DNA of 64,000 nt from Thermonemataceae bacterium (GTDB taxonomy: Bacteria > Bacteroidota > Bacteroidia > Cytophagales > Thermonemataceae). A program made the translations under genes and the position numbers. This document shows positions 1-64,000 of this stretch, one piece after another. The stretch spans positions 32,479 to 96,478 of the forward strand of contig JANRLU010000092.1 of the NCBI GenBank assembly GCA_033762275.1, written 5' to 3'. The notes beneath the pieces are model-generated. The model had not been told where the DNA came from and searched no databases. It worked only from the letters and a program-made list of their open reading frames with translations. Within the stretch, counting starts at the first letter, position 1. Each line of letters begins with the position of its first letter.

Positions 1-50
1 CCTTGCAAAAAGGAATTTTTACAAGGATTTTTTTATCAAGACTTTTCTGT

Positions 51-515
51 TTAGTTGGCAGGTACAAAAGGAAGTTTGATTTCTTCTTTCCCCATTTTGT
101 TTTTGAGTACCAATTTACTTTTACTCAACTCCTCTATATCCATATCTTCTTTTTTGCCACCTTCTTCTTCCAAAGTTAATTTCTTACCATCTTCACTGAT
201 AGTCCATTTACCTTTTTTAGTTTCACTTTGCCCCATTGCAGTCATACTCATTTCTGCTGTGCCATCAGCCTTAAACTCAAAAGTAACGCTACCCATCATG
301 CCTTTAAGCATACCTAAGCCTTGTTCCATATTTTTGGCTTCCTCAGGTTTATCTTTTTTCATTTTTTCAATTTCTTCTTTCATTAGCTTTTCAAAAGCAT
401 CTGCATCAACCTTCCATTTTTTGGTAATCATTTCTTTAGGGCTACCACCTTTACAAGCAGCCATCAATACCACTAAGGCGAAGAAAAGAATTTGGGATAA
501 TCTTACTGATTTCAT
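51..515 (-). CDS. small Lys/Glu-rich lipoprotein, function unknown
   Basis: 154-aa ORF with a signal peptide ending in lipobox-like LMAAC. The opposite-strand ORF 55-525 is a low-complexity shadow. Confidence 0.7.
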   Translation of the reverse strand: MKSVRLSQILFFALVVLMAACKGGSPKEMITKKWKVDADAFEKLMKEEIEKMKKDKPEEAKNMEQGLGMLKGMMGSVTFEFKADGTAEMSMTAMGQSETKKGKWTISEDGKKLTLEEEGGKKEDMDIEELSKSKLVLKNKMGKEEIKLPFVPAN

Positions 516-598
516 AAATTTTTGATTTTATAGATTGTGATTTTTTTCGTAAATTAGGTACAAAAAAAATTAAAAACCTATTATTTCTTGGAAAAAAT

Positions 599-628
599 TT
601 GTATAAAAGTCTGAAATCTGTATTTTTG
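599..628 (+). promoter_or_regulatory. Bacteroidota sigma-A type promoter (TTG-N19-TAttTTTG) for the 654 gene
   Basis: TTG at 599-601, exactly 19 nt spacer, TATTTTTG at 621-628, 25 nt before the ATG at 654. Matches the known -33 TTG / -7 TAnnTTTG consensus. Confidence 0.4.
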
Positions 629-653
629 AAAGTATTTAGATTTTTAAGCTATT

Positions 654-1073
654 ATGTCGCATTTAGATTATATTCGTACCGTAGAAGAAGCCTTTCGTTT
701 GTTGGGTGTAGACCCCAAAGATGCACAATCGCCCATACAAGGAGCTTGGATATTGCAACGTGGCTCCGCAAAAATCAGGGTGATGCTCAACTCTACTCCA
801 ACTACTGATGGCGAAGAACTTACCCTTTCTATGATGGTCTATATTATGCCTATCCCTAGAAAAAAGCAAAAAGAATTTTTCCGCAAACTTTTAGAAATGA
901 ATAGCTCCTTTGTAAATGAGCGTTTTGAAATTTTTGATAGCGAAATATATATGACGGCTTCGAGGTACTTAGACGGTTTAGATGCCCAAGAAGTAGTAGA
1001 TATAATGCTGGAAATCAGCGAAACAGCCGATTATTTTGACGATAGACTTCTCAAAGAATTTCCCTTAGACTAA
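654..1073 (+). CDS. YbjN-like (T3SS-chaperone-like fold) protein
   Basis: 139 aa, no signal peptide. Overall pattern (central NS.F.N.RF segment, acidic C-terminus) resembles YbjN-domain proteins. Family call is from memory only. Confidence 0.5.
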   Translation: MSHLDYIRTVEEAFRLLGVDPKDAQSPIQGAWILQRGSAKIRVMLNSTPTTDGEELTLSMMVYIMPIPRKKQKEFFRKLLEMNSSFVNERFEIFDSEIYMTASRYLDGLDAQEVVDIMLEISETADYFDDRLLKEFPLD

Positions 1074-1079
1074 CGAAGT

Positions 1080-1994
1080 ATGCTTTTATTTTCTACACAA
1101 TCTTATACTTATCTTAAAGAAGAATTGCTTGGCTTGGGCGGCTTCGAAAATGGTGAGGTTGAAGTAAAAGTTTTCCCTGATGGAGAGCGTTACCAGCGTA
1201 TTCTATCTGAGGTTGAGGAAAAGAAAATAATACTTCTGGGCGGAACTCCCAGCGATAGCGATACCTTAGAATTGTATGATTTAGCCTCTGCTATTAGTAA
1301 ATATGGTGCAAAAACGCTCACGATTGTAATTCCTTACTTCGGTTACTCTACCATGGAGAGAGCCGTAAAAAAAGGAGAGGTAGTTACCGCCAAAACCAGA
1401 GCCCGCCTGCTTTCCTCTATCCCAAAAACAGGGAGTAGAATCAGCTTTATTCTAATGGATTTACATACAGAAGGGCTATCCCATTACTTTGAGGGTGATG
1501 TACAAGCTCAGCATTTATATTGCAAAACTGTCATCAGCAATATTTGCGAAGAAATAGCAGGAAAAGACTTTATTTTAGCTTGCACAGATGCAGGCAGAGC
1601 AAAATGGGTAGAATCTTTGGCAAATGATATGCACGTAAACGCTGCTTTTGTATTCAAAAGGCGACTTAGTGGCGAAGAAACCCAAGTAACGGGCATCAGT
1701 GCTGATGTGAAAGGTAAAACCGTCATTATTTATGATGATATGATAAGAACTGGCGGCTCACTGATAAGTGCTGCCAAATCTTACCGAGAGGCTGGTGCTC
1801 AAAAAATTTTCGCTATTACCACACACGGTTTATTTAGCAATAATGCTCTCAAGAAATTGGAAGACGCCCAAATTTTTGAAAAAATCTACGCTACCAATAC
1901 CCACCCAAACACACAACTATACCTTCAAAATTCGTTTTTAGGGGTAAAATCCGTTGCTGAAATTATACATAAAAAAATATTTGAAAATGAATAG
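1080..1994 (+). CDS. prs: ribose-phosphate pyrophosphokinase family protein (divergent)
   Basis: 304 aa with the PRPP-binding loop VIIYDDMIRTGGSL and the PYFGY motif. The segment after PYFGY reads STMERA instead of the canonical ARQDRR. Confidence 0.8.
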   Translation: MLLFSTQSYTYLKEELLGLGGFENGEVEVKVFPDGERYQRILSEVEEKKIILLGGTPSDSDTLELYDLASAISKYGAKTLTIVIPYFGYSTMERAVKKGEVVTAKTRARLLSSIPKTGSRISFILMDLHTEGLSHYFEGDVQAQHLYCKTVISNICEEIAGKDFILACTDAGRAKWVESLANDMHVNAAFVFKRRLSGEETQVTGISADVKGKTVIIYDDMIRTGGSLISAAKSYREAGAQKIFAITTHGLFSNNALKKLEDAQIFEKIYATNTHPNTQLYLQNSFLGVKSVAEIIHKKIFENE

Positions 1995-2778
1995 CTTAGA
2001 AGCTAAATTAGAGGCTTTTGCAAGATTGCTAAAAATTATGGACGAACTCCGAGAGCAATGCCCTTGGGATAAAAAACAAGATTTTCAGAGCCTCCGACAC
2101 CTCAGCATAGAAGAAGTTTATGAGCTTTCCGAAGCTATTTTGCAAGAAGACAGCCAAGAAATAAAAAAAGAACTGGGTGATGTACTCCTGCATATTGTAT
2201 TTTACGCTCGCATCGCCTCCGAAACGCAGACTTTTGACATTGCTGATGTTATCAACCAACTCTGTGAAAAACTCATTCGTAGGCATCCGCATATTTATGG
2301 CGATATCCAAGCCGATACCGAAGAGCAAGTAAAACAAAATTGGGAGCAAATAAAACAACAAGAAAGCAAAGGCGAAAAATCTGTTTTGGCGGGTGTACCT
2401 ACCAGCCTGCCCGCTCTCCTCAAAGCAATGCGTATGCAAGAAAAAGCACGAGCAGTAGGTTTTGATTGGGAAGAGAAAGCACAAGTTTGGGCAAAAGTAG
2501 TTGAAGAAATGCAAGAATTCGAAGCAGAATTTAACGCAGAACAAGCCTTTGATGCCAACAAAGCAGAACAAGAATTTGGTGATTTACTTTTTTCTTTAGT
2601 CAATTACGCTCGTTTTGTGGGTATCAATCCAGAAACAGCTTTAGAGAGAACTAATCAAAAATTTTCTAAACGTTTTCAGTATTTGGAGAAAAAAGCCAAA
2701 GAGTTGCAAAAAAGCCTCTCAGAAATGAGTCTCGCCGAAATGGATATATTTTGGAATGAAGCCAAAAACTTAGCCTAA
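1987..2778 (+). CDS. mazG: nucleoside triphosphate pyrophosphohydrolase MazG
   Basis: Tandem MazG-type repeats (EELGDVLLHIVFYA and QEFGDLLFSLVNYA). I chose the ATG at 1987, which overlaps the prs stop (ATGAATAG), rather than the track start at 1954. Confidence 0.85.
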   Translation: MNSLEAKLEAFARLLKIMDELREQCPWDKKQDFQSLRHLSIEEVYELSEAILQEDSQEIKKELGDVLLHIVFYARIASETQTFDIADVINQLCEKLIRRHPHIYGDIQADTEEQVKQNWEQIKQQESKGEKSVLAGVPTSLPALLKAMRMQEKARAVGFDWEEKAQVWAKVVEEMQEFEAEFNAEQAFDANKAEQEFGDLLFSLVNYARFVGINPETALERTNQKFSKRFQYLEKKAKELQKSLSEMSLAEMDIFWNEAKNLA

Positions 2779-2831
2779 CTCCATCAATCAACAAATAAAT
2801 TCACAAGAAACTATTGGGTTCTACAGTAAAC

Positions 2832-2866
2832 AAAAAAATAGAGGCTAAAAAAGCCTCTATTTTTTA
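2832..2866. terminator. bidirectional rho-independent terminator
   Basis: Stem ATAGAGGCT / AGCCTCTAT (9 bp, 5-nt loop) flanked by an A7 run on the left and a T5 run on the right. It lies between convergent mazG and the T9SS cargo gene. Confidence 0.6.
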
Positions 2867-2888
2867 TAAATCTATTTTATGAAAAAAA

Positions 2889-5384
2889 CTATTGCTTAAT
2901 CAATTTTCTTGCTACACGCTCTCCGCCCGTTTCAAGCACCAAAATATACGTTCCTTTCTCTACTTTGGTCAAATCAATCATACTTGAGCCTGTAAATTGA
3001 GCTATTTTTTGGGATTTAACAACTCTACCAGCCATATCATACACCACAAAATCAGCAGAAGTATATTTAGCCCCTTTGATTTGTAGTTTGAAGCTACCCG
3101 TACTTGGGTTAGGAACTACTTGCAAATCACCTTCCTCCAAATTATTATCCAAAGCCGAAACTACCCCACCCGCAGATACTACAAAACGATAAGAGGGTGC
3201 ATTAGCAGCATTCGAGGTTATAGTAAGTGTGTCTAATTTGCTTCCATTTGCAGGATTAAAGTCTATGGTGAAATCAGCTGTACCAGCCGAAGCCACAGAA
3301 GTAGGCACGCCACTTGCACTAAAAGCACTACCCTCAGAGAAACTAACCCCTGTTACTCCTAAAGCCTCGTTACCACCATTAGAAATCGTGAAAACAGCAG
3401 AAGGATTCCCTGAAGTGGCTACTCCCATAAAAGTACCATCTGTACTAGTAGAAAGATATTTGCCATTAGGGATATTTACACCCAAACCAGACACCGCAAT
3501 CGTAGGAGCAGTTGCTGTTCCTGTTACTGCAAAAGTGTAAGGGTTCTCATCTCCATCATTATTATTGATAGTAATTGTACTATTAAAAGTACCGAAAGTA
3601 GAAGGTGCAAAGCGTACTACAAAAGTAGTGTTTGATGCCCCACCTACCGTAGAAGCAGGTGCTGTTTGAATTACAAAATTAGTATTTGAAGATGTTACAG
3701 AAGATATTGTTAAATCTACTGTACCAGTATTTCCTATTGTAAAAGTCTGGTCTAAGAAAGGTGTACTTGCTACAGAGATTGTGCCAAAGTCTGTACCGTT
3801 CACTGTAGAGGTTGCTGTTGTTCCATCTGCAATTACGCTATTATCTACCCCACGCACCTCAATATCTGGAGGTATAATCACACTGATTTCATCTAAACCA
3901 ATATCATCATTTCCATAATCTGAAGTTGCTCGGAAGCGTATCACAGCAGTAGCCGAATTGCTACTAATAGTTGCACTTACAGTTTGCCAAGATGAATTAG
4001 TAGTAAGTGAAGCCGGAGAAGTAGTTACTGCTGAAAAGGTATTTCCCCCATCTGTAGAAAGAAACACTTCCAGTTTATCTGTACCTGTTGGATTTCTATA
4101 AGAAAAACTCAGTTGCTTATCATTGGTAGAGGAACTCAAATCTATATACAAATCTAAACTACCTTGCAAACCAGAATTAGCACCGTAAGTGTGAAAACGA
4201 GCTGAATGCGTAGTGCTATTAGCTCCTGTAGGTGTGTATGCTCCACTAGTAGTAAAAGACCAAGCTGCCGTATTTTGTCCATCATCTCTACGCCAAGAGT
4301 TGTTGCCTTGTGCAGGGCTATTTACCCAATATTGGTTAGGTCTATCTAAAGTAGAAGGAGAAGTTACACAAGGAGAAGTAGTCCAGTCAGCTTCAAAAGT
4401 TTCTGTGAAAGGTAAAGTAGCGTAAGTAGGTACTCCTACAGGTGTAAAAGAGTTAGGCGTGGAAGTAGCAGAAAGACCAGAGTTGGTACAAGTAACCACA
4501 CATTGATAGAAAGTAGCAGTTGATGGCGTCCCTACAGAAACGCTTGAGGAAACTGCTCCTGAAATATTATTAAAAGGACCACTTGCAGAAGGTCCGCTCT
4601 GCCATTGAAAGGTTAAGTTTGAAGCAAAAGGAGGTGTTACACTCAAAGCAACTGTACCACCCAAACAAGCAGAGGTAGGCGTTACAGTGGTTGCTCCACC
4701 ACCACCCAAAACTGGTGTACCACTACAAGCAGGTGCTACAAAAGTGAGTTGTACTTGTGGTTTATTCGCCCCATTTGTACCACCAGTAGTTGTAGGGCAC
4801 TGATTCGCACTCCCACTAGTAACACTTCTCAGAGAATTTGTTGCACCCGCATATTGTCTGATAACCCCCGTAGAATTAAATCCTGTAAGAACTTCGTGAC
4901 AAAACTCTACTACAATATTACTTGTACCATCCCAAGCAAAAGGTGTGGTAAATGTAAAAGTTTTCCAGTTATTGAGAGTAGCTCCCGTACCTGAAGGGGT
5001 GCTTGTGTATACTGTGGTAAAGCCTGTGGTTTCAAAAGCCGAGAATGAAGAAGTAGAACTATTCTTCATTTTTATAGTAAAGTTAGGCAGCGTTCCATTG
5101 ATATCTGTAGTTACATACAAAGCAAGTGCATTGATATTAGATGCTACAGAAACACCCGCAGCATTGATTTCAGCTGCTGTATAAATGACTTGTGTTTTTC
5201 TGCTTTCCCAGAACCTATTATACACTGCTGCTGTCCCAGCCCCCCCTGATGCTGAGCTTGTGCTTGTACCCGTTCCTAACTGCACGGTTATTTGTGCAAA
5301 AAGGCTGCTGTTGCTTGTTAGTAATAGAAAAACAAGCCCCAGCAAAGTTATAGCTGTTTTCTTTTTTAGATAATTGTGTAACAT
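2889..5384 (-). CDS. large secreted Thr/Ser/Gly-rich surface protein with T9SS C-terminal sorting domain
   Basis: 831 aa with a signal peptide (LLTSNSSLFAQ). The last ~80 aa (VVPNPSTGSFKLQIKG...YILVLETGGERVARKLIKQ) look like a type A Por secretion tail. Confidence 0.85.
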   Translation of the reverse strand: MLHNYLKKKTAITLLGLVFLLLTSNSSLFAQITVQLGTGTSTSSASGGAGTAAVYNRFWESRKTQVIYTAAEINAAGVSVASNINALALYVTTDINGTLPNFTIKMKNSSTSSFSAFETTGFTTVYTSTPSGTGATLNNWKTFTFTTPFAWDGTSNIVVEFCHEVLTGFNSTGVIRQYAGATNSLRSVTSGSANQCPTTTGGTNGANKPQVQLTFVAPACSGTPVLGGGGATTVTPTSACLGGTVALSVTPPFASNLTFQWQSGPSASGPFNNISGAVSSSVSVGTPSTATFYQCVVTCTNSGLSATSTPNSFTPVGVPTYATLPFTETFEADWTTSPCVTSPSTLDRPNQYWVNSPAQGNNSWRRDDGQNTAAWSFTTSGAYTPTGANSTTHSARFHTYGANSGLQGSLDLYIDLSSSTNDKQLSFSYRNPTGTDKLEVFLSTDGGNTFSAVTTSPASLTTNSSWQTVSATISSNSATAVIRFRATSDYGNDDIGLDEISVIIPPDIEVRGVDNSVIADGTTATSTVNGTDFGTISVASTPFLDQTFTIGNTGTVDLTISSVTSSNTNFVIQTAPASTVGGASNTTFVVRFAPSTFGTFNSTITINNNDGDENPYTFAVTGTATAPTIAVSGLGVNIPNGKYLSTSTDGTFMGVATSGNPSAVFTISNGGNEALGVTGVSFSEGSAFSASGVPTSVASAGTADFTIDFNPANGSKLDTLTITSNAANAPSYRFVVSAGGVVSALDNNLEEGDLQVVPNPSTGSFKLQIKGAKYTSADFVVYDMAGRVVKSQKIAQFTGSSMIDLTKVEKGTYILVLETGGERVARKLIKQ

Positions 5385-5551
5385 ACGATAAAATTTATGG
5401 TTTGTGAATAAAACGTTACGAAAAGGTAAATGTTTTTTGAATTTTAAAAGTAAAAATAAAAATAAGTTTTCGCAAGAAAAATCAGAAAAAAATTTGCAAA
5501 AGCTATCATTTTTACAATTTTTGTAAAAGTTTTTCAGTAAACAAATCTATT

Positions 5552-6361
5552 ATGTACCAGTCTATTATCATAGAAATTAAGCAGTCTGTTGCTCACATTC
5601 GTTTTAATCGCCCCGAAAAAGCCAATGCTTTTGATGCTCACTTTTGGGAAGAGTTCCCACTCGCCCTCCAACAACTCAGCCAAGAGCCAAGCGTTCGCTG
5701 TATTATGCTTTCAGGTGAAGGTAAAAACTTTTCTTCAGGCATAGATTTATCAATGCTGATGGGCTTAAAACAAGAAATTGGCGATATAGAAATAGGCAGA
5801 GCCAGTGAAAAAGTGTATCATTTTATCAAAAAACTGCAAGCAAGCATCAATGCTGTAGAGCAGTGCCCCAAACCCGTAATTGCCTGCATACACGGAGCTT
5901 GCGTAGGGGCAGGCGTAGATTTGGCGAGTGCCTGCGATTTACGTTACGCTTCAGCAGAAGCTTATTTTAGCGTAAAAGAAGTAGATATGGGTATTATCGC
6001 CGATTTAGGTACACTACAAAGATTACCCAAGATTATTCCAGCAGGCATAGCTGCCGAACTTAGCTACACTGCCCGCCCAATGAACGCCCAAGAAGCTGAA
6101 AAATATGGTTTGGTCAATCGTGTTTTTGAAAATAAAGAAAATCTCCTTAGCGAAGTACAAAAAATAGCCGAAGCCATCAGCGAAAAGTCCCCTTTGGTAG
6201 TGAGAGGTATCAAAAAAACACTCTTATATAGCCAAAACCATCACACCAACGAGGGATTAGAATTTATTGCTAATTGGAACGCCTCACAATTAATGAGCAA
6301 AGATGTAGAAACTGCTCTTATGGCATTTTTACAAAAACAAAAAGCTACATTCCCCGACTAA
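5552..6361 (+). CDS. enoyl-CoA hydratase/isomerase (crotonase) family, dienoyl-CoA isomerase-like
   Basis: 269 aa with a crotonase-fold pattern (RPEKANAF, FSSGIDL, IHGACVGAGVDLASACD). Confidence 0.85.
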   Translation: MYQSIIIEIKQSVAHIRFNRPEKANAFDAHFWEEFPLALQQLSQEPSVRCIMLSGEGKNFSSGIDLSMLMGLKQEIGDIEIGRASEKVYHFIKKLQASINAVEQCPKPVIACIHGACVGAGVDLASACDLRYASAEAYFSVKEVDMGIIADLGTLQRLPKIIPAGIAAELSYTARPMNAQEAEKYGLVNRVFENKENLLSEVQKIAEAISEKSPLVVRGIKKTLLYSQNHHTNEGLEFIANWNASQLMSKDVETALMAFLQKQKATFPD

Positions 6362-7881
6362 AAAAACAAACTCGCACTTAACATTCCCGTAATTTGTCGG
6401 TTCTTACTACTCACCGAATAATAATAGTCTGAATTAGGAAGTGTATAGGGCGTATAGGTAGTTGCTGAGGGGGTATAGGTCATGGAGAAATCTAAAGAAA
6501 AAGATTTGTTCAAAAACAAGCCTAATCCCCCAGAATAAGCCCAAATTTCACGTTTAGCCCCATCAAAGTTATCTTTAAAAGCACTTTGATAATAGGCTGT
6601 ACCTGCCCTCAACCTGAAAGAATTGATGCGAATCTCTGCACCACCTCTAAAATTGAAGGCGGAAGTGTATAAAGCCCCAATGGCTTTTTTATCCGCATCT
6701 AAAGTAGCATCTTCAGCACTCAAGGACATTCCAGCATAATCTACCCATTCTGCTTCGGCAGTAATAAATCCGTATTTTTTAATAAAAATAGCCAAGCCAG
6801 TGTTAATTCTTAAAGGAGAACTATACGTAAAATTAAACTCTGAGGGGATTGTAGCGTTGCTTACAGGCGAAAATCCTACCGAAGTAGCTGTCATTGTATT
6901 TTCATCTTTCTCTTGCAAAGCATAAAAAGTTGGTGTTGCAATAGAAGCACCTATCCGTACTGCATTTATAGGGCGATAAATCAAGCCAAAGTTAAAATTT
7001 ACGCCTCCACCTGTCGTCGTACGATTATTTTGTAGGCTAAACTCTTGGAGTTCGCCGTCAGCGGCTTGTTTACTAAGATTTTCTTGATAAGTACTGCTCA
7101 ATTTGTATCTTAATGTAGCTATACCCATTCCAAAGCCAAAGAATAGTTTATCTGCATAATTACCACCATAGGAAATATGAAAAGTTGTTTCGCCCCCTTT
7201 CACTTTCATAGTTTCTCTCTGTCTGATAGGAGCTACCAGATTATCATTTATGTCTCTAAATTCCGTGTAATAAGCGGTGCTATCATCAGTATAAGGATTG
7301 ATTACGTAATTGGCATAAGCCAAGGAAGCTAAATCTAAGATTTCGCCTGTGGCAGCTTCATTCTCAAGGATATTGGCATCTATACCATCAGCAAGTAGCG
7401 TAAATCGGTCGGCAAGCGTACTACGTAGATTCAAACCCTCATAACTTAATTCCCTTTGGTAATTATTGGTACGCATCACAGAAACTGCCACACTCCCACC
7501 TTTATACTCACCTGCATTACCTTCACTAATCGGTATGGCAAAGCCTATATTATTGAATTTTAGATAACTATACCCATTATTGGTATCTGTATCAATATAA
7601 TTTGCTTGAGATTGAAGATTACTGAAAGCCAAGCCCATATTGAACTGCCCTCTTTTGAGCAGTCCTAAGCCTGCTGGGTTAGATGCCGTTGCATACACAT
7701 CTGCCCCAATAGCCACATTAGCCCCTGCCAAAGCTTGTACCCTTGCCGAGCCCATCGGGCTGGTAGGTTGAGCAAAAATAAGAGCATCTTGGTAATACCC
7801 AATGGCATCGTTAGGAACTTGTTGGGCAAAAATATTGATACAAAAACTAACAGAAAAGGCAAGAGTGAGTATTTTTTTCAT
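6358..7881 (-). CDS. outer-membrane beta-barrel protein, FadL/TodX-like
   Basis: 507 aa with a signal peptide (NIFAQQ), an NPAGLG motif near the N-terminus, alternating beta-strand pattern and a C-terminal aromatic (..SLFF). Confidence 0.65.
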   Translation of the reverse strand: MKKILTLAFSVSFCINIFAQQVPNDAIGYYQDALIFAQPTSPMGSARVQALAGANVAIGADVYATASNPAGLGLLKRGQFNMGLAFSNLQSQANYIDTDTNNGYSYLKFNNIGFAIPISEGNAGEYKGGSVAVSVMRTNNYQRELSYEGLNLRSTLADRFTLLADGIDANILENEAATGEILDLASLAYANYVINPYTDDSTAYYTEFRDINDNLVAPIRQRETMKVKGGETTFHISYGGNYADKLFFGFGMGIATLRYKLSSTYQENLSKQAADGELQEFSLQNNRTTTGGGVNFNFGLIYRPINAVRIGASIATPTFYALQEKDENTMTATSVGFSPVSNATIPSEFNFTYSSPLRINTGLAIFIKKYGFITAEAEWVDYAGMSLSAEDATLDADKKAIGALYTSAFNFRGGAEIRINSFRLRAGTAYYQSAFKDNFDGAKREIWAYSGGLGLFLNKSFSLDFSMTYTPSATTYTPYTLPNSDYYYSVSSKNRQITGMLSASLFF

Positions 7882-7981
7882 TGTGTATTTTTATTTATCT
7901 CTGATGAACTTGTGCAAACTTTGTGCTAAAATAAATAAAATACCTTTTTCCAACGAAAAATGTTTTAAATTTAGATGTTCC

Positions 7982-8836
7982 CTATACCGTATCCATAAAA
8001 GTTTTTTCTACTTTATGAAATAAAGCAACCCCGACCAAAAAAATCACAGAACTAATACCCAAACTATACAAAAGCATTGAAGGTTCAAAAACACCTTTAC
8101 CAAAAAATGCGTAGCGAAATCCCTCTATGACAGTAAAAATAGGGTTAAGCAAAATAAACATTCGTTTTTCCTCGCTGATATAAGATAAAGGGTGAATAAC
8201 CCCAGAAACGTACATTAAAAGTTGTACCCCAAACCCCACTGCGTAGCTCAAATCTCTGTATTTGGTGGTAAGCGAAGATACAATAATGCCCAAGCCCAAG
8301 CCCAATAAAGCCATATTGAAAGCAAAAATAGGTACAGCCAAAATCCACCAATTAGGGGCGAACGTTATATCTTGCGTAAATAAATATATCAAATACGCTA
8401 TCAAAAATAAGCCAAACTGAATAGAAAAAGCCATAAAGCCAGAAATCACATTCGCTACAGGCACCGTGAGGCGAGGGAAATATACTTTCCCAAAAACAGA
8501 GGCATTACTCACAAATACATTGGAAGTACTATTGATAGAATTGGCAAAATAGTTCCAGATAGTTACACTGCAAAGGTAGAACAAAAAATGTGGAACACCA
8601 TCAGTGCTGATTTTCGCTATACTTCCAAAAACAACAGAAAACACAAAGGTAGTAAATAAAGGCTGAATGATATGCCATAAAGGTCCTAAAATAGTTTGTT
8701 TGTAGACTGCCACAAAGTCCCGATATACAAAAAGCCCCACCAAATCTCTATAACGCCAGATTTCATTCAAACGAATATCAAACCACTTATTTTTAGGACT
8801 AATTTCTTCCGTCCAATCTTGTTCGTTTTGTATCAT
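7982..8836 (-). CDS. ABC-2 type polysaccharide/teichoic-acid-type export permease (Wzm/TagG-like)
   Basis: 284 aa, about 6 TM helices, with the N-terminal motif YRDLVGLFVYRDFVAVYKQTILGPLW typical of ABC-2 permeases. Confidence 0.8.
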   Translation of the reverse strand: MIQNEQDWTEEISPKNKWFDIRLNEIWRYRDLVGLFVYRDFVAVYKQTILGPLWHIIQPLFTTFVFSVVFGSIAKISTDGVPHFLFYLCSVTIWNYFANSINSTSNVFVSNASVFGKVYFPRLTVPVANVISGFMAFSIQFGLFLIAYLIYLFTQDITFAPNWWILAVPIFAFNMALLGLGLGIIVSSLTTKYRDLSYAVGFGVQLLMYVSGVIHPLSYISEEKRMFILLNPIFTVIEGFRYAFFGKGVFEPSMLLYSLGISSVIFLVGVALFHKVEKTFMDTV

Positions 8837-9002
8837 AAAAGATAATTTTGCTGCAAAAGTAAAAATTTTAAGCTATTTGTAAAGAAGTATTTGCTATTAA
8901 AACTTTCAGTAAAATTTTAAAATAAAATTTTTTTAAGAAAATCTGTGATTTTTTTAAGAAAAAAAGGATATTTGCAGATATATTTTTTAACACAAAAAAT
9001 CT

Positions 9003-10427
9003 ATGAGCAATCATTTAGAAGAAGGCAAAAAATTCTTAGATACCGTAATGTATTATTACGATAAGGCTGCCAAACATACGGGTTTATCCAGTGGTTTGTT
9101 GGAGAGAATTAGGCATTGTAATAATGTCTATAAAGTTACTTTTCCCGTTGAGATTGACGGAGAAATCCACAACATAGAAGGTATACGCGTACAACACAGC
9201 AACCACAAACTTCCTACGAAAGGAGGTATCAGATACAGCGAAGCAGTTTCAGAAGATGAAGTAAAGGCTTTGGCAACCCTTATGACCTTCAAGTGTGCTG
9301 TAGTAAACGTACCCTTTGGAGGAGCGAAAGGCGGGGTGAAAATTGACCCTCGTACAGTTTCGGAGAAGGTATTGGAGAAAGTTACTCGCCGTTTTGCAAC
9401 GGAACTTATCAAAAAGAATCTTATCGGACCAGCCGTTGACGTCCCCGCCCCCGATTATGGAACAAGCGGCAGAGAAATGGGCTGGATTGCAGATACTTAT
9501 ATGACTTTTAAATTTGGCGATACTGATGCTCAAGGATGCGTTACGGGAAAACCCATTGGTATTGGTGGAATTAGAGGGCGTACAGAAGCCACTGGTTTAG
9601 GCGTTTTCTTTGGTATCAGAGAGTTTTTTAGCTTTGAAGAAGATACAAAAAAAATAGGTTTGACCAAAGGTATAGAAGGAAAAACTGTCATTGTACAAGG
9701 ATTTGGTAATGTAGGATATCACTCTGCAAAGTTTCTCAGCGAAGCGGGAGCCAAAGTAATCGGCATTGCAGAGTACGAAGGTGGTGTGTATAATGCTGAT
9801 GGATTAGATATTGAGGCAGTTTTTCAACACAGAAAGAATACAAAATCTATCTTGAATTTCCCAGGAGCTACCAATGTAGAAAAAGGGCTTGATTTATTAG
9901 AGATGGAATGTGATATCCTTATCCCTGCCGCTTTAGAAAATCAAATTACTATTGATAATGCAGATAAAATAAAGGCTAAAATAATCGCTGAAGCTGCCAA
10001 CGGACCTGTTACGATGAAAGCTGAGCAAATTTTGTTGGCAAAAGGTGTGGTTATTATCCCAGATTTGTACCTCAACGCAGGTGGTGTAACGGTTTCTTAT
10101 TTTGAGTGGCTCAAAAATCTTTCTAACGTTCGTTTCGGAAGAATGGGCAAACGTGCTGAGGAAAAAAGCTACAATAAAATTGTAGATAAAATGGAGGCTC
10201 TCACAGGACAGAAATTAAGTTTTGAAGAACGCTCTTCTATCACGCAAGGAGCAGACGAAGAAGATATCGTTCGTTCTGGTTTGGAAGATACAATGATTGG
10301 CTCTTACAGAGAAATTCGCGAGGCTCTTGTCAATAAACCTGAATTGGAAGACTTGAGAACAGCCGCTTTCTATGTATCTATTCGTAAAATAGCTCTTAGT
10401 TACCAAATGTTGGGTATTTTCCCTTAA
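9003..10427 (+). CDS. Glu/Leu/Phe/Val-family glutamate dehydrogenase
   Basis: 474 aa with the catalytic region VPFGGAKGGVKIDP and the Rossmann motif VQGFGNVGYH. Confidence 0.9.
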   Translation: MSNHLEEGKKFLDTVMYYYDKAAKHTGLSSGLLERIRHCNNVYKVTFPVEIDGEIHNIEGIRVQHSNHKLPTKGGIRYSEAVSEDEVKALATLMTFKCAVVNVPFGGAKGGVKIDPRTVSEKVLEKVTRRFATELIKKNLIGPAVDVPAPDYGTSGREMGWIADTYMTFKFGDTDAQGCVTGKPIGIGGIRGRTEATGLGVFFGIREFFSFEEDTKKIGLTKGIEGKTVIVQGFGNVGYHSAKFLSEAGAKVIGIAEYEGGVYNADGLDIEAVFQHRKNTKSILNFPGATNVEKGLDLLEMECDILIPAALENQITIDNADKIKAKIIAEAANGPVTMKAEQILLAKGVVIIPDLYLNAGGVTVSYFEWLKNLSNVRFGRMGKRAEEKSYNKIVDKMEALTGQKLSFEERSSITQGADEEDIVRSGLEDTMIGSYREIREALVNKPELEDLRTAAFYVSIRKIALSYQMLGIFP

Positions 10428-10430
10428 TCT

Positions 10431-10468
10431 AAAAAGGCTCTACCACACAAAGTGATAGAGCCTTTTTA
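10431..10468. terminator. bidirectional terminator-like hairpin
   Basis: AAAAAGGCTCTA ... TAGAGCCTTTTT between the convergent gdh and lipoprotein genes. Confidence 0.5.
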
Positions 10469-10484
10469 TTTATTATTCCAACAA

Positions 10485-11201
10485 CTATTTGTTTCTTTCA
10501 ATTATATCTCTTAACTTAGTTTTTGCCTGATTATCAACTACCGAGAGCTCCTGTAGCATCTGTTTAAAGGAATTGTGCTCTTCTGGAATTTGGCTTATTT
10601 CGTTGCTGTTTATATCCAAATATCCATCTTCGTTGTAAGAGTCATAATTTGTCAAGATAACTTCTGCTGTTTGTATCACCTTCGTATTATTCCAATAGCC
10701 TTCTAATTTCTCTACGGCATCAGCCAATTCAGGCAAATTTGTATTTTTTACGGCTATTAGCATTTCCATATAGCTGGCAAGTAATGCTTTCTCAGATTCT
10801 GTAAGTGATGTTTTGCGTAAAAAAAAGACTTTTAAAGCTCCGTAACCCGCCCAATTTTTAGAAAAAGAAGTAATACTTGGAGGATTGTTTTGTTGTGCAT
10901 TCAAGTAATTCTGAAAACGCATATCCATTTGTACCATGTTTATACTATCTACGGGCTTTTTGTATAATTCTGTGAGATATTCGTTTATACTTCCTTCTCT
11001 TTCTGCAAAGGCATTATCACTTTGCAAAAGAGACAAATAAGGTTCTGACTGGCAATCACAACGCATCTCAAAAGAAATATTGGCGTTCATTTCTCTACCT
11101 TCCTGCATTTTCAGTAAAGATAAATCCATCTTGCTCACCTCTGATTTGTTGCAAGCAACAATTAAACTCAGCAATGAGAAAAAAACTAATAAAAATCTCA
11201 T
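10485..11201 (-). CDS. lipoprotein, function unknown
   Basis: 238 aa with a signal peptide plus lipobox (LIVAC). Confidence 0.7.
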   Translation of the reverse strand: MRFLLVFFSLLSLIVACNKSEVSKMDLSLLKMQEGREMNANISFEMRCDCQSEPYLSLLQSDNAFAEREGSINEYLTELYKKPVDSINMVQMDMRFQNYLNAQQNNPPSITSFSKNWAGYGALKVFFLRKTSLTESEKALLASYMEMLIAVKNTNLPELADAVEKLEGYWNNTKVIQTAEVILTNYDSYNEDGYLDINSNEISQIPEEHNSFKQMLQELSVVDNQAKTKLRDIIERNK

Positions 11202-11227
11202 AATTTTATATTTTTTAGGTTAGAAAA

Positions 11228-11428
11228 TTAAGAACGAGAAATTCTTGTTTGCTTATATTTGAGGACTTTACCACCTTTTGTCCAAATCTCAACATGATTA
11301 TTGCCAATCGTAAAAGTCGCATAACAGTAAATAGGTCCGTTAAAAAATTGCCAGCAAAGAGTATCAGCCTTGGAAGTGGGCATGTTAATCGCCATAAAAA
11401 CGAGTATAACAATTATAATATTTTCCAT
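11228..11428 (-). CDS. small secreted protein (66 aa), function unknown
   Basis: Hydrophobic N-terminus. Shares a W-Q..F.G...Y......G.....W.KG pattern with the frameshifted ORF immediately upstream. Confidence 0.4.
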   Translation of the reverse strand: MENIIIVILVFMAINMPTSKADTLCWQFFNGPIYCYATFTIGNNHVEIWTKGGKVLKYKQTRISRS

Positions 11429-11628
11429 GTTTTTCTTTGATTTTTTCGGTCAGGAACATAAATCGCCATAAATACATTTTTCCCTTTCCAAGCGACACCC
11501 GTAATGGTAGATCCACCTGGCAAAGTATTACTATAAAAGCATAGGTCACCAAAACAAATCTGCCAACTCATCAACACCACGGCAATAAGAGGCAGTAAAA
11601 ACAGTAGCTTTTTTTTTCTTTACCTTCA
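11413..11628 (-). pseudogene. paralogous small secreted protein ORF interrupted at a T9/A9 homopolymer
   Basis: ATG AAG GTA AAG then A9 (plus-strand T9 at 11608-11616). The signal-peptide frame (LLFLLPLIAVVLMSWQICFGDLCFY...WKGKNV...) is +1 relative to the ATG. Loss of one A restores MKVKKKKLLFLL... Confidence 0.3.
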
Positions 11629-11661
11629 TACACAATAATTTGATTTTGAACACATTACAAA

Positions 11662-11700
11662 TATAAAAAAAGAAAAAATATAAAAAAAGAAAAAATATAA
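11662..11700. repeat. 17-bp tandem repeat x2.3 (TATAAAAAAAGAAAAAA)
   Basis: Direct reading: units at 11662-11678 and 11679-11695, plus a partial TATAA. Confidence 0.75.
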
Positions 11701-11816
11701 TTTTCAAATACTTGATTATCAATACTTTATTTAGTTAAAATAAAATTCTATTTGCCAAATAATTGCAAGTTATTTGTATTTAATGTTCTTTTGGTAAAGA
11801 TTTCTTAACGTCCTGT

Positions 11817-12896
11817 ATGTTGGCTATTCTGAACTTTATCTACTATCTCAGTTTTACGCTTATTTTAGTGCTTATTACTTTTTATGCAGAGCGTAAATTA
11901 GCCGCTTTTATACAAGATAGAATGGGTCCAACTGAGGTCGGTAAATATGGCTTGCTCCAACCTTTCGCAGATTTGCTCAAACTTTTACAAAAAGAAGATA
12001 TAGTTCCCGCAGGAGCGGATAAAAAACTATTTCTTTTAGCTCCCATAGTGATATTTCCCGCAGTCTTTGCTGCCATTAGCGTTATTCCTTTAAGTCCTCG
12101 TTTGCAAGGGGCGTCTCTGGAAATTGGCATTTTTGTACTTCTGGCAATCGTTGCCTTAGATGTAGTTGGCTTATTGATGGCGGGTTGGGGCTCGCATAAC
12201 AAATACGCTTTGTATGGAGCAATGCGTTCAGTAGCTCAAATGGTTTCTTATGAAGTTCCGCTCACGCTTAGTGTTTTGAGCGTTGTTGTTCTCTCTCAGA
12301 GTATGGATTTGAGAGAAATTGCCCTAAGTCAGGGGATTTATACCGAAAACGATAGCTATTTTTGGGGAATAAAATCGCTAAATGTGAAAGAAATAGGCGG
12401 TTTTTTAAGTTGGAATATTTTTAAAGTTCCTTTTCTATGGCTTGCTTATATTATTTTTTTTATTGCAACATTGGCAGAGTCCAATAGAGCCCCTTTTGAT
12501 TTGCCCGAAGGCGAATCAGAATTGGTAGGAGGTTTTCATACGGAATATTCTGGTTTCAGATTTGCAATTTTCTTTTTGGCAGAATACACCATGATGATTT
12601 TAGTCAGCTTGCTGGGCATTATCTTATTTTGGGGAGCTTGGAACACTCCTTTCCCCAACATAGCGGGGTTTCGGCTTGCCACTTGGACTACAGGCGAGGC
12701 AGGCAGTTTAGCCGAAGGTTTTTGGGCTATTTTTTGGTTAAGCAGCAAAACCGTCCTCGTATTATTTTTGCAGGTAATTATCCGCTGGACTTACCCCCGC
12801 CTACGCATAGACCAGCTAATGTATTTGGCTTGGAAAGTGCTTACACCTATAGCTTTGCTTATTTTGCTGTTAAGTGCAGTTTGGAGAGTTATTTAG
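11817..12896 (+). CDS. nuoH: NADH-quinone oxidoreductase subunit H
   Basis: 359 aa, 8 TM helices, with NuoH/ND1 signatures (AERKLAAFIQDRMGP, ESNRAPFDLPEGESELVGGFHTEYSG). Confidence 0.9.
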   Translation: MLAILNFIYYLSFTLILVLITFYAERKLAAFIQDRMGPTEVGKYGLLQPFADLLKLLQKEDIVPAGADKKLFLLAPIVIFPAVFAAISVIPLSPRLQGASLEIGIFVLLAIVALDVVGLLMAGWGSHNKYALYGAMRSVAQMVSYEVPLTLSVLSVVVLSQSMDLREIALSQGIYTENDSYFWGIKSLNVKEIGGFLSWNIFKVPFLWLAYIIFFIATLAESNRAPFDLPEGESELVGGFHTEYSGFRFAIFFLAEYTMMILVSLLGIILFWGAWNTPFPNIAGFRLATWTTGEAGSLAEGFWAIFWLSSKTVLVLFLQVIIRWTYPRLRIDQLMYLAWKVLTPIALLILLLSAVWRVI

Positions 12897-13006
12897 CAGA
12901 AATTTATCAAGCATAAACAGAGATTTTTTCCACAAGCAACACAAAAATACCTGCAAAATATATTCTAATAATAATTATATGCTTTTATTAAAATAGTGCA
13001 ATTTTT

Positions 13007-13053
13007 GAAAAAAGTTTGAAAAAAGTTTGAAAAAAGTTTGAAAAAAGTTTGAA
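13007..13053. repeat. 11-bp tandem repeat x4 (GAAAAAAGTTT), phased A-tracts
   Basis: Units at 13007, 13018, 13029 and 13040 plus a partial GA(A). They lie about 80 nt upstream of the ATG at 13132. Confidence 0.85.
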
Positions 13054-13131
13054 TCTGTAATTTCTTTGTATCAAGAAATTTTTTGAGCTCAAAATTTCGA
13101 GTTTTACTTTCAAATTTTAATTTTCAAACCA

Positions 13132-13506
13132 ATGAAAAAATTTATTTTTATTGCTTCCTTATTGTGTGCCACTAATTTTGACTCAATGGCACATGATCAA
13201 ATACAAAGTACAGAAAAATCTTTTGCTAAACTTGACCCTGTAACTGAGAAAAAGAAAGTTAACATCACCTTACATATTGGAGGATATACGGTTCATCTTA
13301 CAGGAGTTTTGCAAGTTCATATTTTACAAGGAACAGTAACATTTGATGGCACCTTAGCAATTTCAGGTAATGGTATCTCCATTTCTTTACCTATCCACTA
13401 TTACGGTGATGGAAATGATAGAGTGATTATCAACGCTTCAATGAGCGAAATGGAAATCGCAGAAACTCTTGCTTACCATTATCTTGCAGAACTCGGTCTA
13501 TTATAG
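13132..13506 (+). CDS. small secreted protein, function unknown
   Basis: 124 aa with an N-terminal signal peptide (FIASLLCATNF). Confidence 0.6.
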   Translation: MKKFIFIASLLCATNFDSMAHDQIQSTEKSFAKLDPVTEKKKVNITLHIGGYTVHLTGVLQVHILQGTVTFDGTLAISGNGISISLPIHYYGDGNDRVIINASMSEMEIAETLAYHYLAELGLL

Positions 13507-13517
13507 TTATCAAACTC

Positions 13518-13547
13518 CATTGGTAGTAGAGAAATCTACTACCAATG
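13518..13547 (+). promoter_or_regulatory. perfect 12-bp hairpin that sequesters the ATG of the 13545 ORF
   Basis: CATTGGTAGTAG-agaaat-CTACTACCAATG. The last three stem nucleotides are the ATG at 13545-13547. Confidence 0.4.
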
Positions 13548-14177
13548 CTAAAATTATTAAAACAGATGAAATCCTTTGTTTTCTTTGTGCAAATGTATCT
13601 TTTTGCTATTCCGTTGGCGAGTGCTCAGAGTAGCTATAAATACACTTATTTTGGTGAAATAAGTATTAACGTAGCAACTAAAAATTACACAGAAGTAGAC
13701 TTAAATGTTCCCATGAAAGTCAAATTTAGGTTACGTAACATACAAAACTCAAAATATTCATTAGTGATTATTGATAATTACGAGAGCGAATCAAACTATT
13801 TCATTAAAAATGAAAGTGATACCTTAATTTTTGATTTAAAAAATAGATATGTCTTTGACTTTTCATCAAAAAAGAAGCATCATTACACAAAAATTCTTTT
13901 TGATAAATTTGAAAGAAAGAAAGATAACAATAATATATTATATAGCAATAAAAATCAATATATTTTTCTTGATAAAAAATTGAAAAAATCATCAGTTCCT
14001 TTACCCATATTTGAGTACGAAGAAGATTTTGGCATATCTAAAATTCAGTCAAAGAGCCACGAAATTGTATTTTCATCACGAGAAAAAACCTCCATTGATA
14101 TTGACGATTTTTTAGAAAAAACGAAAAGTTTCACATACGAAAATGCCGCCTACGAGTTTTCGCTTTTCAAAAACTAA
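13545..14177 (+). CDS. Asn/Lys/Phe-rich secreted protein, function unknown
   Basis: 210 aa with a signal peptide (AIPLASAQ) and very AT-rich coding DNA. An alternative start lies at 13566. Confidence 0.6.
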   Translation: MLKLLKQMKSFVFFVQMYLFAIPLASAQSSYKYTYFGEISINVATKNYTEVDLNVPMKVKFRLRNIQNSKYSLVIIDNYESESNYFIKNESDTLIFDLKNRYVFDFSSKKKHHYTKILFDKFERKKDNNNILYSNKNQYIFLDKKLKKSSVPLPIFEYEEDFGISKIQSKSHEIVFSSREKTSIDIDDFLEKTKSFTYENAAYEFSLFKN

Positions 14178-14193
14178 CTCTAAGCGTATAAAA

Positions 14194-14961
14194 TTATTTC
14201 TCCACTACATACCACAAATCTAAGGCTTCATCACTTGCTGGGGCTAAAAAGTAATCTTTATAGTCTATTTCAAGGGCAAGGCTATTGCTATCAGCTAATT
14301 TCTTTCTGTTGAGCCTATTAAGGAAATCGTAAGGGATTTGCAATGCCCAACGAGGTAAATTTTGCTCCAAATTAAAAATATCTAATTTCTTGTATTTAGC
14401 CACTGATTTTCTGTTCTGTTCGTGGTAATTCATTACCTTCTCATTACCGAAAACGCCCATTTTTTCTATCTTAGCAAAATCTTTTTGTAGTAGTTTTTCC
14501 AAACTCTCTTTTGTGTATTCCCTTATATGCCAAGGATTTCTGCTAAGGCTTTGTTTGATATTGGGCGTGCTAATAATAGCCTTTCCACCTTTTTTCAGCA
14601 CTCTTGCTATTTCTTTTACAAACAAATCATCATTTTGGATATGCTCTATCACCTGAAAAGTTATCACAAAATCAAAGGTTTCAGATGGCAAAGAACTTAA
14701 AGGCGGTATATGGCTATTGATAAATTGATGTTTGGGGTATTTCTCTGCGAGTTGCTCTATCAGCTTTTCATTTTTATCTATGGCTGTGTAACGCTCACAA
14801 TGCTCCAAAACCAAAGATAAAGCTCGCCCCATACCACAACCTATTTCCAACACATTACCCGAAAGCAATTCTGTGGCTTTGTAATAAGCAAAAAACAACC
14901 GCTGATGAATGGGATTATCAGAAGCTATCTCGTGAGAAGTTATTTCAGTAGTAGAAAACAT
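14194..14961 (-). CDS. class I SAM-dependent methyltransferase
   Basis: Motif I VLEIGCGMGR, followed by DFVITFQVIEH. Confidence 0.8.
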   Translation of the reverse strand: MFSTTEITSHEIASDNPIHQRLFFAYYKATELLSGNVLEIGCGMGRALSLVLEHCERYTAIDKNEKLIEQLAEKYPKHQFINSHIPPLSSLPSETFDFVITFQVIEHIQNDDLFVKEIARVLKKGGKAIISTPNIKQSLSRNPWHIREYTKESLEKLLQKDFAKIEKMGVFGNEKVMNYHEQNRKSVAKYKKLDIFNLEQNLPRWALQIPYDFLNRLNRKKLADSNSLALEIDYKDYFLAPASDEALDLWYVVEK

Positions 14962-14978
14962 ATTTTTTTGGCGTAAAA

Positions 14979-15962
14979 TTATATATTTTTTTGCAAATAA
15001 AGAATGGATTGCTCTACTTCTTCTATTTCTTTGCTCACATTCATTTTTTCGGATAATTTTAATAAATTTTCTTTAAGTCTATGTAGAAATTGTAAATGAG
15101 CCTCCGAATGAGGATTAAAAGGCTTATGTTTATACTGCTTGTCTATTTTATCCCAAATTGAAAACAAATATAAGGTTTCTTGCTCAAAAAAAGTTTCTGC
15201 GAAATGCTCCCAAATATAATTTTCAGCTTGTGCGTTCGGGTGAATAAGGTCTTCAGCATAAAAGCGATAATCTCTCAAATCATCATTAAGCAACTCAAAA
15301 GATGGAAAATAAAAAATATTTTCATACTTTTGGCTAAGATAATGGCAAGCCAAACGCAAAACTGATTTGCTCACGGCATTCAAAGGAAGTGTGTCTTTTG
15401 TATGTCTTACAGGGCTGAGTGTGAGGATAATTTGTTTATTTTTTAGATAAGTGATAATTTTTTCAAAATTCTCCAAAATTTCTTCTACACTTAGTAAGCG
15501 TTTTTGAAAAAGATTTTGTGGCATTTTATGGCAGTTTGCCACCACACGCCCACTTTGTAGATGCTCATAGACCCAAGCCGTCCCCAAAGTAATAATAATA
15601 ACCTGACAATCAGTCAAAAAATGCTGTGTATCTGTTATTTTTTGGTGGATAAGCCCTTGCAAATCCCCCAATTTTGTACTTTTTAGCTCCGAATGAAAAT
15701 CATAGTGATAGTAAATCTGTTCTGGATTTTTTAAGAAACCTTCTTGCCAAAGATTTTCTTGTTTGCCAAGAAGCGAAAACACTCTAACAATAGAAATCGG
15801 GTTAAAAAGCGTTCCAAAAGGATTAGCTAAAACGCTGCATTTGTAGTACGTAAGTTTTTGAGCTATTGTTTGAGCAAAACAAGAACCCACACTAAAAAAA
15901 GAACTTTGATGATGAAAAGGGAAGGGAGGTTTTTCTATTTTGAAAGTCGTTCTAAATTGCAT
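14979..15962 (-). CDS. GSCFA-domain protein
   Basis: Literal VGSCFAQ motif near the N-terminus. I use the ATG at 15962, whose A is shared with the TGA of the upstream gene (TGATG). The track start at 15965 is a TTG. Confidence 0.8.
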   Translation of the reverse strand: MQFRTTFKIEKPPFPFHHQSSFFSVGSCFAQTIAQKLTYYKCSVLANPFGTLFNPISIVRVFSLLGKQENLWQEGFLKNPEQIYYHYDFHSELKSTKLGDLQGLIHQKITDTQHFLTDCQVIIITLGTAWVYEHLQSGRVVANCHKMPQNLFQKRLLSVEEILENFEKIITYLKNKQIILTLSPVRHTKDTLPLNAVSKSVLRLACHYLSQKYENIFYFPSFELLNDDLRDYRFYAEDLIHPNAQAENYIWEHFAETFFEQETLYLFSIWDKIDKQYKHKPFNPHSEAHLQFLHRLKENLLKLSEKMNVSKEIEEVEQSILYLQKNI

Positions 15963-16648
15963 CAAGGAAAAATCTTAAAAGCCTCATTAGTAAAAAAATC
16001 TTTTGAAATTTCAGCATACGAGAAACGAATTTTTGCCTTTTTCCCATCAGGGAACGCTTTTTGTGTAGCCCAATTTTCTATATCTTTTTTGGGGGCAAGA
16101 AAGCCATAATTGTAAGCACTCGCCAAAAATACAACTTGTGCTTCTGGTTTCAGCTTACTGAGTTCGGGATATTTTTTAAACATTATGTCCCAAAAATCTC
16201 TCAAATACTGAATTTGTCCTTCCATACTCAAAAGCCTTTTGAGCACCTCTTCCCTTTCTTTTTCGGTTTGAGGTTTAGACTTCCCTTTCTGAAAATCAAT
16301 GCTTTCAGCAAAAGATGGCTTCATTTGAAAATTTCCAACCGAAAAATTGGCATAAGTAGCCCCCCAGCGTATATACAAAGCCCTAAGCAAATGCACTTCT
16401 GCATCATTAGAGAAAGTATTATAGCGTAGAATTTCTGGAAAAACAACAGAAACAGCAATAGCTACCTCTTTAGAAGAAAATTTCTTATCAAAGAAAGATT
16501 TATTTTTTTTTACAAAAACCAAGGCTACCTTGTATTTTTCACCAAAATACGAACGAATGTTTTCCTGAGCTGATGCTGCTAAAGAAAAAAAAGTAATAAT
16601 AAAAACTGAGGCTATAAAGCGTGAAAAAGACAGAGACATTGAAAGCAA
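15962..16648 (-). CDS. secreted protein, function unknown
   Basis: 228 aa with a signal peptide (SLAASAQE). Translationally coupled to the GSCFA gene. Confidence 0.65.
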   Translation of the reverse strand: MLSMSLSFSRFIASVFIITFFSLAASAQENIRSYFGEKYKVALVFVKKNKSFFDKKFSSKEVAIAVSVVFPEILRYNTFSNDAEVHLLRALYIRWGATYANFSVGNFQMKPSFAESIDFQKGKSKPQTEKEREEVLKRLLSMEGQIQYLRDFWDIMFKKYPELSKLKPEAQVVFLASAYNYGFLAPKKDIENWATQKAFPDGKKAKIRFSYAEISKDFFTNEAFKIFP

Positions 16649-16686
16649 CCTGTAAAAATATAGCAGAAGTACTCTGCTATATTTTA

Positions 16687-16983
16687 TTAAAATTCATCTT
16701 CGAAGAATTCTTCTTCCTCGTCATCAAAATCTTCTTCGTCTTCAAGGTCATCATCATCAAAGTCCTCTATCTCTTCTTCTTCAAAGTCTTCTAAGTCCTC
16801 ATCGTCATAATCATCTTCATAATCATCATCAAAGTCGTCATCTTCTTCGTCGTCCAAATCTTCTTCGTCGTCGAAGTCTTCATCATCATCAAACTCATCA
16901 TCATTAGCTAATGAGATACTTCTTTGGGGCTCAGTTGCCCAAAGCAAAAAAAGTGGAAAGAGGTTTCTGTTGAGGTATTGCAT
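16687..16983 (-). CDS. hyperacidic Asp/Glu-repeat protein
   Basis: About 78 C-terminal residues are almost only D/E, with periodic F/Y/L/I. I prefer the ATG at 16983. The track start at 17007 is a TTG that sits inside a TAtcTTTG -7-like box (17005-17012). Confidence 0.5.
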   Translation of the reverse strand: MQYLNRNLFPLFLLWATEPQRSISLANDDEFDDDEDFDDEEDLDDEEDDDFDDDYEDDYDDEDLEDFEEEEIEDFDDDDLEDEEDFDDEEEEFFEDEF

Positions 16984-17139
16984 AAGTTTTTTTATTTTGT
17001 TGCTCAAAGATAAAAAAAAATGAAAAACAAAGATATTTTTTTAAAATTTTAATCTTAAATGTATTCTTTAAAATATAAAATACACAAAAATATGAGCAAA
17101 TTTAGTGCTAAATCCTTACATTTGCATTAAAAAACCCGA

Positions 17140-17697
17140 ATGAAAATCTTAATTGCTGTCTGTTTATTATTTTTTGGACAAAGTGCTATTGCCCAAAATG
17201 CTGAAATAAAACAAGCTTTTGATTATCTCAATAAAATCAGAGCCAATCCGAGTATGTTTAGTCAAGAGATAGGTATCAATCTTTCACAAATTCCCAGACG
17301 CTCAGCACTCCAATGGAATGATACCCTTGCCTCAATAGCTCAAAAAAAAGCGGAAGATATGGCTAAAAAAAATTATTTCTCTCATACCGACCCAAATGGT
17401 AATGGTATCAACATATTATTGTTACAAGCAGGTTATCATATCCCTGAAGATTGGACTGTACCTAAATCCAATAATTATTTTGAATCCTTATCGGCTGGGG
17501 CAATCAGCCCCAAAGAAGGCATTATTTATCTTCTCAAAGATGGAGGCGTAAGCAACCACAAAGCGGCAGGACATCGCAACCATTTACTAGGGATAGATAA
17601 GTTCTATGCAAATCTGACAGATATTGGGATTGGTTGGGCAAAAGGCGGAAAATATGGTACTTATTTGTGTGTAATTATAGCAAAACATCAATGGTAA
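17140..17697 (+). CDS. secreted CAP/SCP/PR-1 domain protein (YkwD-like)
   Basis: 185 aa with a signal peptide and a pattern typical of CAP domains (NKIRANP.., FSHTDPNG, GHRNHLL). A TAcaTTTG box lies at 17117-17124. Confidence 0.8.
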   Translation: MKILIAVCLLFFGQSAIAQNAEIKQAFDYLNKIRANPSMFSQEIGINLSQIPRRSALQWNDTLASIAQKKAEDMAKKNYFSHTDPNGNGINILLLQAGYHIPEDWTVPKSNNYFESLSAGAISPKEGIIYLLKDGGVSNHKAAGHRNHLLGIDKFYANLTDIGIGWAKGGKYGTYLCVIIAKHQW

Positions 17698-18173
17698 TGA
17701 AAACACTTTTTATAGCTCGCCACGCAGAAGCCAAGTCAAATTATGATGATTTTGAAAGAGAACTTAGCTCAAAAGGACTCCAACAGGCTTTTTTAGTGGG
17801 TAAGCAAATCGCTGATTATTTTTTACAACCCAAAGAAATTTGGACAAGTGCCGCCAACAGAACTTTACGCACCGCCGAAATAATTGCTGAGCAAATAGGA
17901 TTTAGCTCTACAATTATGAGCGAGAAAGAGCTTTACAACGCTTCTGTAAGGGTTTGGCTCAAAATTATACAAAATTTACAAAGTGATGTTGTGCTTTTGG
18001 TAGGTCATAATCCACATATTTCTTATTTGGCAGAATTACTAACAGGCAAAGAAATAGGAAGTATGCAAACAAGCCAAGTTTTAGTTCTCCAATCTGAAAA
18101 TGATTGGAGTAATTGGGGAGAAAAAAGTGCTCAATTACTTCACTCTTTTTTTGGAGAAAGCGAAAATCTTTAA
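17691..18173 (+). CDS. sixA: phosphohistidine phosphatase SixA-like (histidine phosphatase superfamily)
   Basis: LFIARHAEA catalytic motif and VGHNP. The start is ATG 17691 or ATG 17697 (TAATG overlap with the CAP stop). The track start at 17634 is rejected. Confidence 0.7.
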   Translation: MVMKTLFIARHAEAKSNYDDFERELSSKGLQQAFLVGKQIADYFLQPKEIWTSAANRTLRTAEIIAEQIGFSSTIMSEKELYNASVRVWLKIIQNLQSDVVLLVGHNPHISYLAELLTGKEIGSMQTSQVLVLQSENDWSNWGEKSAQLLHSFFGESENL

Positions 18174-19414
18174 AAAATAATAGTTTTCACTTGCTCCAGA
18201 ACACGATTTGTGCCTCCAAGGTGACTTTTTACATAATTTCTACTAATCTCTGATGCTTTTTGCCATAGCTGCACATCATGGTATAGCTTGGAAAATTTTT
18301 CCAAGAAATCCGCTGCATCAGCAATAGCAAAAGCTCCTTGAAGCTCTAAAAGCTCTCTTGCCTCCCTAAATTTTTGATACGCTTTATTACCAAAAAAAAT
18401 AGGTAAAGCGAAAGTAGCAGGCTCTAAGATATTGTGCAAACCTTGCTTAAAACCACCTCCCACGAAGGCGAAATCTGCATAACGATACAAGGCTGATAAA
18501 TAACCCACATTATCCACTATTAAGTGGGTGTAAGTACTTATATCTTTTTCTTGAGAAATTTCTGAAAATAAAATAGTTTGCTCTTTCCCAAGCTCTTGTT
18601 TTAATAAGGTTATCTCTTTCTTGTTGATTTCGTGCGGAGCAATGATTATTTTTAAAGGCTCTTTGAATATTTGCAAAAAGTTCTTCAATAAATTAATTTC
18701 TTGCTGCCAAGCACTACCCAAAATGAGTATTTTCTCTTCATTGCGAAACTCTTCTATTCTATGAATATCTCTATTTTGCTCTGCTATCTGAAATACCCTA
18801 TCAAAACGTGTGTCATAAGCTATTTCTGCTTTGATATGGATATTGGCAAGTAGTTTTTGAGAGTTTTCGTCTTGTACCAAAATAGCACTAAAAAAACTTA
18901 GTATTTCTCTATAAAATTTTCCATAAGGCTTAAAGAAAAGTTGCTTTTCCCTGAAAATAGCCGAAAATAAAATAATTGGAATTTTTTTCTGGTAGGCTTT
19001 GGATAAAAAATGATACCAAAATTCATATTTTACCCAAAAAATTATACTCGGCTTCGTTATATCCAAAAATTTTTTGGCATCCTTTGAGTTATCTAAAGGT
19101 AAATAACTCACATAATCGGCATATTCATAATTTTTACGAAGCTCGTAGCCTGAAGGCGAAAAAAAGGTAAGCAAAATAAAAAAAGAAGGATATTGTTCTT
19201 TAAAAGCCTCTAAAACAGGGCGAGCCTGCTCAAACTCTCCCACAGAAGCACAATGAAACCAAACTAATTGCCCCTTACAAGGCATATATTTTTGTAAATT
19301 TTCAAAAATACCTTCTTGCCCTTTTCGCCATAATTTCGCTTTTGTACTTCCCATAAAAGCCAAGATATAAGCTAAAAATTTATAAATTTTTAGAAAGATA
19401 TTGTATACAAACAT
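18170..19414 (-). CDS. waaA: 3-deoxy-D-manno-octulosonic-acid (Kdo) transferase
   Basis: 414 aa with the N-terminal WFHCASVGEFEQARPVLEAFKE signature of KdtA/WaaA. Confidence 0.85.
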   Translation of the reverse strand: MFVYNIFLKIYKFLAYILAFMGSTKAKLWRKGQEGIFENLQKYMPCKGQLVWFHCASVGEFEQARPVLEAFKEQYPSFFILLTFFSPSGYELRKNYEYADYVSYLPLDNSKDAKKFLDITKPSIIFWVKYEFWYHFLSKAYQKKIPIILFSAIFREKQLFFKPYGKFYREILSFFSAILVQDENSQKLLANIHIKAEIAYDTRFDRVFQIAEQNRDIHRIEEFRNEEKILILGSAWQQEINLLKNFLQIFKEPLKIIIAPHEINKKEITLLKQELGKEQTILFSEISQEKDISTYTHLIVDNVGYLSALYRYADFAFVGGGFKQGLHNILEPATFALPIFFGNKAYQKFREARELLELQGAFAIADAADFLEKFSKLYHDVQLWQKASEISRNYVKSHLGGTNRVLEQVKTIIF

Positions 19415-19543
19415 TTTCTTGGGTTAAATTTTCCTCAATGATAAAAATCATTTTTTACTTTAATTTATCTTATGGTAATTTTTTTTCTATATTTTACTTT
19501 TGTATTAGTAAAACACAATTTTTTCATCAAAATATACAATATT

Positions 19544-19735
19544 ATGCTTAGTTACTATCAGACTATACTCAGTAAAGTGAGTTTTGATAAACTCCTATTC
19601 AGAAAAGAATTACAAAAAGCTCTAAAAACTCTGTCAGATATAGAGCAAGAGTATCTGTATATCTGGTGCTATAAAAAATTCGGAAATATCTATGCCGATA
19701 TTTTGGAAGAATGCTTTAATAAAGTATTAGTATAA
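19544..19735 (+). CDS. small hypothetical protein (63 aa)
   Basis: ORF only. The N-terminal 24 codons in the track are Phe/Ile-rich AT-run translation, so I use the internal ATG. Confidence 0.35.
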   Translation: MLSYYQTILSKVSFDKLLFRKELQKALKTLSDIEQEYLYIWCYKKFGNIYADILEECFNKVLV

Positions 19736-19750
19736 AGAGCTTGCTGCTCA

Positions 19751-21226
19751 TTATACTTTTTGTTTGAGTATATTTTTCTGAACTTTTCCTAAGGCATTAC
19801 GCGGAAAATCATCTAAAAAATAAATTTTGGTAGGTATTTTGTAATGAGCTATGCGAGATTTTGCCCAATTTCTTAGTTCTTCTAAGGAAAAGATACCTTT
19901 GCTCATAATGAAAGCCGTTACTTGCTCTCCCCACTCTTCATTAGCAACTCCTAAAACAGCACAATCCTTAATGAGTGGGTGAGTTCTCAATGCTTCTTCA
20001 ACTTCTATAGCTGATACTTTATACCCGCCCGTTTTGATAATATCTACAGATGTCCTGCCCAATATTTTGAAATAACCTTCTTCATCTCTTATGGCAGTAT
20101 CTCCCGTTCTAAACCAAATATCTTCGGTAAAGCTATCCCTTGTAGCTTCCTTTTTGTTCCAGTACTCCAAAAATACATTTTCTCCTTTCACTTGTATTTC
20201 TCCTATCTCAGCATTTTTTATTATTTCCTCACCGTTTTCATCTACCAACCTTACCTTAATATTGGGTAAAGGTAAACCCACATAACCCTCTTTTCTTTTT
20301 CCTTCTAAAGGATTAGAAATAGCCATTCCTATTTCACTCATTCCATAACGCTCTAACAAAAAATGCCCTGATATTTTTTGCCACTTTTCTAAAGTACTTA
20401 CAGGCAAAGCTGCCGAACCTGAAATCATTAGCCGCATTTTTCTTACAGATTCGCTCATCAGCATTTGTGTAGCAGGAGTAGCCTCTTCCCAAGTAGCAAT
20501 CAAACGATTATATATAGTCGGAACAGCCATAAAAATTGTAAATCCTTTCACTTGCCAAGTTTTCCATACCTCTTCAGCCTCAAATTTAGGAAGAAAATGT
20601 ACTTCTGCCCCTACATACAAAGCACAAAGTAAGGCGTTTACAATACCATGAATATGATGCAATGGCAGGATATGTAAAATTTTATCCTTACTATTCCACT
20701 GCCAGCTATTTACTAAGGTTTCTATTTGAAATTTTAAGTTTTTATGCGTACTTACCACCCCCTTAGGCTTTCCTGTTGTCCCAGAAGTGTAAATAATTAA
20801 GGCTCTTTGTGTATCAGAGATTTTGGGGAATTGTATATTTCTATCATTTTTATTTTCTATGCTTTCGTACAAAGCATAAAATACTTGCAGCTCCTTTGCT
20901 TTATTTTCCAAAGAAGTTTCAGTTAGCAAAAAGCTACATTGAGCGTCTTCCCAAATATACGCCATTTCGGGTGTGGGGTGTGTATGGCTCAACGGAACAG
21001 CAACACCACCTGCCAGCCAAACGGCACACAAAGCTGCCACATATTTTCTATTGGGCATAAAAAGTAAGGCTATTCTTTCCTCTTGTAAATGTGTTTTATT
21101 AAGTTTTTTAAGCAAAAAGCTAGCTATTTGCTTAATTTCCTCGTGTAGTTCTACATAATTTTGTACTCCCACACTATCAGTGATAGCTTGCTGAAAATCA
21201 TGTTTGTCTAATTCATTGAAAAACAT
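19751..21226 (-). CDS. AMP-dependent synthetase/ligase (acyl-CoA or acyl-ACP synthetase)
   Basis: 491 aa with the AMP-binding motif IIYTSGTTGKPKGV, then TGD..., and a C-terminal GKVQK. Confidence 0.85.
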   Translation of the reverse strand: MFFNELDKHDFQQAITDSVGVQNYVELHEEIKQIASFLLKKLNKTHLQEERIALLFMPNRKYVAALCAVWLAGGVAVPLSHTHPTPEMAYIWEDAQCSFLLTETSLENKAKELQVFYALYESIENKNDRNIQFPKISDTQRALIIYTSGTTGKPKGVVSTHKNLKFQIETLVNSWQWNSKDKILHILPLHHIHGIVNALLCALYVGAEVHFLPKFEAEEVWKTWQVKGFTIFMAVPTIYNRLIATWEEATPATQMLMSESVRKMRLMISGSAALPVSTLEKWQKISGHFLLERYGMSEIGMAISNPLEGKRKEGYVGLPLPNIKVRLVDENGEEIIKNAEIGEIQVKGENVFLEYWNKKEATRDSFTEDIWFRTGDTAIRDEEGYFKILGRTSVDIIKTGGYKVSAIEVEEALRTHPLIKDCAVLGVANEEWGEQVTAFIMSKGIFSLEELRNWAKSRIAHYKIPTKIYFLDDFPRNALGKVQKNILKQKV

Positions 21227-21229
21227 TTC

Positions 21230-21982
21230 TTAAAGTGGTTTATTGTGTAGTTCGTTTCTGATAAGTTCTTCGCAATATTTAAGTAAATCTTGAGCACTTT
21301 CAAATTTTGACTGCTCTATAGGCTCAAATATTTTAATTCGCATAAGAGAAAAAGGTTGTACGGGCACCGCTTTCACTGTCCAGAAGTTTTCAAGAGCAAT
21401 AGGAATAATAATTGCATCTGGCAAACTTTCACATAGCTTCAAAAAGCCGGCTGATTTAAAAGGTTTTACCTCATTGCTTCTTTTATTTCTTGTTCCTTCG
21501 GGATAAATATAAGCTGCCCAGTTATGCTTATCTACCTCCTTTGCAAAATTTTCTATTGCATTGAAGGCAATTTTTCTATGATAACGGTTGATTATTCCGT
21601 GCCCCCCATACCGAATATTCCAAGATACGCTTGGTATCCAATATGCCAATTCTTTTTTAGCCAGATATTTGAGATGATGAGGCGTTTTACTAAATAAATA
21701 CCCCAAACAGCCTATCTCAAACTCACTTTGATGGTTACTTAAAACAATTATTGGTCTATCAGCAGGTAATTGATGTATCCATTCTTCTCCCTCTATATGT
21801 GTCTTGTTACCAATTAGATAAGATGATTTCCAGACAAGAAACATCATCAAATGGCTAATAATCATATAAGCCTTATAGCCAAATAGGGACGCCGTAACGT
21901 GAAAAGGATGCATTCCTATCAAGATAATAGCAAAAGTGAGATGAATAAGTACCGTAAAAAACCAAGAACTCAAGACTTTCAT
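21230..21982 (-). CDS. membrane-anchored PlsC-type lysophospholipid acyltransferase
   Basis: 250 aa with N-terminal TM helices, block I SNHQSEFE (H-x4-E variant) and block III YPEGTR. Confidence 0.75.
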   Translation of the reverse strand: MKVLSSWFFTVLIHLTFAIILIGMHPFHVTASLFGYKAYMIISHLMMFLVWKSSYLIGNKTHIEGEEWIHQLPADRPIIVLSNHQSEFEIGCLGYLFSKTPHHLKYLAKKELAYWIPSVSWNIRYGGHGIINRYHRKIAFNAIENFAKEVDKHNWAAYIYPEGTRNKRSNEVKPFKSAGFLKLCESLPDAIIIPIALENFWTVKAVPVQPFSLMRIKIFEPIEQSKFESAQDLLKYCEELIRNELHNKPL

Positions 21983-21985
21983 AGT

Positions 21986-23092
21986 TTAACGGATACTAAG
22001 AGTATTTTTGATATAAGCTATTTCTTTTTCTTTTTTTCTAATTATTTCCTCCATTTCAGCAATTTTTTGCTCTGCCAAACGCAAATTTTCTTCTTTCTTT
22101 GCTAATTCAGCACGCATTTTTTCCGCCTCACTAGATAATTCCCTTGTTTTCGCATTTATCTGCGTATTAGCTACTGTAGAAGCAAAATCCTCAGCAATAT
22201 CACCTACAAAAAGTCTTCTATAAAGTGGTATAGAATGAAAGGAGGCTATTTCAACAACTCCATAAGTAATCTTATTGATACGAATAGGGGCTAATAAAAT
22301 ACTACGTGGCAGTGCATCCCCCAAACCGGAAGTAATATGTATATAATTGGCAGGAATATCATCTATATAAACTATTTCTTCATCTAAAATACAACGCCCT
22401 ACCAAACCTTCCTGTATTTGCAGGGTTCTTTTCAAAAATTTTCTTTTTGCATAAGCATAAGCTGCCGCAACCTCCACGATAGGCTCTTGAGCTTCTCTAT
22501 TAATAATATAAATTGCCCCCTGATTCGCTTCTAAGTATTTCACCAACTCGCTAATAAATAAATAAGCGATTTCCTGCGTATCAGTATTTTGGTTATCTCT
22601 CAGCAAATCAGAGAATTTGGCAATCCCTTCTACTGTCCATTTACGGCTTTGCTCTTCATCAGAAATGAATCGTAACTGCTCCCTCATTTCCAAAAGAGCA
22701 CTTCCTAAGGCTGTTTCGTTACTAATTTTCGCTGAAAAATCAAAGTTTTTTTGCCCGATATTTCTTACAAAATTAGTAGCTTCTTTTATATCAAAGGCAA
22801 TATCTTGGAGGTTTTCTACAATACTTTCGGTTTCGGAGATTAGTTTCCCCGAAATTTCTATATTATCGCCTTCTTTTATAGATTTTGTAAATAGTTTGAT
22901 AAATCTGAAGTTAGCAAAAGCATCTTGCTCTACTACATAAACTAAAGCTGATAAAACTAATACTGTGATAAGTAGGAGTGTTATTTCAAAAAGTAAATTT
23001 ATCTCTTGATAAATACCCAAATAAAGCATATCCCCCCCTACAAGGATAAAAAGCAAGAAAACAAGTGTAAAAAACTTAACTCTGAAACTCAT
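21986..23092 (-). CDS. membrane GAF-domain protein with C-terminal coiled coil
   Basis: 368 aa: two N-terminal TM helices, a central GAF-like region (LVGRCILDEEIVYIDD...VVEIASF) and a heptad-rich tail. No recognisable output domain. Confidence 0.7.
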   Translation of the reverse strand: MSFRVKFFTLVFLLFILVGGDMLYLGIYQEINLLFEITLLLITVLVLSALVYVVEQDAFANFRFIKLFTKSIKEGDNIEISGKLISETESIVENLQDIAFDIKEATNFVRNIGQKNFDFSAKISNETALGSALLEMREQLRFISDEEQSRKWTVEGIAKFSDLLRDNQNTDTQEIAYLFISELVKYLEANQGAIYIINREAQEPIVEVAAAYAYAKRKFLKRTLQIQEGLVGRCILDEEIVYIDDIPANYIHITSGLGDALPRSILLAPIRINKITYGVVEIASFHSIPLYRRLFVGDIAEDFASTVANTQINAKTRELSSEAEKMRAELAKKEENLRLAEQKIAEMEEIIRKKEKEIAYIKNTLSIR

Positions 23093-23113
23093 TTAATAGA
23101 ATTTTTAGCCCCT

Positions 23114-23143
23114 CAAAGTTAGCTTTTTTTTTGAGAAAAACAA
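23114..23143 (-). promoter_or_regulatory. TTG-N19-TAacTTTG promoter for the GAF operon
   Basis: On the plus strand, CAAAGTTA at 23114-23121 and CAA at 23141-23143, with a 19-nt spacer. It lies 22 nt upstream of the ATG at 23092. Confidence 0.4.
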
Positions 23144-23144
23144 C

Positions 23145-23187
23145 AAAAAAGCGAAGGGCTTTACTTAGACCCTTCGCTCGAAAAAAA
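23145..23187 (-). terminator. rho-independent terminator of the act-cox operon
   Basis: Stem GCGAAGGG / CCCTTCGC (8 bp, 11-nt loop), followed on the minus strand by T6. It lies about 15 nt after the coxA stop. Confidence 0.6.
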
Positions 23188-23201
23188 TATTTTAGCACTT
23201 A

Positions 23202-25124
23202 TTACTTAGTTTTTGCTAAATGAGCCAACGTTTCAATAGTTGTATCTTCACCCAGCATTTCCTCTTTTTCTATCGCTATCATCTCATTTTCGTGAGGTAG
23301 ATTAGAGTTAGGAGTCATTGTATAAGGTACATTTTGTGGAATGAAATCAGAGAACCCGTCTTGCTCAGCATTAGGCTTGCTGTAATCATAAGCCCAACGA
23401 TACACATAAGGGATTTGACCTTCCCAATTACCATGTCCAGGTATAAGAGGTGTTGTCCACTCTAATGTGTTAGAATTCCAAGGATTAGAGGTAGCCCTTC
23501 TTCCTCTAAAAATAGAGTAGAAGAAGTTGAATCCGAATAAAAGTTGAGCTCCGAATGTTATCACTGCTGCAACACTTATGAAGGAGTTAAGATTTAAGTA
23601 AATGCTATCTCTGAAAGCTGCATAAGCAGAAAATTCATAGTATCTTCTTGGGAAACCAGCTAAACCTATAAAGTGCATTGGGAAAAAGACCAAATATACT
23701 CCTACGAAAGTTAGCCAAAAGTGCAAATAACCTAATTTATCGTCCATCATTCTTCCAAACATCTTAGGGAACCAATGATAAATACCCGCCATCATTCCAA
23801 AGAAAGAAGCTGAACCCATTACCAAGTGAAAGTGAGCCACAACATAATAAGTATCGTGTAGATAAATATCCATTGCACTATTACCCAAAATGATACCCGT
23901 TACGCCTCCAGAAATAAACAAAGATACAAGTCCAATAGAGAAAAGCATACCTGGTGTATAGCGAATATTTCCTCTCCAAAGAGTTGTTATGTAATTGAAA
24001 GCCTTTACCGCTGAAGGAACAGCGATAATGAGCGTAAGGAACATAAATATACTACCCAAGAAAGGATCCATTCCTGTAACAAACATGTGGTGAGCCCATA
24101 CGATAAAAGAAAGTACTGCTATACCCAACATAGAACCAATCATTGCCTTGTAACCGAAAATTGGTTTGCGAGCGTTGGTTGCTATCACTTCAGATGTAAT
24201 ACCCAAAGCAGGCAAAAGAACTATATACACTTCAGGGTGTCCTAAAAACCAAAATAAATGTTGGTATAAAATAGCACTGCCACCTGTATGGTCTAAGGCT
24301 TGTCCATTTATATAAATATCTGATAAATAAAAACTTGTTCCAAGACTTCTATCAAAAATTAGTAGAACAGCCGCTGAAAATAAAACAGGGAAAGATAGAA
24401 GACCAATAATCGCTGTGATGAAAAAAGCCCAAATCGTGAGTGGTAAGCGAGAAAATGTCATCCCCTTTGTTCTTAGGTTAATAACCGTTGAGATATAGTT
24501 AATACCACCCAACAAAGATGAAGCTATAAAGAGAGCCATTGCCACCAACCAGTAAGTCATACCTGCACCCGAACCCTGTATAGCTTGCGGTAAAGCACTA
24601 AGCGGCGGATACACGACCCAACCACCAGCCGCAGGACCGCCTTCTAAGAATATAGAGGCAAACATTATTACACTTGAGGCAAAGAAAAACCAATAGGACA
24701 ACATATTCATAAAGCCTGAAGCCATATCTCTTGCTCCAATCTGCAAAGGAATTAGGAAGTTAGAGAAAGTACCACTTAAGCCTGCTGTAAGCACAAAGAA
24801 CACCATAATGGTTCCGTGCATGGTAACCAAAGCTAAGTAGAACTCAGGGTCTAACTGACCTGTACCATTTTCTTGGAGTGCTACCCACTTACCTAAAAGT
24901 GGCTTTAACCAAGCATAATCCATTTCTGGAAAACCGAGTTTCAAACGAAACAGAATAGAAAATAAACCGCCAATAAAAGCCCAGAGTATCCCTGTAATTA
25001 GGAATTGCTTGGCTATCATTTTGTGGTCGGTAGAGAAAACGTACTTCGTAAGGAAGGAGTCATGGTGTTCGTGATGCTCTTCATGTACGTGTACATCATG
25101 GGGATTTGCAACTACTGATGCCAT
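23202..25124 (-). CDS. ctaD: cytochrome c oxidase subunit I (aa3-type)
   Basis: 640 aa, 12+ TM helices, haem-copper signatures (WFFGHPEVY, HHMF..G, VAHFH). Has a His-rich N-terminal extension. Confidence 0.95.
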   Translation of the reverse strand: MASVVANPHDVHVHEEHHEHHDSFLTKYVFSTDHKMIAKQFLITGILWAFIGGLFSILFRLKLGFPEMDYAWLKPLLGKWVALQENGTGQLDPEFYLALVTMHGTIMVFFVLTAGLSGTFSNFLIPLQIGARDMASGFMNMLSYWFFFASSVIMFASIFLEGGPAAGGWVVYPPLSALPQAIQGSGAGMTYWLVAMALFIASSLLGGINYISTVINLRTKGMTFSRLPLTIWAFFITAIIGLLSFPVLFSAAVLLIFDRSLGTSFYLSDIYINGQALDHTGGSAILYQHLFWFLGHPEVYIVLLPALGITSEVIATNARKPIFGYKAMIGSMLGIAVLSFIVWAHHMFVTGMDPFLGSIFMFLTLIIAVPSAVKAFNYITTLWRGNIRYTPGMLFSIGLVSLFISGGVTGIILGNSAMDIYLHDTYYVVAHFHLVMGSASFFGMMAGIYHWFPKMFGRMMDDKLGYLHFWLTFVGVYLVFFPMHFIGLAGFPRRYYEFSAYAAFRDSIYLNLNSFISVAAVITFGAQLLFGFNFFYSIFRGRRATSNPWNSNTLEWTTPLIPGHGNWEGQIPYVYRWAYDYSKPNAEQDGFSDFIPQNVPYTMTPNSNLPHENEMIAIEKEEMLGEDTTIETLAHLAKTK

Positions 25125-25214
25125 ACTTGTACAATTTTATGTTTAAAAAATCTTAGATGAAACAATACAAATGTAATAGATAAAACTTAGATATAAAACT
25201 TTTACTGAATTTTT

Positions 25215-26351
25215 TTAATTTATTTTCTGTGAGCTTTCTTGCATACTCACATTTTTTTCTCCTTTTTTCATTTTTTGTTGTCTTTTGATTGCCTCTACTA
25301 CATACTCTTTGTTATTTTCAACAAAAGGTTTTTGTGAGGCTACCCACTTTTTATAGTCGTTCTCATCGTGTACTATAATTCTCATACGCATACTGAAGTG
25401 CCCACGACCACATATTTCTTGGCAAACTAATTCATAATCAAAGGTTTCCCAACGAGCTTTCATATCTTTGGGGTCTCCCTTCATTGTAGAAGGATCTGGC
25501 TTCATATATTCAGGGTTTTTCTTCAATTCCTCACGCATCTCCTCAGTAGTTTTTGTAGGAATAAACCACATTTTAGTGGGTTGTCCTGGTACAGCATCCA
25601 TCTTCTGACGGAAATGAGGTAGCCCAACGCTATGAATAACATCTCTCGCCCTTATTTTCAAATGAACTGGCTTCCCTTTTACTAAATGCAGTTCAGTTGC
25701 TTGAAAGTCATCGTTAACCTTGCTATCAGTGAAATCTAATCCTAACTCGTTCACATCGTCAGTATACCTAAAATTAAACCCTCCAAATTTATTATCGTTT
25801 CCTGGGTAACGAGCTATCCAATTAAATTGTTTGCCCATTACTTCTATCTGGATAGCATTTTCAGGAGCATCTTTTGTTACGTCTCTCCATAGTCTCCAAC
25901 CTGTGAAAACAAGTGTCGTGAGAATAATGGCTGGCACGATAGTCCAGATAATTTCAAGTTTAGAATTATCTGGGAAAAAAGTAGCCTTATGATTTTTCTT
26001 GTAACGATACTTGAAAGCAAAGAAAAATAGAGCCGCATTAGTAATCAAAAACATCAATATGATGATAATATGAGCCACACTGAACAAGGAATCGAAGGAT
26101 TTTCCGTGAGCTACTGCGTGAGGTTGCCCCCACAAACCCAAATGCTTAGCCGTGTACCAAAATGTAAAAACTGTTGCTAATATAGGCAAAATAAGGAAAA
26201 GATAAGCGTGTGTATTGTTAGTAGCTGTATCAATTTCTTCTGCGTTTTTACCTTTATTTTTGAGGATAGAAGCTAAGTTACTGAGCCTGAATACTATCAA
26301 AAAGATAGCCAGCATCAGCACCGTTACTAAAGTGATAATAAGACCGTTCAT
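25215..26351 (-). CDS. ctaC: cytochrome c oxidase subunit II (no fused cytochrome c domain)
   Basis: CuA site VIHS...CQEICGRGHFSM. There is no CxxCH motif anywhere in the 378 aa. Confidence 0.9.
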   Translation of the reverse strand: MNGLIITLVTVLMLAIFLIVFRLSNLASILKNKGKNAEEIDTATNNTHAYLFLILPILATVFTFWYTAKHLGLWGQPHAVAHGKSFDSLFSVAHIIIILMFLITNAALFFFAFKYRYKKNHKATFFPDNSKLEIIWTIVPAIILTTLVFTGWRLWRDVTKDAPENAIQIEVMGKQFNWIARYPGNDNKFGGFNFRYTDDVNELGLDFTDSKVNDDFQATELHLVKGKPVHLKIRARDVIHSVGLPHFRQKMDAVPGQPTKMWFIPTKTTEEMREELKKNPEYMKPDPSTMKGDPKDMKARWETFDYELVCQEICGRGHFSMRMRIIVHDENDYKKWVASQKPFVENNKEYVVEAIKRQQKMKKGEKNVSMQESSQKIN

Positions 26352-26409
26352 ATTTTTTAGTTTTTATTCTTAACAAAAAGACATCAAAAATGTTTTTAAT
26401 TTATATATT

Positions 26410-27789
26410 TTATATATTATGGTGATAACTTTCTTCTAACATTGGGTGATTTTTAGCTACAACAAGGGCTTTAGAAAGAGTAGTAGCGAAAACATACACA
26501 AAAGCTGAGGCAAAAAGTAGTAAAGTGCCTATTTCAAGAATAAAGAACCCTCCATTTCCTTTGGTAGTGCCTGGCATAATCATTACAAAGAAATCTAAGT
26601 AATGCCCCGCTAAAATACCAAAAGCCGTTACTTTTAAGAAGATAGTTTTTCTTTTAGCATCTCTTGTCATCAAAAACAAGAAAGGGAAAGCAAAATTCAC
26701 AATCACGTTAAAAATAATGAGAGGAGAGTAAACACCTTCCAAGCCGTCCATTCTTTCGTCCCAATAAATAGTTTCCTCTGGAATATTTGAATAACTCTGT
26801 AGTAAAAATTGTGAGAACCAGATATAAGCCCAAAATATGCTAAACCCAAACATAAACTTGCCCAAATCGTGTAAATGGTTCTCATTAACCATTTTAAGGT
26901 AGCCTTGCTCTTTGAGATAAACTACAGCTAAAGTAAGTACAGCTAAAGCTGATACCCAAGAACTTGCAAAAACATACCAACCATACATTGTACTGTACCA
27001 ATGAGGGTCTATACTCATAATCCAATCCCAAGCAGAAGTTGATTCTGTATAGCCGAAAATTACAATAAAAATAGCTCCAAAGGTAATATTCTTTTTATGA
27101 TAAGTGTAATCACCTTTTTCTGTCAAGAAATCCTCCTTAATAGACATATTTCTGATAACACGGTACATTCCGTACCATACCCCTATATAAAGTAGCGTTC
27201 TGAAAACCCAAAAGAATGGGAAAGAACCAGCCTCCAAGGGAAAAAAGAAATAAGCTGATTTGGCGTTCAAGATTTTATCAAAAGTAGGTTTGCCTTTTTC
27301 GTAAAGGTCGTGATGTGTCCAGTGAAATAAGTCGTGCCCACCTACAAAGAAAACAACCAATAAAATAGCTCCCGCAATAGGAATAAAAGCCCCAAAAGAC
27401 TCTGCTACCCTGCGTATACCCGCCGACCAGCCCGCATAGGCTACATACTGTACAGCAACAAAGAATACACCCATTACAGAGATATACATAAAGAATGTAC
27501 TATTAAGCCATAGATTAGCCCAAACTCTTGTAAGAGGGTTGTAATGATGTTCTGCCTGATGAGCTTCTTTTCCTGCTTCTTGATGTTGTTGTTTTCCTTC
27601 AACTTTATGAGTATCCTCTTTACCTTTGTGGGTTTCGTGATGAGAACCAACCCCAGTATACACCAATACTGCCCCTACCACAAACAAAATAAGCCCAACG
27701 ACCATTGCTATAAGCAAGTTTTTCTTCTGACCTGCCGTAAAAACGTATTTTTGGTCTAAGTCGTAATGTATATGATGAACATCTGCCAT
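26410..27789 (-). CDS. actF: alternative complex III subunit ActF (NrfD-like quinol-binding membrane subunit 2)
   Basis: 459 aa polytopic membrane protein, placed after actE as in known ACIII operons. Confidence 0.8.
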   Translation of the reverse strand: MADVHHIHYDLDQKYVFTAGQKKNLLIAMVVGLILFVVGAVLVYTGVGSHHETHKGKEDTHKVEGKQQHQEAGKEAHQAEHHYNPLTRVWANLWLNSTFFMYISVMGVFFVAVQYVAYAGWSAGIRRVAESFGAFIPIAGAILLVVFFVGGHDLFHWTHHDLYEKGKPTFDKILNAKSAYFFFPLEAGSFPFFWVFRTLLYIGVWYGMYRVIRNMSIKEDFLTEKGDYTYHKKNITFGAIFIVIFGYTESTSAWDWIMSIDPHWYSTMYGWYVFASSWVSALAVLTLAVVYLKEQGYLKMVNENHLHDLGKFMFGFSIFWAYIWFSQFLLQSYSNIPEETIYWDERMDGLEGVYSPLIIFNVIVNFAFPFLFLMTRDAKRKTIFLKVTAFGILAGHYLDFFVMIMPGTTKGNGGFFILEIGTLLLFASAFVYVFATTLSKALVVAKNHPMLEESYHHNI

Positions 27790-27824
27790 AATTCAAGTTA
27801 AGTTTATTGTTTTTGAAAGTGAGG

Positions 27825-28487
27825 TTATTTTTTTTGCGTGGTATCCTTTGCTATTGCTGTGCCATCAGGGTTAATTTGCCCTTGCAAAGTATGTACATAG
27901 TTTACGATTTTCCATCGTTCCAAAGCATTCATTTGCGAAGCGTGAGCCCACATTCTACCCTTTCCATGTGTTATTACGTGAAAAATGTGCCCTCCATTTA
28001 CTTTTGCAATAGCTCCACCTGTCAAATTAGCCACACCACCATATTTTTGTCCTACCAAACCATCACCTTTACCTCCCTCGCCATGACAATGTTGGCAGTA
28101 ATAACCATAAAGTTCCTTGCCTTCGGCGAGAGTTTCTTTATTGGCAGGTACGGGATTTAACAGTATTCTTGAGGCTTGCTCTAAACTATCTTTATGAATG
28201 TTATAAACCATTAAACCCATGTCATAAGTTTTTCCTGAAGCATCAGTATAAGTAGTAGCATAGTTTCTGCGAGCTACCGTTCCCTTTGCCGAGTTTCTCA
28301 TATTCAAGCCCATTGGGTTGATTTTGTTAGCACTATCAGCAACTTGACTATAAGGGTCGTAAGCTAAAGAAACATACATATTGGGAGAGAACTCTGTGCC
28401 CGGATCTTCATTGCCTCTCTCACAAGAAACCAGTAACAAAGACGAAGCTCCCAAAAATAAACTCAATATATGTCTATAAATTTTCAT
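27825..28487 (-). CDS. actE: alternative complex III subunit ActE (monohaem cytochrome c lipoprotein)
   Basis: Signal peptide plus Cys (LLVSC) and a single CQHCH haem motif. Confidence 0.85.
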   Translation of the reverse strand: MKIYRHILSLFLGASSLLLVSCERGNEDPGTEFSPNMYVSLAYDPYSQVADSANKINPMGLNMRNSAKGTVARRNYATTYTDASGKTYDMGLMVYNIHKDSLEQASRILLNPVPANKETLAEGKELYGYYCQHCHGEGGKGDGLVGQKYGGVANLTGGAIAKVNGGHIFHVITHGKGRMWAHASQMNALERWKIVNYVHTLQGQINPDGTAIAKDTTQKK

Positions 28488-28513
28488 TTTTTTGTTCTTA
28501 ATTGATAAAACAC

Positions 28514-29050
28514 CTATTTTTCTACAATTTTAGATGCTTCAGAAGCACCATGTTTAGCAAGGATTTGCTCTATTTCACTCTGTGGCTTAGTATTTTTTTC
28601 CAGATCTATCACCATTACGTATTTATCGTCTGTGCTTCTTCTATCAAACATAAATTCCTTTTTTCCTGGTCCCATAAAGTTAGAAATCAAGAAAGTAGCA
28701 ACCATACCAAGAGCAGCTATGAGTACAGTCGCCTCAAAAGTAACAGGTACCATTGTAGGAGGATAAAAGTTATTTTTACCACCAATTATCATAGGCCAAT
28801 CAATTTTCATCATAAAGGTAATCATCGTGATAGCCAGCGTTGTACCTGTCGCCCCAAACATAAAAGCTGCAATAGGAATGCGTGTTCTTGGATGCCCTAA
28901 GTACACATCAATATGGTGAATAGGGTGAGGGGAATAAACTTCTTCTATTTTTACCCCGTCATGTTGTACCTTTTTTACCGCTTCTACAACTGTTTCCTCG
29001 TGGTCATAAATTCCCACCAAATATTTCTTTTTATCTATCGTTTTAGCCAT
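28514..29050 (-). CDS. actD: alternative complex III subunit ActD (DUF3341-type membrane protein)
   Basis: 178 aa with two TM helices. Assigned by size and by position between actC and actE. Confidence 0.8.
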   Translation of the reverse strand: MAKTIDKKKYLVGIYDHEETVVEAVKKVQHDGVKIEEVYSPHPIHHIDVYLGHPRTRIPIAAFMFGATGTTLAITMITFMMKIDWPMIIGGKNNFYPPTMVPVTFEATVLIAALGMVATFLISNFMGPGKKEFMFDRRSTDDKYVMVIDLEKNTKPQSEIEQILAKHGASEASKIVEK

Positions 29051-29068
29051 TTTTCTATTATTTTTAGA

Positions 29069-30580
29069 TTATTCAATACCTTTATCGTAAGAAGGAGAAG
29101 CCTTCATTGGCTCAGCACCACCAGTTGCCAAATGAGCTAAAGCTTTCGCCTTTGCTTTTTCATCAGAAGAATTCAATACAGTTTTTACTTCAGCCATATT
29201 GATAACAGGCAAGTATTTGGCAAATAAGAAGAAACAAACAAAGAATAAACCGAAAGTGAATACATAATCCCCTACATCATAAATGGTAGGGCGGAAGTAT
29301 GTCCAACTTGAAGGAATATAATCTCTATGTAAGGAAGTTACAATGATTACAAAACGCTCAAACCACATACCAATATTTACCACAATAGAAAGCACAAAAG
29401 TCCAAATCAGGTTTCTACGAATACTTCTAAACCAGAACAACTGAGGAGAAATTACGTTACAAGCCATCATAGAGAAATAAGCCCACCAATAAGGACCGAA
29501 AGCCCTATTGATAAAAGCATAACTTTCATTTTCTACACCAGAATACCAAGCTATGAAAAACTCTGTAATATAAGCCACACCTACAATAGAACCTGTAAGC
29601 ATTACTATTTTATTCATTAGCTCAATATGTTCCATTGTAATATAATCTTCCAATTTATACACAACCCTTGTAACAAGCATCAATGTAAGTACCATCGCAA
29701 ACCCTGAGAAGATAGCACCTGCCACAAAGTAAGGAGGAAATATAGTTGTATGCCAACCAGGAATTACCGAAGTAGCAAAGTCCATACTTACAATTGTATG
29801 TACAGAAAGTACAAGTGGGGTAGATAATCCTGCCAAGATAAGAGCTACATACTCATATCTTGCCCAAACCTTAGCTCCACCTTCCCAGCCAAAAGCCAAG
29901 AAACCATATACAAACGCAGCTATATCACGTCTTTTCTTTCTTTTTTCACTTCTCTCCAAATGACTATCTGTAGGTGAATAGGGGTTTTCCAATATTGTCA
30001 TCTTAGCTCTATCACGGATAGTAGCCAAATCAGGAATAAGCCCTACATACCAAAATACCAAAGAAACTGTAAGATACGTAGAAATAGCAAAAACGTCCCA
30101 TACCAATGGTGAATGGAAGTTTACCCATAAAGAGCCATAAGTGTTTGGAAGTGGTAAAGCCCAATGAGCCAACCAAGTACGCCCCATGTGCATCAAAATG
30201 AAAGTACCTGCACACAATACGGCAAATATTGTCATCGCTTCTGCGGCACGGTTGATAGAAGTTCTCCATTTTTGACGGAAAAGCAAAAGTATCGCTGAAA
30301 TCAAAGTCCCTGCGTGACCAATACCTACCCACCACACGAAATTGGTAATGTCCCAAGCCCAACCTACTGTTTTATTAAGTCCCCAAACACCAATTCCGTA
30401 CCACCAAGTTTGAGCTAAAGAAATTGCTCCTATTACGAAAAGCACCAATGAAAAACCGAAAGCAATCATCCAAGATGTACTTGGTTTTTCTTCCACTCTT
30501 TTACAGATGTCCTCTGTGATGTCGTGCATCGTTTTGCCACCTGTAACGAGGGGTTCTCTTATGGCTGATGTTACTTGCAT
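29069..30580 (-). CDS. actC: alternative complex III subunit ActC (NrfD/PsrC-like quinol oxidase subunit)
   Basis: 503 aa polytopic protein of the NrfD family, following actB. Confidence 0.9.
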
Positions 30581-30604
30581 AATGATATTTTGTTAATTTA
30601 AAAG

Positions 30605-33600
30605 TTAAGCCTTATTTCTTATTTTAGCTAAATAAGTAATATTTGATTTCACGTTGATTTCCTCCAAGAGATGATAAGCTCTCTCCTCACCAAGTACAAT
30701 GTCCTTTTTCTCATTTTTAGTAACACCTATTACTTTTGAGATTTCGCTTTCAGGGTCATTCATATCACCAAATATTATTCCCCCTACCGAGCAAGCCTGC
30801 TGACAAGCAACTTTTACTTCTCCATCTTTAATCTTACGTTTTTCTTTCTTGGCAGTAAGTTTAGCCTCCTGAATACGTTGTACACAAAGAGAGCATTTTT
30901 CCATCACCCCACGAGAACGCACTGTTACATCAGGATTAAGAACCATTCTTCCTAAATCTGATTGAGACATAAAGTTCACAGTTATAAATTTCTCATCATT
31001 GGTGTAATTGAACCAATTGAATCGGCGAACTTTGAAAGGACAGTTATTAGCACAATAACGCGTACCTATACAACGGTTGTAGGTCATTTGATTTAAACCT
31101 TCCGAACTGTGGGTAGTAGCCACTACAGGGCAAACAGTCTCACAAGGAGCATTATTACAGTGTTGGCACATTACTGGTAAGAAAACTACTTCTGGGTTTT
31201 CAGAAGCCTCCTCCATTTTCTGATAGCCACTGACGCTTTTATCGTCTAAATCTGCATCTGTACTATAATAACGGTCTATGCGAATCCAATGCATCTCACG
31301 AGCATTGATAACTTCTTGTTTTCCAACTACGGGAACGTTGTTCTCTACCTGACAAGCTATTACGCAAGCTCCACAACCCGTACAAGCATTGAGGTCTATG
31401 GCAAGCCCCCACCAGTGATTCTTATTATAGGCTTCTTCGTGCCCTTTCCACATAGTTATCTCCGTAGGTTTTTTGAGTCCCTCTGAAGTTTGGATAAGCA
31501 CGTCATATTTTTCACGTATAACTTTTGGATTTTTTGTGTACTCAGTGAGTTTTGCTTCTCTCACGTGCCCACGTCCCATTAAAGTCTGGTGTGTTTGGGT
31601 AAGAGCTATCTCTATTTTTCCTTCTGATTTCGCCACCGCCACATCAAAAGCGGCATACATTAAACTTCCATCTTTGAAAGCTACCATAGGATAGGCACTT
31701 TGTCCAATACCATCAGCACATTTTCCTGCTGCTGAACGCCCGTATCCTAAGGCGATAGAGATTGTATTTTTTTGTTGCCCTGGTTGTATCAATGCAGGCA
31801 AAGTGATTGTATTACTTCCTAGAGTAACTTTGAGCATATCTCCTGTGGCAACTCCTAACTGATTTGCAAGAGATTTAGACACACAAACATAATTGTCCCA
31901 AGTGGCTTTAGTGATGGGGTCTGGAAGTTCTTGCAACCAAGGATTATTAGCCATTGCACCACTTCCCAAACCTATTTTTTGGTAAATAGCAAGTTCCATT
32001 TTATTATTATCAGCCTTGTAAGTGGCAGCTACCGCAGAAGCCGCAGCACTTGCATCACCTTTGAAAGAAGTACTTGCTACAAGAGTTTGAGTTTTTTCAT
32101 CTTGTTTTTTCTCCACTTTTTTATCAGAAGACGTAGTATCCTTTGTCTCAGTTTGAGGGGCTACCAAGGCGTTTGCCTCATAAATTCCATCGTGTAGAGC
32201 CTTTATCCAAGCATCTTCAAAATTTTGTCCTTTAAAAATATTATTTTTCCAAAAATTTCTCAAGTAATCGTAATACGTGGTATTTGAACCAGCGTACTTG
32301 AGCAAAGAATCTTGTGCTTGTCTTGTTCCTTCTGGATAGATAGGCGTTATGGCAGGTTGTGCCAAGCTAAACTGCCCTGCATAGGGTTGGGCATCATTCC
32401 AAGACTCTAAATAATTGGTATCTGGTGCTACAAATTTGCATAATTTTGCTGTCTCATCTAATCTATCAGCAAAAGAAAGTGTGAAAGCCACTTTTTTGAG
32501 AGCTTCAGCTATTTCCTTACCTTTGGGATAGTCATAAACAGGATTTGCTCCGTAGAAAATAACTCCTCCTACATTACCCGCTTTTAAATCCTCAACAAAT
32601 TTAGTCATTTCCTCATCATTTCCTTGCTTGAGGTAGCTTGGCTTAGAAATATCGATGGTATTACCATAATTGCTAAGATTATCATTGATGGCATTTACCA
32701 GCACTTGCACATTAACGTCATTAGAAGAGCAAACTAATAGAGATTTTCCTCTCGCTGCCTTGAGGTCTTCTGCTGCTTTCTTTACTTTTTCAGCGATATT
32801 TTTATCACTAATAGCTGATGTATTGGCTCCGCCTACGATTTCGTTGTACAACATAGCCACTATTATGCCTTCTTGAGAAGGACGAATAGCCACACGATAA
32901 TCAGCATTAGCTCCTGTCAAAGACATACCACTCTCAAATTGATAGTGTCTTGACATTGATTTATTTTCTTTATTTATTTTTCTACCTTGTACATACTGAT
33001 TTCCATACTCTATGGAAGAAAGCCAAGTTCCCAAAAAGTCCGCATTTACGCTTACTATTATTTCTGCCTTACTAAAATCATAGGTAGGAATAGCATAAGT
33101 ACCAAAAGATTTTTCATTTGCTTTCAATATACCGTAAGCCGAAACAGCATCATAACTAATATGCTTGGTGTTTGGATATTTTTTGGCAAAATCAGCGATA
33201 ACAGCCTTAGTAGAAGGGCTGATAATCGTCTGGCTCAAAATATAAACAGTAGAGGAAGCACTTTGCAGAGCAGCCAATACCTTTTTATCCAAATCATTCA
33301 TTTTTACTTTCTTACCGCTTTCCATAAAGCTATCTATACGAGCTAAGTCGTAAAGATTAAGGACAGAGGCTTGCACACGTGCCGAAGTTCCACCTTTTGT
33401 TACTTTAGATAAAGTATTTCCTTCTATTTTGATAGGACGTCCTTCACGAGTTTTTACCAGAATACTGCTATACTCTCCATCTTGAAAGTAAGTACTTGCA
33501 TAATAGTTAGGGATACTTGGATCTATATCTTCGGGTTTGTTGAGATAAGGAATGGCTTTTTTTACAGGGGCTTCGCAAGCAGCCAAAGACACTGCCGCCA

Positions 33601-33766
33601 TACCAAAGCCCATTAGTTTTAGGAAATCGCGACGAGAAGTATTGTTATTTTCGTCTTTTTCGGCAAGAGGCAGAAAATCGGGAAATTCGTTTTCTGCTTT
33701 CTTTACAAATTCTATATCATTGGTGAGTTCATCAAAACCTTTCCAATATTTTTTATTATTTTCCAT
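30605..33766 (-). CDS. actB: alternative complex III subunit ActB (molybdopterin-oxidoreductase-like + 4Fe-4S ferredoxin fusion)
   Basis: 1053 aa with the Tat motif SRRDFLKLMGF. The C-terminal part carries several ferredoxin Cys clusters (CTGCGACVIAC, CQHCNNAPC, CIGTRYCANNC). Confidence 0.9.
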   Translation of the reverse strand: MENNKKYWKGFDELTNDIEFVKKAENEFPDFLPLAEKDENNNTSRRDFLKLMGFGMAAVSLAACEAPVKKAIPYLNKPEDIDPSIPNYYASTYFQDGEYSSILVKTREGRPIKIEGNTLSKVTKGGTSARVQASVLNLYDLARIDSFMESGKKVKMNDLDKKVLAALQSASSTVYILSQTIISPSTKAVIADFAKKYPNTKHISYDAVSAYGILKANEKSFGTYAIPTYDFSKAEIIVSVNADFLGTWLSSIEYGNQYVQGRKINKENKSMSRHYQFESGMSLTGANADYRVAIRPSQEGIIVAMLYNEIVGGANTSAISDKNIAEKVKKAAEDLKAARGKSLLVCSSNDVNVQVLVNAINDNLSNYGNTIDISKPSYLKQGNDEEMTKFVEDLKAGNVGGVIFYGANPVYDYPKGKEIAEALKKVAFTLSFADRLDETAKLCKFVAPDTNYLESWNDAQPYAGQFSLAQPAITPIYPEGTRQAQDSLLKYAGSNTTYYDYLRNFWKNNIFKGQNFEDAWIKALHDGIYEANALVAPQTETKDTTSSDKKVEKKQDEKTQTLVASTSFKGDASAAASAVAATYKADNNKMELAIYQKIGLGSGAMANNPWLQELPDPITKATWDNYVCVSKSLANQLGVATGDMLKVTLGSNTITLPALIQPGQQKNTISIALGYGRSAAGKCADGIGQSAYPMVAFKDGSLMYAAFDVAVAKSEGKIEIALTQTHQTLMGRGHVREAKLTEYTKNPKVIREKYDVLIQTSEGLKKPTEITMWKGHEEAYNKNHWWGLAIDLNACTGCGACVIACQVENNVPVVGKQEVINAREMHWIRIDRYYSTDADLDDKSVSGYQKMEEASENPEVVFLPVMCQHCNNAPCETVCPVVATTHSSEGLNQMTYNRCIGTRYCANNCPFKVRRFNWFNYTNDEKFITVNFMSQSDLGRMVLNPDVTVRSRGVMEKCSLCVQRIQEAKLTAKKEKRKIKDGEVKVACQQACSVGGIIFGDMNDPESEISKVIGVTKNEKKDIVLGEERAYHLLEEINVKSNITYLAKIRNKA

Positions 33767-33811
33767 ATTGCAAAAAATATTCAGATTAAAATTTAGTTAG
33801 ACAGAGAAATA

Positions 33812-35092
33812 TTAGTAGTGGCATTTAGAACATTCTAAACCTCCAATGTCCTCTACTTTAAATTTAGTATTACCTTTGGATTTATGGAAAGCTACAAGTT
33901 TCTCATAATAAGGGTTTAATACATTTTTACCGTCTCCATCTTTGGCAGTATAGCTAACCAGCGTTTGTCTGTGGCAATCTATACACCAGCCCATAGTGAG
34001 AGGCGAACGTTGTTGCACAACTTCCATCTCTTCTATCTTGCCGTGGCATTGTTCGCAGGCTACTTTTCCAGCTACAGTATGCTGAGAGTGATTGAAATAT
34101 ACTAAATCGGGTAGATTATGAACACGTACCCACTGAATAGGCTTATTTTCTTCTATTGCTGCATATATTTTCTGAATTTCTGGCGAAGCATTTCTAATTT
34201 GATTATGACAATTCATACAAATATTAGCTGAAGGAATACTTGCTGATTTAGCCTTCATCACTGTTGTATGGCAGTACTGACAAGCTATTTGATACTTACC
34301 GATATGTAGTTTGTGTGAGAAAGGGATAGGTTGTGTAGGGGCGTATCCTTGTTGCATACCTATATCCATTACCTTATCTATACCTGCTTTCGCTACAAAT
34401 AAAAACACGATAGCTGTAATTGTACCCAAAAACGCCTTACTACCGAAAATCTTGCCTATATCTAATTTTTGCGTAATAATTTCTTTATCCGCTTCATCTA
34501 AATCTGTACGCTGATTGAGCATACGCGTAAGTAAAGATGTAAGTACTAATAGAACTGCCATCACCACTAATAATACCACAACCAAAGCTCCCAAAATAAT
34601 ATTGGTATAACCTCCATCATTGGCAGTAGCTGTTGTAGCATTAGCATCACTCGTAGCCGTAGGTTTAGCCTCTACGGGAGCTTTCGTACTCTCCTCTTCT
34701 ATATAAGCTAAGATTCCTTTGATGTCTTCATCTTTAAAATCGGGAAAGGAATTCATTGCTATTTGATTCCACTTCTGATAAAGTTGAACAGCATCAGCAT
34801 CACCGCTTTTTATGAGTGATTGTGAGTTACGAATCCATTTGAGTAGCCAATCCTCTTTCCGTCTTTTGGTTACATCTTTGAGAGCTGGACCTGTAGCATC
34901 TGCGTGGATTTTGTGGCAACTTGCACAGTTTTGGGAGAACAATTCCTTACCCTTGGCGGCGTCTCCTTTACCTGCTGCCGCTTTGGCATCATCGGGTTTG
35001 GGCTGGGCAAAAGCCACTTGCGTGCATAGGATAAAGAGTATTAGCGATAAGGCTAATTTTTTTACATCCTGAATGAAGTTAGAGTACTGCAT
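33812..35092 (-). CDS. actA: alternative complex III subunit ActA (multihaem cytochrome c) with an extra N-terminal class I cytochrome c domain
   Basis: Six CxxCH motifs: CASCH, CQYCH, CMNCH, CEQCH, CIDCH, CSKCH. A TM helix (ILGALVVVLLVVMAVLLVL) separates the first motif from the other five. Confidence 0.9.
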   Translation of the reverse strand: MQYSNFIQDVKKLALSLILFILCTQVAFAQPKPDDAKAAAGKGDAAKGKELFSQNCASCHKIHADATGPALKDVTKRRKEDWLLKWIRNSQSLIKSGDADAVQLYQKWNQIAMNSFPDFKDEDIKGILAYIEEESTKAPVEAKPTATSDANATTATANDGGYTNIILGALVVVLLVVMAVLLVLTSLLTRMLNQRTDLDEADKEIITQKLDIGKIFGSKAFLGTITAIVFLFVAKAGIDKVMDIGMQQGYAPTQPIPFSHKLHIGKYQIACQYCHTTVMKAKSASIPSANICMNCHNQIRNASPEIQKIYAAIEENKPIQWVRVHNLPDLVYFNHSQHTVAGKVACEQCHGKIEEMEVVQQRSPLTMGWCIDCHRQTLVSYTAKDGDGKNVLNPYYEKLVAFHKSKGNTKFKVEDIGGLECSKCHY

Positions 35093-35129
35093 AGATATTA
35101 GATATGTTAAATCAGTTTTTTTAACCTTA

Positions 35130-35159
35130 CAAAAATAATAGGCGTTTTTTTATTCGCAA
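35130..35159 (-). promoter_or_regulatory. TTG-N19-TAttTTTG promoter for the actA-coxA operon
   Basis: On the plus strand, CAAAAATA at 35130-35137 and CAA at 35157-35159, with a 19-nt spacer. It lies 38 nt upstream of the actA ATG. Confidence 0.4.
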
Positions 35160-35402
35160 ACTACATTTAAAACAAATTTGCTATTTGAGAGAGTTTTTTT
35201 GAGCAAAAAAGTTTAAATACCTAATTATCAGAAAATTAAGTATTTTTCAAATAGTAATTTAGAATTTTTCTAAACAAAATATATAATGGCTCGTACGGTG
35301 GTCTTACTTTATCTCATTAAAATTTCATTTGCTTATTATTTTGAAAAAAAAATAATATTAGCCAGATTTACAAAAAAATTAATTTTTTAAATTTAACTAT
35401 TT

Positions 35403-35822
35403 ATGCAAACTAACAGAACATTCTCAATGATTAAACCTGATGCCGTAGAGGCAGGTAATATTGGGGCTATTTTGAAAATGATGGAGGAAAATGGCTTTAG
35501 AATAGTCGCTATGCGAATGACGAAGCTATCCAAACAAAGAGCAGGGCAGTTTTATGAAGTGCACAAAGAAAGACCTTTCTATAATGATTTGTGTGAGTAT
35601 ATGTCTTCAGGGCATATCGTTGCTCTTATTTTGGAGAAAGAAAATGCTGTTGCCGATTTCCGCAAACTGATAGGAGCTACTAATCCCGCTAATGCTGAGG
35701 AAGGTACTATCCGTAGGTTATTTGCCAAATCCATCGAAGCCAATGCTGTTCACGGCTCAGACTCCGACGAAAACGCCGCCATAGAAGGAGCTTTTTTCTT
35801 CTCTAAAATGCAACAATACTAA
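35403..35822 (+). CDS. ndk: nucleoside diphosphate kinase
   Basis: 139 aa with [11 protein letters not shown] and NAVHGSDS (active-site His). Confidence 0.95.
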
Positions 35823-35956
35823 TTGGTTTATCTAACATTTCGGTTTTGGTTGCTAATCGAAGCCGATGCACAATCAATAATTTGTTGGACTTTAGAATAA
35901 TTTTGTAATACACCTTACAAAAAGTTGCTCTTTATTAGGTATAATAGACAGTATAT

Positions 35957-36004
35957 AAAATAGAAAGGCTTACTGATACAATTACCAATAAGCCTTTCTA
36001 TTTT
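35957..36004. terminator. bidirectional terminator hairpin
   Basis: AAAATAGAAAGGCTTA ... TAAGCCTTTCTATTTT between convergent ndk and the fasciclin gene. Confidence 0.55.
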
Positions 36005-36019
36005 ATTGAAAATATGTTT

Positions 36020-36429
36020 CTATTTGGGCATCATTACTTTATCAATAAAGTGCACAGCACCATTAGAAGCAGCAGCATCAGCGGTTGTTACGTGAGCATT
36101 CCCCACCATCACTTTGCCATCTTTTACAGATACTTTCAATTTCCCCCCTCTACAGTAGTAAGCTCCTGTCCATCTTTAAGTTCAGCAGCCATATGTTTAC
36201 CACTTACCACGTGATAATTAAGCACTTTGGCAAGCTTAGCTTTATTTTCAGGTTTCAGTAAGTTGTCCACATCTTTCTGAATGGCACTAAAAGCGGCATC
36301 GGTTGGGGCAAATACTGTGAAAGGACCTTTTCCTTCGAGAGTTTCCACTAATCCCGCTGCTTTTACAGCGGCGGCGAGTGTTTTGGCACTTTCTGTTGCC
36401 AAAGCCACAATGTTTTTGGTTGCGTCCAT
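36020..36429 (-). pseudogene. single-domain fasciclin (FAS1) gene split by a frameshift in a C6/G6 run
   Basis: The 97-aa ORF ends ..TTVEGGN*. The next frame continues [40 protein letters not shown]. One extra G in the run at 36143-36148 would fuse them into an intact ~136-aa FAS1 domain. Confidence 0.7.
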
Positions 36430-36615
36430 AATTTGGAAAAATTTAAGTGATTGTAGATATTCTACGCAACAAAGTTGAGTAAAATAGACTCATAAATGTT
36501 ACACACAAATCAGAATGTCTTACATAAATTAGGGTTATTATATTTTCTCCATTCTCACTTTTTACAAAATATTGATTATCAGTATTTTATACTTTATAAT
36601 TATTCTAAAGTATAG

Positions 36616-36663
36616 TTTTTTTGTTTTTTTGTTTTTTTGTTTTTTTGTTTTTTTGTTTTTTTG
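36616..36663. repeat. 8-bp microsatellite (TTTTTTTG)x6
   Basis: Direct reading. It lies in the divergent intergenic region between the fasciclin gene and the 36715 gene. Confidence 0.9.
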
Positions 36664-36714
36664 TGTTAAGGTCGTTGCAACACCGAGTAATTCTTTTCAC
36701 AAAAACTTAAAAAA

Positions 36715-37080
36715 ATGCAAAAAGTTATTTTATTATCCGTTCTATTGGTTTTTACCAATCTTAATTTTTCCACATTTAACAAAGAAGTAGAAATAGGTAA
36801 AACTCGTCAAAATGAAGATTTAGAGTTAATTATTGAGCAAATAAAGAATAGAGCAAGCCTTAAAAATGCCTTGTTGGATTCTGAGAATATGCTTCGCATT
36901 CCCACACCAAATGGTGGAGAAAAAGTAATTTGGCAAGGAAGTTTTAGTTATTGCGGCGGGCAATGTGCCTCATCAGTGACTGTAACGGCCAATTTTATTT
37001 TTGGCATTCAGTTTAACACGCAAATCAGTGAAGATTATGTACCAAGTAATTGTCCTTGTGGAAGCCTTTTAAACAATTAG
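36715..37080 (+). CDS. small Cys-containing secreted protein, function unknown
   Basis: 121 aa with a signal peptide. Cys-containing motifs are CGGQC and NCPCG. Confidence 0.55.
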   Translation: MQKVILLSVLLVFTNLNFSTFNKEVEIGKTRQNEDLELIIEQIKNRASLKNALLDSENMLRIPTPNGGEKVIWQGSFSYCGGQCASSVTVTANFIFGIQFNTQISEDYVPSNCPCGSLLNN

Positions 37081-37084
37081 GCTT

Positions 37085-37978
37085 ATGCAAACTTATGCTG
37101 TTTCTTTCCTGTGCTTGCTTTTCGCAAGCACAGGTTTTGCCCAAATGAAAAAAGTAGAAGGCTTTATCTTTGAGGCTTCTACAAATAAACCCATCGAATA
37201 CGCCGAAATTACAATTCTCAATCGAATGGGAGGCGTTTATTCTGATGCAAAAGGTTATTTTAGCTTACAGCAAAATTTTAATCCAAGAGATACTTTAGTA
37301 ATCAGTGCTTTGGGTTATATCCAACAAAAAATAATACTTCAAGAAATTGAATTACCCTTAAAAATTTATTTAAAAGAAGAAATTATAGAAGAGATTAGTG
37401 TCAGAGGGAAACGTACAAAGATTGTAAAATATAAAGTTGGAGATTTAAGAAATACTAATGGAAGTTTTCTTAGTAATAAAATTAGATACTTTAATAGGAG
37501 TAAAATCACCTTCATTAACTACATTCCGAATATAAAAAATAAGAAGGGCTTTATAGAAAGCATTTATATTAAACTTCATAAAAAAAATAATCTTTTCCTA
37601 AAAGATGTTGCTACTGGGGCAAAAATATATTACAAATCTCCTAATCGCATAAAAATAAGAATTAGATGTTTAAGTGCCAACAAAGATTTAGAACCTGAAA
37701 AAGATTTATCAAAGCAGGAAATGATTTTTGAGATAACAAGTTTCAAAAACCAATGGATAGATATATCTAAATACAACATTCCATTTCCTGAAAACGGAGC
37801 TTTTGTAGGTATGGAAATTTTGGAAGTAATCGGAGAAGATGGAATGGGAAATGTTAGTATGCCTTACTTTGAAGTCAGAGAAAGTGATAAACCCGCCTAT
37901 ATATTTGGAGGAGGGAAGTGGTCACTACAAAAAAAACGGGCTACTTTTCTGGGAGCAGAGGTAAGTTTAGAAAAATAG
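37085..37978 (+). CDS. secreted protein with N-terminal CarboxypepD_reg-like domain
   Basis: Signal peptide followed by VEGFIFEASTNKPIEYAEITILN..GVYSDAKGYFSL, which is typical of the carboxypeptidase-regulatory-like fold. Confidence 0.6.
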   Translation: MQTYAVSFLCLLFASTGFAQMKKVEGFIFEASTNKPIEYAEITILNRMGGVYSDAKGYFSLQQNFNPRDTLVISALGYIQQKIILQEIELPLKIYLKEEIIEEISVRGKRTKIVKYKVGDLRNTNGSFLSNKIRYFNRSKITFINYIPNIKNKKGFIESIYIKLHKKNNLFLKDVATGAKIYYKSPNRIKIRIRCLSANKDLEPEKDLSKQEMIFEITSFKNQWIDISKYNIPFPENGAFVGMEILEVIGEDGMGNVSMPYFEVRESDKPAYIFGGGKWSLQKKRATFLGAEVSLEK

Positions 37979-38010
37979 CTATGAGGTAAGTTGTATATCC
38001 ACTTTTCTTT

Positions 38011-38049
38011 AAAAGCCCTTCAAGAGTTTGAAACTCTTGAAGGGCTTTT
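38011..38049. terminator. bidirectional rho-independent terminator
   Basis: AAAAGCCCTTCAAGAGTTT-gaa-AACTCTTGAAGGGCTTTT, a long perfect stem between convergent genes. Confidence 0.65.
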
Positions 38050-38076
38050 CGCTTGTATTTTCTGAACATCTCCAAG

Positions 38077-41000
38077 CTACATTTTCTCCATACTCACCTT
38101 CAATACAAAATCCTCCATATCCACTTCTTCAGCGTTGCCGTTGAGAGCAGCAAGCAACTCAAAAGAAAGGGCTTGTACTTCACCTGCGATATAATTTTTA
38201 TGCTTTTCTAAAGCTGTGTTTACCTCATCAGAGGCTTTTTGGATTTGCACTCTAATTTTATCAGCTACCTCTAAGTTTTTATCTTTTCTTAGGTTTTGCA
38301 AACGATTGACAAGCTCTCTGGCAATCCCCTCCTGCTTCAAATCCTCAGTGAGCGTAATATCCAATGCTACTGTAAGCCCTTTATCACTTGCCACAGACCA
38401 ACCCGCAATTTCTTTGGCTTCCACTACCACATCTTCCATAGTAAGCGTGATAAATCCATCAGAAATTTGAGCTTCAAAAAGCCCTTCTTTTTCCAATTTA
38501 TTGATGCTTTCTTGGCTAAATTGCTGAATAATAGCCGTAACTTCCTTCATTTTGGTTTTATAAATCTCACCTAAACGCTTAAAATTAGGTTTGATGCTTT
38601 TCACCAAAATTCCAGAGGTGTCATCAATGTATTCAATCGCCTTTATATTTACTTCAGCTTTGATAAGTTCCTGAACAGTAGCTACTTGCTCTTTACTTTT
38701 TGCATTCAAAACAGGAATGAGTATTCTGCTTAAAGGCTGACGAACTTTTAGTTTTTCTTTTTTACGCAAGGCGTGTGTAAGCGAACAAATATTCTGAGCT
38801 AAGTCCATTTTTTGCTCTAAATCCTTGTCTATGAGGTTCTCATCTGCTTTTTGCCAGTTGGTCAGGTGTACCGAAATTTCTTCACCCTCAGAACCAACTA
38901 AGTTTTTGTACAAAAAGTCTGCATAAAATGGAGCGATTGGCGACATCATTTGAGCCACCACTTTCAAACACTCAAACAATGTTTCGTAAGCAGCCTGCTT
39001 GTCTGTATTCATTTCCCCTACCCAGAAACGTTTACGAGAAAGTCTCACGTACCAATTTGAAAGATGCTCAGTTACAAAATCACTAATGGTACGAGCAGCT
39101 TTAGTAGGCTCGTATTCGTTGAACGCCTTTTCCACTTCCAAAATAGTAGTCTGGAGTTTAGAAAGTACCCAACGGTCAAGCTCTGTAAATGCTTGATTTT
39201 TCAAACCAGTAGGCTTGAATTTATCCAAATTAGCATACAAAGCGAAGAAATTGTAGGTATTATGAAGCGTTCCAAAAAACTTATTTCTTACTTCTACAAT
39301 ACCCTCCAAATCAAATTTCAGGTTATCCCAAGGATTGGCATTCTCTATCATATACCAACGTGTGGTATCTGCTCCGTATTTTTCCATTGTCTCAAAAGGA
39401 TTGACTACATTTCCTTTTGATTTAGACATTTTCTCACCATTTTTATCCAATACAAGCCCCGTAGAAACTACGTTTTTGAAGGCTACGCTATCAAAAAGCA
39501 TTACTGCAAGGGCGTGGAGCGTGAAGAACCAGCCTCTGGTTTGGTCAACGCCCTCTGAGATGAAATCGGCAGGATAAGAATTTTTATAAATACCTTGATT
39601 TTCAAAAGGATAATGCCATTGTGCATAAGGCATAGCTCCACTATCAAACCAAACGTCTATCAGGTCTGTTTCACGGGTCATTTTTTCGCCACTATCTGAG
39701 ACGAGTATCACATTATCTACATAAGGTCTGTGTAAATCAGGAAGTTCTGTGGGTTGGTTTAAGCCTAATACCTGATTAGCTTTTTCTATTTCAGTTTTGA
39801 GTTCGGTAAGCGAGCCAATACATTTTTCAGCATCACCGTTTTCTGTTCTCCAGATAGGCAGAGGTGTACCCCAATAACGTGAACGGGATAAGTTCCAATC
39901 TACGAGGTTCTCCAGCCAGCTTCCAAAACGCCCCGAACCTGTACTTTCTGGTTTCCAGTTAATCGTTTTATTGAGTTCTACCATTCTATCTTTGAGGGCA
40001 GTAGTCTTGATAAACCAGCTATCCAAAGGATAGTACAAAACAGGCTTACTTGTACGCCAGCAGTGTGGATAACTGTGAAGATATTTTTCAACTTTAAATG
40101 CTTTATTTTCTTCTTTTAAGATGATAGAAATTAGAACATCTGTGGATTTATAATTTTCTTGGGTTTCGTCTTCAGAAAGATAATTTTTTACATAGAAATC
40201 ATTTTCTCCGTAGGTTTTATGGGTTTTTATGCTAAAGCTTTTTACACTTTCAGCCAGACGGCTACCCACTTCTTTTACAAATTTACCTTTTTTATCTACC
40301 AAAGGTGTTTCCTTTCCGTTTTCATCAAGTACCATCACAGAAGGTACATTGTTTTGCTTACACACTCTAAAGTCATCAGCACCAAACACGGACGCTGTAT
40401 GTACAATACCTGTACCATCTTCGGTGGTTACAAAATCACCTGCAATAACTCTAAAAGCATTTTTTTCTAGATCTTCGTTGGTTATATAAGGCATGAGTTG
40501 CTCATAACGAATATCTAAAAGGTCTTTTCCTTTAAATTCACCTACAAGTTTAAAAGGAATGGGTCTTTTTTGTACTAAACCATCTTCCAATTCTTGTTTC
40601 AAGTAAGATTTAAACTCCAATGCAGTTATATCAGTTCTTGCTTCATCCAGCCATGAAACTATTTTTCTTTGATATGGAGAAGGATATGGGTCATGTGTCT
40701 TATAATTTAAATCGGAGTATAATGATATATTAAGAATACTATGGTTTAATGCTATACTCTTCGCTAATATTATAGAAACGGGGGTATATGTATATTGGTT
40801 AAAGGTTCTAATTTTTACATAGTCAATATTTTCACCTACAGCCAAAGCACAGTTCGAGGGAAGCGTCCAAGGAGTAGTTGTCCAAGCCAAGATACGTACA
40901 TCCTCATCCTCATTATCAAATAAAAAAGCTGATTTTTCGGAGCGTTTTACCTTAAATTGTGCGACAATAGAAGTGTCAGACACATCTTGATAAGTGCCAG

Positions 41001-41586
41001 GGTAATTGAGTTCGTGCGAGCTCAGACCTGTACCCGCAGCAGGCGAATAAGGTTGTACAGTATAGCCTTTATATAATAAATCTTTTTTGTAGAGTTCTTT
41101 GAGTAAAAACCACAAACTTTCGATATAAGTGTTTTCGTAAGTGATGTATGGATTCTGTAAATCGACCCAGTAACCCATTTTTTCAGTCAGGTCATTCCAT
41201 TGGTCAGTGTACATCATCACGGTTTCTCTACACTTTTGGTTGTAGGTTTCTACTGAAATTTTCGTTCCAATATCGTCTTTGGTGATGCCTAGCATCTTTT
41301 CTACTTGCAACTCAACAGGCAAACCATGGGTGTCCCAGCCACCTTTTCTGTGTACTTGGAAGCCTTGAAGGGTTTTATATCTACAAAAAATATCTTTAAT
41401 TGTACGAGCCATTACGTGGTGAATACCAGGAGTCCCGTTTGCAGATGGGGGACCCTCGTAGAAGGTAAAGGTAGGTTTACCTTCCCGCTTTGTTACCGAT
41501 TGCTCAAACACTTGATTGTCTTTCCAAAACTTCAAGATTTGATTGGCTACTTCGGCGTAATGGAGATTTTTGTGTTCAGGATACAT
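38077..41586 (-). CDS. ileS: isoleucine--tRNA ligase (long, type 2)
   Basis: 1169 aa with the HIGH-type motif PSANGTPGIHHV, KMSKSKGN and a CP1 editing region. Confidence 0.95.
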   Translation of the reverse strand: MYPEHKNLHYAEVANQILKFWKDNQVFEQSVTKREGKPTFTFYEGPPSANGTPGIHHVMARTIKDIFCRYKTLQGFQVHRKGGWDTHGLPVELQVEKMLGITKDDIGTKISVETYNQKCRETVMMYTDQWNDLTEKMGYWVDLQNPYITYENTYIESLWFLLKELYKKDLLYKGYTVQPYSPAAGTGLSSHELNYPGTYQDVSDTSIVAQFKVKRSEKSAFLFDNEDEDVRILAWTTTPWTLPSNCALAVGENIDYVKIRTFNQYTYTPVSIILAKSIALNHSILNISLYSDLNYKTHDPYPSPYQRKIVSWLDEARTDITALEFKSYLKQELEDGLVQKRPIPFKLVGEFKGKDLLDIRYEQLMPYITNEDLEKNAFRVIAGDFVTTEDGTGIVHTASVFGADDFRVCKQNNVPSVMVLDENGKETPLVDKKGKFVKEVGSRLAESVKSFSIKTHKTYGENDFYVKNYLSEDETQENYKSTDVLISIILKEENKAFKVEKYLHSYPHCWRTSKPVLYYPLDSWFIKTTALKDRMVELNKTINWKPESTGSGRFGSWLENLVDWNLSRSRYWGTPLPIWRTENGDAEKCIGSLTELKTEIEKANQVLGLNQPTELPDLHRPYVDNVILVSDSGEKMTRETDLIDVWFDSGAMPYAQWHYPFENQGIYKNSYPADFISEGVDQTRGWFFTLHALAVMLFDSVAFKNVVSTGLVLDKNGEKMSKSKGNVVNPFETMEKYGADTTRWYMIENANPWDNLKFDLEGIVEVRNKFFGTLHNTYNFFALYANLDKFKPTGLKNQAFTELDRWVLSKLQTTILEVEKAFNEYEPTKAARTISDFVTEHLSNWYVRLSRKRFWVGEMNTDKQAAYETLFECLKVVAQMMSPIAPFYADFLYKNLVGSEGEEISVHLTNWQKADENLIDKDLEQKMDLAQNICSLTHALRKKEKLKVRQPLSRILIPVLNAKSKEQVATVQELIKAEVNIKAIEYIDDTSGILVKSIKPNFKRLGEIYKTKMKEVTAIIQQFSQESINKLEKEGLFEAQISDGFITLTMEDVVVEAKEIAGWSVASDKGLTVALDITLTEDLKQEGIARELVNRLQNLRKDKNLEVADKIRVQIQKASDEVNTALEKHKNYIAGEVQALSFELLAALNGNAEEVDMEDFVLKVSMEKM

Positions 41587-41771
41587 TTTTCAGAATTTTA
41601 TGTTATCAACGCTGATTTAGAGAAAGCAAAGGTAAGAAAAAAAACAAAGATTGAAAAGTATATATAAGGCTTATTAGCTACAAAGACAAAATTAGGTAGC
41701 AATTATGAAGCTATGGCTATCTTTTTTGTCATGCTAAAAATAGAACTTATTTTATTGAAATAAATTTTTCA

Positions 41772-41801
41772 TTGGCAGAGCAAAAAAAATGTGTATTTTT
41801 G
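41772..41801 (+). promoter_or_regulatory. TTG-N19-TAttTTTG promoter for the patatin gene
   Basis: TTG at 41772-41774, 19-nt spacer, TATTTTTG at 41794-41801. It lies 20 nt before the ATG at 41822. Confidence 0.4.
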
Positions 41802-41821
41802 AGTGTTTAAAAGGTAAATAA

Positions 41822-42838
41822 ATGGCTATTAAAACCTTAGATTTAGCCTTGCAAGGTGGTGGCTCGCATGGTGCTTTCACTTGGGGAGTTTTAGAGAGAC
41901 TTTTGGAAGATGAGAGAATAGAAATTGATGGCATTTCAGGAACAAGTGCTGGAGCGATGAACGCAACAGTATTTACTTATGGGATGATGCAAGGTGGCAG
42001 GCAAGGGGCTATAGACCTCTTGCGTAAATTTTGGAAAAGAATTGCTGACGAACAAAAATTCTCGCTCTTACAACCAAGTTTATTTGAAAAAACTTTTGGC
42101 GATGGTGGTAAATTGGATTACTCCCCAATGTACCAAATGCTTGATTTTTATACGCTAATGTTTTCTCCTTATCAATTCAACCCCTTGGATTACAACCCTT
42201 TAGAAAGCATCTTAGATTATCTCATTGATTTTGAAGAACTCAAAACCTACAAATCAAGCAAGCTTTTTGTATGTGCAACCAACGTACTTACAGGCAGAGC
42301 GAAGGTTTTTTCGGGTGAGGAAATAAGTTTGAAAGCTGTTATGGCTTCGGCTTGCTTGCCTTTCTTATTCAAAGCTGTGGAAATTGATAATGAGTTTTAT
42401 TGGGACGGTGGTTATATGGGTAATCCGCCTATTTTTCCGCTTATCAATGATACCAACACTTCCGATATTTTGCTCATTCAAATTAACCCTATCAATATCA
42501 AGGATTTACCACGTACTTCTGATGAAATTAGAGATAGAATAAATACCTTGAGCTTTAATACCAGTCTTATACACGAAATGAGGCGTGTAAATTTGATACA
42601 ACGTTTATTGCAATTAGGCTTAGATTTAGAAGGAAAGTCCCGAAAACTTAACATTCACCACATCAACAAAGAAGACTTAATGGCAGGCATGAGCGTTTCG
42701 AGTAAACTTAATTCGGATTGGAAATTTTTATTAAGACTACGCGACTATGGGCGTATGGCAGCAGAAGAATGGTTGGATAAAAACTATGAGAAAATAGGCG
42801 TAGAATCCACTTGTAATCTTAAAGAAACATTTTTATAA
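41822..42838 (+). CDS. patatin-like phospholipase
   Basis: Oxyanion motif GGGSHGAF, nucleophile elbow GTSAG, and catalytic DGG (WDGGY). Confidence 0.85.
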   Translation: MAIKTLDLALQGGGSHGAFTWGVLERLLEDERIEIDGISGTSAGAMNATVFTYGMMQGGRQGAIDLLRKFWKRIADEQKFSLLQPSLFEKTFGDGGKLDYSPMYQMLDFYTLMFSPYQFNPLDYNPLESILDYLIDFEELKTYKSSKLFVCATNVLTGRAKVFSGEEISLKAVMASACLPFLFKAVEIDNEFYWDGGYMGNPPIFPLINDTNTSDILLIQINPINIKDLPRTSDEIRDRINTLSFNTSLIHEMRRVNLIQRLLQLGLDLEGKSRKLNIHHINKEDLMAGMSVSSKLNSDWKFLLRLRDYGRMAAEEWLDKNYEKIGVESTCNLKETFL

Positions 42839-42859
42839 CAATAAAAAAATCAGAGATTT

Positions 42860-44170
42860 ATGAAAGTATCTATTGTTGGTGGTGGTTTGGCTGGCTCTTT
42901 GCTGGCTATTTATATGGCTCGCAGAAATTATGAAGTAGAAGTATTTGAGAAACGCTCTGATAGCCGCATAAAAGGTTATGAAGGAGGGCGTTCCATCAAT
43001 TTAGCCCTCTCCCACAGAGGTATCAGAGCCTTAGAAGAATTGGGCATTTTGGAAGAAATACAACCTTTAGTGGTGAAAATGTATGGCAGAATGATACACG
43101 ATTTGGCAGGTAATCAAGCTTTTTTCCCTTATGGGAAAGATAACTCCGAATACATCAACTCCATTTCACGGGGAGGGCTCAACGAAGCTCTCATCAATAT
43201 CGCTGAAAAATACCCTAATGTAAAATTTCACTTTGAAACTCCTTGTAAGGATATTGACTTACCCAATAGTACGCTCTATTTCAACGATTTTCAGAAAACA
43301 AGTGATTTAATTTTTGCAACTGATGGAGCGGGTTCTGTCATAAGACAAAAAATGCTTGCTCAACATTATACACAAGAAAACATTAGCCCTTTAGCTCACG
43401 GCTACAAGGAGTTGGAAATTCCTTCAGGGGAAAGTGGTAGTTTTTTAATAGATGAAAATAGCTTACATATTTGGGGAAGAGATTCCTTTATGCTTATCGC
43501 TTTACCCAACCTTGATGGTAGTTTTACGGTTACACTGTTTTTGCAAAATGAAGGTGAAGAGAGTTTTGCCACCTTGGATACATCTGAAAAAGTAATTGCT
43601 TTCTTCCAAAAGTATTTTCCTGATACCTTAGCCTTGATGCCCGATTTGGCAAAGGACTTTTTTAGTAATCCCGTAGGACTTTTGGCTACACTCAAAACTT
43701 ACCCTTGGGTAAGCCATAGAACGCTTCTTCTGGGAGATGCCGCCCACGCTGTCGTCCCTTTCTACGGACAAGGAATGAACGCCTCTTTTGAAGATTGTAT
43801 TATTTTCAATGATTTGATAGATGAATACCAAGAAAATTGGGATAAAATTTTAGAAGCATACCAAAACATACGCAAAAAAGATACTGACGCTATTGCCGAT
43901 TTGGCTGTAGAGAACTTTTATGAAATGCGTGATAGAGTAAATGATGAGATATTTCAAAAGATGAGAAAGTTAGAGTATAATTTGGAAAACACTTTCCCTG
44001 ATTATCATTCCAAATACTCTATGGTAACTTTTCACCCCGAAATCCCTTATTCGGTGGCTAAGGCAAAAGGAAATGCTCAAAATAAAGTGCTGGAAGATAT
44101 CTGCTTAGCTCATTCATTAGATAATCTGGATATCAACTGGGTGTACCAACAACTCCATACCACAAAATAA
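42860..44170 (+). CDS. kmo: kynurenine 3-monooxygenase (FAD-dependent)
   Basis: GxGxxG motif (IVGGGLAGS) and GDAAHAVVPFYGQGMN, characteristic of KMO. Confidence 0.8.
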   Translation: MKVSIVGGGLAGSLLAIYMARRNYEVEVFEKRSDSRIKGYEGGRSINLALSHRGIRALEELGILEEIQPLVVKMYGRMIHDLAGNQAFFPYGKDNSEYINSISRGGLNEALINIAEKYPNVKFHFETPCKDIDLPNSTLYFNDFQKTSDLIFATDGAGSVIRQKMLAQHYTQENISPLAHGYKELEIPSGESGSFLIDENSLHIWGRDSFMLIALPNLDGSFTVTLFLQNEGEESFATLDTSEKVIAFFQKYFPDTLALMPDLAKDFFSNPVGLLATLKTYPWVSHRTLLLGDAAHAVVPFYGQGMNASFEDCIIFNDLIDEYQENWDKILEAYQNIRKKDTDAIADLAVENFYEMRDRVNDEIFQKMRKLEYNLENTFPDYHSKYSMVTFHPEIPYSVAKAKGNAQNKVLEDICLAHSLDNLDINWVYQQLHTTK

Positions 44171-44176
44171 TATCTT

Positions 44177-44677
44177 ATGAGTAAAATTTACGCTCAAGAG
44201 CTACAAGAATTGCAAAAAGCTAAAGAAATAATTGAGCAAAACTATAAGGATATTTCAGAAGAGAAGTTGAAAGAAGCTTATCAACACCTCACAGATAATT
44301 TTGAAGAAGCCATAGGGCAGCTCAAACTTATTACGAATGTGAGTGATAAAGTACAGAAAAGATTAGATAAGCTCAATAACTCCTTAGACCAAAAAAATCA
44401 GGAGTTGGAACGAACCGTACAAGAACTCAGCGAAGCGAAAGCAGGTAAAATTGCCACTACGATTGTGATGTTCTTGGCGGCTTTACTTTTTGTGGTAGAG
44501 GAAATTGTATTGGAGCCAATTATCTATAATTTTGTAACAGCCAACCAATGGTATAGTTTAGGCATCAAATTAGTCTTGGTTTTGCTCCTCAAGCCCTTAG
44601 AGATTGTATTAGAAAATATAATTTTGAAGTATCTCTATCAAAAAAGACAAAAAACTACGACAACAACTCTCGGATAA
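44177..44677 (+). CDS. coiled-coil protein with C-terminal TM helices, function unknown
   Basis: 166 aa with a heptad-rich N-terminal half and two hydrophobic helices in the C-terminal half. Confidence 0.6.
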   Translation: MSKIYAQELQELQKAKEIIEQNYKDISEEKLKEAYQHLTDNFEEAIGQLKLITNVSDKVQKRLDKLNNSLDQKNQELERTVQELSEAKAGKIATTIVMFLAALLFVVEEIVLEPIIYNFVTANQWYSLGIKLVLVLLLKPLEIVLENIILKYLYQKRQKTTTTTLG

Positions 44678-45140
44678 GTTCTATACTTATATCCATTTCA
44701 TAGCCTTTGGTACTTACGTACTGCAAAAGTTTTTGCTTACGTTTGAGCAAATTAGCGTCTTTGATTTGTTTGTTCTTTTTTTCCAATAAAATTCTGAGTG
44801 TTTCTTCATAAGCCTCGTCAGGTATTTCGGCAAGGGCTTGGCGAAGGCAATACTCAGATAGATGATGTTGCCTGAGAGCTTGTTTTATTTTTATTTTCCC
44901 CCACTTTTTTAGCCTAAACTTTGAGCTTGCAAAGGTTTTAGCAAAGCGTTCTTCATTGATAAAGTTCTGCCCTATAAGTTCTGCAATCACAAATTCCACC
45001 GCTTCCTCATCCAAGCTATACTCTTTGTACATCTTTTGGCGTACTTCTTCTTGGCTTCTCTCTTGGTAAGCACAAAAAGCCGCCATTTTTTTGATAGCTT
45101 CTTTTACCGAAATGGCTTTCAAACTCTTTTTAAACTCCAT
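44655..45140 (-). CDS. recX: RecA regulator RecX
   Basis: 161 aa with the three-repeat helical pattern typical of RecX (CAYQERSQEEV.., FINEERFAKTF.., ALRQ..). Confidence 0.75.
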   Translation of the reverse strand: MEFKKSLKAISVKEAIKKMAAFCAYQERSQEEVRQKMYKEYSLDEEAVEFVIAELIGQNFINEERFAKTFASSKFRLKKWGKIKIKQALRQHHLSEYCLRQALAEIPDEAYEETLRILLEKKNKQIKDANLLKRKQKLLQYVSTKGYEMDISIELIRELLS

Positions 45141-45141
45141 T

Positions 45142-46407
45142 TTAAGCCAAATAATGATAATCCCCGTAAAATGTAGCCAGCAACTTTACCTCAAGTTGTT
45201 CGCCTAAGAAAGGCGAGTTAGCGGATTTTGAGAAATTATGTTGGCTATCAAAAGTCCATTGTTGCTCCAAATCCCACACTACTAAGTCTATAGGTTCTTT
45301 TTCAGCAATACGCACCAAAGGCAGCCCCAAAATTTGGCGAGGATTATTTCCTAAAGCTTCCAAGAGATTTTCCAGATAATCAGCACTTGGTTTGTGGGTA
45401 AAAACTCCTGGGAAGGCTGTTTGGAGAGATATCGCCCCAAAAGCCGCCAAATCAAACTCAACTTCTTTATTTTCAGTATCTTGTGGCTGGTGGTCTGATG
45501 TGATGGCATCTACCGTTCCGTCTAAAATACCTTCCCAAAGGGCTAACCTATCTTTATCATTTCTGAAAGGAGGATTAACTTTGAAATTGGTATCAAAATT
45601 TACCAAATCTTGTTCTGTAAAGCATAATTGTAAAGCCGAAACATCACAAGTAACCGCTAAACCTTCTTGCTTTGCCTTACGAATAAGCCCCACTGCTTCG
45701 GCAGAAGAAACACAAGAAAAATGTATTTTCCCGCCTGTATAACGCAAAATTTCCAAATCTCTTTGTATAGTAATTGTTTCGGCTATCGTAGGAATGCCTT
45801 TTAGCCCAAGTAATGTAGAAACTTCCCCCTCATGCATTTGTCCAAAACGGCTTAGTATTCTATTTTCAGGCTTTTGTATAAGCAAAGCCTTTATTTTTTG
45901 TAAATATAGAAGACTTTTTAGCAAAATATCTTCATTATAGATAGGCTCTAAACCATCAGAAAAAGCCACAGCCCCAGCCTGGTGCAAATTTAACATCTCG
46001 CTAAGTGTTTCGCCTTTGGCTTTACTGCTAACTGCGGCTATGGGGTGTATTTGTACCAAATTTTCCTTATTTCCTCTCATCATATAACTGACACTATCTT
46101 TTGTATCTAAAATAGGCTGCATATTTGGTAGTACACAGAGTTGGGTAAAGCCTCCTGCCATAGCAGCTTTTCGAGCAGTTTCAAGGGTTTCTTTGTGCTC
46201 AAAGCCCAAATCAGGAATATGACAACGCATATCCAAAAAGCCTACGGCGGCTACTAAGTTTTTACCACTTACCACAACCGCCAAATCTTTTATTTCATCT
46301 GCTATTGCTATAATCTTGTTATTTTCTATTAAAATATCTTTCTTTTGTAGATGATACGGACTAATATGATTGATAATGAAAGCCGATTTGATAAGTATTT
46401 TTTCCAT
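45142..46407 (-). CDS. dihydroorotase-like amidohydrolase lacking part of the metal-ligand set
   Basis: 421 aa with class I DHOase-like architecture (GFTQLCVLPN, ITSDHQP). The D-x-H-x-H motif reads D-M-R-C-H, and the CHVS His reads SCVS. Confidence 0.75.
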   Translation of the reverse strand: MEKILIKSAFIINHISPYHLQKKDILIENNKIIAIADEIKDLAVVVSGKNLVAAVGFLDMRCHIPDLGFEHKETLETARKAAMAGGFTQLCVLPNMQPILDTKDSVSYMMRGNKENLVQIHPIAAVSSKAKGETLSEMLNLHQAGAVAFSDGLEPIYNEDILLKSLLYLQKIKALLIQKPENRILSRFGQMHEGEVSTLLGLKGIPTIAETITIQRDLEILRYTGGKIHFSCVSSAEAVGLIRKAKQEGLAVTCDVSALQLCFTEQDLVNFDTNFKVNPPFRNDKDRLALWEGILDGTVDAITSDHQPQDTENKEVEFDLAAFGAISLQTAFPGVFTHKPSADYLENLLEALGNNPRQILGLPLVRIAEKEPIDLVVWDLEQQWTFDSQHNFSKSANSPFLGEQLEVKLLATFYGDYHYLA

Positions 46408-46486
46408 AACAGAAGAAAAATTTGACTGAAAGCGTAGGCAAATTTAATACTTATTTTGAAAAAATCGGCTTTTATCACAAAACATA

Positions 46487-49400
46487 CTAATAATTCAGTA
46501 CAGGACTGAGCCAGCGTTCAGCTTCTTCCAAAGTCATTTTTTTGCGTTGGGCATAGTCTATCACTTGGTCTTTAGCTATTTTACCCAAACCAAAATATTT
46601 ACTTTCAGCATTAGCAAAATACATACCCGAAACAGCAGCCGTAGGGTACATTGCATAGCTTTCTGTAAGCGTTATACCTATTTTTTCAGAGGCTTGTAAA
46701 AGTTCAAAAATGAATCCTTTTTCGGTATGGTCAGGGCAAGCAGGATACCCTGGGGCAGGGCGTATGCCCTTGTATTTTTCCTTGATTAATTCCTCATTAC
46801 TTAGTTTTTCGTCTTTGGCATAGCCCCAAAACTCTTTACGTACTCGCTCGTGCATTAGTTCGGCGAAGGCTTCTGCGAGACGGTCAGCAATGGCTTTTAT
46901 CATAATAGAATTATAGTCATCGTGGTCTTTTTCGTAAGCCTCCACGAGTTTTTCAATGCCAATGCCAGCCGTAACAGCAAAAAAGCCTATGTAATCGATT
47001 TTCTGCGTTGGCTGTGGTGCTATAAAATCTGCGAGGGCAAAATTTGGTAAGCCTTCTGCTTTTTCGTTTTGTTGGCGGAGTGTGTGAAGCACGCCTTTTG
47101 TGTTCTCTGTGATAGGTTGGTAGTGTTTGTGGAGATGTTCGCCGTGTTTATCACATTTCGTTTTTACTTCCGTTTCTTTAAAATCATATAAAATAATGTC
47201 ATCGTCTATGCTATTACAAGGATAAAACCCTATGACAGCGTTGGCTTGTAAAGATTTTTCTTCAATTACTTTGCTAAGCATTTTTTGAGCATCAGCATAA
47301 AGTTTTTTCGCTTCATTCCCAACTATCTCATCATCAAGTATTTGCGGAAACTTCCCTGCCAGCTCCCAAGTTTGGAAGAAGGGCGTCCAATCTATGTATT
47401 TTGCTATTTCAGCCAAATCATAGGCTATAAAATGTTGATTTCCTAAAAATGTGGGCGTAGTTATTTGTGTATTTTCCCAATCTGTGTTCCATTTATTTTT
47501 GCGAGCTTCTGCGAGTGTTCTATAATTTTTCTCTGATTTTCTATTCAAAAAATCTTCTCTTATTTGATGATACTCTTGCTTAATTTCGGTGATAAACTTT
47601 TGGCTTTCACCTACTTCTTTCGTGAGTAATTTGCTGGCAACAGGCACACTTCGGCTGGCATCAAGTACGTGTATGACTGCACCAGAGTAATGTTGAGCTA
47701 TTTTTACAGCAGTATGGGCTTTTGAGGTAGTCGCTCCACCTATTAGTAAGGGTGTTTTAAAACCTTCTCTTTCCATTTCCTTGGCTACACCAACCATCTC
47801 ATCGAGGCTTGGTGTAATCAGCCCTGAAAGCCCTATAATATCAACTTTTTCTTTTTTGGCAGCCTCTAAGATTTTTTGTGTAGGCACCATCACGCCCAAA
47901 TCAATAATTTCAAAGCCATTACAAGCTAAGACTACGCCTACAATATTTTTACCAATGTCGTGTACATCTCCTTTTACCGTTGCCAGCAATATTTTACCTG
48001 CCTTCGAGGTATCTGCATTTTGTAATTTTTCTTCCTCCATAAATGGCAAAAGGTAAGCTACTGCTTTTTTCATTACTCTCGCAGATTTTACAACCTGTGG
48101 TAAAAACATTTTCCCTTCCCCAAATAAATCTCCAACAATGTTCATTCCGTCCATCAACGGACCTTCTATAATTTGCAAAGCACTTGGGTACAACTGACGA
48201 GCTTCCTCTGTGTCCGCCTCTACGAAATCTGTAATACCTTTGATAAGAGAATGAGCAAGGCGTTTTTCTACGGCTTCATTTCTCCAAGTCAGGTCTAATT
48301 CTTGGCTTTTACCAGATTTATCTTTGATATTTTCGGCAAAACTTACTAATCTTTCAGTTGCGTCGGAACGCCTATTCCAGAGTACATCTTCAACAAGCTC
48401 CAACAAATCTTTGGGGATTTCCTCATAAACCGCTAACTGCCCTGCATTTACAATCCCCATATCCATTCCTGCTTTGATGGCTTTATACAAAAATGCGGAG
48501 TGCATTGCCTCGCGAACCACCTCATTGCCCCTGAAACTAAAAGAAATGTTACTTACGCCACCCGAAACTTTGGCATAAGGCAGATTTTCTTTTATCCAAC
48601 GTGTGGCGTTCACAAAATCTACGGCATAATTATTATGCTCTTCTATACCTGTGGCAACTGTTAGGATATTAGGGTCAAAAATAATATCCTCAGGAGGGAA
48701 ATTTAGCTTTTGTGTAAGAATATCATAAGCTCTTTTACAAATCTCAATGCGTCTTTCATAGCTATCAGCTTGCCCTTGCTCATCAAAAGCCATTACAATT
48801 ACAGCTGCTCCATATTTTTTAACCAAATTAGCTTTTTTCAAAAACTCTTCCTCTCCTTCCTTCAAAGAGATAGAGTTTACAACTGCTTTTCCTTGTACGC
48901 ATTTCAAACCTGCCTCAATGACGCTCCATTTGGAGCTATCTATCATAATAGGTAATTTGGCAATATCTGGTTCAGAAGCTATAAGATTTAAGAATTTTAC
49001 CATTACCGCCTCAGAATCCAACATTCCTTCATCCATATTTACATCTATCATTTGAGCTCCGCCCTCTACTTGGCTACGAGCCACGGCAAGAGCTTCCTCA
49101 TACTTTTCCTCTCGGATAAGCCTTGCAAAAGCCTTCGAGCCTGTTACGTTGGTACGCTCTCCTACATTGATAAATCTAATTTCTTTGGTGGCTTTTAGAG
49201 GCTCTAAGCCGGCATATTTGGAAATTTCATCTTTTGGAGGAAGTGGGCGAGGCTTATATTTTTTAGCAGCTTCCGCAATGAGTTTAATGTGCTCTGGTGT
49301 GGTGCCACAACAGCCGCCAATGATGTTTAGGAGTTTATCTTGCAAAAAACCATCAATAATAGCTGCCATTTCTTCAGGGCTTTGGTCGTATTCGCCAAAA

Positions 49401-50230
49401 GCATTAGGCAAACCAGCGTTTGGGTGGGCTGATGTGAAAAAAGAGGATTTATGAGCTATTTCTTCGGAATGAGGACGAAGTAAATCAGCTCCTAAAGCAC
49501 AGTTAAAGCCAATAGAAAGCAAGGGTAGATGAGACATAGAAATCATAAAGGCTTCGGCAGTTTGCCCCGAAAGTGTACGCCCTGAAGCGTCTGTAATTGT
49601 TCCAGACACCATAATAGGTAATTTCTTGCCCGTTTTCTCAAAGAAACTTTCTATGGCAAATAAAGCGGCTTTAGCATTAAGGGTATCAAAAATAGTTTCA
49701 ACCAACAAAATATCTGCTCCACCATCTACCAAACCTCTAATTTGCTCGGTATAGGCTTCTACCAATTCATCAAAAGTGATAGCTCTAAACCCTGGATTAT
49801 TAACATCAGGGGAGAGAGAAGTTGTTTTGCTGGTAGGTCCTAAAGAGCCTGCCACAAAACGAGGTTTTTCTGGCTCTCTTTGGGTAAACTCCTCACAAAC
49901 TTCCTTCGCAATTTTAGCTGACTGATGATTAAGTTCATATACCAAGTCTTGCATTTGATAATCTGCCATTGAAACAGAAGTGCTATTAAATGTATTCGTT
50001 TCAATGATATCAGCACCTGCTTCCAAGTATTTTTTATGAATTTCTTTAATAATATGAGGTTGTGTGATAGAAAGTAAATCATTATTCCCTTTCAAATCGT
50101 GGGGAAAATCTTTAAATCTTTCACCTCTATAGTCTTCTTCGGTCAGTTTATACTGCTGAATCATTGTTCCCATTGCACCATCCAGCACAAGGATTCTATC
50201 TTTCAGTATTTCGTAAATGTTCGTTGCCAT
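46487..50230 (-). CDS. metH: cobalamin-dependent methionine synthase
   Basis: 1247 aa with all modules: Hcy (GGCCGT), pterin, B12 (GDVHDIGKN) and the AdoMet activation domain. Confidence 0.95.
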
Positions 50231-50261
50231 TTTTGTATATAATTATAATCTTAATCTATCT

Positions 50262-50477
50262 TTAAAACTCCTTCACCAATTCAAATCTTTTTATTTTTTT
50301 ACCTTCTAATTCTATTTCTTCTACAAACATAGCCAATGGTCGTACCCAAACGCCATATTCGCCATACAAAGCTCTATAAACGACCAACTTTTCGCCTGTT
50401 TCGGAGTGAGTGGCGGTTTCTAAAACTTCGTATAAATTGTTTTTGTAGTGTTTGTAAATACCTTTAGGTATAGCCAT
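50262..50477 (-). CDS. DUF1653-like small protein
   Basis: [11 protein letters not shown]...[28 protein letters not shown] matches my recollection of DUF1653. I use the ATG at 50477. Confidence 0.65.
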
Positions 50478-50557
50478 TGTTATGCGTTTGAATCTACTAT
50501 TGAAATCCAAAAAGGTGATTGCATAAAATAAGCGTAGGCATTTGCAGAAAGGCTTAC

Positions 50558-50672
50558 ACTTATCTTTCTCAAAATTTTTAGTTTTGAGAGGGAATTGGCA
50601 CCATTTTCTTTTTTATGTTGGAACGGTTGCCAAGCCTTCACAGACCCCTTGTCTCTGGCTTTCTGGATAAGT
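50558..50672 (-). promoter_or_regulatory. SAM-I (S-box) riboswitch aptamer
   Basis: Minus-strand RNA: P1 CUUAUC...GAUAAG, P2 AAGCC/GGCUU enclosing GAGACAAGGGGUCUGUGAA, then GGCAACC and the conserved GGUGCCAAUUCC, and P4 UCUCAAAA/UUUUGAGA. Confidence 0.8.
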
Positions 50673-50763
50673 TTCGTATTGCTAACAATAAAACTTAGCA
50701 TAAAGTTTATTTTCTTTAAAATTATTGTAAGTATTTTTAGCCTCTAAAAAAGTAAAAATACAT

Positions 50764-50789
50764 AAAAAAAGGGGCTAAAGCCCCTTTTT
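50764..50789 (-). terminator. rho-independent terminator of rpsA
   Basis: GGGGC-taaa-GCCCC stem, followed on the minus strand by T7, directly after the rpsA stop. Confidence 0.7.
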
Positions 50790-50790
50790 A

Positions 50791-52566
50791 CTATTCTGCT
50801 GTTTCTTCTTCGTCTTTTTTCTTCTTGGTTGCCTTTTTCTTAGATTTATCTTCCGAAATTTCGGCAATCTCAGCTAAAGTTTCTGGAGTTGCAGTCGCTA
50901 TTTCTGTTTTCACTACTTCCTTTTTATCCTCTGTTTCAGCATAAGTAGCCAAGTGAGAAAGCACTATTCTTTTATCTGCTTTTACAAATTCAACCACTTT
51001 GAAATCAAGGGTTTCTCCAGTTTCGGGAGTAGAACCGTCTTGTTTCACAAGATTTTTAGTATTGCAGAACCCTTCTATACCATAAGGCAACTCCAAAGTA
51101 ACTCCTTTTTCTGCTTTGGCAATCACTGTGCATTTATGTACAGAACCTTCTGTAAAGATTGTTTCAAAAGTATCCCAAGGATTTTCTTCTAATTGCTTAT
51201 GTCCAAGAGCTAAACGTCTATTTTCCACATCTAACTCCAATACTTTCACCTCCAACTCATCTCCTACTTTTACAAATTCTGAAGTTTGTTTGATTTTCTT
51301 TGTCCAAGAAAGGTCTGATACGTGTACAAGCCCGTCTACACCCTCTTCTAATTCCAAGAACAAGCCGAAGTTAGTGAGGTTACGCACAATACCTTTATGC
51401 TTTGTACCTACCGCATATTTCTCAATCATTTCTTGTTTTGTCCAAGGGTCTTCGGTAAGTTGTTTGATACCCAAAGACATTTTTCTTTCATCTCTATCTA
51501 AAGTAAGTACAACAGCTTCAGCATCATCACCTACTTTAAGGAAATCTTGAGGATTACGCAAATGCTGAGACCAAGACATCTCCGAAACGTGGATAAGCCC
51601 TTCTACACCTGGCATAATTTCTAAGAAAGCACCATAGTCCGCTACGTTTACAATTTTACCACTTACCTTAGAACCTACATCAATACCTGACTCCAAAGAC
51701 TCCCAAGGATGAGGTGTAAGTTGCTTCATTCCCAAAGAAATACGCTTTTTATCATCATCAAAATCTAATACTACCACGCGTACTTTTTGGTCTAAGTTGA
51801 GAACCTCCTCAGGGTGTGTAACTCTTCCCCAAGAAATATCTGTAATATGGAGCAAACCATCAACACCACCCAAATCTATAAATACCCCGAAATTTGTCAT
51901 ATTCTTGATAACACCTTCCAAAACCTGACCACGCTCTAAGTTAGCCAAGATAGTTCCTCTTTGCTCTTCTAAGTCTTTCTCTATCAATACTTTATGAGAA
52001 ACCACTACGTTATCGTTGGTGTAATTGATTTTGATAACTTTTACCTCCATCTTCTTGCCTACAAATACATCAAAGTCGCGAATAGGCTTCACATCAATCT
52101 GAGAACCAGGTAAGAACGACTCTATGCCAAAAATATCTACAATCAAACCACCTTTTGTTCTACGTTTCACGAAACCTTCTATCACAGTATCCTCATCAAG
52201 TGCTCTTTGTATTTTATCCCAAGCCGTCAGGATTTTAGCCTTCTTGCGAGAAAGCTCAATTTGCCCTGTTTTGCTCTCTTTTTTCTCAATAAAGACTTCT
52301 ACTTCATCACCTATTTTTAGCTCTGGCATATCTCTAAACTCTGAGCGAGGCACCAAACCGTCAGCTTTAAAGCCAATATCCACTACCACATCTCTATCAT
52401 TGATGGTTACTACTTTTCCGATAACCACTTTGTTTTCTTCTACTTCATTAAGAGTAGCACCATACATTTCAGCCATTTTTTGCTGTTCTTCTTTGGTATA
52501 AGTTCCTCCGAAGCTCTTGTTGTTTTCCAACAAATCCCAATTAAAGTCTGTTTTTGAATTACTCAT
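50791..52566 (-). CDS. rpsA: 30S ribosomal protein S1
   Basis: 591 aa with six S1/OB repeats (GxV..v..fGaFvdl pattern) and a Lys/Glu-rich tail. Confidence 0.95.
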   Translation of the reverse strand: MSNSKTDFNWDLLENNKSFGGTYTKEEQQKMAEMYGATLNEVEENKVVIGKVVTINDRDVVVDIGFKADGLVPRSEFRDMPELKIGDEVEVFIEKKESKTGQIELSRKKAKILTAWDKIQRALDEDTVIEGFVKRRTKGGLIVDIFGIESFLPGSQIDVKPIRDFDVFVGKKMEVKVIKINYTNDNVVVSHKVLIEKDLEEQRGTILANLERGQVLEGVIKNMTNFGVFIDLGGVDGLLHITDISWGRVTHPEEVLNLDQKVRVVVLDFDDDKKRISLGMKQLTPHPWESLESGIDVGSKVSGKIVNVADYGAFLEIMPGVEGLIHVSEMSWSQHLRNPQDFLKVGDDAEAVVLTLDRDERKMSLGIKQLTEDPWTKQEMIEKYAVGTKHKGIVRNLTNFGLFLELEEGVDGLVHVSDLSWTKKIKQTSEFVKVGDELEVKVLELDVENRRLALGHKQLEENPWDTFETIFTEGSVHKCTVIAKAEKGVTLELPYGIEGFCNTKNLVKQDGSTPETGETLDFKVVEFVKADKRIVLSHLATYAETEDKKEVVKTEIATATPETLAEIAEISEDKSKKKATKKKKDEEETAE

Positions 52567-52647
52567 ATTTATTGTGCCCTTTTTACGCCGATTTCTTGGG
52601 CAAGGAGAATCGGTTTTTTTAGTGAAACATTATTTTAAAATGGACTG

Positions 52648-52677
52648 CAAAGGTATGGCTTTTTTGTTGATAATCAA
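52648..52677 (-). promoter_or_regulatory. TTG-N19-TAccTTTG promoter for rpsA
   Basis: On the plus strand, CAAAGGTA at 52648-52655 and CAA at 52675-52677, with a 19-nt spacer. Confidence 0.4.
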
Positions 52678-52707
52678 AAAATTCTGTAAAAAATAAGCGT
52701 AAATTTT

Positions 52708-53325
52708 TCAACTTTCTTGCAGATGTGATAAGCTATTATGCGTAAGAATATGAAAAGCGGAGCCAGTATATCTCAAATGGTAAAAAGAGGTGTTTCGGTG
52801 TTCAAAATAATCCATATATTTTAGTGGATAGCCCAACCACCAAGCCAACAAAATACGCATAGCTCTGCCGTGTGAGCATACCATAATTTCGGTGGCTGCA
52901 TCTTTTAGCAAAACTTTTGTAAAAATTTGTTGTCTATATTGCACTTCATCAGGGGTTTCTCCTTCTGTAATGGCTACATTAGTTTGCCCATTTCTCCAAG
53001 CTGACGTATAAAAAAGATACTCTTGATGTGCTTCTTTTGTAAAAGGCTTTCCCTCGTGTATGCCCCAACTAATTTCGTCTAAACCTTCGTGCTTTTCTAC
53101 CTCTACATTTTTCTTAAAAAATTGCTCAACCGTTTGTTGCGTACGTTTCAGCGTGGAGATATAAATTTTTTGCAGTGGTAAATGCTGATAGTGTTCGTAA
53201 AATTTCCGAGCTTGTTCCAATCCCGTTTCATTGAGGTCTGCATCTATACCTTTACCTTGTACCATCCCTTTTCGGTTGTACTCGGTTTCTGCGTGTCTGA
53301 GAAGATAAATATTTTTAGGAAACAT
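52708..53325 (-). CDS. histidine phosphatase family protein (PGM/CobC-like)
   Basis: IYLLRHAETEYN catalytic motif and a C-terminal SHG. I use the ATG at 53325. The track start at 53400 would overlap the upstream gene by 64 nt. Confidence 0.8.
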   Translation of the reverse strand: MFPKNIYLLRHAETEYNRKGMVQGKGIDADLNETGLEQARKFYEHYQHLPLQKIYISTLKRTQQTVEQFFKKNVEVEKHEGLDEISWGIHEGKPFTKEAHQEYLFYTSAWRNGQTNVAITEGETPDEVQYRQQIFTKVLLKDAATEIMVCSHGRAMRILLAWWLGYPLKYMDYFEHRNTSFYHLRYTGSAFHILTHNSLSHLQES

Positions 53326-53336
53326 TTTTTTAGTTT

Positions 53337-54044
53337 TTACTGAATACTCCTCACCAACACAAAAGCCTCTGCCAAAGGTTTGCCTACGACTACGCCCCAA
53401 CGCTGTGCCAAAATACGCAAAGCCTCTGGAGAACGTGGGTGCGGAAACTCACGCTTTTCGAACTCATAACTTTCCATACCTTTGATTTTTGCCTCCAAAC
53501 TTTCGGGTTCAAAACTTACAAAAAAATTAGGCAAAAAAGGATTAGGATAATTAAAAGCCTGCCACTCGGTAGAAGAGGGTGTTTCGAAAGTAAAAATACT
53601 TTTTACTAGCTCGTGTGCCATAGGGCGTGTGGCGGTGATAACTGCCTCAAAAGTGCGGCGATGGTCTATGTTGGTATCGCTGCCGTGATGCGTAAAAATA
53701 ATTTCGGGCTGAAAATCTTGTTTTTCTTTTTCTATGACTTTTACCAAATCGAGCAGGGCTACGGTATCAAAGCGGTTATCAGCAAAATCGTAGATGCCTA
53801 CACTTTGGTAGCCAATACATTTTTGGGCTGTATAGATGTTGTTTCTATGAATATCGAGTTCTTTCTGCCATTGTTCTCTATCTCTGGCATCGGCTCTTGA
53901 GGTAATGCCCTCACCCAAAATAATCACACGCACTTGTGCTTGAGCGTTCTTGATAAGGTGGTGCATGGTAGCCCCTAAACCTAGTAGTTCATCATCAGGA
54001 TGGGCTACTACTACTAGGATTTTTTTGTTTTCAAAATTTATCAT
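53337..54044 (-). CDS. PIG-L/LmbE-family N-deacetylase
   Basis: VVVAHPDDELLG zinc-binding motif and HxDH (NIDH). Confidence 0.85.
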   Translation of the reverse strand: MINFENKKILVVVAHPDDELLGLGATMHHLIKNAQAQVRVIILGEGITSRADARDREQWQKELDIHRNNIYTAQKCIGYQSVGIYDFADNRFDTVALLDLVKVIEKEKQDFQPEIIFTHHGSDTNIDHRRTFEAVITATRPMAHELVKSIFTFETPSSTEWQAFNYPNPFLPNFFVSFEPESLEAKIKGMESYEFEKREFPHPRSPEALRILAQRWGVVVGKPLAEAFVLVRSIQ

Positions 54045-54742
54045 ACTACAAAATTTCTTCCCTTTCGTATAATTTCTATGCTTTCATCACCACAATTAAA
54101 TAATAAATCTAAAATAGACATATAAGGTTCAAAACCTTCAAATCTTTGTGGATATTTCGGGTGTTGATACTCTTGAAAAAGAACTTTTATGTTTTTAGCT
54201 TGGAATTTGCCTATTTCTAAATAATCTCTTCCTAATTTCCCAGAAATATAAGTTAAAGCACCTACCTTTTCGCACAAATCCAATACTAAATCGGATTTTG
54301 TGCTTTCTATTTGGAGACTACTGCTGTATAAAATTTCCGTTTTAATGTGTAGAGACGCTAAAAAAAATTGATTAAGTGTTTCAGTTATATCTATCAACTT
54401 TTGCCAATCTTGAGTATATATTTTTTCTAATTCATAAAAATACTTTTCAAAAAATGGCGACTTGCTATAATTCTGTTGAATACTAGTTAAGTGTTTTTTT
54501 GCCCACTTTGTTTTATCGTCAGTCAAAATAGTATCGATAGCCAAATCCCCAAATCTACCTTTGCTTTGAATAGGTACTGTCAGCCAAATACCACCGTTAC
54601 TACTGAGTATTTTATTTCGGTTGACGAAACTATTTTTTTCAAATTGAACGTGGTCTAGAACTATGTATTTATCTACGTAATCAATTCTATCAAAATACCC
54701 CAACCAAGGTAAATACGCAGGCTGATTAATGGCTACTATCAT
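54041..54742 (-). CDS. WbqC-family protein
   Basis: The N-terminus MIVAINQPAYLPWLGYFDRI is characteristic of the WbqC-like family. I chose the ATG at 54742. Confidence 0.75.
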   Translation of the reverse strand: MIVAINQPAYLPWLGYFDRIDYVDKYIVLDHVQFEKNSFVNRNKILSSNGGIWLTVPIQSKGRFGDLAIDTILTDDKTKWAKKHLTSIQQNYSKSPFFEKYFYELEKIYTQDWQKLIDITETLNQFFLASLHIKTEILYSSSLQIESTKSDLVLDLCEKVGALTYISGKLGRDYLEIGKFQAKNIKVLFQEYQHPKYPQRFEGFEPYMSILDLLFNCGDESIEIIRKGRNFVV

Positions 54743-55349
54743 AATTATTTTGAGGTTTTTTATACATATAAATGGTAAAATCTCTTGAGTGATAGTCTTG
54801 CCTAAGGACAACCCAAGGCGTGATAGATTGACAATATTTTAGAGTTTCGATTGGGTCAGCATAAAACTCTCCATCTTCTTGATCTTTTGCATGGGTACTC
54901 AAAGAATTGAATGCTACAACTTCATTAGCATAATCAAACATTTTTTTAATAAAGTTTTCCATTATATTTTTAGCATTATCACCTAATAGATAGAAAATAC
55001 CGTTGCTTGTAACAATATCGTATTTTTGTATTGGAGGCTCATCAAATACATTTTTTAAATACACTTTTAGTTCAGGGTGTAATTGTTGTGCTTTGATAAT
55101 CATTTCATTTGATATATCTACCCCTTCATATTTTACATTATTGTATAAATTTTTCAAGAAAACTCCAAAGTCTGCAAAGCCACAACCTATATCTAATATA
55201 CTTTTGTTATCATAAATAGTGGCTTCGCTCATTACTTTAAATTTAACTCTTTGCGAGTGAGGGCTTCCATAATCACAGGCTCTAGGATTGTATCCATATT
55301 TCAAGACTAAATTATCGTAGTAATTGCTAATTTTATCTAAATTATTCAT
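54726..55349 (-). CDS. class I SAM-dependent methyltransferase
   Basis: Motif I ILDIGCGFADFG, then YDIVTSNGIF. Confidence 0.8.
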   Translation of the reverse strand: MNNLDKISNYYDNLVLKYGYNPRACDYGSPHSQRVKFKVMSEATIYDNKSILDIGCGFADFGVFLKNLYNNVKYEGVDISNEMIIKAQQLHPELKVYLKNVFDEPPIQKYDIVTSNGIFYLLGDNAKNIMENFIKKMFDYANEVVAFNSLSTHAKDQEDGEFYADPIETLKYCQSITPWVVLRQDYHSRDFTIYMYKKPQNNYDSSH

Positions 55350-56862
55350 TGTGGATATGATTTAATGATTCCATAATTACTTTTATTACGAGTTCTTGCT
55401 CTTCCAAACGTAAAGTCGGATAAATAGGCAAAGAAATAACTTCTTCATAAGCAGCTTTGGCATTCGGAAATTTCTCAATTTCATTTTCAAGCCAATTTTC
55501 AATAGGTTTAGCTATGCCAACGTTCTTTGACGATACTTTTTCAACAAATTCTTTCTGTTTTATTCTTACCCTAATTGGGAATCTATACCAAACTTTGTCA
55601 TGATGAAATTTGGGCAAACTAAAAAATGTATATTTTTGTTCTAATTCTTTGAGCATTTCATAGTATCTGCGGGCTACTTCCTCTCTTTTGATGATGAAAT
55701 CTTCTATTCTATGAAGTTGAGTGGCTAAAATTGCCGCTTCTAAATCACTCATTTTATCATTCAGGCGTTTAGCAGAAGGTTTTTTATCTGTATAATCTCG
55801 CCAATCACGTACAAATTCTGCTATTTCGCTATCATCAGTCATAACCACGCCACCTTCTCCGCTGCCAACAAATTTGGTCGCATAAAAAGATGAAATAGAA
55901 ATTTGACCTTTATTACCCATATTCGCCTTTAATAATCCATGAGCACAATCCTCTATAATAGCTATGTTCTTTCTGATTTTTAAAGATATAGGATTACCAA
56001 ATGTATTAACTCCAATGATTGCCTTTGTTTTATCCGATATATGTTGGTTTATATTTTCATCGGTTATATTAAAATCTATAGGAGATATATCCACCGGGAT
56101 AGGAGTAGCCCCGACAGATAGTACAGCATTGACAAGTGCAACACAACAATAGGCAGGCATCAATACTTCATCATTTTTTTTGATATCCAATGCCAATAAA
56201 GACAGCCTTAAAGCCGATAATCCGGAGGAAACTAAAATACTATACTTTCTTTGTGTTAGTTCACATAACTTTTTTTCAACCTCTTGCACCTTTTTGCCAC
56301 CAGCCCAGTAACCAGTCGCTACCACACGTGAAATAGCATCTATTTCTTCTTGCCCAAAAGTTAGCCTATTATGAGGAATTTTTTTCTTATTGCTATGCAT
56401 ATAAAGGTAATGATCGTTTGGAATATTAATCCGTAGAGATTTTGCCTCTAATATTCTTATGAAATTAGCTTTCTCAAAGGCTCTTTGACTGTGCAAATTT
56501 GTCTTAATTACGAAAGCTGCAACACTGATATTTTCATATTTTTCCGACAAAATTTCTATTCCACTATTTATTGCTTTAGTCCCCAATCCTTGACCTATAT
56601 ATTCCTTTAACAGATATATGGAAATGACGTAAGTATTCTCGTATGCTTTTTTAAATGTTAGTTGCCCTATGGCTTTATTTTCAACCTCTATGACAAAAAC
56701 AATTAGATTGTCAGTATGTTGAACAGCTTCCTCAACCCACTTTTTATGCTCCTCCCAAGAAACTTCTCTTTGTTGAGAACCCAAATTTTTAATAAAATCA
56801 CTGTTACGCCACTCAAATATCATTTTGGCATCTTCTTCTCTTAATCTGCGAAGTGTAATCAT
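55342..56862 (-). CDS. fusion of a PseH-like GNAT N-acetyltransferase and a DegT/DnrJ/EryC1-family PLP aminotransferase
   Basis: Residues 1-~160 are GNAT (LRRLREEDAKMIFEWRN.., IGQGLG). Residues ~170-506 are DegT-like with a Schiff-base Lys context SFYATKFVGSGEGG. Confidence 0.85.
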   Translation of the reverse strand: MITLRRLREEDAKMIFEWRNSDFIKNLGSQQREVSWEEHKKWVEEAVQHTDNLIVFVIEVENKAIGQLTFKKAYENTYVISIYLLKEYIGQGLGTKAINSGIEILSEKYENISVAAFVIKTNLHSQRAFEKANFIRILEAKSLRINIPNDHYLYMHSNKKKIPHNRLTFGQEEIDAISRVVATGYWAGGKKVQEVEKKLCELTQRKYSILVSSGLSALRLSLLALDIKKNDEVLMPAYCCVALVNAVLSVGATPIPVDISPIDFNITDENINQHISDKTKAIIGVNTFGNPISLKIRKNIAIIEDCAHGLLKANMGNKGQISISSFYATKFVGSGEGGVVMTDDSEIAEFVRDWRDYTDKKPSAKRLNDKMSDLEAAILATQLHRIEDFIIKREEVARRYYEMLKELEQKYTFFSLPKFHHDKVWYRFPIRVRIKQKEFVEKVSSKNVGIAKPIENWLENEIEKFPNAKAAYEEVISLPIYPTLRLEEQELVIKVIMESLNHIHNE

Positions 56863-57542
56863 ACTTTTTCAGCAATAATTTCCCATTCTGCATGGATACC
56901 TATACTTTTATTCTCCAAATCGTGTATTACTTTGTGTTTTTTACTTAGGATTTTCCAACCTTTACCAAATAAATCATCAAATTCATCTTCTTTGAAGAAA
57001 TAGATATGTTCAATACCCGCCAGTGAACCCATTTTCATAGAAGAACGTGTACCATCATTATTTTTTATACCAGAATCAGCACTACTATGGCTAACACTAT
57101 AAACATTAGTGAAAAATTTACCACTCTTTACTAATACACGATGCACTTCCCCAACTGCTTTTTTTATATCTTCCCAACCGCAACAAGTCAGTGAAGCTCT
57201 ATCTATGACCAAATCAAAATTATTGTCCTTAAAAGGTAGGTCTGTAAAATCACCCACCCAAAACTCAGCTTTTAGACTTTCTGTTTCAAAACGTTTTTTT
57301 GCAAATTCTATTGCTGACTGACTTCCATCTATTCCGACAACATTAAAACCTTCTTTTGCTGCAAACCAAAGATTATTACCCGCTCCTGAACCAATCTCTA
57401 AAATAGCTACTTCATTTTTAGGTTTATCTCTTGGGTAATTTCTAAAAATAAAACTGACCACATTATCATAAGGATACTTATTCAGATGTTGTCCTTGCGA
57501 ATAAATCTCATTTTCCCAAAAACTGTTGGTTGTTTGTTTCAT
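56859..57542 (-). CDS. class I SAM-dependent methyltransferase
   Basis: Motif I ILEIGSGAGNN, then FDLVIDRASL. Confidence 0.8.
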   Translation of the reverse strand: MKQTTNSFWENEIYSQGQHLNKYPYDNVVSFIFRNYPRDKPKNEVAILEIGSGAGNNLWFAAKEGFNVVGIDGSQSAIEFAKKRFETESLKAEFWVGDFTDLPFKDNNFDLVIDRASLTCCGWEDIKKAVGEVHRVLVKSGKFFTNVYSVSHSSADSGIKNNDGTRSSMKMGSLAGIEHIYFFKEDEFDDLFGKGWKILSKKHKVIHDLENKSIGIHAEWEIIAEKV

Positions 57543-58903
57543 AAATTGTTTTTAATTGTTTTACTAATACTTTTGATAATACTGTTTTTGGTAAGCTCCC
57601 AATCCTCCAGCCCTAGCGTTCTCTCTTGAGGAATGAAACTTAAAACCCTTTCTAACTCTATACTATATCCTACTTTTGGTAATTTATAAGAAACAGGCGT
57701 TTTAAGAAGAAATTTACCCTCACAGATTGCTTCAGAACTAACAATACCCATATCTTTTATTTCTTCCCAAATTGTATCAGAATAAGCTTCAGGATTACTC
57801 CATATAGCTGAATTTATTTTACAAGGTACTTCACAACACACATACGCTTTTCCTTTGGGTGCATTATTAGTTCCGTAGTTTGTGGGGATAGATGCTCTGA
57901 ATGTATAAAAATTAGTATCAAAATTGTGTATGTATGAATAATCACTCACAAACTTCTCATCTAAAGTAAAATAATAAAGTATAAGAGGAACTGGATAGAC
58001 AAAATCTTTGAGTTTATTTTCTATACCAAATAAATCTCCAATAAGTTCCTGAGAACTTGCCCACAACAAATAATCTGCTCTTAGAGGATTCTCTTGCCCA
58101 CTAATGAGTACCTCTATACTATTTTTATCTACATTTATCTTTTCTACTTTTTTTCCCAACAACAAATTTACACTAAGTTGTTCCAGTTTTACTTTAGATT
58201 TTTCACAAAAAAGACGTGTTCCATTTTTATTTGGATAAAAATTTCTGCGTGCATAACTTTGTGCGATTTCTTGATAGAACTCCATAGGATTTTCTTGAGA
58301 AGAAACAGCTATTTTATTGTCGAGTATAGGATTTTTCTTTAAAAACCTACCCATTTCATCACTTGTGAATTTGATACGCTTATAAGTAGTTAAATTTAGG
58401 GCGTTGCTATCTATCTCCTTAATACTTATAGCGTGTGTTTTGGTCATAAGTTGTTCAATAATTTTGGCAGCAGTAGTTCCGTGTATGGTGCTGAATTTAT
58501 CAAGTAGTGTAATGCTTCTTTTTTCTGTTTTAGTGGCTGTTTCTAAGGTCTCCCACAATATTTTCTGCGAAACTTCTTGCCCCAATGATGATAAATCAGG
58601 TATAGAAATTCCATTTGTTTTTTGATTATTAAAAAAAGAAGCGTATTTTATAAAGGAAGGATTTACTTCGTTGTCGAGAATTTCTAAGGTAAGATTTGTT
58701 GTCTCGTCAGTATCATTATCAAATACATGACAACCTATATCCAAGTCAAATCCTTGCCAATGTTTAGCATAAAGTATTCCACCTACCTCTTTGGCACTAT
58801 CAACAATAGTTACTTTTTTTCCATTTTTGGCTAAAAGGTACGCAACTACCAAGCCTCTAAAACCTGCTCCTACAATTACCCAATTTTCTTCTCTTTCCAC
58901 CAT
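57539..58903 (-). CDS. FAD/NAD(P)-binding Rossmann oxidoreductase (amine-oxidase / UDP-galactopyranose-mutase-like)
   Basis: N-terminal dinucleotide fold VIVGAGFRGLVVAYLLAKNGKKVTIVDS. The rest (454 aa total) was not recognised further. Confidence 0.7.
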   Translation of the reverse strand: MVEREENWVIVGAGFRGLVVAYLLAKNGKKVTIVDSAKEVGGILYAKHWQGFDLDIGCHVFDNDTDETTNLTLEILDNEVNPSFIKYASFFNNQKTNGISIPDLSSLGQEVSQKILWETLETATKTEKRSITLLDKFSTIHGTTAAKIIEQLMTKTHAISIKEIDSNALNLTTYKRIKFTSDEMGRFLKKNPILDNKIAVSSQENPMEFYQEIAQSYARRNFYPNKNGTRLFCEKSKVKLEQLSVNLLLGKKVEKINVDKNSIEVLISGQENPLRADYLLWASSQELIGDLFGIENKLKDFVYPVPLILYYFTLDEKFVSDYSYIHNFDTNFYTFRASIPTNYGTNNAPKGKAYVCCEVPCKINSAIWSNPEAYSDTIWEEIKDMGIVSSEAICEGKFLLKTPVSYKLPKVGYSIELERVLSFIPQERTLGLEDWELTKNSIIKSISKTIKNNL

Positions 58904-58908
58904 AATTA

Positions 58909-59961
58909 TTAGTTTAAAATTTCAAAATTTATTACTTCACTTTTAAAAATATTTCTTTGTAATGTTTTTCCGATTAGTAAATTTACAAACTTAGGGGCTA
59001 AGCCTGTTGCGGGACGTGAAAAAGTAATATCTTCTTTTTGTAGGATATGTCCTTGTGGTAAATCTGTTTTAGCTACACAAGACAAGCGAAAGTTTAAACG
59101 CCCTTCTTGTTCTTTAGTTGTGGGAGCTATTTTAGAAACTCCAAAAGATTTTTCTAAAAATCGTATAGCCATAACTAAATCTTTCATTTCTTGCGGATTA
59201 GCAGAAAAACGATGGTCGGGTCCCTCTAAATTTTTGTCCAAAGTAAAGTGTTTCTCTACAAAACACGCTCCTAATGCTACTGCTCCCAAAGCTGCCACAA
59301 TGCCTTCAGTGTGGTCAGAAAATCCAATCGGGTACTGAAAGGCTTGCATCAGAGCTGGAATTTTTCTTAGATTAACTTCTTCAGCAGGGGTAGGATATGC
59401 CGAAATACAATGCAAAATAATAAGTTCTTTTCCACCTGCTTGTTCAAATGCTCGCACTGCATCATCTATTTCTGCCAAAGTTGCCATTCCTGTAGAAATG
59501 ATAGTTGGAATTGTAGTTTTTGCCATTTCAGCAATTAGCTCCAAATTTACTAAAAAATCAGAACCATTTTTAAGCAAAGGAGTGCTTATTTTTTGTAAAT
59601 CTTCAATACCTCTAATGCTTGTAGGCGTGCTAAAAAAGACAAGTCCTAATTCATCACAATAATCCTTTAAAGTATTTAATTGTTCTACATTTAACTCATA
59701 ACGCTTGAACATTTCATATTGTGTTTCAGTAATTTTTTGTCCTTGTGATGTGTAACTGTAAGTTAGATTTTTATCCAAAATAAAATCTTCTGTATAATAA
59801 TTTTGAAATTTTACCGCATCAACTCCTGCATCTTTGGCGGCAAGAATCATCTTTTTAGCCAACTCTATATCACCATTATGATTGATGCCTATTTCAGCAG
59901 CAATAAAACAAGGATGATTCTGCCCAATTGTAATGTTCTCTGTAATTTGTATATCTTTCAT
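58909..59961 (-). CDS. pseI: pseudaminic acid synthase (NeuB family with C-terminal SAF domain)
   Basis: FIAAEIGINHNGD, KFQ, the SDH motif (GFSDHTEG) and a C-terminal SAF-like tail. Called pse by context. Confidence 0.8.
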   Translation of the reverse strand: MKDIQITENITIGQNHPCFIAAEIGINHNGDIELAKKMILAAKDAGVDAVKFQNYYTEDFILDKNLTYSYTSQGQKITETQYEMFKRYELNVEQLNTLKDYCDELGLVFFSTPTSIRGIEDLQKISTPLLKNGSDFLVNLELIAEMAKTTIPTIISTGMATLAEIDDAVRAFEQAGGKELIILHCISAYPTPAEEVNLRKIPALMQAFQYPIGFSDHTEGIVAALGAVALGACFVEKHFTLDKNLEGPDHRFSANPQEMKDLVMAIRFLEKSFGVSKIAPTTKEQEGRLNFRLSCVAKTDLPQGHILQKEDITFSRPATGLAPKFVNLLIGKTLQRNIFKSEVINFEILN

Positions 59962-59969
59962 TTTTTCAA

Positions 59970-60128
59970 CTAAAAAGTTAGGGAATATTTTATCAATGTT
60001 TCTTTAATGATTTCATCAGAGATTGCGTCACTTATCTTCTATTCTATTGGCTCGGAGTAGTCTATGCCTTCAAAATATACTATCTTTTGTCTAAACAATT
60101 TTTCAGAATAACCCTCTTCTAAATTGTT
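59970..60128 (-). pseudogene. possible C-terminal remnant of an AbiEii-like nucleotidyltransferase toxin gene
   Basis: A start-less 52-codon frame NNLEEGYSEKLFRQKIVYFEGIDYSEPIE*KISDAISDEIIKETLIKYSLTF* with an in-frame TAG at 60039-60041. The YFE.ID..EPI pattern resembles AbiEii C-termini as I recall them. Confidence 0.3.
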
Positions 60129-60157
60129 TTAAAAAAGACAATAAAAGTTGTTGCTCT

Positions 60158-60433
60158 TCAGAAAGGATATTGAGGTACATATCTCTGAAAATATAAGTGA
60201 AAAAAATTCTTTACCTGTGGAAAATAGTTGTGCCTATCATTTTTGATGGCTTTGGCGAACTCCCTCGCTACTTCCTCTTTGCCAAGTGTTTCTAAAAGTT
60301 CTCTTAAGGCTGTCATATCTCCATAATTCAAAATAAACTCAATCAGAATGGGTTTAGTTATTTTGTCCAATTTTTTTTTATCAAAGTACCAAAACAAATG
60401 TTTGTTCTTTTCTATTATTTGTTGTAATTCCAT
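60158..60433 (-). CDS. small conserved-looking protein (91 aa), possibly the antitoxin-side partner of a decayed TA pair
   Basis: The LFWYFDKKKLDKI...ILNYGDMTALRELLETLGKEE pattern resembles small Bacteroidota proteins found upstream of AbiEii-type genes. This recollection was not verified. Confidence 0.55.
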   Translation of the reverse strand: MELQQIIEKNKHLFWYFDKKKLDKITKPILIEFILNYGDMTALRELLETLGKEEVAREFAKAIKNDRHNYFPQVKNFFHLYFQRYVPQYPF

Positions 60434-60498
60434 AATATTTTAACAATTTCCTAGTCATTCATTTATTCTTTATTTTGATATTAAAATAATTATTTACA

Positions 60499-61488
60499 TC
60501 ATAAAAAAACACTTATGATACGTTCCATAATTTTAGCATTAAAATCTTTCTTTTGGTTTTGCAAATATGCAATTTCTATTTCAAAATTTGAAACGTTACT
60601 TGATAGGTTCTGAAAGTTTTCTACTCCTAAGCATAAAGCATTTTTCGATAAAAATTGATATATACCTTTCTGATTTTCCACATACCAGCCTGTTATCAAA
60701 TACATACCTACAGCACAAATTTCATAAGCAATACTGCTCGCAGGAGCGATGGCAAGTTGGCAATGTTGCATCAAATCACACATTTCTTGGGCATCAAGAT
60801 TCTGGTGTATTTGTACTTTTTTGTACTCTTGGGCAAAATTAGTAAATTCTTGAAAATATGGATAAGCCGAACCTAAAACTACATGAATTTCTGTAAATTT
60901 TTCTACTGTAAGGCAGGCTTCAGTGGCTTTTTGGCTAAGGTTATGGATATCCGAACCACCAAAACAGATAAAAACTTTTTCTATTTTCTCTATTTTTCGT
61001 TCTTTTTTGGCAGCTTCGAGGAAAGGTTTTCGCAGAAGGGCATAATCAGTCCCTAAGTATAGTTTGGTATAATTTTCACAAGAATACTCGCTTTCCTGCA
61101 CTCCTCCAGCATGATTAATAACGGCATCAGCTACAAAATGCCAAGCGTGCATATCATCAATACAAACAAGTTTAATTTTTTTTGTTTTGAGTATTTTTTG
61201 GTAGTCGGTTTGGAAATTGTAGCCATCTAAAACGATTATATCATTTGCTTGTAGATAAGTTTCTTTGATAAAATATGCCTCTTGCAAATAATCTTGAGTT
61301 TGGGGCAAAACAATGAGTGTGAAACTTTCTCGAATTTGTTTTTGCAGAATTTCGGAAGGGTTTCGCACCAAGAACACACAATTAAAATTCTCTTTGAGCA
61401 TATCAGCCAAAGCCATACTTCTGGTGATATGCCCTAAACCTATTTCGGTATTGCCATCTGCACGGAAGTAGATCTTTGATTTTGTCAT
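60499..61488 (-). CDS. pseG: UDP-2,4-diacetamido-2,4,6-trideoxy-beta-L-altropyranose hydrolase
   Basis: The IYFRADGNTEIGLGHITRSMALADML signature fits PseG, and the protein has a GT-B-like layout. I prefer the ATG at 61488, which forms an ATGA overlap with the pseF stop. Confidence 0.8.
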   Translation of the reverse strand: MTKSKIYFRADGNTEIGLGHITRSMALADMLKENFNCVFLVRNPSEILQKQIRESFTLIVLPQTQDYLQEAYFIKETYLQANDIIVLDGYNFQTDYQKILKTKKIKLVCIDDMHAWHFVADAVINHAGGVQESEYSCENYTKLYLGTDYALLRKPFLEAAKKERKIEKIEKVFICFGGSDIHNLSQKATEACLTVEKFTEIHVVLGSAYPYFQEFTNFAQEYKKVQIHQNLDAQEMCDLMQHCQLAIAPASSIAYEICAVGMYLITGWYVENQKGIYQFLSKNALCLGVENFQNLSSNVSNFEIEIAYLQNQKKDFNAKIMERIISVFL

Positions 61489-62180
61489 TGTTTGCTCTGT
61501 AACCATTGGTATTTTATTTGTGCAATTTCCCAGTCTTCTTGATTATCAATATCTTGCACTTCGGTTTCGGGCAAGATAATCGCTCCTGTGTTATTTGTCC
61601 AAAGCTGTTGTTTTTGTAAGATGCTCTGAACATTAAAAAAATAAAATTGTCCCGCATCATGATAGGCAGACTCTAAGTCTTGAGAACGTTTGTTGAGATT
61701 TTCTGGCTCAAACATAGCAATTTTTCCAGCCTTATCCATTTTCAAAGCTCTTTGGATAGGATAAGAAAAACGTACCATTGGAAATACACAATCATAATTT
61801 TTCTTTTCTAACAATTCCTTTGCTTCTTCTAATCTTCGCACACTTACAAATGGTGCTGTAGGATACACACAACAAGATTTCTCAAAAACGAAACCTATTT
61901 TTTTGTACTGCTCCAAAACTTCTACTAAAACATCTACTGTTCCAGTAAAATCATCAGCATTATCAGCACTTCTCAGAAAAGGTACTTTTGCTCCGTATTT
62001 TTTGGCAACTTCCGCAATTTCTTCGTCCTCAGTAGAAACCATGACTTCAGAAAACAAACCTGATTCTAAGGCAGTTTCTATGGAGTAGGCAATAATAGGT
62101 TTTCCTAGAAAATCTTTGATGTTTTTTCTAGGAATACGCTTGCTTCCGCCTCTGGCGGGTATAATAGCTATGGTTTTCAT
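61485..62180 (-). CDS. pseF: pseudaminic acid cytidylyltransferase
   Basis: The IAIIPARGGSKRIPRKNIKDFLGKPIIAYSIE motif marks the CMP-nonulosonate synthetase family. Confidence 0.85.
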   Translation of the reverse strand: MKTIAIIPARGGSKRIPRKNIKDFLGKPIIAYSIETALESGLFSEVMVSTEDEEIAEVAKKYGAKVPFLRSADNADDFTGTVDVLVEVLEQYKKIGFVFEKSCCVYPTAPFVSVRRLEEAKELLEKKNYDCVFPMVRFSYPIQRALKMDKAGKIAMFEPENLNKRSQDLESAYHDAGQFYFFNVQSILQKQQLWTNNTGAIILPETEVQDIDNQEDWEIAQIKYQWLQSKQ

Positions 62181-63322
62181 TTTACAAACGCTAAGACCTT
62201 TTCAATAACAAAATCTTGTTCTTTTTCTGTGAGCGAAGGATACATCGGCAGAGATAAACAATTTTCGTAATATTTCTCCGCATTTGGGAAATCTCCTTTT
62301 TGCCAGCCCAAGCCCTGATAATAGGGCAAAGTGTGGACGGGAATGTAATGCACTTGTGCAAATATCTGATTTTCACGCAGATAATCGTACAAATCTTTTC
62401 TATTTTCCACTTGGATAACGTACAAATGATAGGCGTGTCCCAAGTCTGAGAGTATTGGGAAATATTTTATAGGCTTGCCCTCAAAAGCCTTGTCATATCT
62501 TTGGGCTATCTGTATCCTTTTTTGCAAATTTTCTGCTGCCCTATCCAGCTGCGAAACGCCTAATGCTGCCAAAATATCGGGCATACGATAGTTAAAACCT
62601 AACACTTGCATTTCATAATACCAGCCTCCATGATTTTCGTGCATCAAATCAGGATTTTTAGTGATACCGTGCGTCCTGAGTATCAAAAGTTTATCGTATA
62701 AATCTTTTCGGTTGGTAGTTATCATTCCTCCTTCACCTGTGGCAATATGCTTGACGGGATGAAAGGAAAAAATTGCCAAATCTGCAAAATTGCCGTTGCC
62801 ACAAGTTTGCTTTTGACCTTTTGTATCTACAAAATAGCCGCCTGGTGCGTGGCAGGCGTCTTCAATAATCCACAAATTATGTTTATCTGCTAACTCTCTA
62901 AATTTTTCTAAATTTACGGGTAATCCCATAAAATCTACGGGAATAATCCCCTGAAAAAATCCTTTGGGTTTGGATAATATCAATTTTTCTACGGCTTCTA
63001 TATCTATCAGAGCTGTTTGGGGGTCAATATCAGCAAACCAAACTGTTCCACCTGCATACCGAATACAATTCGCTGAGGCAGCGAAGGTAATAGGCGAAGT
63101 AATTACGTTAGAATTTTGCTCTACACCTAAAGCCAAAGTACATAAATGTAGAGCAGCTGTACCATTGGCGACCGCTACCGTGTATTTTGCTCCTACATAG
63201 TTAGCAAATTTTTCCTCAAACTCAGCAATTTTGGGACCTTGCGTAAGAAAATCGCTTTGCAAAGCATCAAGTACACTATTTATGTCATCTTTTGTAATTT
63301 CTTGTTTACCATAAGGAATCAT
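62177..63322 (-). CDS. pseC: UDP-4-amino-4,6-dideoxy-N-acetyl-beta-L-altrosamine transaminase
   Basis: DegT family, starting MIPYGKQEITKDDI, with Lys context SFHPVKHIATGEGG. Confidence 0.85.
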   Translation of the reverse strand: MIPYGKQEITKDDINSVLDALQSDFLTQGPKIAEFEEKFANYVGAKYTVAVANGTAALHLCTLALGVEQNSNVITSPITFAASANCIRYAGGTVWFADIDPQTALIDIEAVEKLILSKPKGFFQGIIPVDFMGLPVNLEKFRELADKHNLWIIEDACHAPGGYFVDTKGQKQTCGNGNFADLAIFSFHPVKHIATGEGGMITTNRKDLYDKLLILRTHGITKNPDLMHENHGGWYYEMQVLGFNYRMPDILAALGVSQLDRAAENLQKRIQIAQRYDKAFEGKPIKYFPILSDLGHAYHLYVIQVENRKDLYDYLRENQIFAQVHYIPVHTLPYYQGLGWQKGDFPNAEKYYENCLSLPMYPSLTEKEQDFVIEKVLAFVK

Positions 63323-63331
63323 AAAAAACTA

Positions 63332-64000
63332 TTATAGAGGTTCAAAAGTATTATCAATATGCAGTTTTATCAATTCTCTGATTTGCTCTATACTTAACCA
63401 ATCCGTATTTTTCCCGGAGCTATAAGCAAAACCTTTTTCTACTTTTTTGGCTTGGTAGTAGTCTGTATATTTTCTCATTAATTCTTCGTAGGAGGTATGA
63501 AGGAGGTTTGGTACTATAATAAAGTATTTTTCGGTTTCAATGGTGTTCAAAGAGTCCGTTTCTGTTATCATTTCTTCGTGAAGTTTCTCGCCTGGTCTGA
63601 TACCCACCACTCTTTGCTCGCAACTTGGGGCAATCGCCTCAGCTACATCAGTGATTTTGTAAGAAGGTATTTTAGGAACAAATAATTCGCCGCCAATAGC
63701 CTTTTCCAAGGCGTACAAAACCAAATCAACACCCTCTTCCAAAGAAATATTAAATCTGGTCATTTCTGTATCTGTAATTGGTAGGAAGCCCTCTTCCCTT
63801 TTTTTAAGAAAAAACGGAATAACAGAACCTCTCGAACCCATTACATTCCCATACCTCACCACCGAAAATACTAAATCTCGGCTACCCTTCATATTATTGG
63901 CTGCCACAAAAAGTTTATCAGAGCAGAGTTTAGTTGCTCCATACAAATTGATGGGGGCAGCCGCCTTATCAGTAGAGAGAGCCACAACTTTTTTTACGCC
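63332..64000 (-). CDS. pseB: UDP-N-acetylglucosamine 4,6-dehydratase (inverting), partial: N-terminus lies beyond the window
   Basis: STDKAAAPINLYGATKLCSDKLF (YxxxK catalytic motif). The frame stays open to position 64000, and the M at 63985 in the track is an internal GTG. Confidence 0.9.
   Translation of the reverse strand, partial: GVKKVVALSTDKAAAPINLYGATKLCSDKLFVAANNMKGSRDLVFSVVRYGNVMGSRGSVIPFFLKKREEGFLPITDTEMTRFNISLEEGVDLVLYALEKAIGGELFVPKIPSYKITDVAEAIAPSCEQRVVGIRPGEKLHEEMITETDSLNTIETEKYFIIVPNLLHTSYEELMRKYTDYYQAKKVEKGFAYSSGKNTDWLSIEQIRELIKLHIDNTFEPL

What the first reader, a model, noticed from the sequence alone, without database searches (positions are those of the whole stretch)
52708..64000. 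Pseudaminic-acid locus extended by a translationally coupled seven-gene tailoring block: candidate pathway for an undescribed nonulosonic-acid derivative
Seen: the minus strand carries pseB (partial), pseC, pseF, pseG, a small ORF plus a gene remnant, and pseI. Seven more genes follow, joined by 4-17 nt overlaps or gaps of 11 nt or less (58904-58908, 57539-57542, 56859-56862, 55342-55349, 54726-54742, 54041-54044, 53326-53336). They encode a Rossmann FAD/NAD oxidoreductase, a SAM methyltransferase, a GNAT::DegT fusion, a second SAM methyltransferase, a WbqC-family protein, a PIG-L/LmbE deacetylase and a histidine-phosphatase-fold enzyme. Established: CMP-Pse5Ac7Ac synthesis in Campylobacter/Helicobacter needs only PseB, PseC, PseH, PseG, PseI and PseF. 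Inference: a deacetylase, a second aminotransferase, two methyltransferases and a flavoenzyme hard-wired to pseI suggest a dedicated route. That route could remove or replace N-acyl groups and methylate or oxidise the nonulosonate, or it could build an unusual N-acyl substituent. No glycosyltransferase, Wzx/Wzy, flagellin or Maf gene is visible, so the acceptor in this presumably non-flagellated lineage is unknown.
Basis: partly seen in the sequence, partly recalled or inferred. Interest (0 to 1): 0.72.

Follow-up and report, generated by a model that had tools for sequence, protein, structure and literature searches.

The report
Pseudaminic-acid locus with conserved tailoring module
A cell-surface sugar (pseudaminic-acid type) gene cluster carries a conserved but biochemically uncharacterised set of tailoring genes that recurs next to such clusters in many bacterial phyla, so it probably makes an undescribed variant of this sialic-acid-like sugar.

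Summary
All 13 minus-strand genes, the 4-17 nt overlaps and the domain calls are as described.

- **Co-occurrence:** The extra genes are not chance neighbours.
- **Two sub-modules:** Sub-module B is widespread. It holds a distinct NeuB-family synthase clade (NeuB*, not canonical PseI), WbqC and a PIG-L deacetylase, with an optional methyltransferase, second DegT aminotransferase, and GNAT or formyltransferase. Sub-module A is rare: an amine-oxidase-fold flavoenzyme plus a methyltransferase.
- **Phosphatase:** The histidine phosphatase was found in none of 115 related loci and is probably not part of the pathway.
- **GNAT domain:** It probably fills the missing PseH slot rather than being an extra.
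- **Fusion:** The GNAT::DegT fusion is lineage-specific.

The most likely function is a Pse-type nonulosonate whose N-acetyl group is removed. The freed amine is then left free, methylated or re-acylated, and further modified before CMP activation.

A 2026 preprint gives chemical precedent for this outcome. The roles of WbqC (no solved-structure relative) and the flavoenzyme remain unknown.

Verdict: a new variant of a known kind, of moderately high interest.

The parts
63332..64000 (-). pseB (3' part; cut by the window end): UDP-GlcNAc 4,6-dehydratase (inverting)
   Evidence: TIGR03589 PseB 314.8 bits over model positions 116-323. The full-length cut-off of 407.75 cannot be applied to a fragment.
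62177..63322 (-). pseC aminotransferase
   Evidence: TIGR03588 470.4 bits against a cut-off of 423.5.
61485..62180 (-). pseF CMP-pseudaminate synthetase (cytidylyltransferase)
   Evidence: TIGR03584 321.6 bits against a cut-off of 205.7.
60499..61506 (-). pseG UDP-sugar hydrolase
   Evidence: TIGR03590 213.2 bits against a cut-off of 153.55.
59962..60498 (-). Insert between pseG and the synthase. It holds a DUF6922-like ORF (60158-60433) and two out-of-frame fragments of a degraded gene. Not part of the pathway.
   Evidence: Pfam DUF6922 25.4 bits, below the cut-off of 27. Three-frame translation. GC 0.279. No homologue in any of 115 related loci.
58909..59961 (-). NeuB* : NeuB-family nonulosonate synthase of a distinct clade that travels with WbqC and PIG-L. 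It is not an equivalog of PseI.
   Evidence: NeuB_NnaB 350 bits (cut-off 399.65) and PseI 285 bits (cut-off 340.25). Monophyletic clade of 53 in a neighbour-joining tree: 47-72% identity to the window protein, against 26-40% for other NeuB-family ORFs. Every member lies within 5.3 kb of a WbqC gene.
57539..58903 (-). Flavoenzyme (sub-module A): GR2/amine-oxidase-fold FAD protein of a small family. Reaction unknown.
   Evidence: Pfam NAD_binding_8 and Amino_oxidase. AlphaFold2 pLDDT 94. Foldseek best hits are protoporphyrinogen oxidase and eukaryotic UDP-galactopyranose mutase, TM about 0.70, 13-15% identity. 380 representatives at E<=1e-30 among 1.84 billion.
56859..57542 (-). MT-A (sub-module A): class-I SAM methyltransferase, usually adjacent to the flavoenzyme
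   Evidence: Pfam Methyltransf_25 75.9 bits. A homologue (>=100 bits) lies within 2.5 kb of the flavoenzyme in 14 of the 26 distinct flavoenzyme loci; other loci carry a weaker methyltransferase match or a different methyltransferase nearby.
55342..56862 (-). GNAT::DegT fusion. The N-terminal GNAT (about aa 1-158) is the likely N-acyltransferase in the PseH slot. The C-terminal DegT2 is an optional second PLP aminotransferase of sub-module B.
   Evidence: Pfam. PseH model 43.8 bits, below the cut-off of 93.1. The best near-full-length PDB hit of the GNAT part is C. jejuni PseH 4xpk. DegT2 keeps the SFxxxK lysine. The two are separate genes in L115 and L021.
54726..55349 (-). MT-B (sub-module B): class-I SAM methyltransferase
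   Evidence: Pfam. Present in 27 of 37 WbqC-anchored loci, directly upstream of WbqC. Fused to the GNAT in L011 and L001.
54041..54742 (-). WbqC-family protein (core of sub-module B). Function and mechanism unknown.
   Evidence: PF08889 262 bits. At least 4323 relatives. AlphaFold2 pLDDT 93, yet no significant PDB fold match: best E 0.047, TM <=0.32.
53337..54044 (-). PIG-L/LmbE-family de-N-acetylase (core of sub-module B)
   Evidence: PF02585 72.7 bits. The AHPDDE...DH metal motif is invariant in 14 orthologues. Present in 34 of 37 WbqC-anchored loci.
52708..53325 (-). Histidine-phosphatase-fold enzyme. It is probably co-transcribed (11-nt gap), but it is not conserved with the module.
   Evidence: His_Phos_1 170 bits. 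Best NCBIfam hit is CobC, 99 bits, below the cut-off of 163. 0 homologues in 115 related loci. GC 0.382, like the flank.

Best explanation
The locus encodes a pseudaminic-acid-type CMP-nonulosonate pathway extended by a conserved, horizontally mobile tailoring module.

**Shown by family membership**
- PseB, PseC and PseG make a 4-amino-6-deoxy-L-altrose-type hexose from UDP-GlcNAc.
- PseF activates the final acid with CTP.

**Inferred**
- The GNAT domain does the PseH-like N-acylation.
- The dedicated synthase NeuB* condenses the hexose with PEP. Its own clade, separate from PseI, suggests that its substrate already differs from 2,4-diacetamido-6-deoxy-altrose.
- The PIG-L enzyme removes an N-acetyl group, most simply the one inherited from UDP-GlcNAc, which becomes N5.
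- The exposed amine is then left free, methylated (MT-B and/or MT-A) or re-derivatised. WbqC is the obligate but mechanistically unknown partner of the deacetylase.
- DegT2 is optional in the family and present here. It adds or relocates an amino group on a keto intermediate.
- The flavoenzyme plus MT-A pair is a rarer, separable add-on that introduces one further redox-linked methyl modification.
- The histidine phosphatase is probably a bystander.

The product would be a charge-altered, methylated Pse-like sugar for a surface glycan. The transferase for that glycan is not in the window.
For: **Core pathway**
- PseC, PseF and PseG pass their equivalog cut-offs. PseB is a strong partial match.

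**Co-occurrence**
- Loci anchored on the flavoenzyme come from Flavobacteriales, Bernardetiaceae, Calothrix, Anaerolineales, Verrucomicrobiales, Myxococcales, Dehalococcoidia and several Proteobacteria. They carry NeuB-family and pse genes in 20 of 26 cases.
- L115 and L021 repeat the window's exact gene order.
- WbqC-anchored loci of at least 8 kb carry PIG-L in 34 of 37, a NeuB-family gene in 34 of 37, PseG in 31, PseC in 29, MT-B in 27 and DegT2 in 19.

**NeuB***
- It is a monophyletic clade linked to WbqC.
- It coexists with a genuine PseI (493 and 499 bits) in L059 and L021.

**Acyltransferase slot**
- The slot is interchangeable: GNAT here, formyltransferase in L012 and L114, hexapeptide acyltransferase in L002.
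- Fusions NeuB*::GNAT (P0170) and GNAT::MT-B tie the GNAT to the module.

**Deacetylase**
- The PIG-L metal motif is invariant.

**Chemical precedent**
- CMP-nonulosonates with one free amine, one formylated amine and +14 Da were reported in Ca. Kuenenia.
- They were ascribed to a deacetylase and a formyltransferase inside a leg-like cluster (preprint 10.64898/2026.04.20.719630).
Against: - No step of the tailoring module has been tested biochemically anywhere.
- The order of steps, and the stage at which they act (UDP-sugar, free hexose, free acid or CMP-acid), is unknown.
- The GNAT domain fails the PseH equivalog cut-off (43.8 vs 93.1).
- NeuB* fails the PseI cut-off, so the nine-carbon stereochemistry is not established.
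- WbqC plus PIG-L also occur without any nonulosonate genes. Examples are B. mycoides pBWB401 with a FemAB-family gene and Streptomyces tRNA-ProX operons (PMC10404621). Their chemistry is therefore not specific to nonulosonates.
- The flavoenzyme fold does not discriminate between oxidase, desaturase/reductase and mutase chemistry.
- I could not check whether the Kuenenia deacetylase is a PIG-L enzyme or whether WbqC is present there.
Confidence: 0.55

Rival explanations
1. Mycothiol-like re-acylation. PIG-L frees the amine, WbqC ligates or transfers an amino-acyl or other unusual acyl group onto it, and the GNAT and methyltransferases then cap that substituent (N-acetyl or N-methyl). DegT2 converts a keto-acyl group to an amino-acyl group. 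The product would be a Pse with an N-(N-acetyl/N-methyl-aminoacyl) group rather than a free or methylated amine.
For: - WbqC and LmbE pair with aminoacyl-tRNA machinery elsewhere. Examples are ProRSx, GT4, WbqC, lmbE and tRNA-ProX in Streptomyces (PMC10404621), and FemAB-family, WbqC and PIG-L in B. mycoides.
- The logic matches MshA/MshB/MshC/MshD (established knowledge).
- The weak Foldseek hits of WbqC are mostly HUP-type nucleotide-binding folds.
- The name WbqC comes from an E. coli O-antigen cluster. From memory, that O-antigen (O121) carries an N-acetylglycyl amino sugar.
Against: - There is no ATP-binding or ligase motif, and no significant structural match for WbqC (best E 0.047).
- The minimal loci (PseB, PseC, PseG, NeuB*, WbqC, PIG-L) lack the GNAT, MT-B and DegT2.
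- No aminoacyl-tRNA-related gene lies in this locus.
Confidence: 0.2
2. NeuB* and its partners form a separate pathway that only borrows PseB/PseC intermediates. It makes a different keto-acid backbone: another stereoisomer, a triamino (for example 8-amino) acid, or a C-methylated or extended ulosonic acid. It is not a decorated Pse.
For: - NeuB* coexists with a true PseI in L021 and L059.
- NeuB* scores higher on the NeuB/Leg-type model than on PseI.
- The closest solved relatives of DegT2 are mostly C-3 or sugar-phosphate aminotransferases such as KabA, NtdA, WbpE and QdtB. H. pylori PseC scores only 63 bits.
- C10 'extended backbone' ulosonic acids with no assigned genes are reported.
Against: - In the window NeuB* is the only synthase, and it sits between canonical PseG/PseF and the tailoring genes.
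- PseF passes the PseF equivalog cut-off comfortably.
- No oxidoreductase is consistently paired with DegT2. The flavoenzyme and DegT2 occur independently of each other.
Confidence: 0.17
3. Chance neighbourhood. The locus makes plain Pse5Ac7Ac, and the downstream genes serve unrelated functions.
For: - Every downstream family is generic (methyltransferases, GNAT, DegT, FAD oxidoreductase).
- The histidine phosphatase does appear to be unrelated.
Against: - The same genes recur in the same order beside pse genes across phyla.
- There are translational overlaps of 4-17 nt.
- There is no canonical PseI or PseH in the locus.
Confidence: 0.04
4. Decaying, non-functional locus in this metagenome-assembled genome (MAG).
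For: - A degraded toxin-antitoxin-like insert separates pseG from the synthase.
- The pathway lacks equivalog-grade PseH and PseI.
Against: - All 12 pathway ORFs are intact and full-length relative to their homologues.
- Catalytic motifs are retained: AHPDDE/DH, the PLP lysine, the GxGxG SAM and FAD motifs, and RHA.
Confidence: 0.04

Closest known systems
Canonical CMP-Pse5Ac7Ac pathway (PseB, C, H, G, I, F) of Campylobacter jejuni and Helicobacter pylori
   Same: PseB, PseC, PseG and PseF are orthologue-grade. The logic is the same: UDP-GlcNAc to a 6-deoxy-altrose derivative, PEP condensation, then CMP activation.
   Different: - There is no equivalog PseH or PseI.
- The synthase is a separate clade (37-39% identity to validated PseI).
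- Six extra conserved genes are present.
Leg-like cluster of Ca. Kuenenia stuttgartiensis with a deacetylase and a formyltransferase (SugarBase preprint 10.64898/2026.04.20.719630)
   Same: - A deacetylase and an N-acyl (formyl) transferase are embedded between nonulosonate core genes.
- The products are CMP-nonulosonates with a free amine, a formyl group and +14 Da.
- Relatives of the window locus carry a formyltransferase in the GNAT slot.
   Different: - The core is Leg-type there and Pse-type here.
- The preprint text does not name the deacetylase family or mention WbqC, a flavoenzyme or a second aminotransferase. I could not inspect that genome.
- The gene assignment there is also only inferred.
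Mycothiol and bacillithiol biosynthesis (MshA/BshA GT4; MshB/BshB LmbE deacetylase; MshC ligase; MshD GNAT)
   Same: An LmbE-family de-N-acetylase frees a sugar amine that is then re-acylated and capped by a GNAT. BshB is the best NCBIfam hit of the PIG-L protein, though far below its cut-off.
   Different: - The substrate is a different sugar (nonulosonate pathway intermediate).
- There is no GT4 or aaRS-like ligase.
- WbqC has no counterpart in those pathways.
CMP-sugar-stage N-acyl tailoring in Campylobacter (PseA; PtmG/PtmH giving acetamidino and N-methylacetimidoyl groups)
   Same: Accessory genes inside the nonulosonate locus change N-substituents, and a methyltransferase is involved.
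   Different: - The enzyme families are unrelated (PP-loop amidotransferases).
- Those enzymes convert the acetamido group directly, without a deacetylase, WbqC or a flavoenzyme.
Tannerella forsythia Pse5Am7Gra locus (Bacteroidota)
   Same: A Bacteroidota surface glycan carrying a Pse derivative whose N5 and N7 groups are not acetyl (PMC5378307).
   Different: The tailoring genes there are still unidentified according to that paper. The paper text mentions no deacetylase or methyltransferase.
Streptomyces tRNA-ProX operons (ProRSx, GT4, WbqC, lmbE, murG) and the B. mycoides pBWB401 sugar cluster
   Same: The WbqC plus LmbE/PIG-L pair is conserved as adjacent genes.
   Different: There are no NeuB or pse genes. 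Aminoacyl-tRNA-linked enzymes are present. The function is also unknown.

Membership tests
CMP-pseudaminic acid pathway | PseB: inverting UDP-GlcNAc 4,6-dehydratase (TIGR03589 equivalog) | tested here: inconclusive
   314.8 bits over model positions 116-323. The gene is cut by the window end, so the full-length cut-off of 407.75 cannot be applied.
CMP-pseudaminic acid pathway | PseC aminotransferase (TIGR03588) | tested here: met
   470.4 bits, at or above the cut-off of 423.5. The LegC-family model scores only 220, below its cut-off of 420.
CMP-pseudaminic acid pathway | PseH N-acetyltransferase (TIGR03585) | tested here: not met
   The GNAT domain of the fusion scores 43.8, below the cut-off of 93.1. 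The C. jejuni PseH structure is a weak hit (24.7 bits). There is no other candidate in the locus.
CMP-pseudaminic acid pathway | PseG UDP-sugar hydrolase (TIGR03590) | tested here: met
   213.2 bits, at or above the cut-off of 153.55.
CMP-pseudaminic acid pathway | PseI pseudaminate synthase (TIGR03586) | tested here: not met
   285.1 bits, below the cut-off of 340.25. NeuB_NnaB scores 350.0, below its cut-off of 399.65. The protein falls in a separate clade from validated PseI.
CMP-pseudaminic acid pathway | PseF cytidylyltransferase (TIGR03584) | tested here: met
   321.6 bits, at or above the cut-off of 205.7.
CMP-pseudaminic acid pathway | Product has the L-glycero-L-manno configuration | not testable with these tools
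   Needs NMR of the sugar.
LmbE/PIG-L de-N-acetylases | PF02585 domain with the metal-binding H-P-D-D ... D-H motif | tested here: met
   72.7 bits, above the cut-off of 28.2. H15, P16, D17, D18, D127 and H128 are invariant in 14 orthologues. The BshB and MshB equivalog cut-offs are not met.
WbqC family (PF08889) | Full-length match to the family model | tested here: met
   262.2 bits, positions 1-217 of 218. The family has no assigned function and no solved structural relative.
UDP-galactopyranose mutase | TIGR00031 equivalog, full-length | tested here: not met
   30 bits, below the cut-off of 303.75, and the match covers N-terminal residues 8-75 only. The fold resembles eukaryotic UGM (TM about 0.70, 14-16% identity).
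Protoporphyrinogen oxidase / phytoene desaturase family | Equivalog models (TIGR00562, TIGR02734) | tested here: not met
   27.3 bits (cut-off 97.85) and 36.6 bits (cut-off 238.1). Only fold-level similarity.
Pseudaminic acid biosynthesis-associated methylase (TIGR03587) | Model cut-off | tested here: not met
   MT-B scores 25.9, below the cut-off of 112.05. The model is not among the 25 best hits shown for MT-A, out of 40.
Alpha-ribazole phosphatase CobC (TIGR03162) | Model cut-off | tested here: not met
   99.2 bits, below the cut-off of 162.9. Only superfamily membership (His_Phos_1, 170 bits) is shown.

The most novel reading that the evidence does not exclude
NeuB*, WbqC and PIG-L define a widespread, unrecognised branch of nonulosonate biosynthesis. 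In this branch the hexose is re-tailored before PEP condensation. The product is a sugar with a free or methylated amine, a third amino group (via DegT2), or a C-methylated or extended backbone (via the flavoenzyme plus MT-A).

WbqC would be a new enzyme class with a fold unrepresented among solved structures.

This branch would supply the missing genes for the free-amine and 'C10' ulosonic acids recently seen by mass spectrometry.
Probability: 0.3. Interest if true: 0.8.

Novelty: new variant of a known kind. Interest (0 to 1): 0.62.

Why it matters
Nonulosonic acids (bacterial sialic-acid analogues) set surface charge and influence phage and immune recognition. Their N- and O-substituents create most of their diversity. 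The enzymes that install those substituents are largely unknown, as PMC5378307 states explicitly.

This locus is one instance of a module present in thousands of environmental genomes:
- WbqC has at least 4323 protein clusters.
- The 120 best NeuB* hits are all at least 58% identical to the window protein.

The module has no curated name, no biochemistry and, for WbqC, no structural precedent.

It offers concrete gene candidates for the free-amine, formylated and methylated CMP-nonulosonates, and perhaps for the extended-backbone ulosonic acids, that mass spectrometry has started to reveal.

It also offers cultured strains in which to test them: Leptospira sp. GIMC2001 and Mariluticola halotolerans LMO-2.

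Tried and rejected
1. **Finding the source contig beyond position 64000.** Exact-sequence look-ups of the window's PseC and flavoenzyme found no record. What lies upstream of pseB stays unseen.
2. **Genome scan with the 29-sequence flavoenzyme alignment.** It failed for lack of a conserved stretch. An 8-sequence alignment worked.
3. **Sequence and profile searches of the PDB.**
   - For the flavoenzyme they gave only superfamily-level, mostly N-terminal matches.
   - For WbqC they gave nothing.
4. **WbqC as a degenerate LmbE paralogue.** hhalign probability 0.1, rejected.
5. **Histidine phosphatase as part of the module.** The ideas tested were dephosphorylation of a sugar phosphate or a phosphoglyceroyl intermediate. 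No homologue exists in 115 loci, so it was rejected as a conserved member.
6. **Flavoenzyme plus DegT2 as an obligate oxidise-then-aminate pair.** They occur independently of each other, so this was rejected as a general rule.
7. **Promoter and terminator scan of the locus.** Counts were at shuffle level, and the consensus is not suited to Bacteroidota, so it was uninformative.
8. **Literature searches.** Searches combining pseudaminic or nonulosonic acid with PIG-L, LmbE, amine oxidase or WbqC found nothing relevant. One broad search was unproductive.
9. **BfaA/BfaB (flavin reductase plus methyltransferase, 10-methyl fatty acids) as an analogy for flavoenzyme plus MT-A.** The paper confirms the two-gene logic and a 4-bp overlap but does not state BfaA's fold. 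I keep this only as a loose analogy.
10. **GC content as evidence of horizontal acquisition.** WbqC through PseG run at 0.30-0.34 against a window mean of 0.367 (sd 0.028), but PIG-L is at 0.424. The signal is weak.

Full report
**What is in the sequence**

The minus strand from 64000 down to 52708 carries 13 ORFs in one direction. In order they are:
- pseB (cut by the window end), pseC, pseF and pseG;
- a 537-bp insert;
- a NeuB-family synthase, a flavoenzyme and a methyltransferase (MT-A);
- a GNAT::DegT fusion and a second methyltransferase (MT-B);
- WbqC, a PIG-L deacetylase and a histidine-phosphatase-fold protein.

There are overlaps of 4, 4, 8, 17 and 4 nt and gaps of 5 and 11 nt. Directly downstream lie rpsA and metH, so the cluster ends at 52708.

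The 34 other large ORFs of the window are housekeeping genes. The only glycosyltransferase-like hit among the 25 families listed is a Kdo transferase (25 of 54 families were shown). The flavoenzyme is identical to MDX1903377.1 from a Thermonemataceae metagenome-assembled genome (MAG; Cytophagales, Bacteroidota), on a 101,892-bp contig.

**Family assignments**

PseC, PseF and PseG pass NCBIfam equivalog cut-offs, and PseB is a strong partial match. The core is therefore pse-type, not leg- or neu-type.

Two core steps fail their tests:
- The synthase scores 285 on PseI (cut-off 340) and 350 on NeuB_NnaB (cut-off 400).
- The only PseH candidate, the GNAT half of the fusion, scores 44 (cut-off 93).

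Against solved structures the synthase is roughly equidistant from PseI (183 bits), SpsE (177) and NeuB (165). The best near-full-length structural hit of the GNAT is C. jejuni PseH, and it is weak.

Catalytic motifs are intact:
- DegT2 keeps the PLP lysine.
- PIG-L keeps the AHPDDE...DH metal motif, which is invariant in 14 orthologues.
- Both methyltransferases and the flavoenzyme keep their glycine-rich cofactor motifs.

**Is the block a real unit?**

Yes, but it is not one seven-gene unit.

*Searching outward from the flavoenzyme.*
- The family is small: 29 clusters in the word-indexed search and 380 representatives at E<=1e-30 among 1.84 billion.
- The search gave 26 distinct loci. Of these, 20 carry a NeuB-family gene and pse genes.
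- The hosts are Bernardetiaceae, Flavobacteriales, Calothrix, two Anaerolineales, Verrucomicrobiales, Myxococcales, Dehalococcoidia, Rheinheimera, Pseudomonadales, Methylobacillus, Methylovorus and Maricaulis.
- Two loci (L115 and L021) repeat the window's order exactly: PseG, NeuB, flavoenzyme, MT-A, GNAT, DegT2, MT-B, WbqC, PIG-L. In both, GNAT and DegT2 are separate genes. The fusion here is therefore a local loss of a stop codon.

*Searching outward from WbqC.*
- The family is large, with at least 4323 clusters.
- The metagenome scan found at least 481 relatives.
- Among the 37 loci of at least 8 kb, the counts were: PIG-L 34, NeuB-family 34, PseG 31, PseC 29, MT-B 27, PseB 23, DegT2 19, PseF 14, GNAT 12, MT-A 11 and flavoenzyme 4.

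*Conclusion on structure.* The locus combines two sub-modules:
- Sub-module B is widespread. Its core is NeuB-family, WbqC and PIG-L, with optional MT-B, DegT2 and an acyltransferase.
- Sub-module A is rare: the flavoenzyme plus MT-A.

The histidine phosphatase and the DUF6922 insert have no homologue in any of the 115 loci.

**The synthase is part of the module**

In a neighbour-joining tree of 79 NeuB-family ORFs from all loci, the 53 that score at least 330 bits against the window protein form one clade.
- They are 47-72% identical to the window protein. All other NeuB-family ORFs are 26-40% identical.
- Every clade member lies within 5.3 kb of a WbqC gene.
- Members consistently score 312-350 on NeuB_NnaB and 223-285 on PseI.
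- L059 and L021 additionally carry a true PseI, at 493 and 499 bits.

I call this clade NeuB*. PGAP names it only 'N-acetylneuraminate synthase family protein', while JGI labels it legionaminate synthase.

A dedicated synthase that coexists with PseI argues that its aldose substrate differs from the canonical one. That would mean at least part of the tailoring precedes condensation. This is inference, not demonstration.

**The acyltransferase slot**

Between MT-A and MT-B, related loci carry different genes:
- a GNAT;
- a GNAT plus DegT2;
- a GNAT fused to MT-B (L011 and L001);
- a formyltransferase (L012 and L114).

The Myxococcales version has a hexapeptide acyltransferase next to the synthase. 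A NeuB*::GNAT fusion also exists (P0170). The slot therefore encodes an interchangeable N-acyl donor step. In the window it is the only plausible replacement for PseH.

**The unknowns**

*WbqC.* It folds confidently (pLDDT 93) but has no significant match among 350,542 PDB chains. The best E-value is 0.047 and TM is at most 0.32. It has no sequence match and is unrelated to PIG-L. The literature calls it uncharacterised.

WbqC is paired with an LmbE/PIG-L gene outside nonulosonate loci as well:
- with a FemAB-family gene on B. mycoides pBWB401;
- with ProRSx, GT4 and tRNA-ProX in Streptomyces (PMC10404621).

This suggests a general 'deacetylate an amino sugar, then do something to the amine' duo.

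*Flavoenzyme.* It folds confidently (pLDDT 94). It resembles protoporphyrinogen oxidase and eukaryotic UDP-galactopyranose mutase about equally (TM about 0.70, 13-16% identity). It fails every equivalog model. Its invariant D-x-G-C-H-[LV]-F motif recalls the G-P-H-I-F and G-G-H-V-I-F histidine loop of the mutases. That comparison rests on my memory and was not tested. Oxidase, reductase and mutase chemistry all remain open.

**Mechanism proposed**

Shown:
- A pse-type route to a 4-amino-6-deoxy-L-altrose derivative.
- CMP activation of the final acid.

Inferred:
- GNAT-mediated N-acylation.
- Hydrolysis of the UDP-sugar by PseG.
- De-N-acetylation by PIG-L with WbqC.
- Methylation by MT-B and MT-A.
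- An optional extra amination by DegT2.
- A redox-linked step by the flavoenzyme.
- PEP condensation by NeuB*.

The closest chemical precedent is a 2026 preprint. Ca. Kuenenia stuttgartiensis makes CMP-nonulosonates with one free amine, one formylated amine and +14 Da. Its leg-like cluster contains a deacetylase and a formyltransferase (10.64898/2026.04.20.719630).

The same preprint reports ulosonic acids with an extended carbon backbone and no assigned genes. The flavoenzyme plus MT-A pair is a speculative candidate for those.

**Acceptor**

The acceptor is not visible here. Relatives place the module in different contexts:
- beside ABC-2/Wzt exporters and GT2 genes (L011, L114);
- beside KpsC/S-like capsule genes (L007, L030, L070);
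- beside a Maf-type gene (L009).

The glycoconjugate therefore differs by lineage.

**Novelty and verdict**

No open-access paper links WbqC, LmbE/PIG-L or an amine-oxidase-fold enzyme to nonulosonate synthesis. The T. forsythia work states that nonulosonate-modifying enzymes are scarcely known.

This is a new variant of a known kind. It is a widespread, unnamed tailoring branch of pse-type biosynthesis, and the window carries a particularly complete example (A plus B plus DegT2). The general reading is well supported by comparative genomics. The specific chemistry is not established.

Noticed in passing
window 59962-60498 (minus strand): A low-GC (0.279) insert lies between pseG and the synthase. 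It holds a DUF6922-like 91-aa ORF plus two out-of-frame fragments ('...LNILSEEQQLLLSFLKQFRRGLF*' and '...KIVYFEGIDYSEPIE*'). To me these resemble the N- and C-termini of an AbiEii-type nucleotidyltransferase toxin, which would make this a degraded toxin-antitoxin pair sitting inside an operon. The toxin assignment rests on memory of the motif and was not tested.
   Followed up: partly
L021 17294-18343 and L059 9311-10360: Two related loci carry both the NeuB* synthase and a bona fide PseI (499 and 493 bits on TIGR03586) in the same gene cluster. This implies two nonulosonate products from one locus.
   Followed up: partly
L087, L095, L107, L072 (second NeuB copies): A third NeuB-family type (NeuB_NnaB 234-266 bits, PseI 185-207 bits, below both cut-offs) sits between PseC and PseF in several WbqC loci. 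It is neither NeuB* nor PseI.
   Followed up: no
L112 (Bacillus mycoides KBAB4 plasmid pBWB401, NC_010180.1 312921-319831): WbqC plus PIG-L occur without any NeuB or pse synthase. Their neighbours are a FemA/FemB-family gene, a UDP-sugar dehydrogenase, a DegT aminotransferase and a class-V aminotransferase. Twenty-eight Bacillus plasmid records hold a WbqC relative.
   Followed up: partly
L029 1-1889 and L032 2565-4595: A fused cytidylyltransferase (CTP_transf_3) and class-III aminotransferase protein of about 676 aa lies upstream of the NeuB* module. It is seen in Leptospira sp. GIMC2001 and in a metagenome contig.
   Followed up: no
L040 4000-6491; L007 949-3341: A GFO/IDH/MocA oxidoreductase, a short-chain dehydrogenase and a cytidylyltransferase often sit between PseC and PseG in WbqC loci. 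All three are absent from the window.
   Followed up: no
L113 (Mariluticola halotolerans LMO-2 plasmid NZ_CP090961.1, 56134-65453): A cultured strain carries a divergent but syntenic version: pseB, pseC, pseF, PIG-L, pseG, NeuB-family, a hypothetical gene, WbqC, an NAD(P)-binding protein (115 bits to the flavoenzyme) and a methyltransferase. It is followed by GT4 and asnB genes and is a possible experimental system.
   Followed up: partly
window 52708-53325 and 46487-50230: The histidine phosphatase's best NCBIfam hit is alpha-ribazole phosphatase CobC (99 bits, below the cut-off). It lies two genes from the B12-dependent methionine synthase metH, so a cobalamin-related role is conceivable.
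   Followed up: no
L005/L006, L018, L020, L025: More distant flavoenzyme homologues (about 30-33% identity; Emcibacter and other Proteobacteria) have no pse or NeuB genes nearby. In L005 the gene sits between a DOT1-like methyltransferase and a methylglyoxal-synthase-like gene.
   Followed up: no
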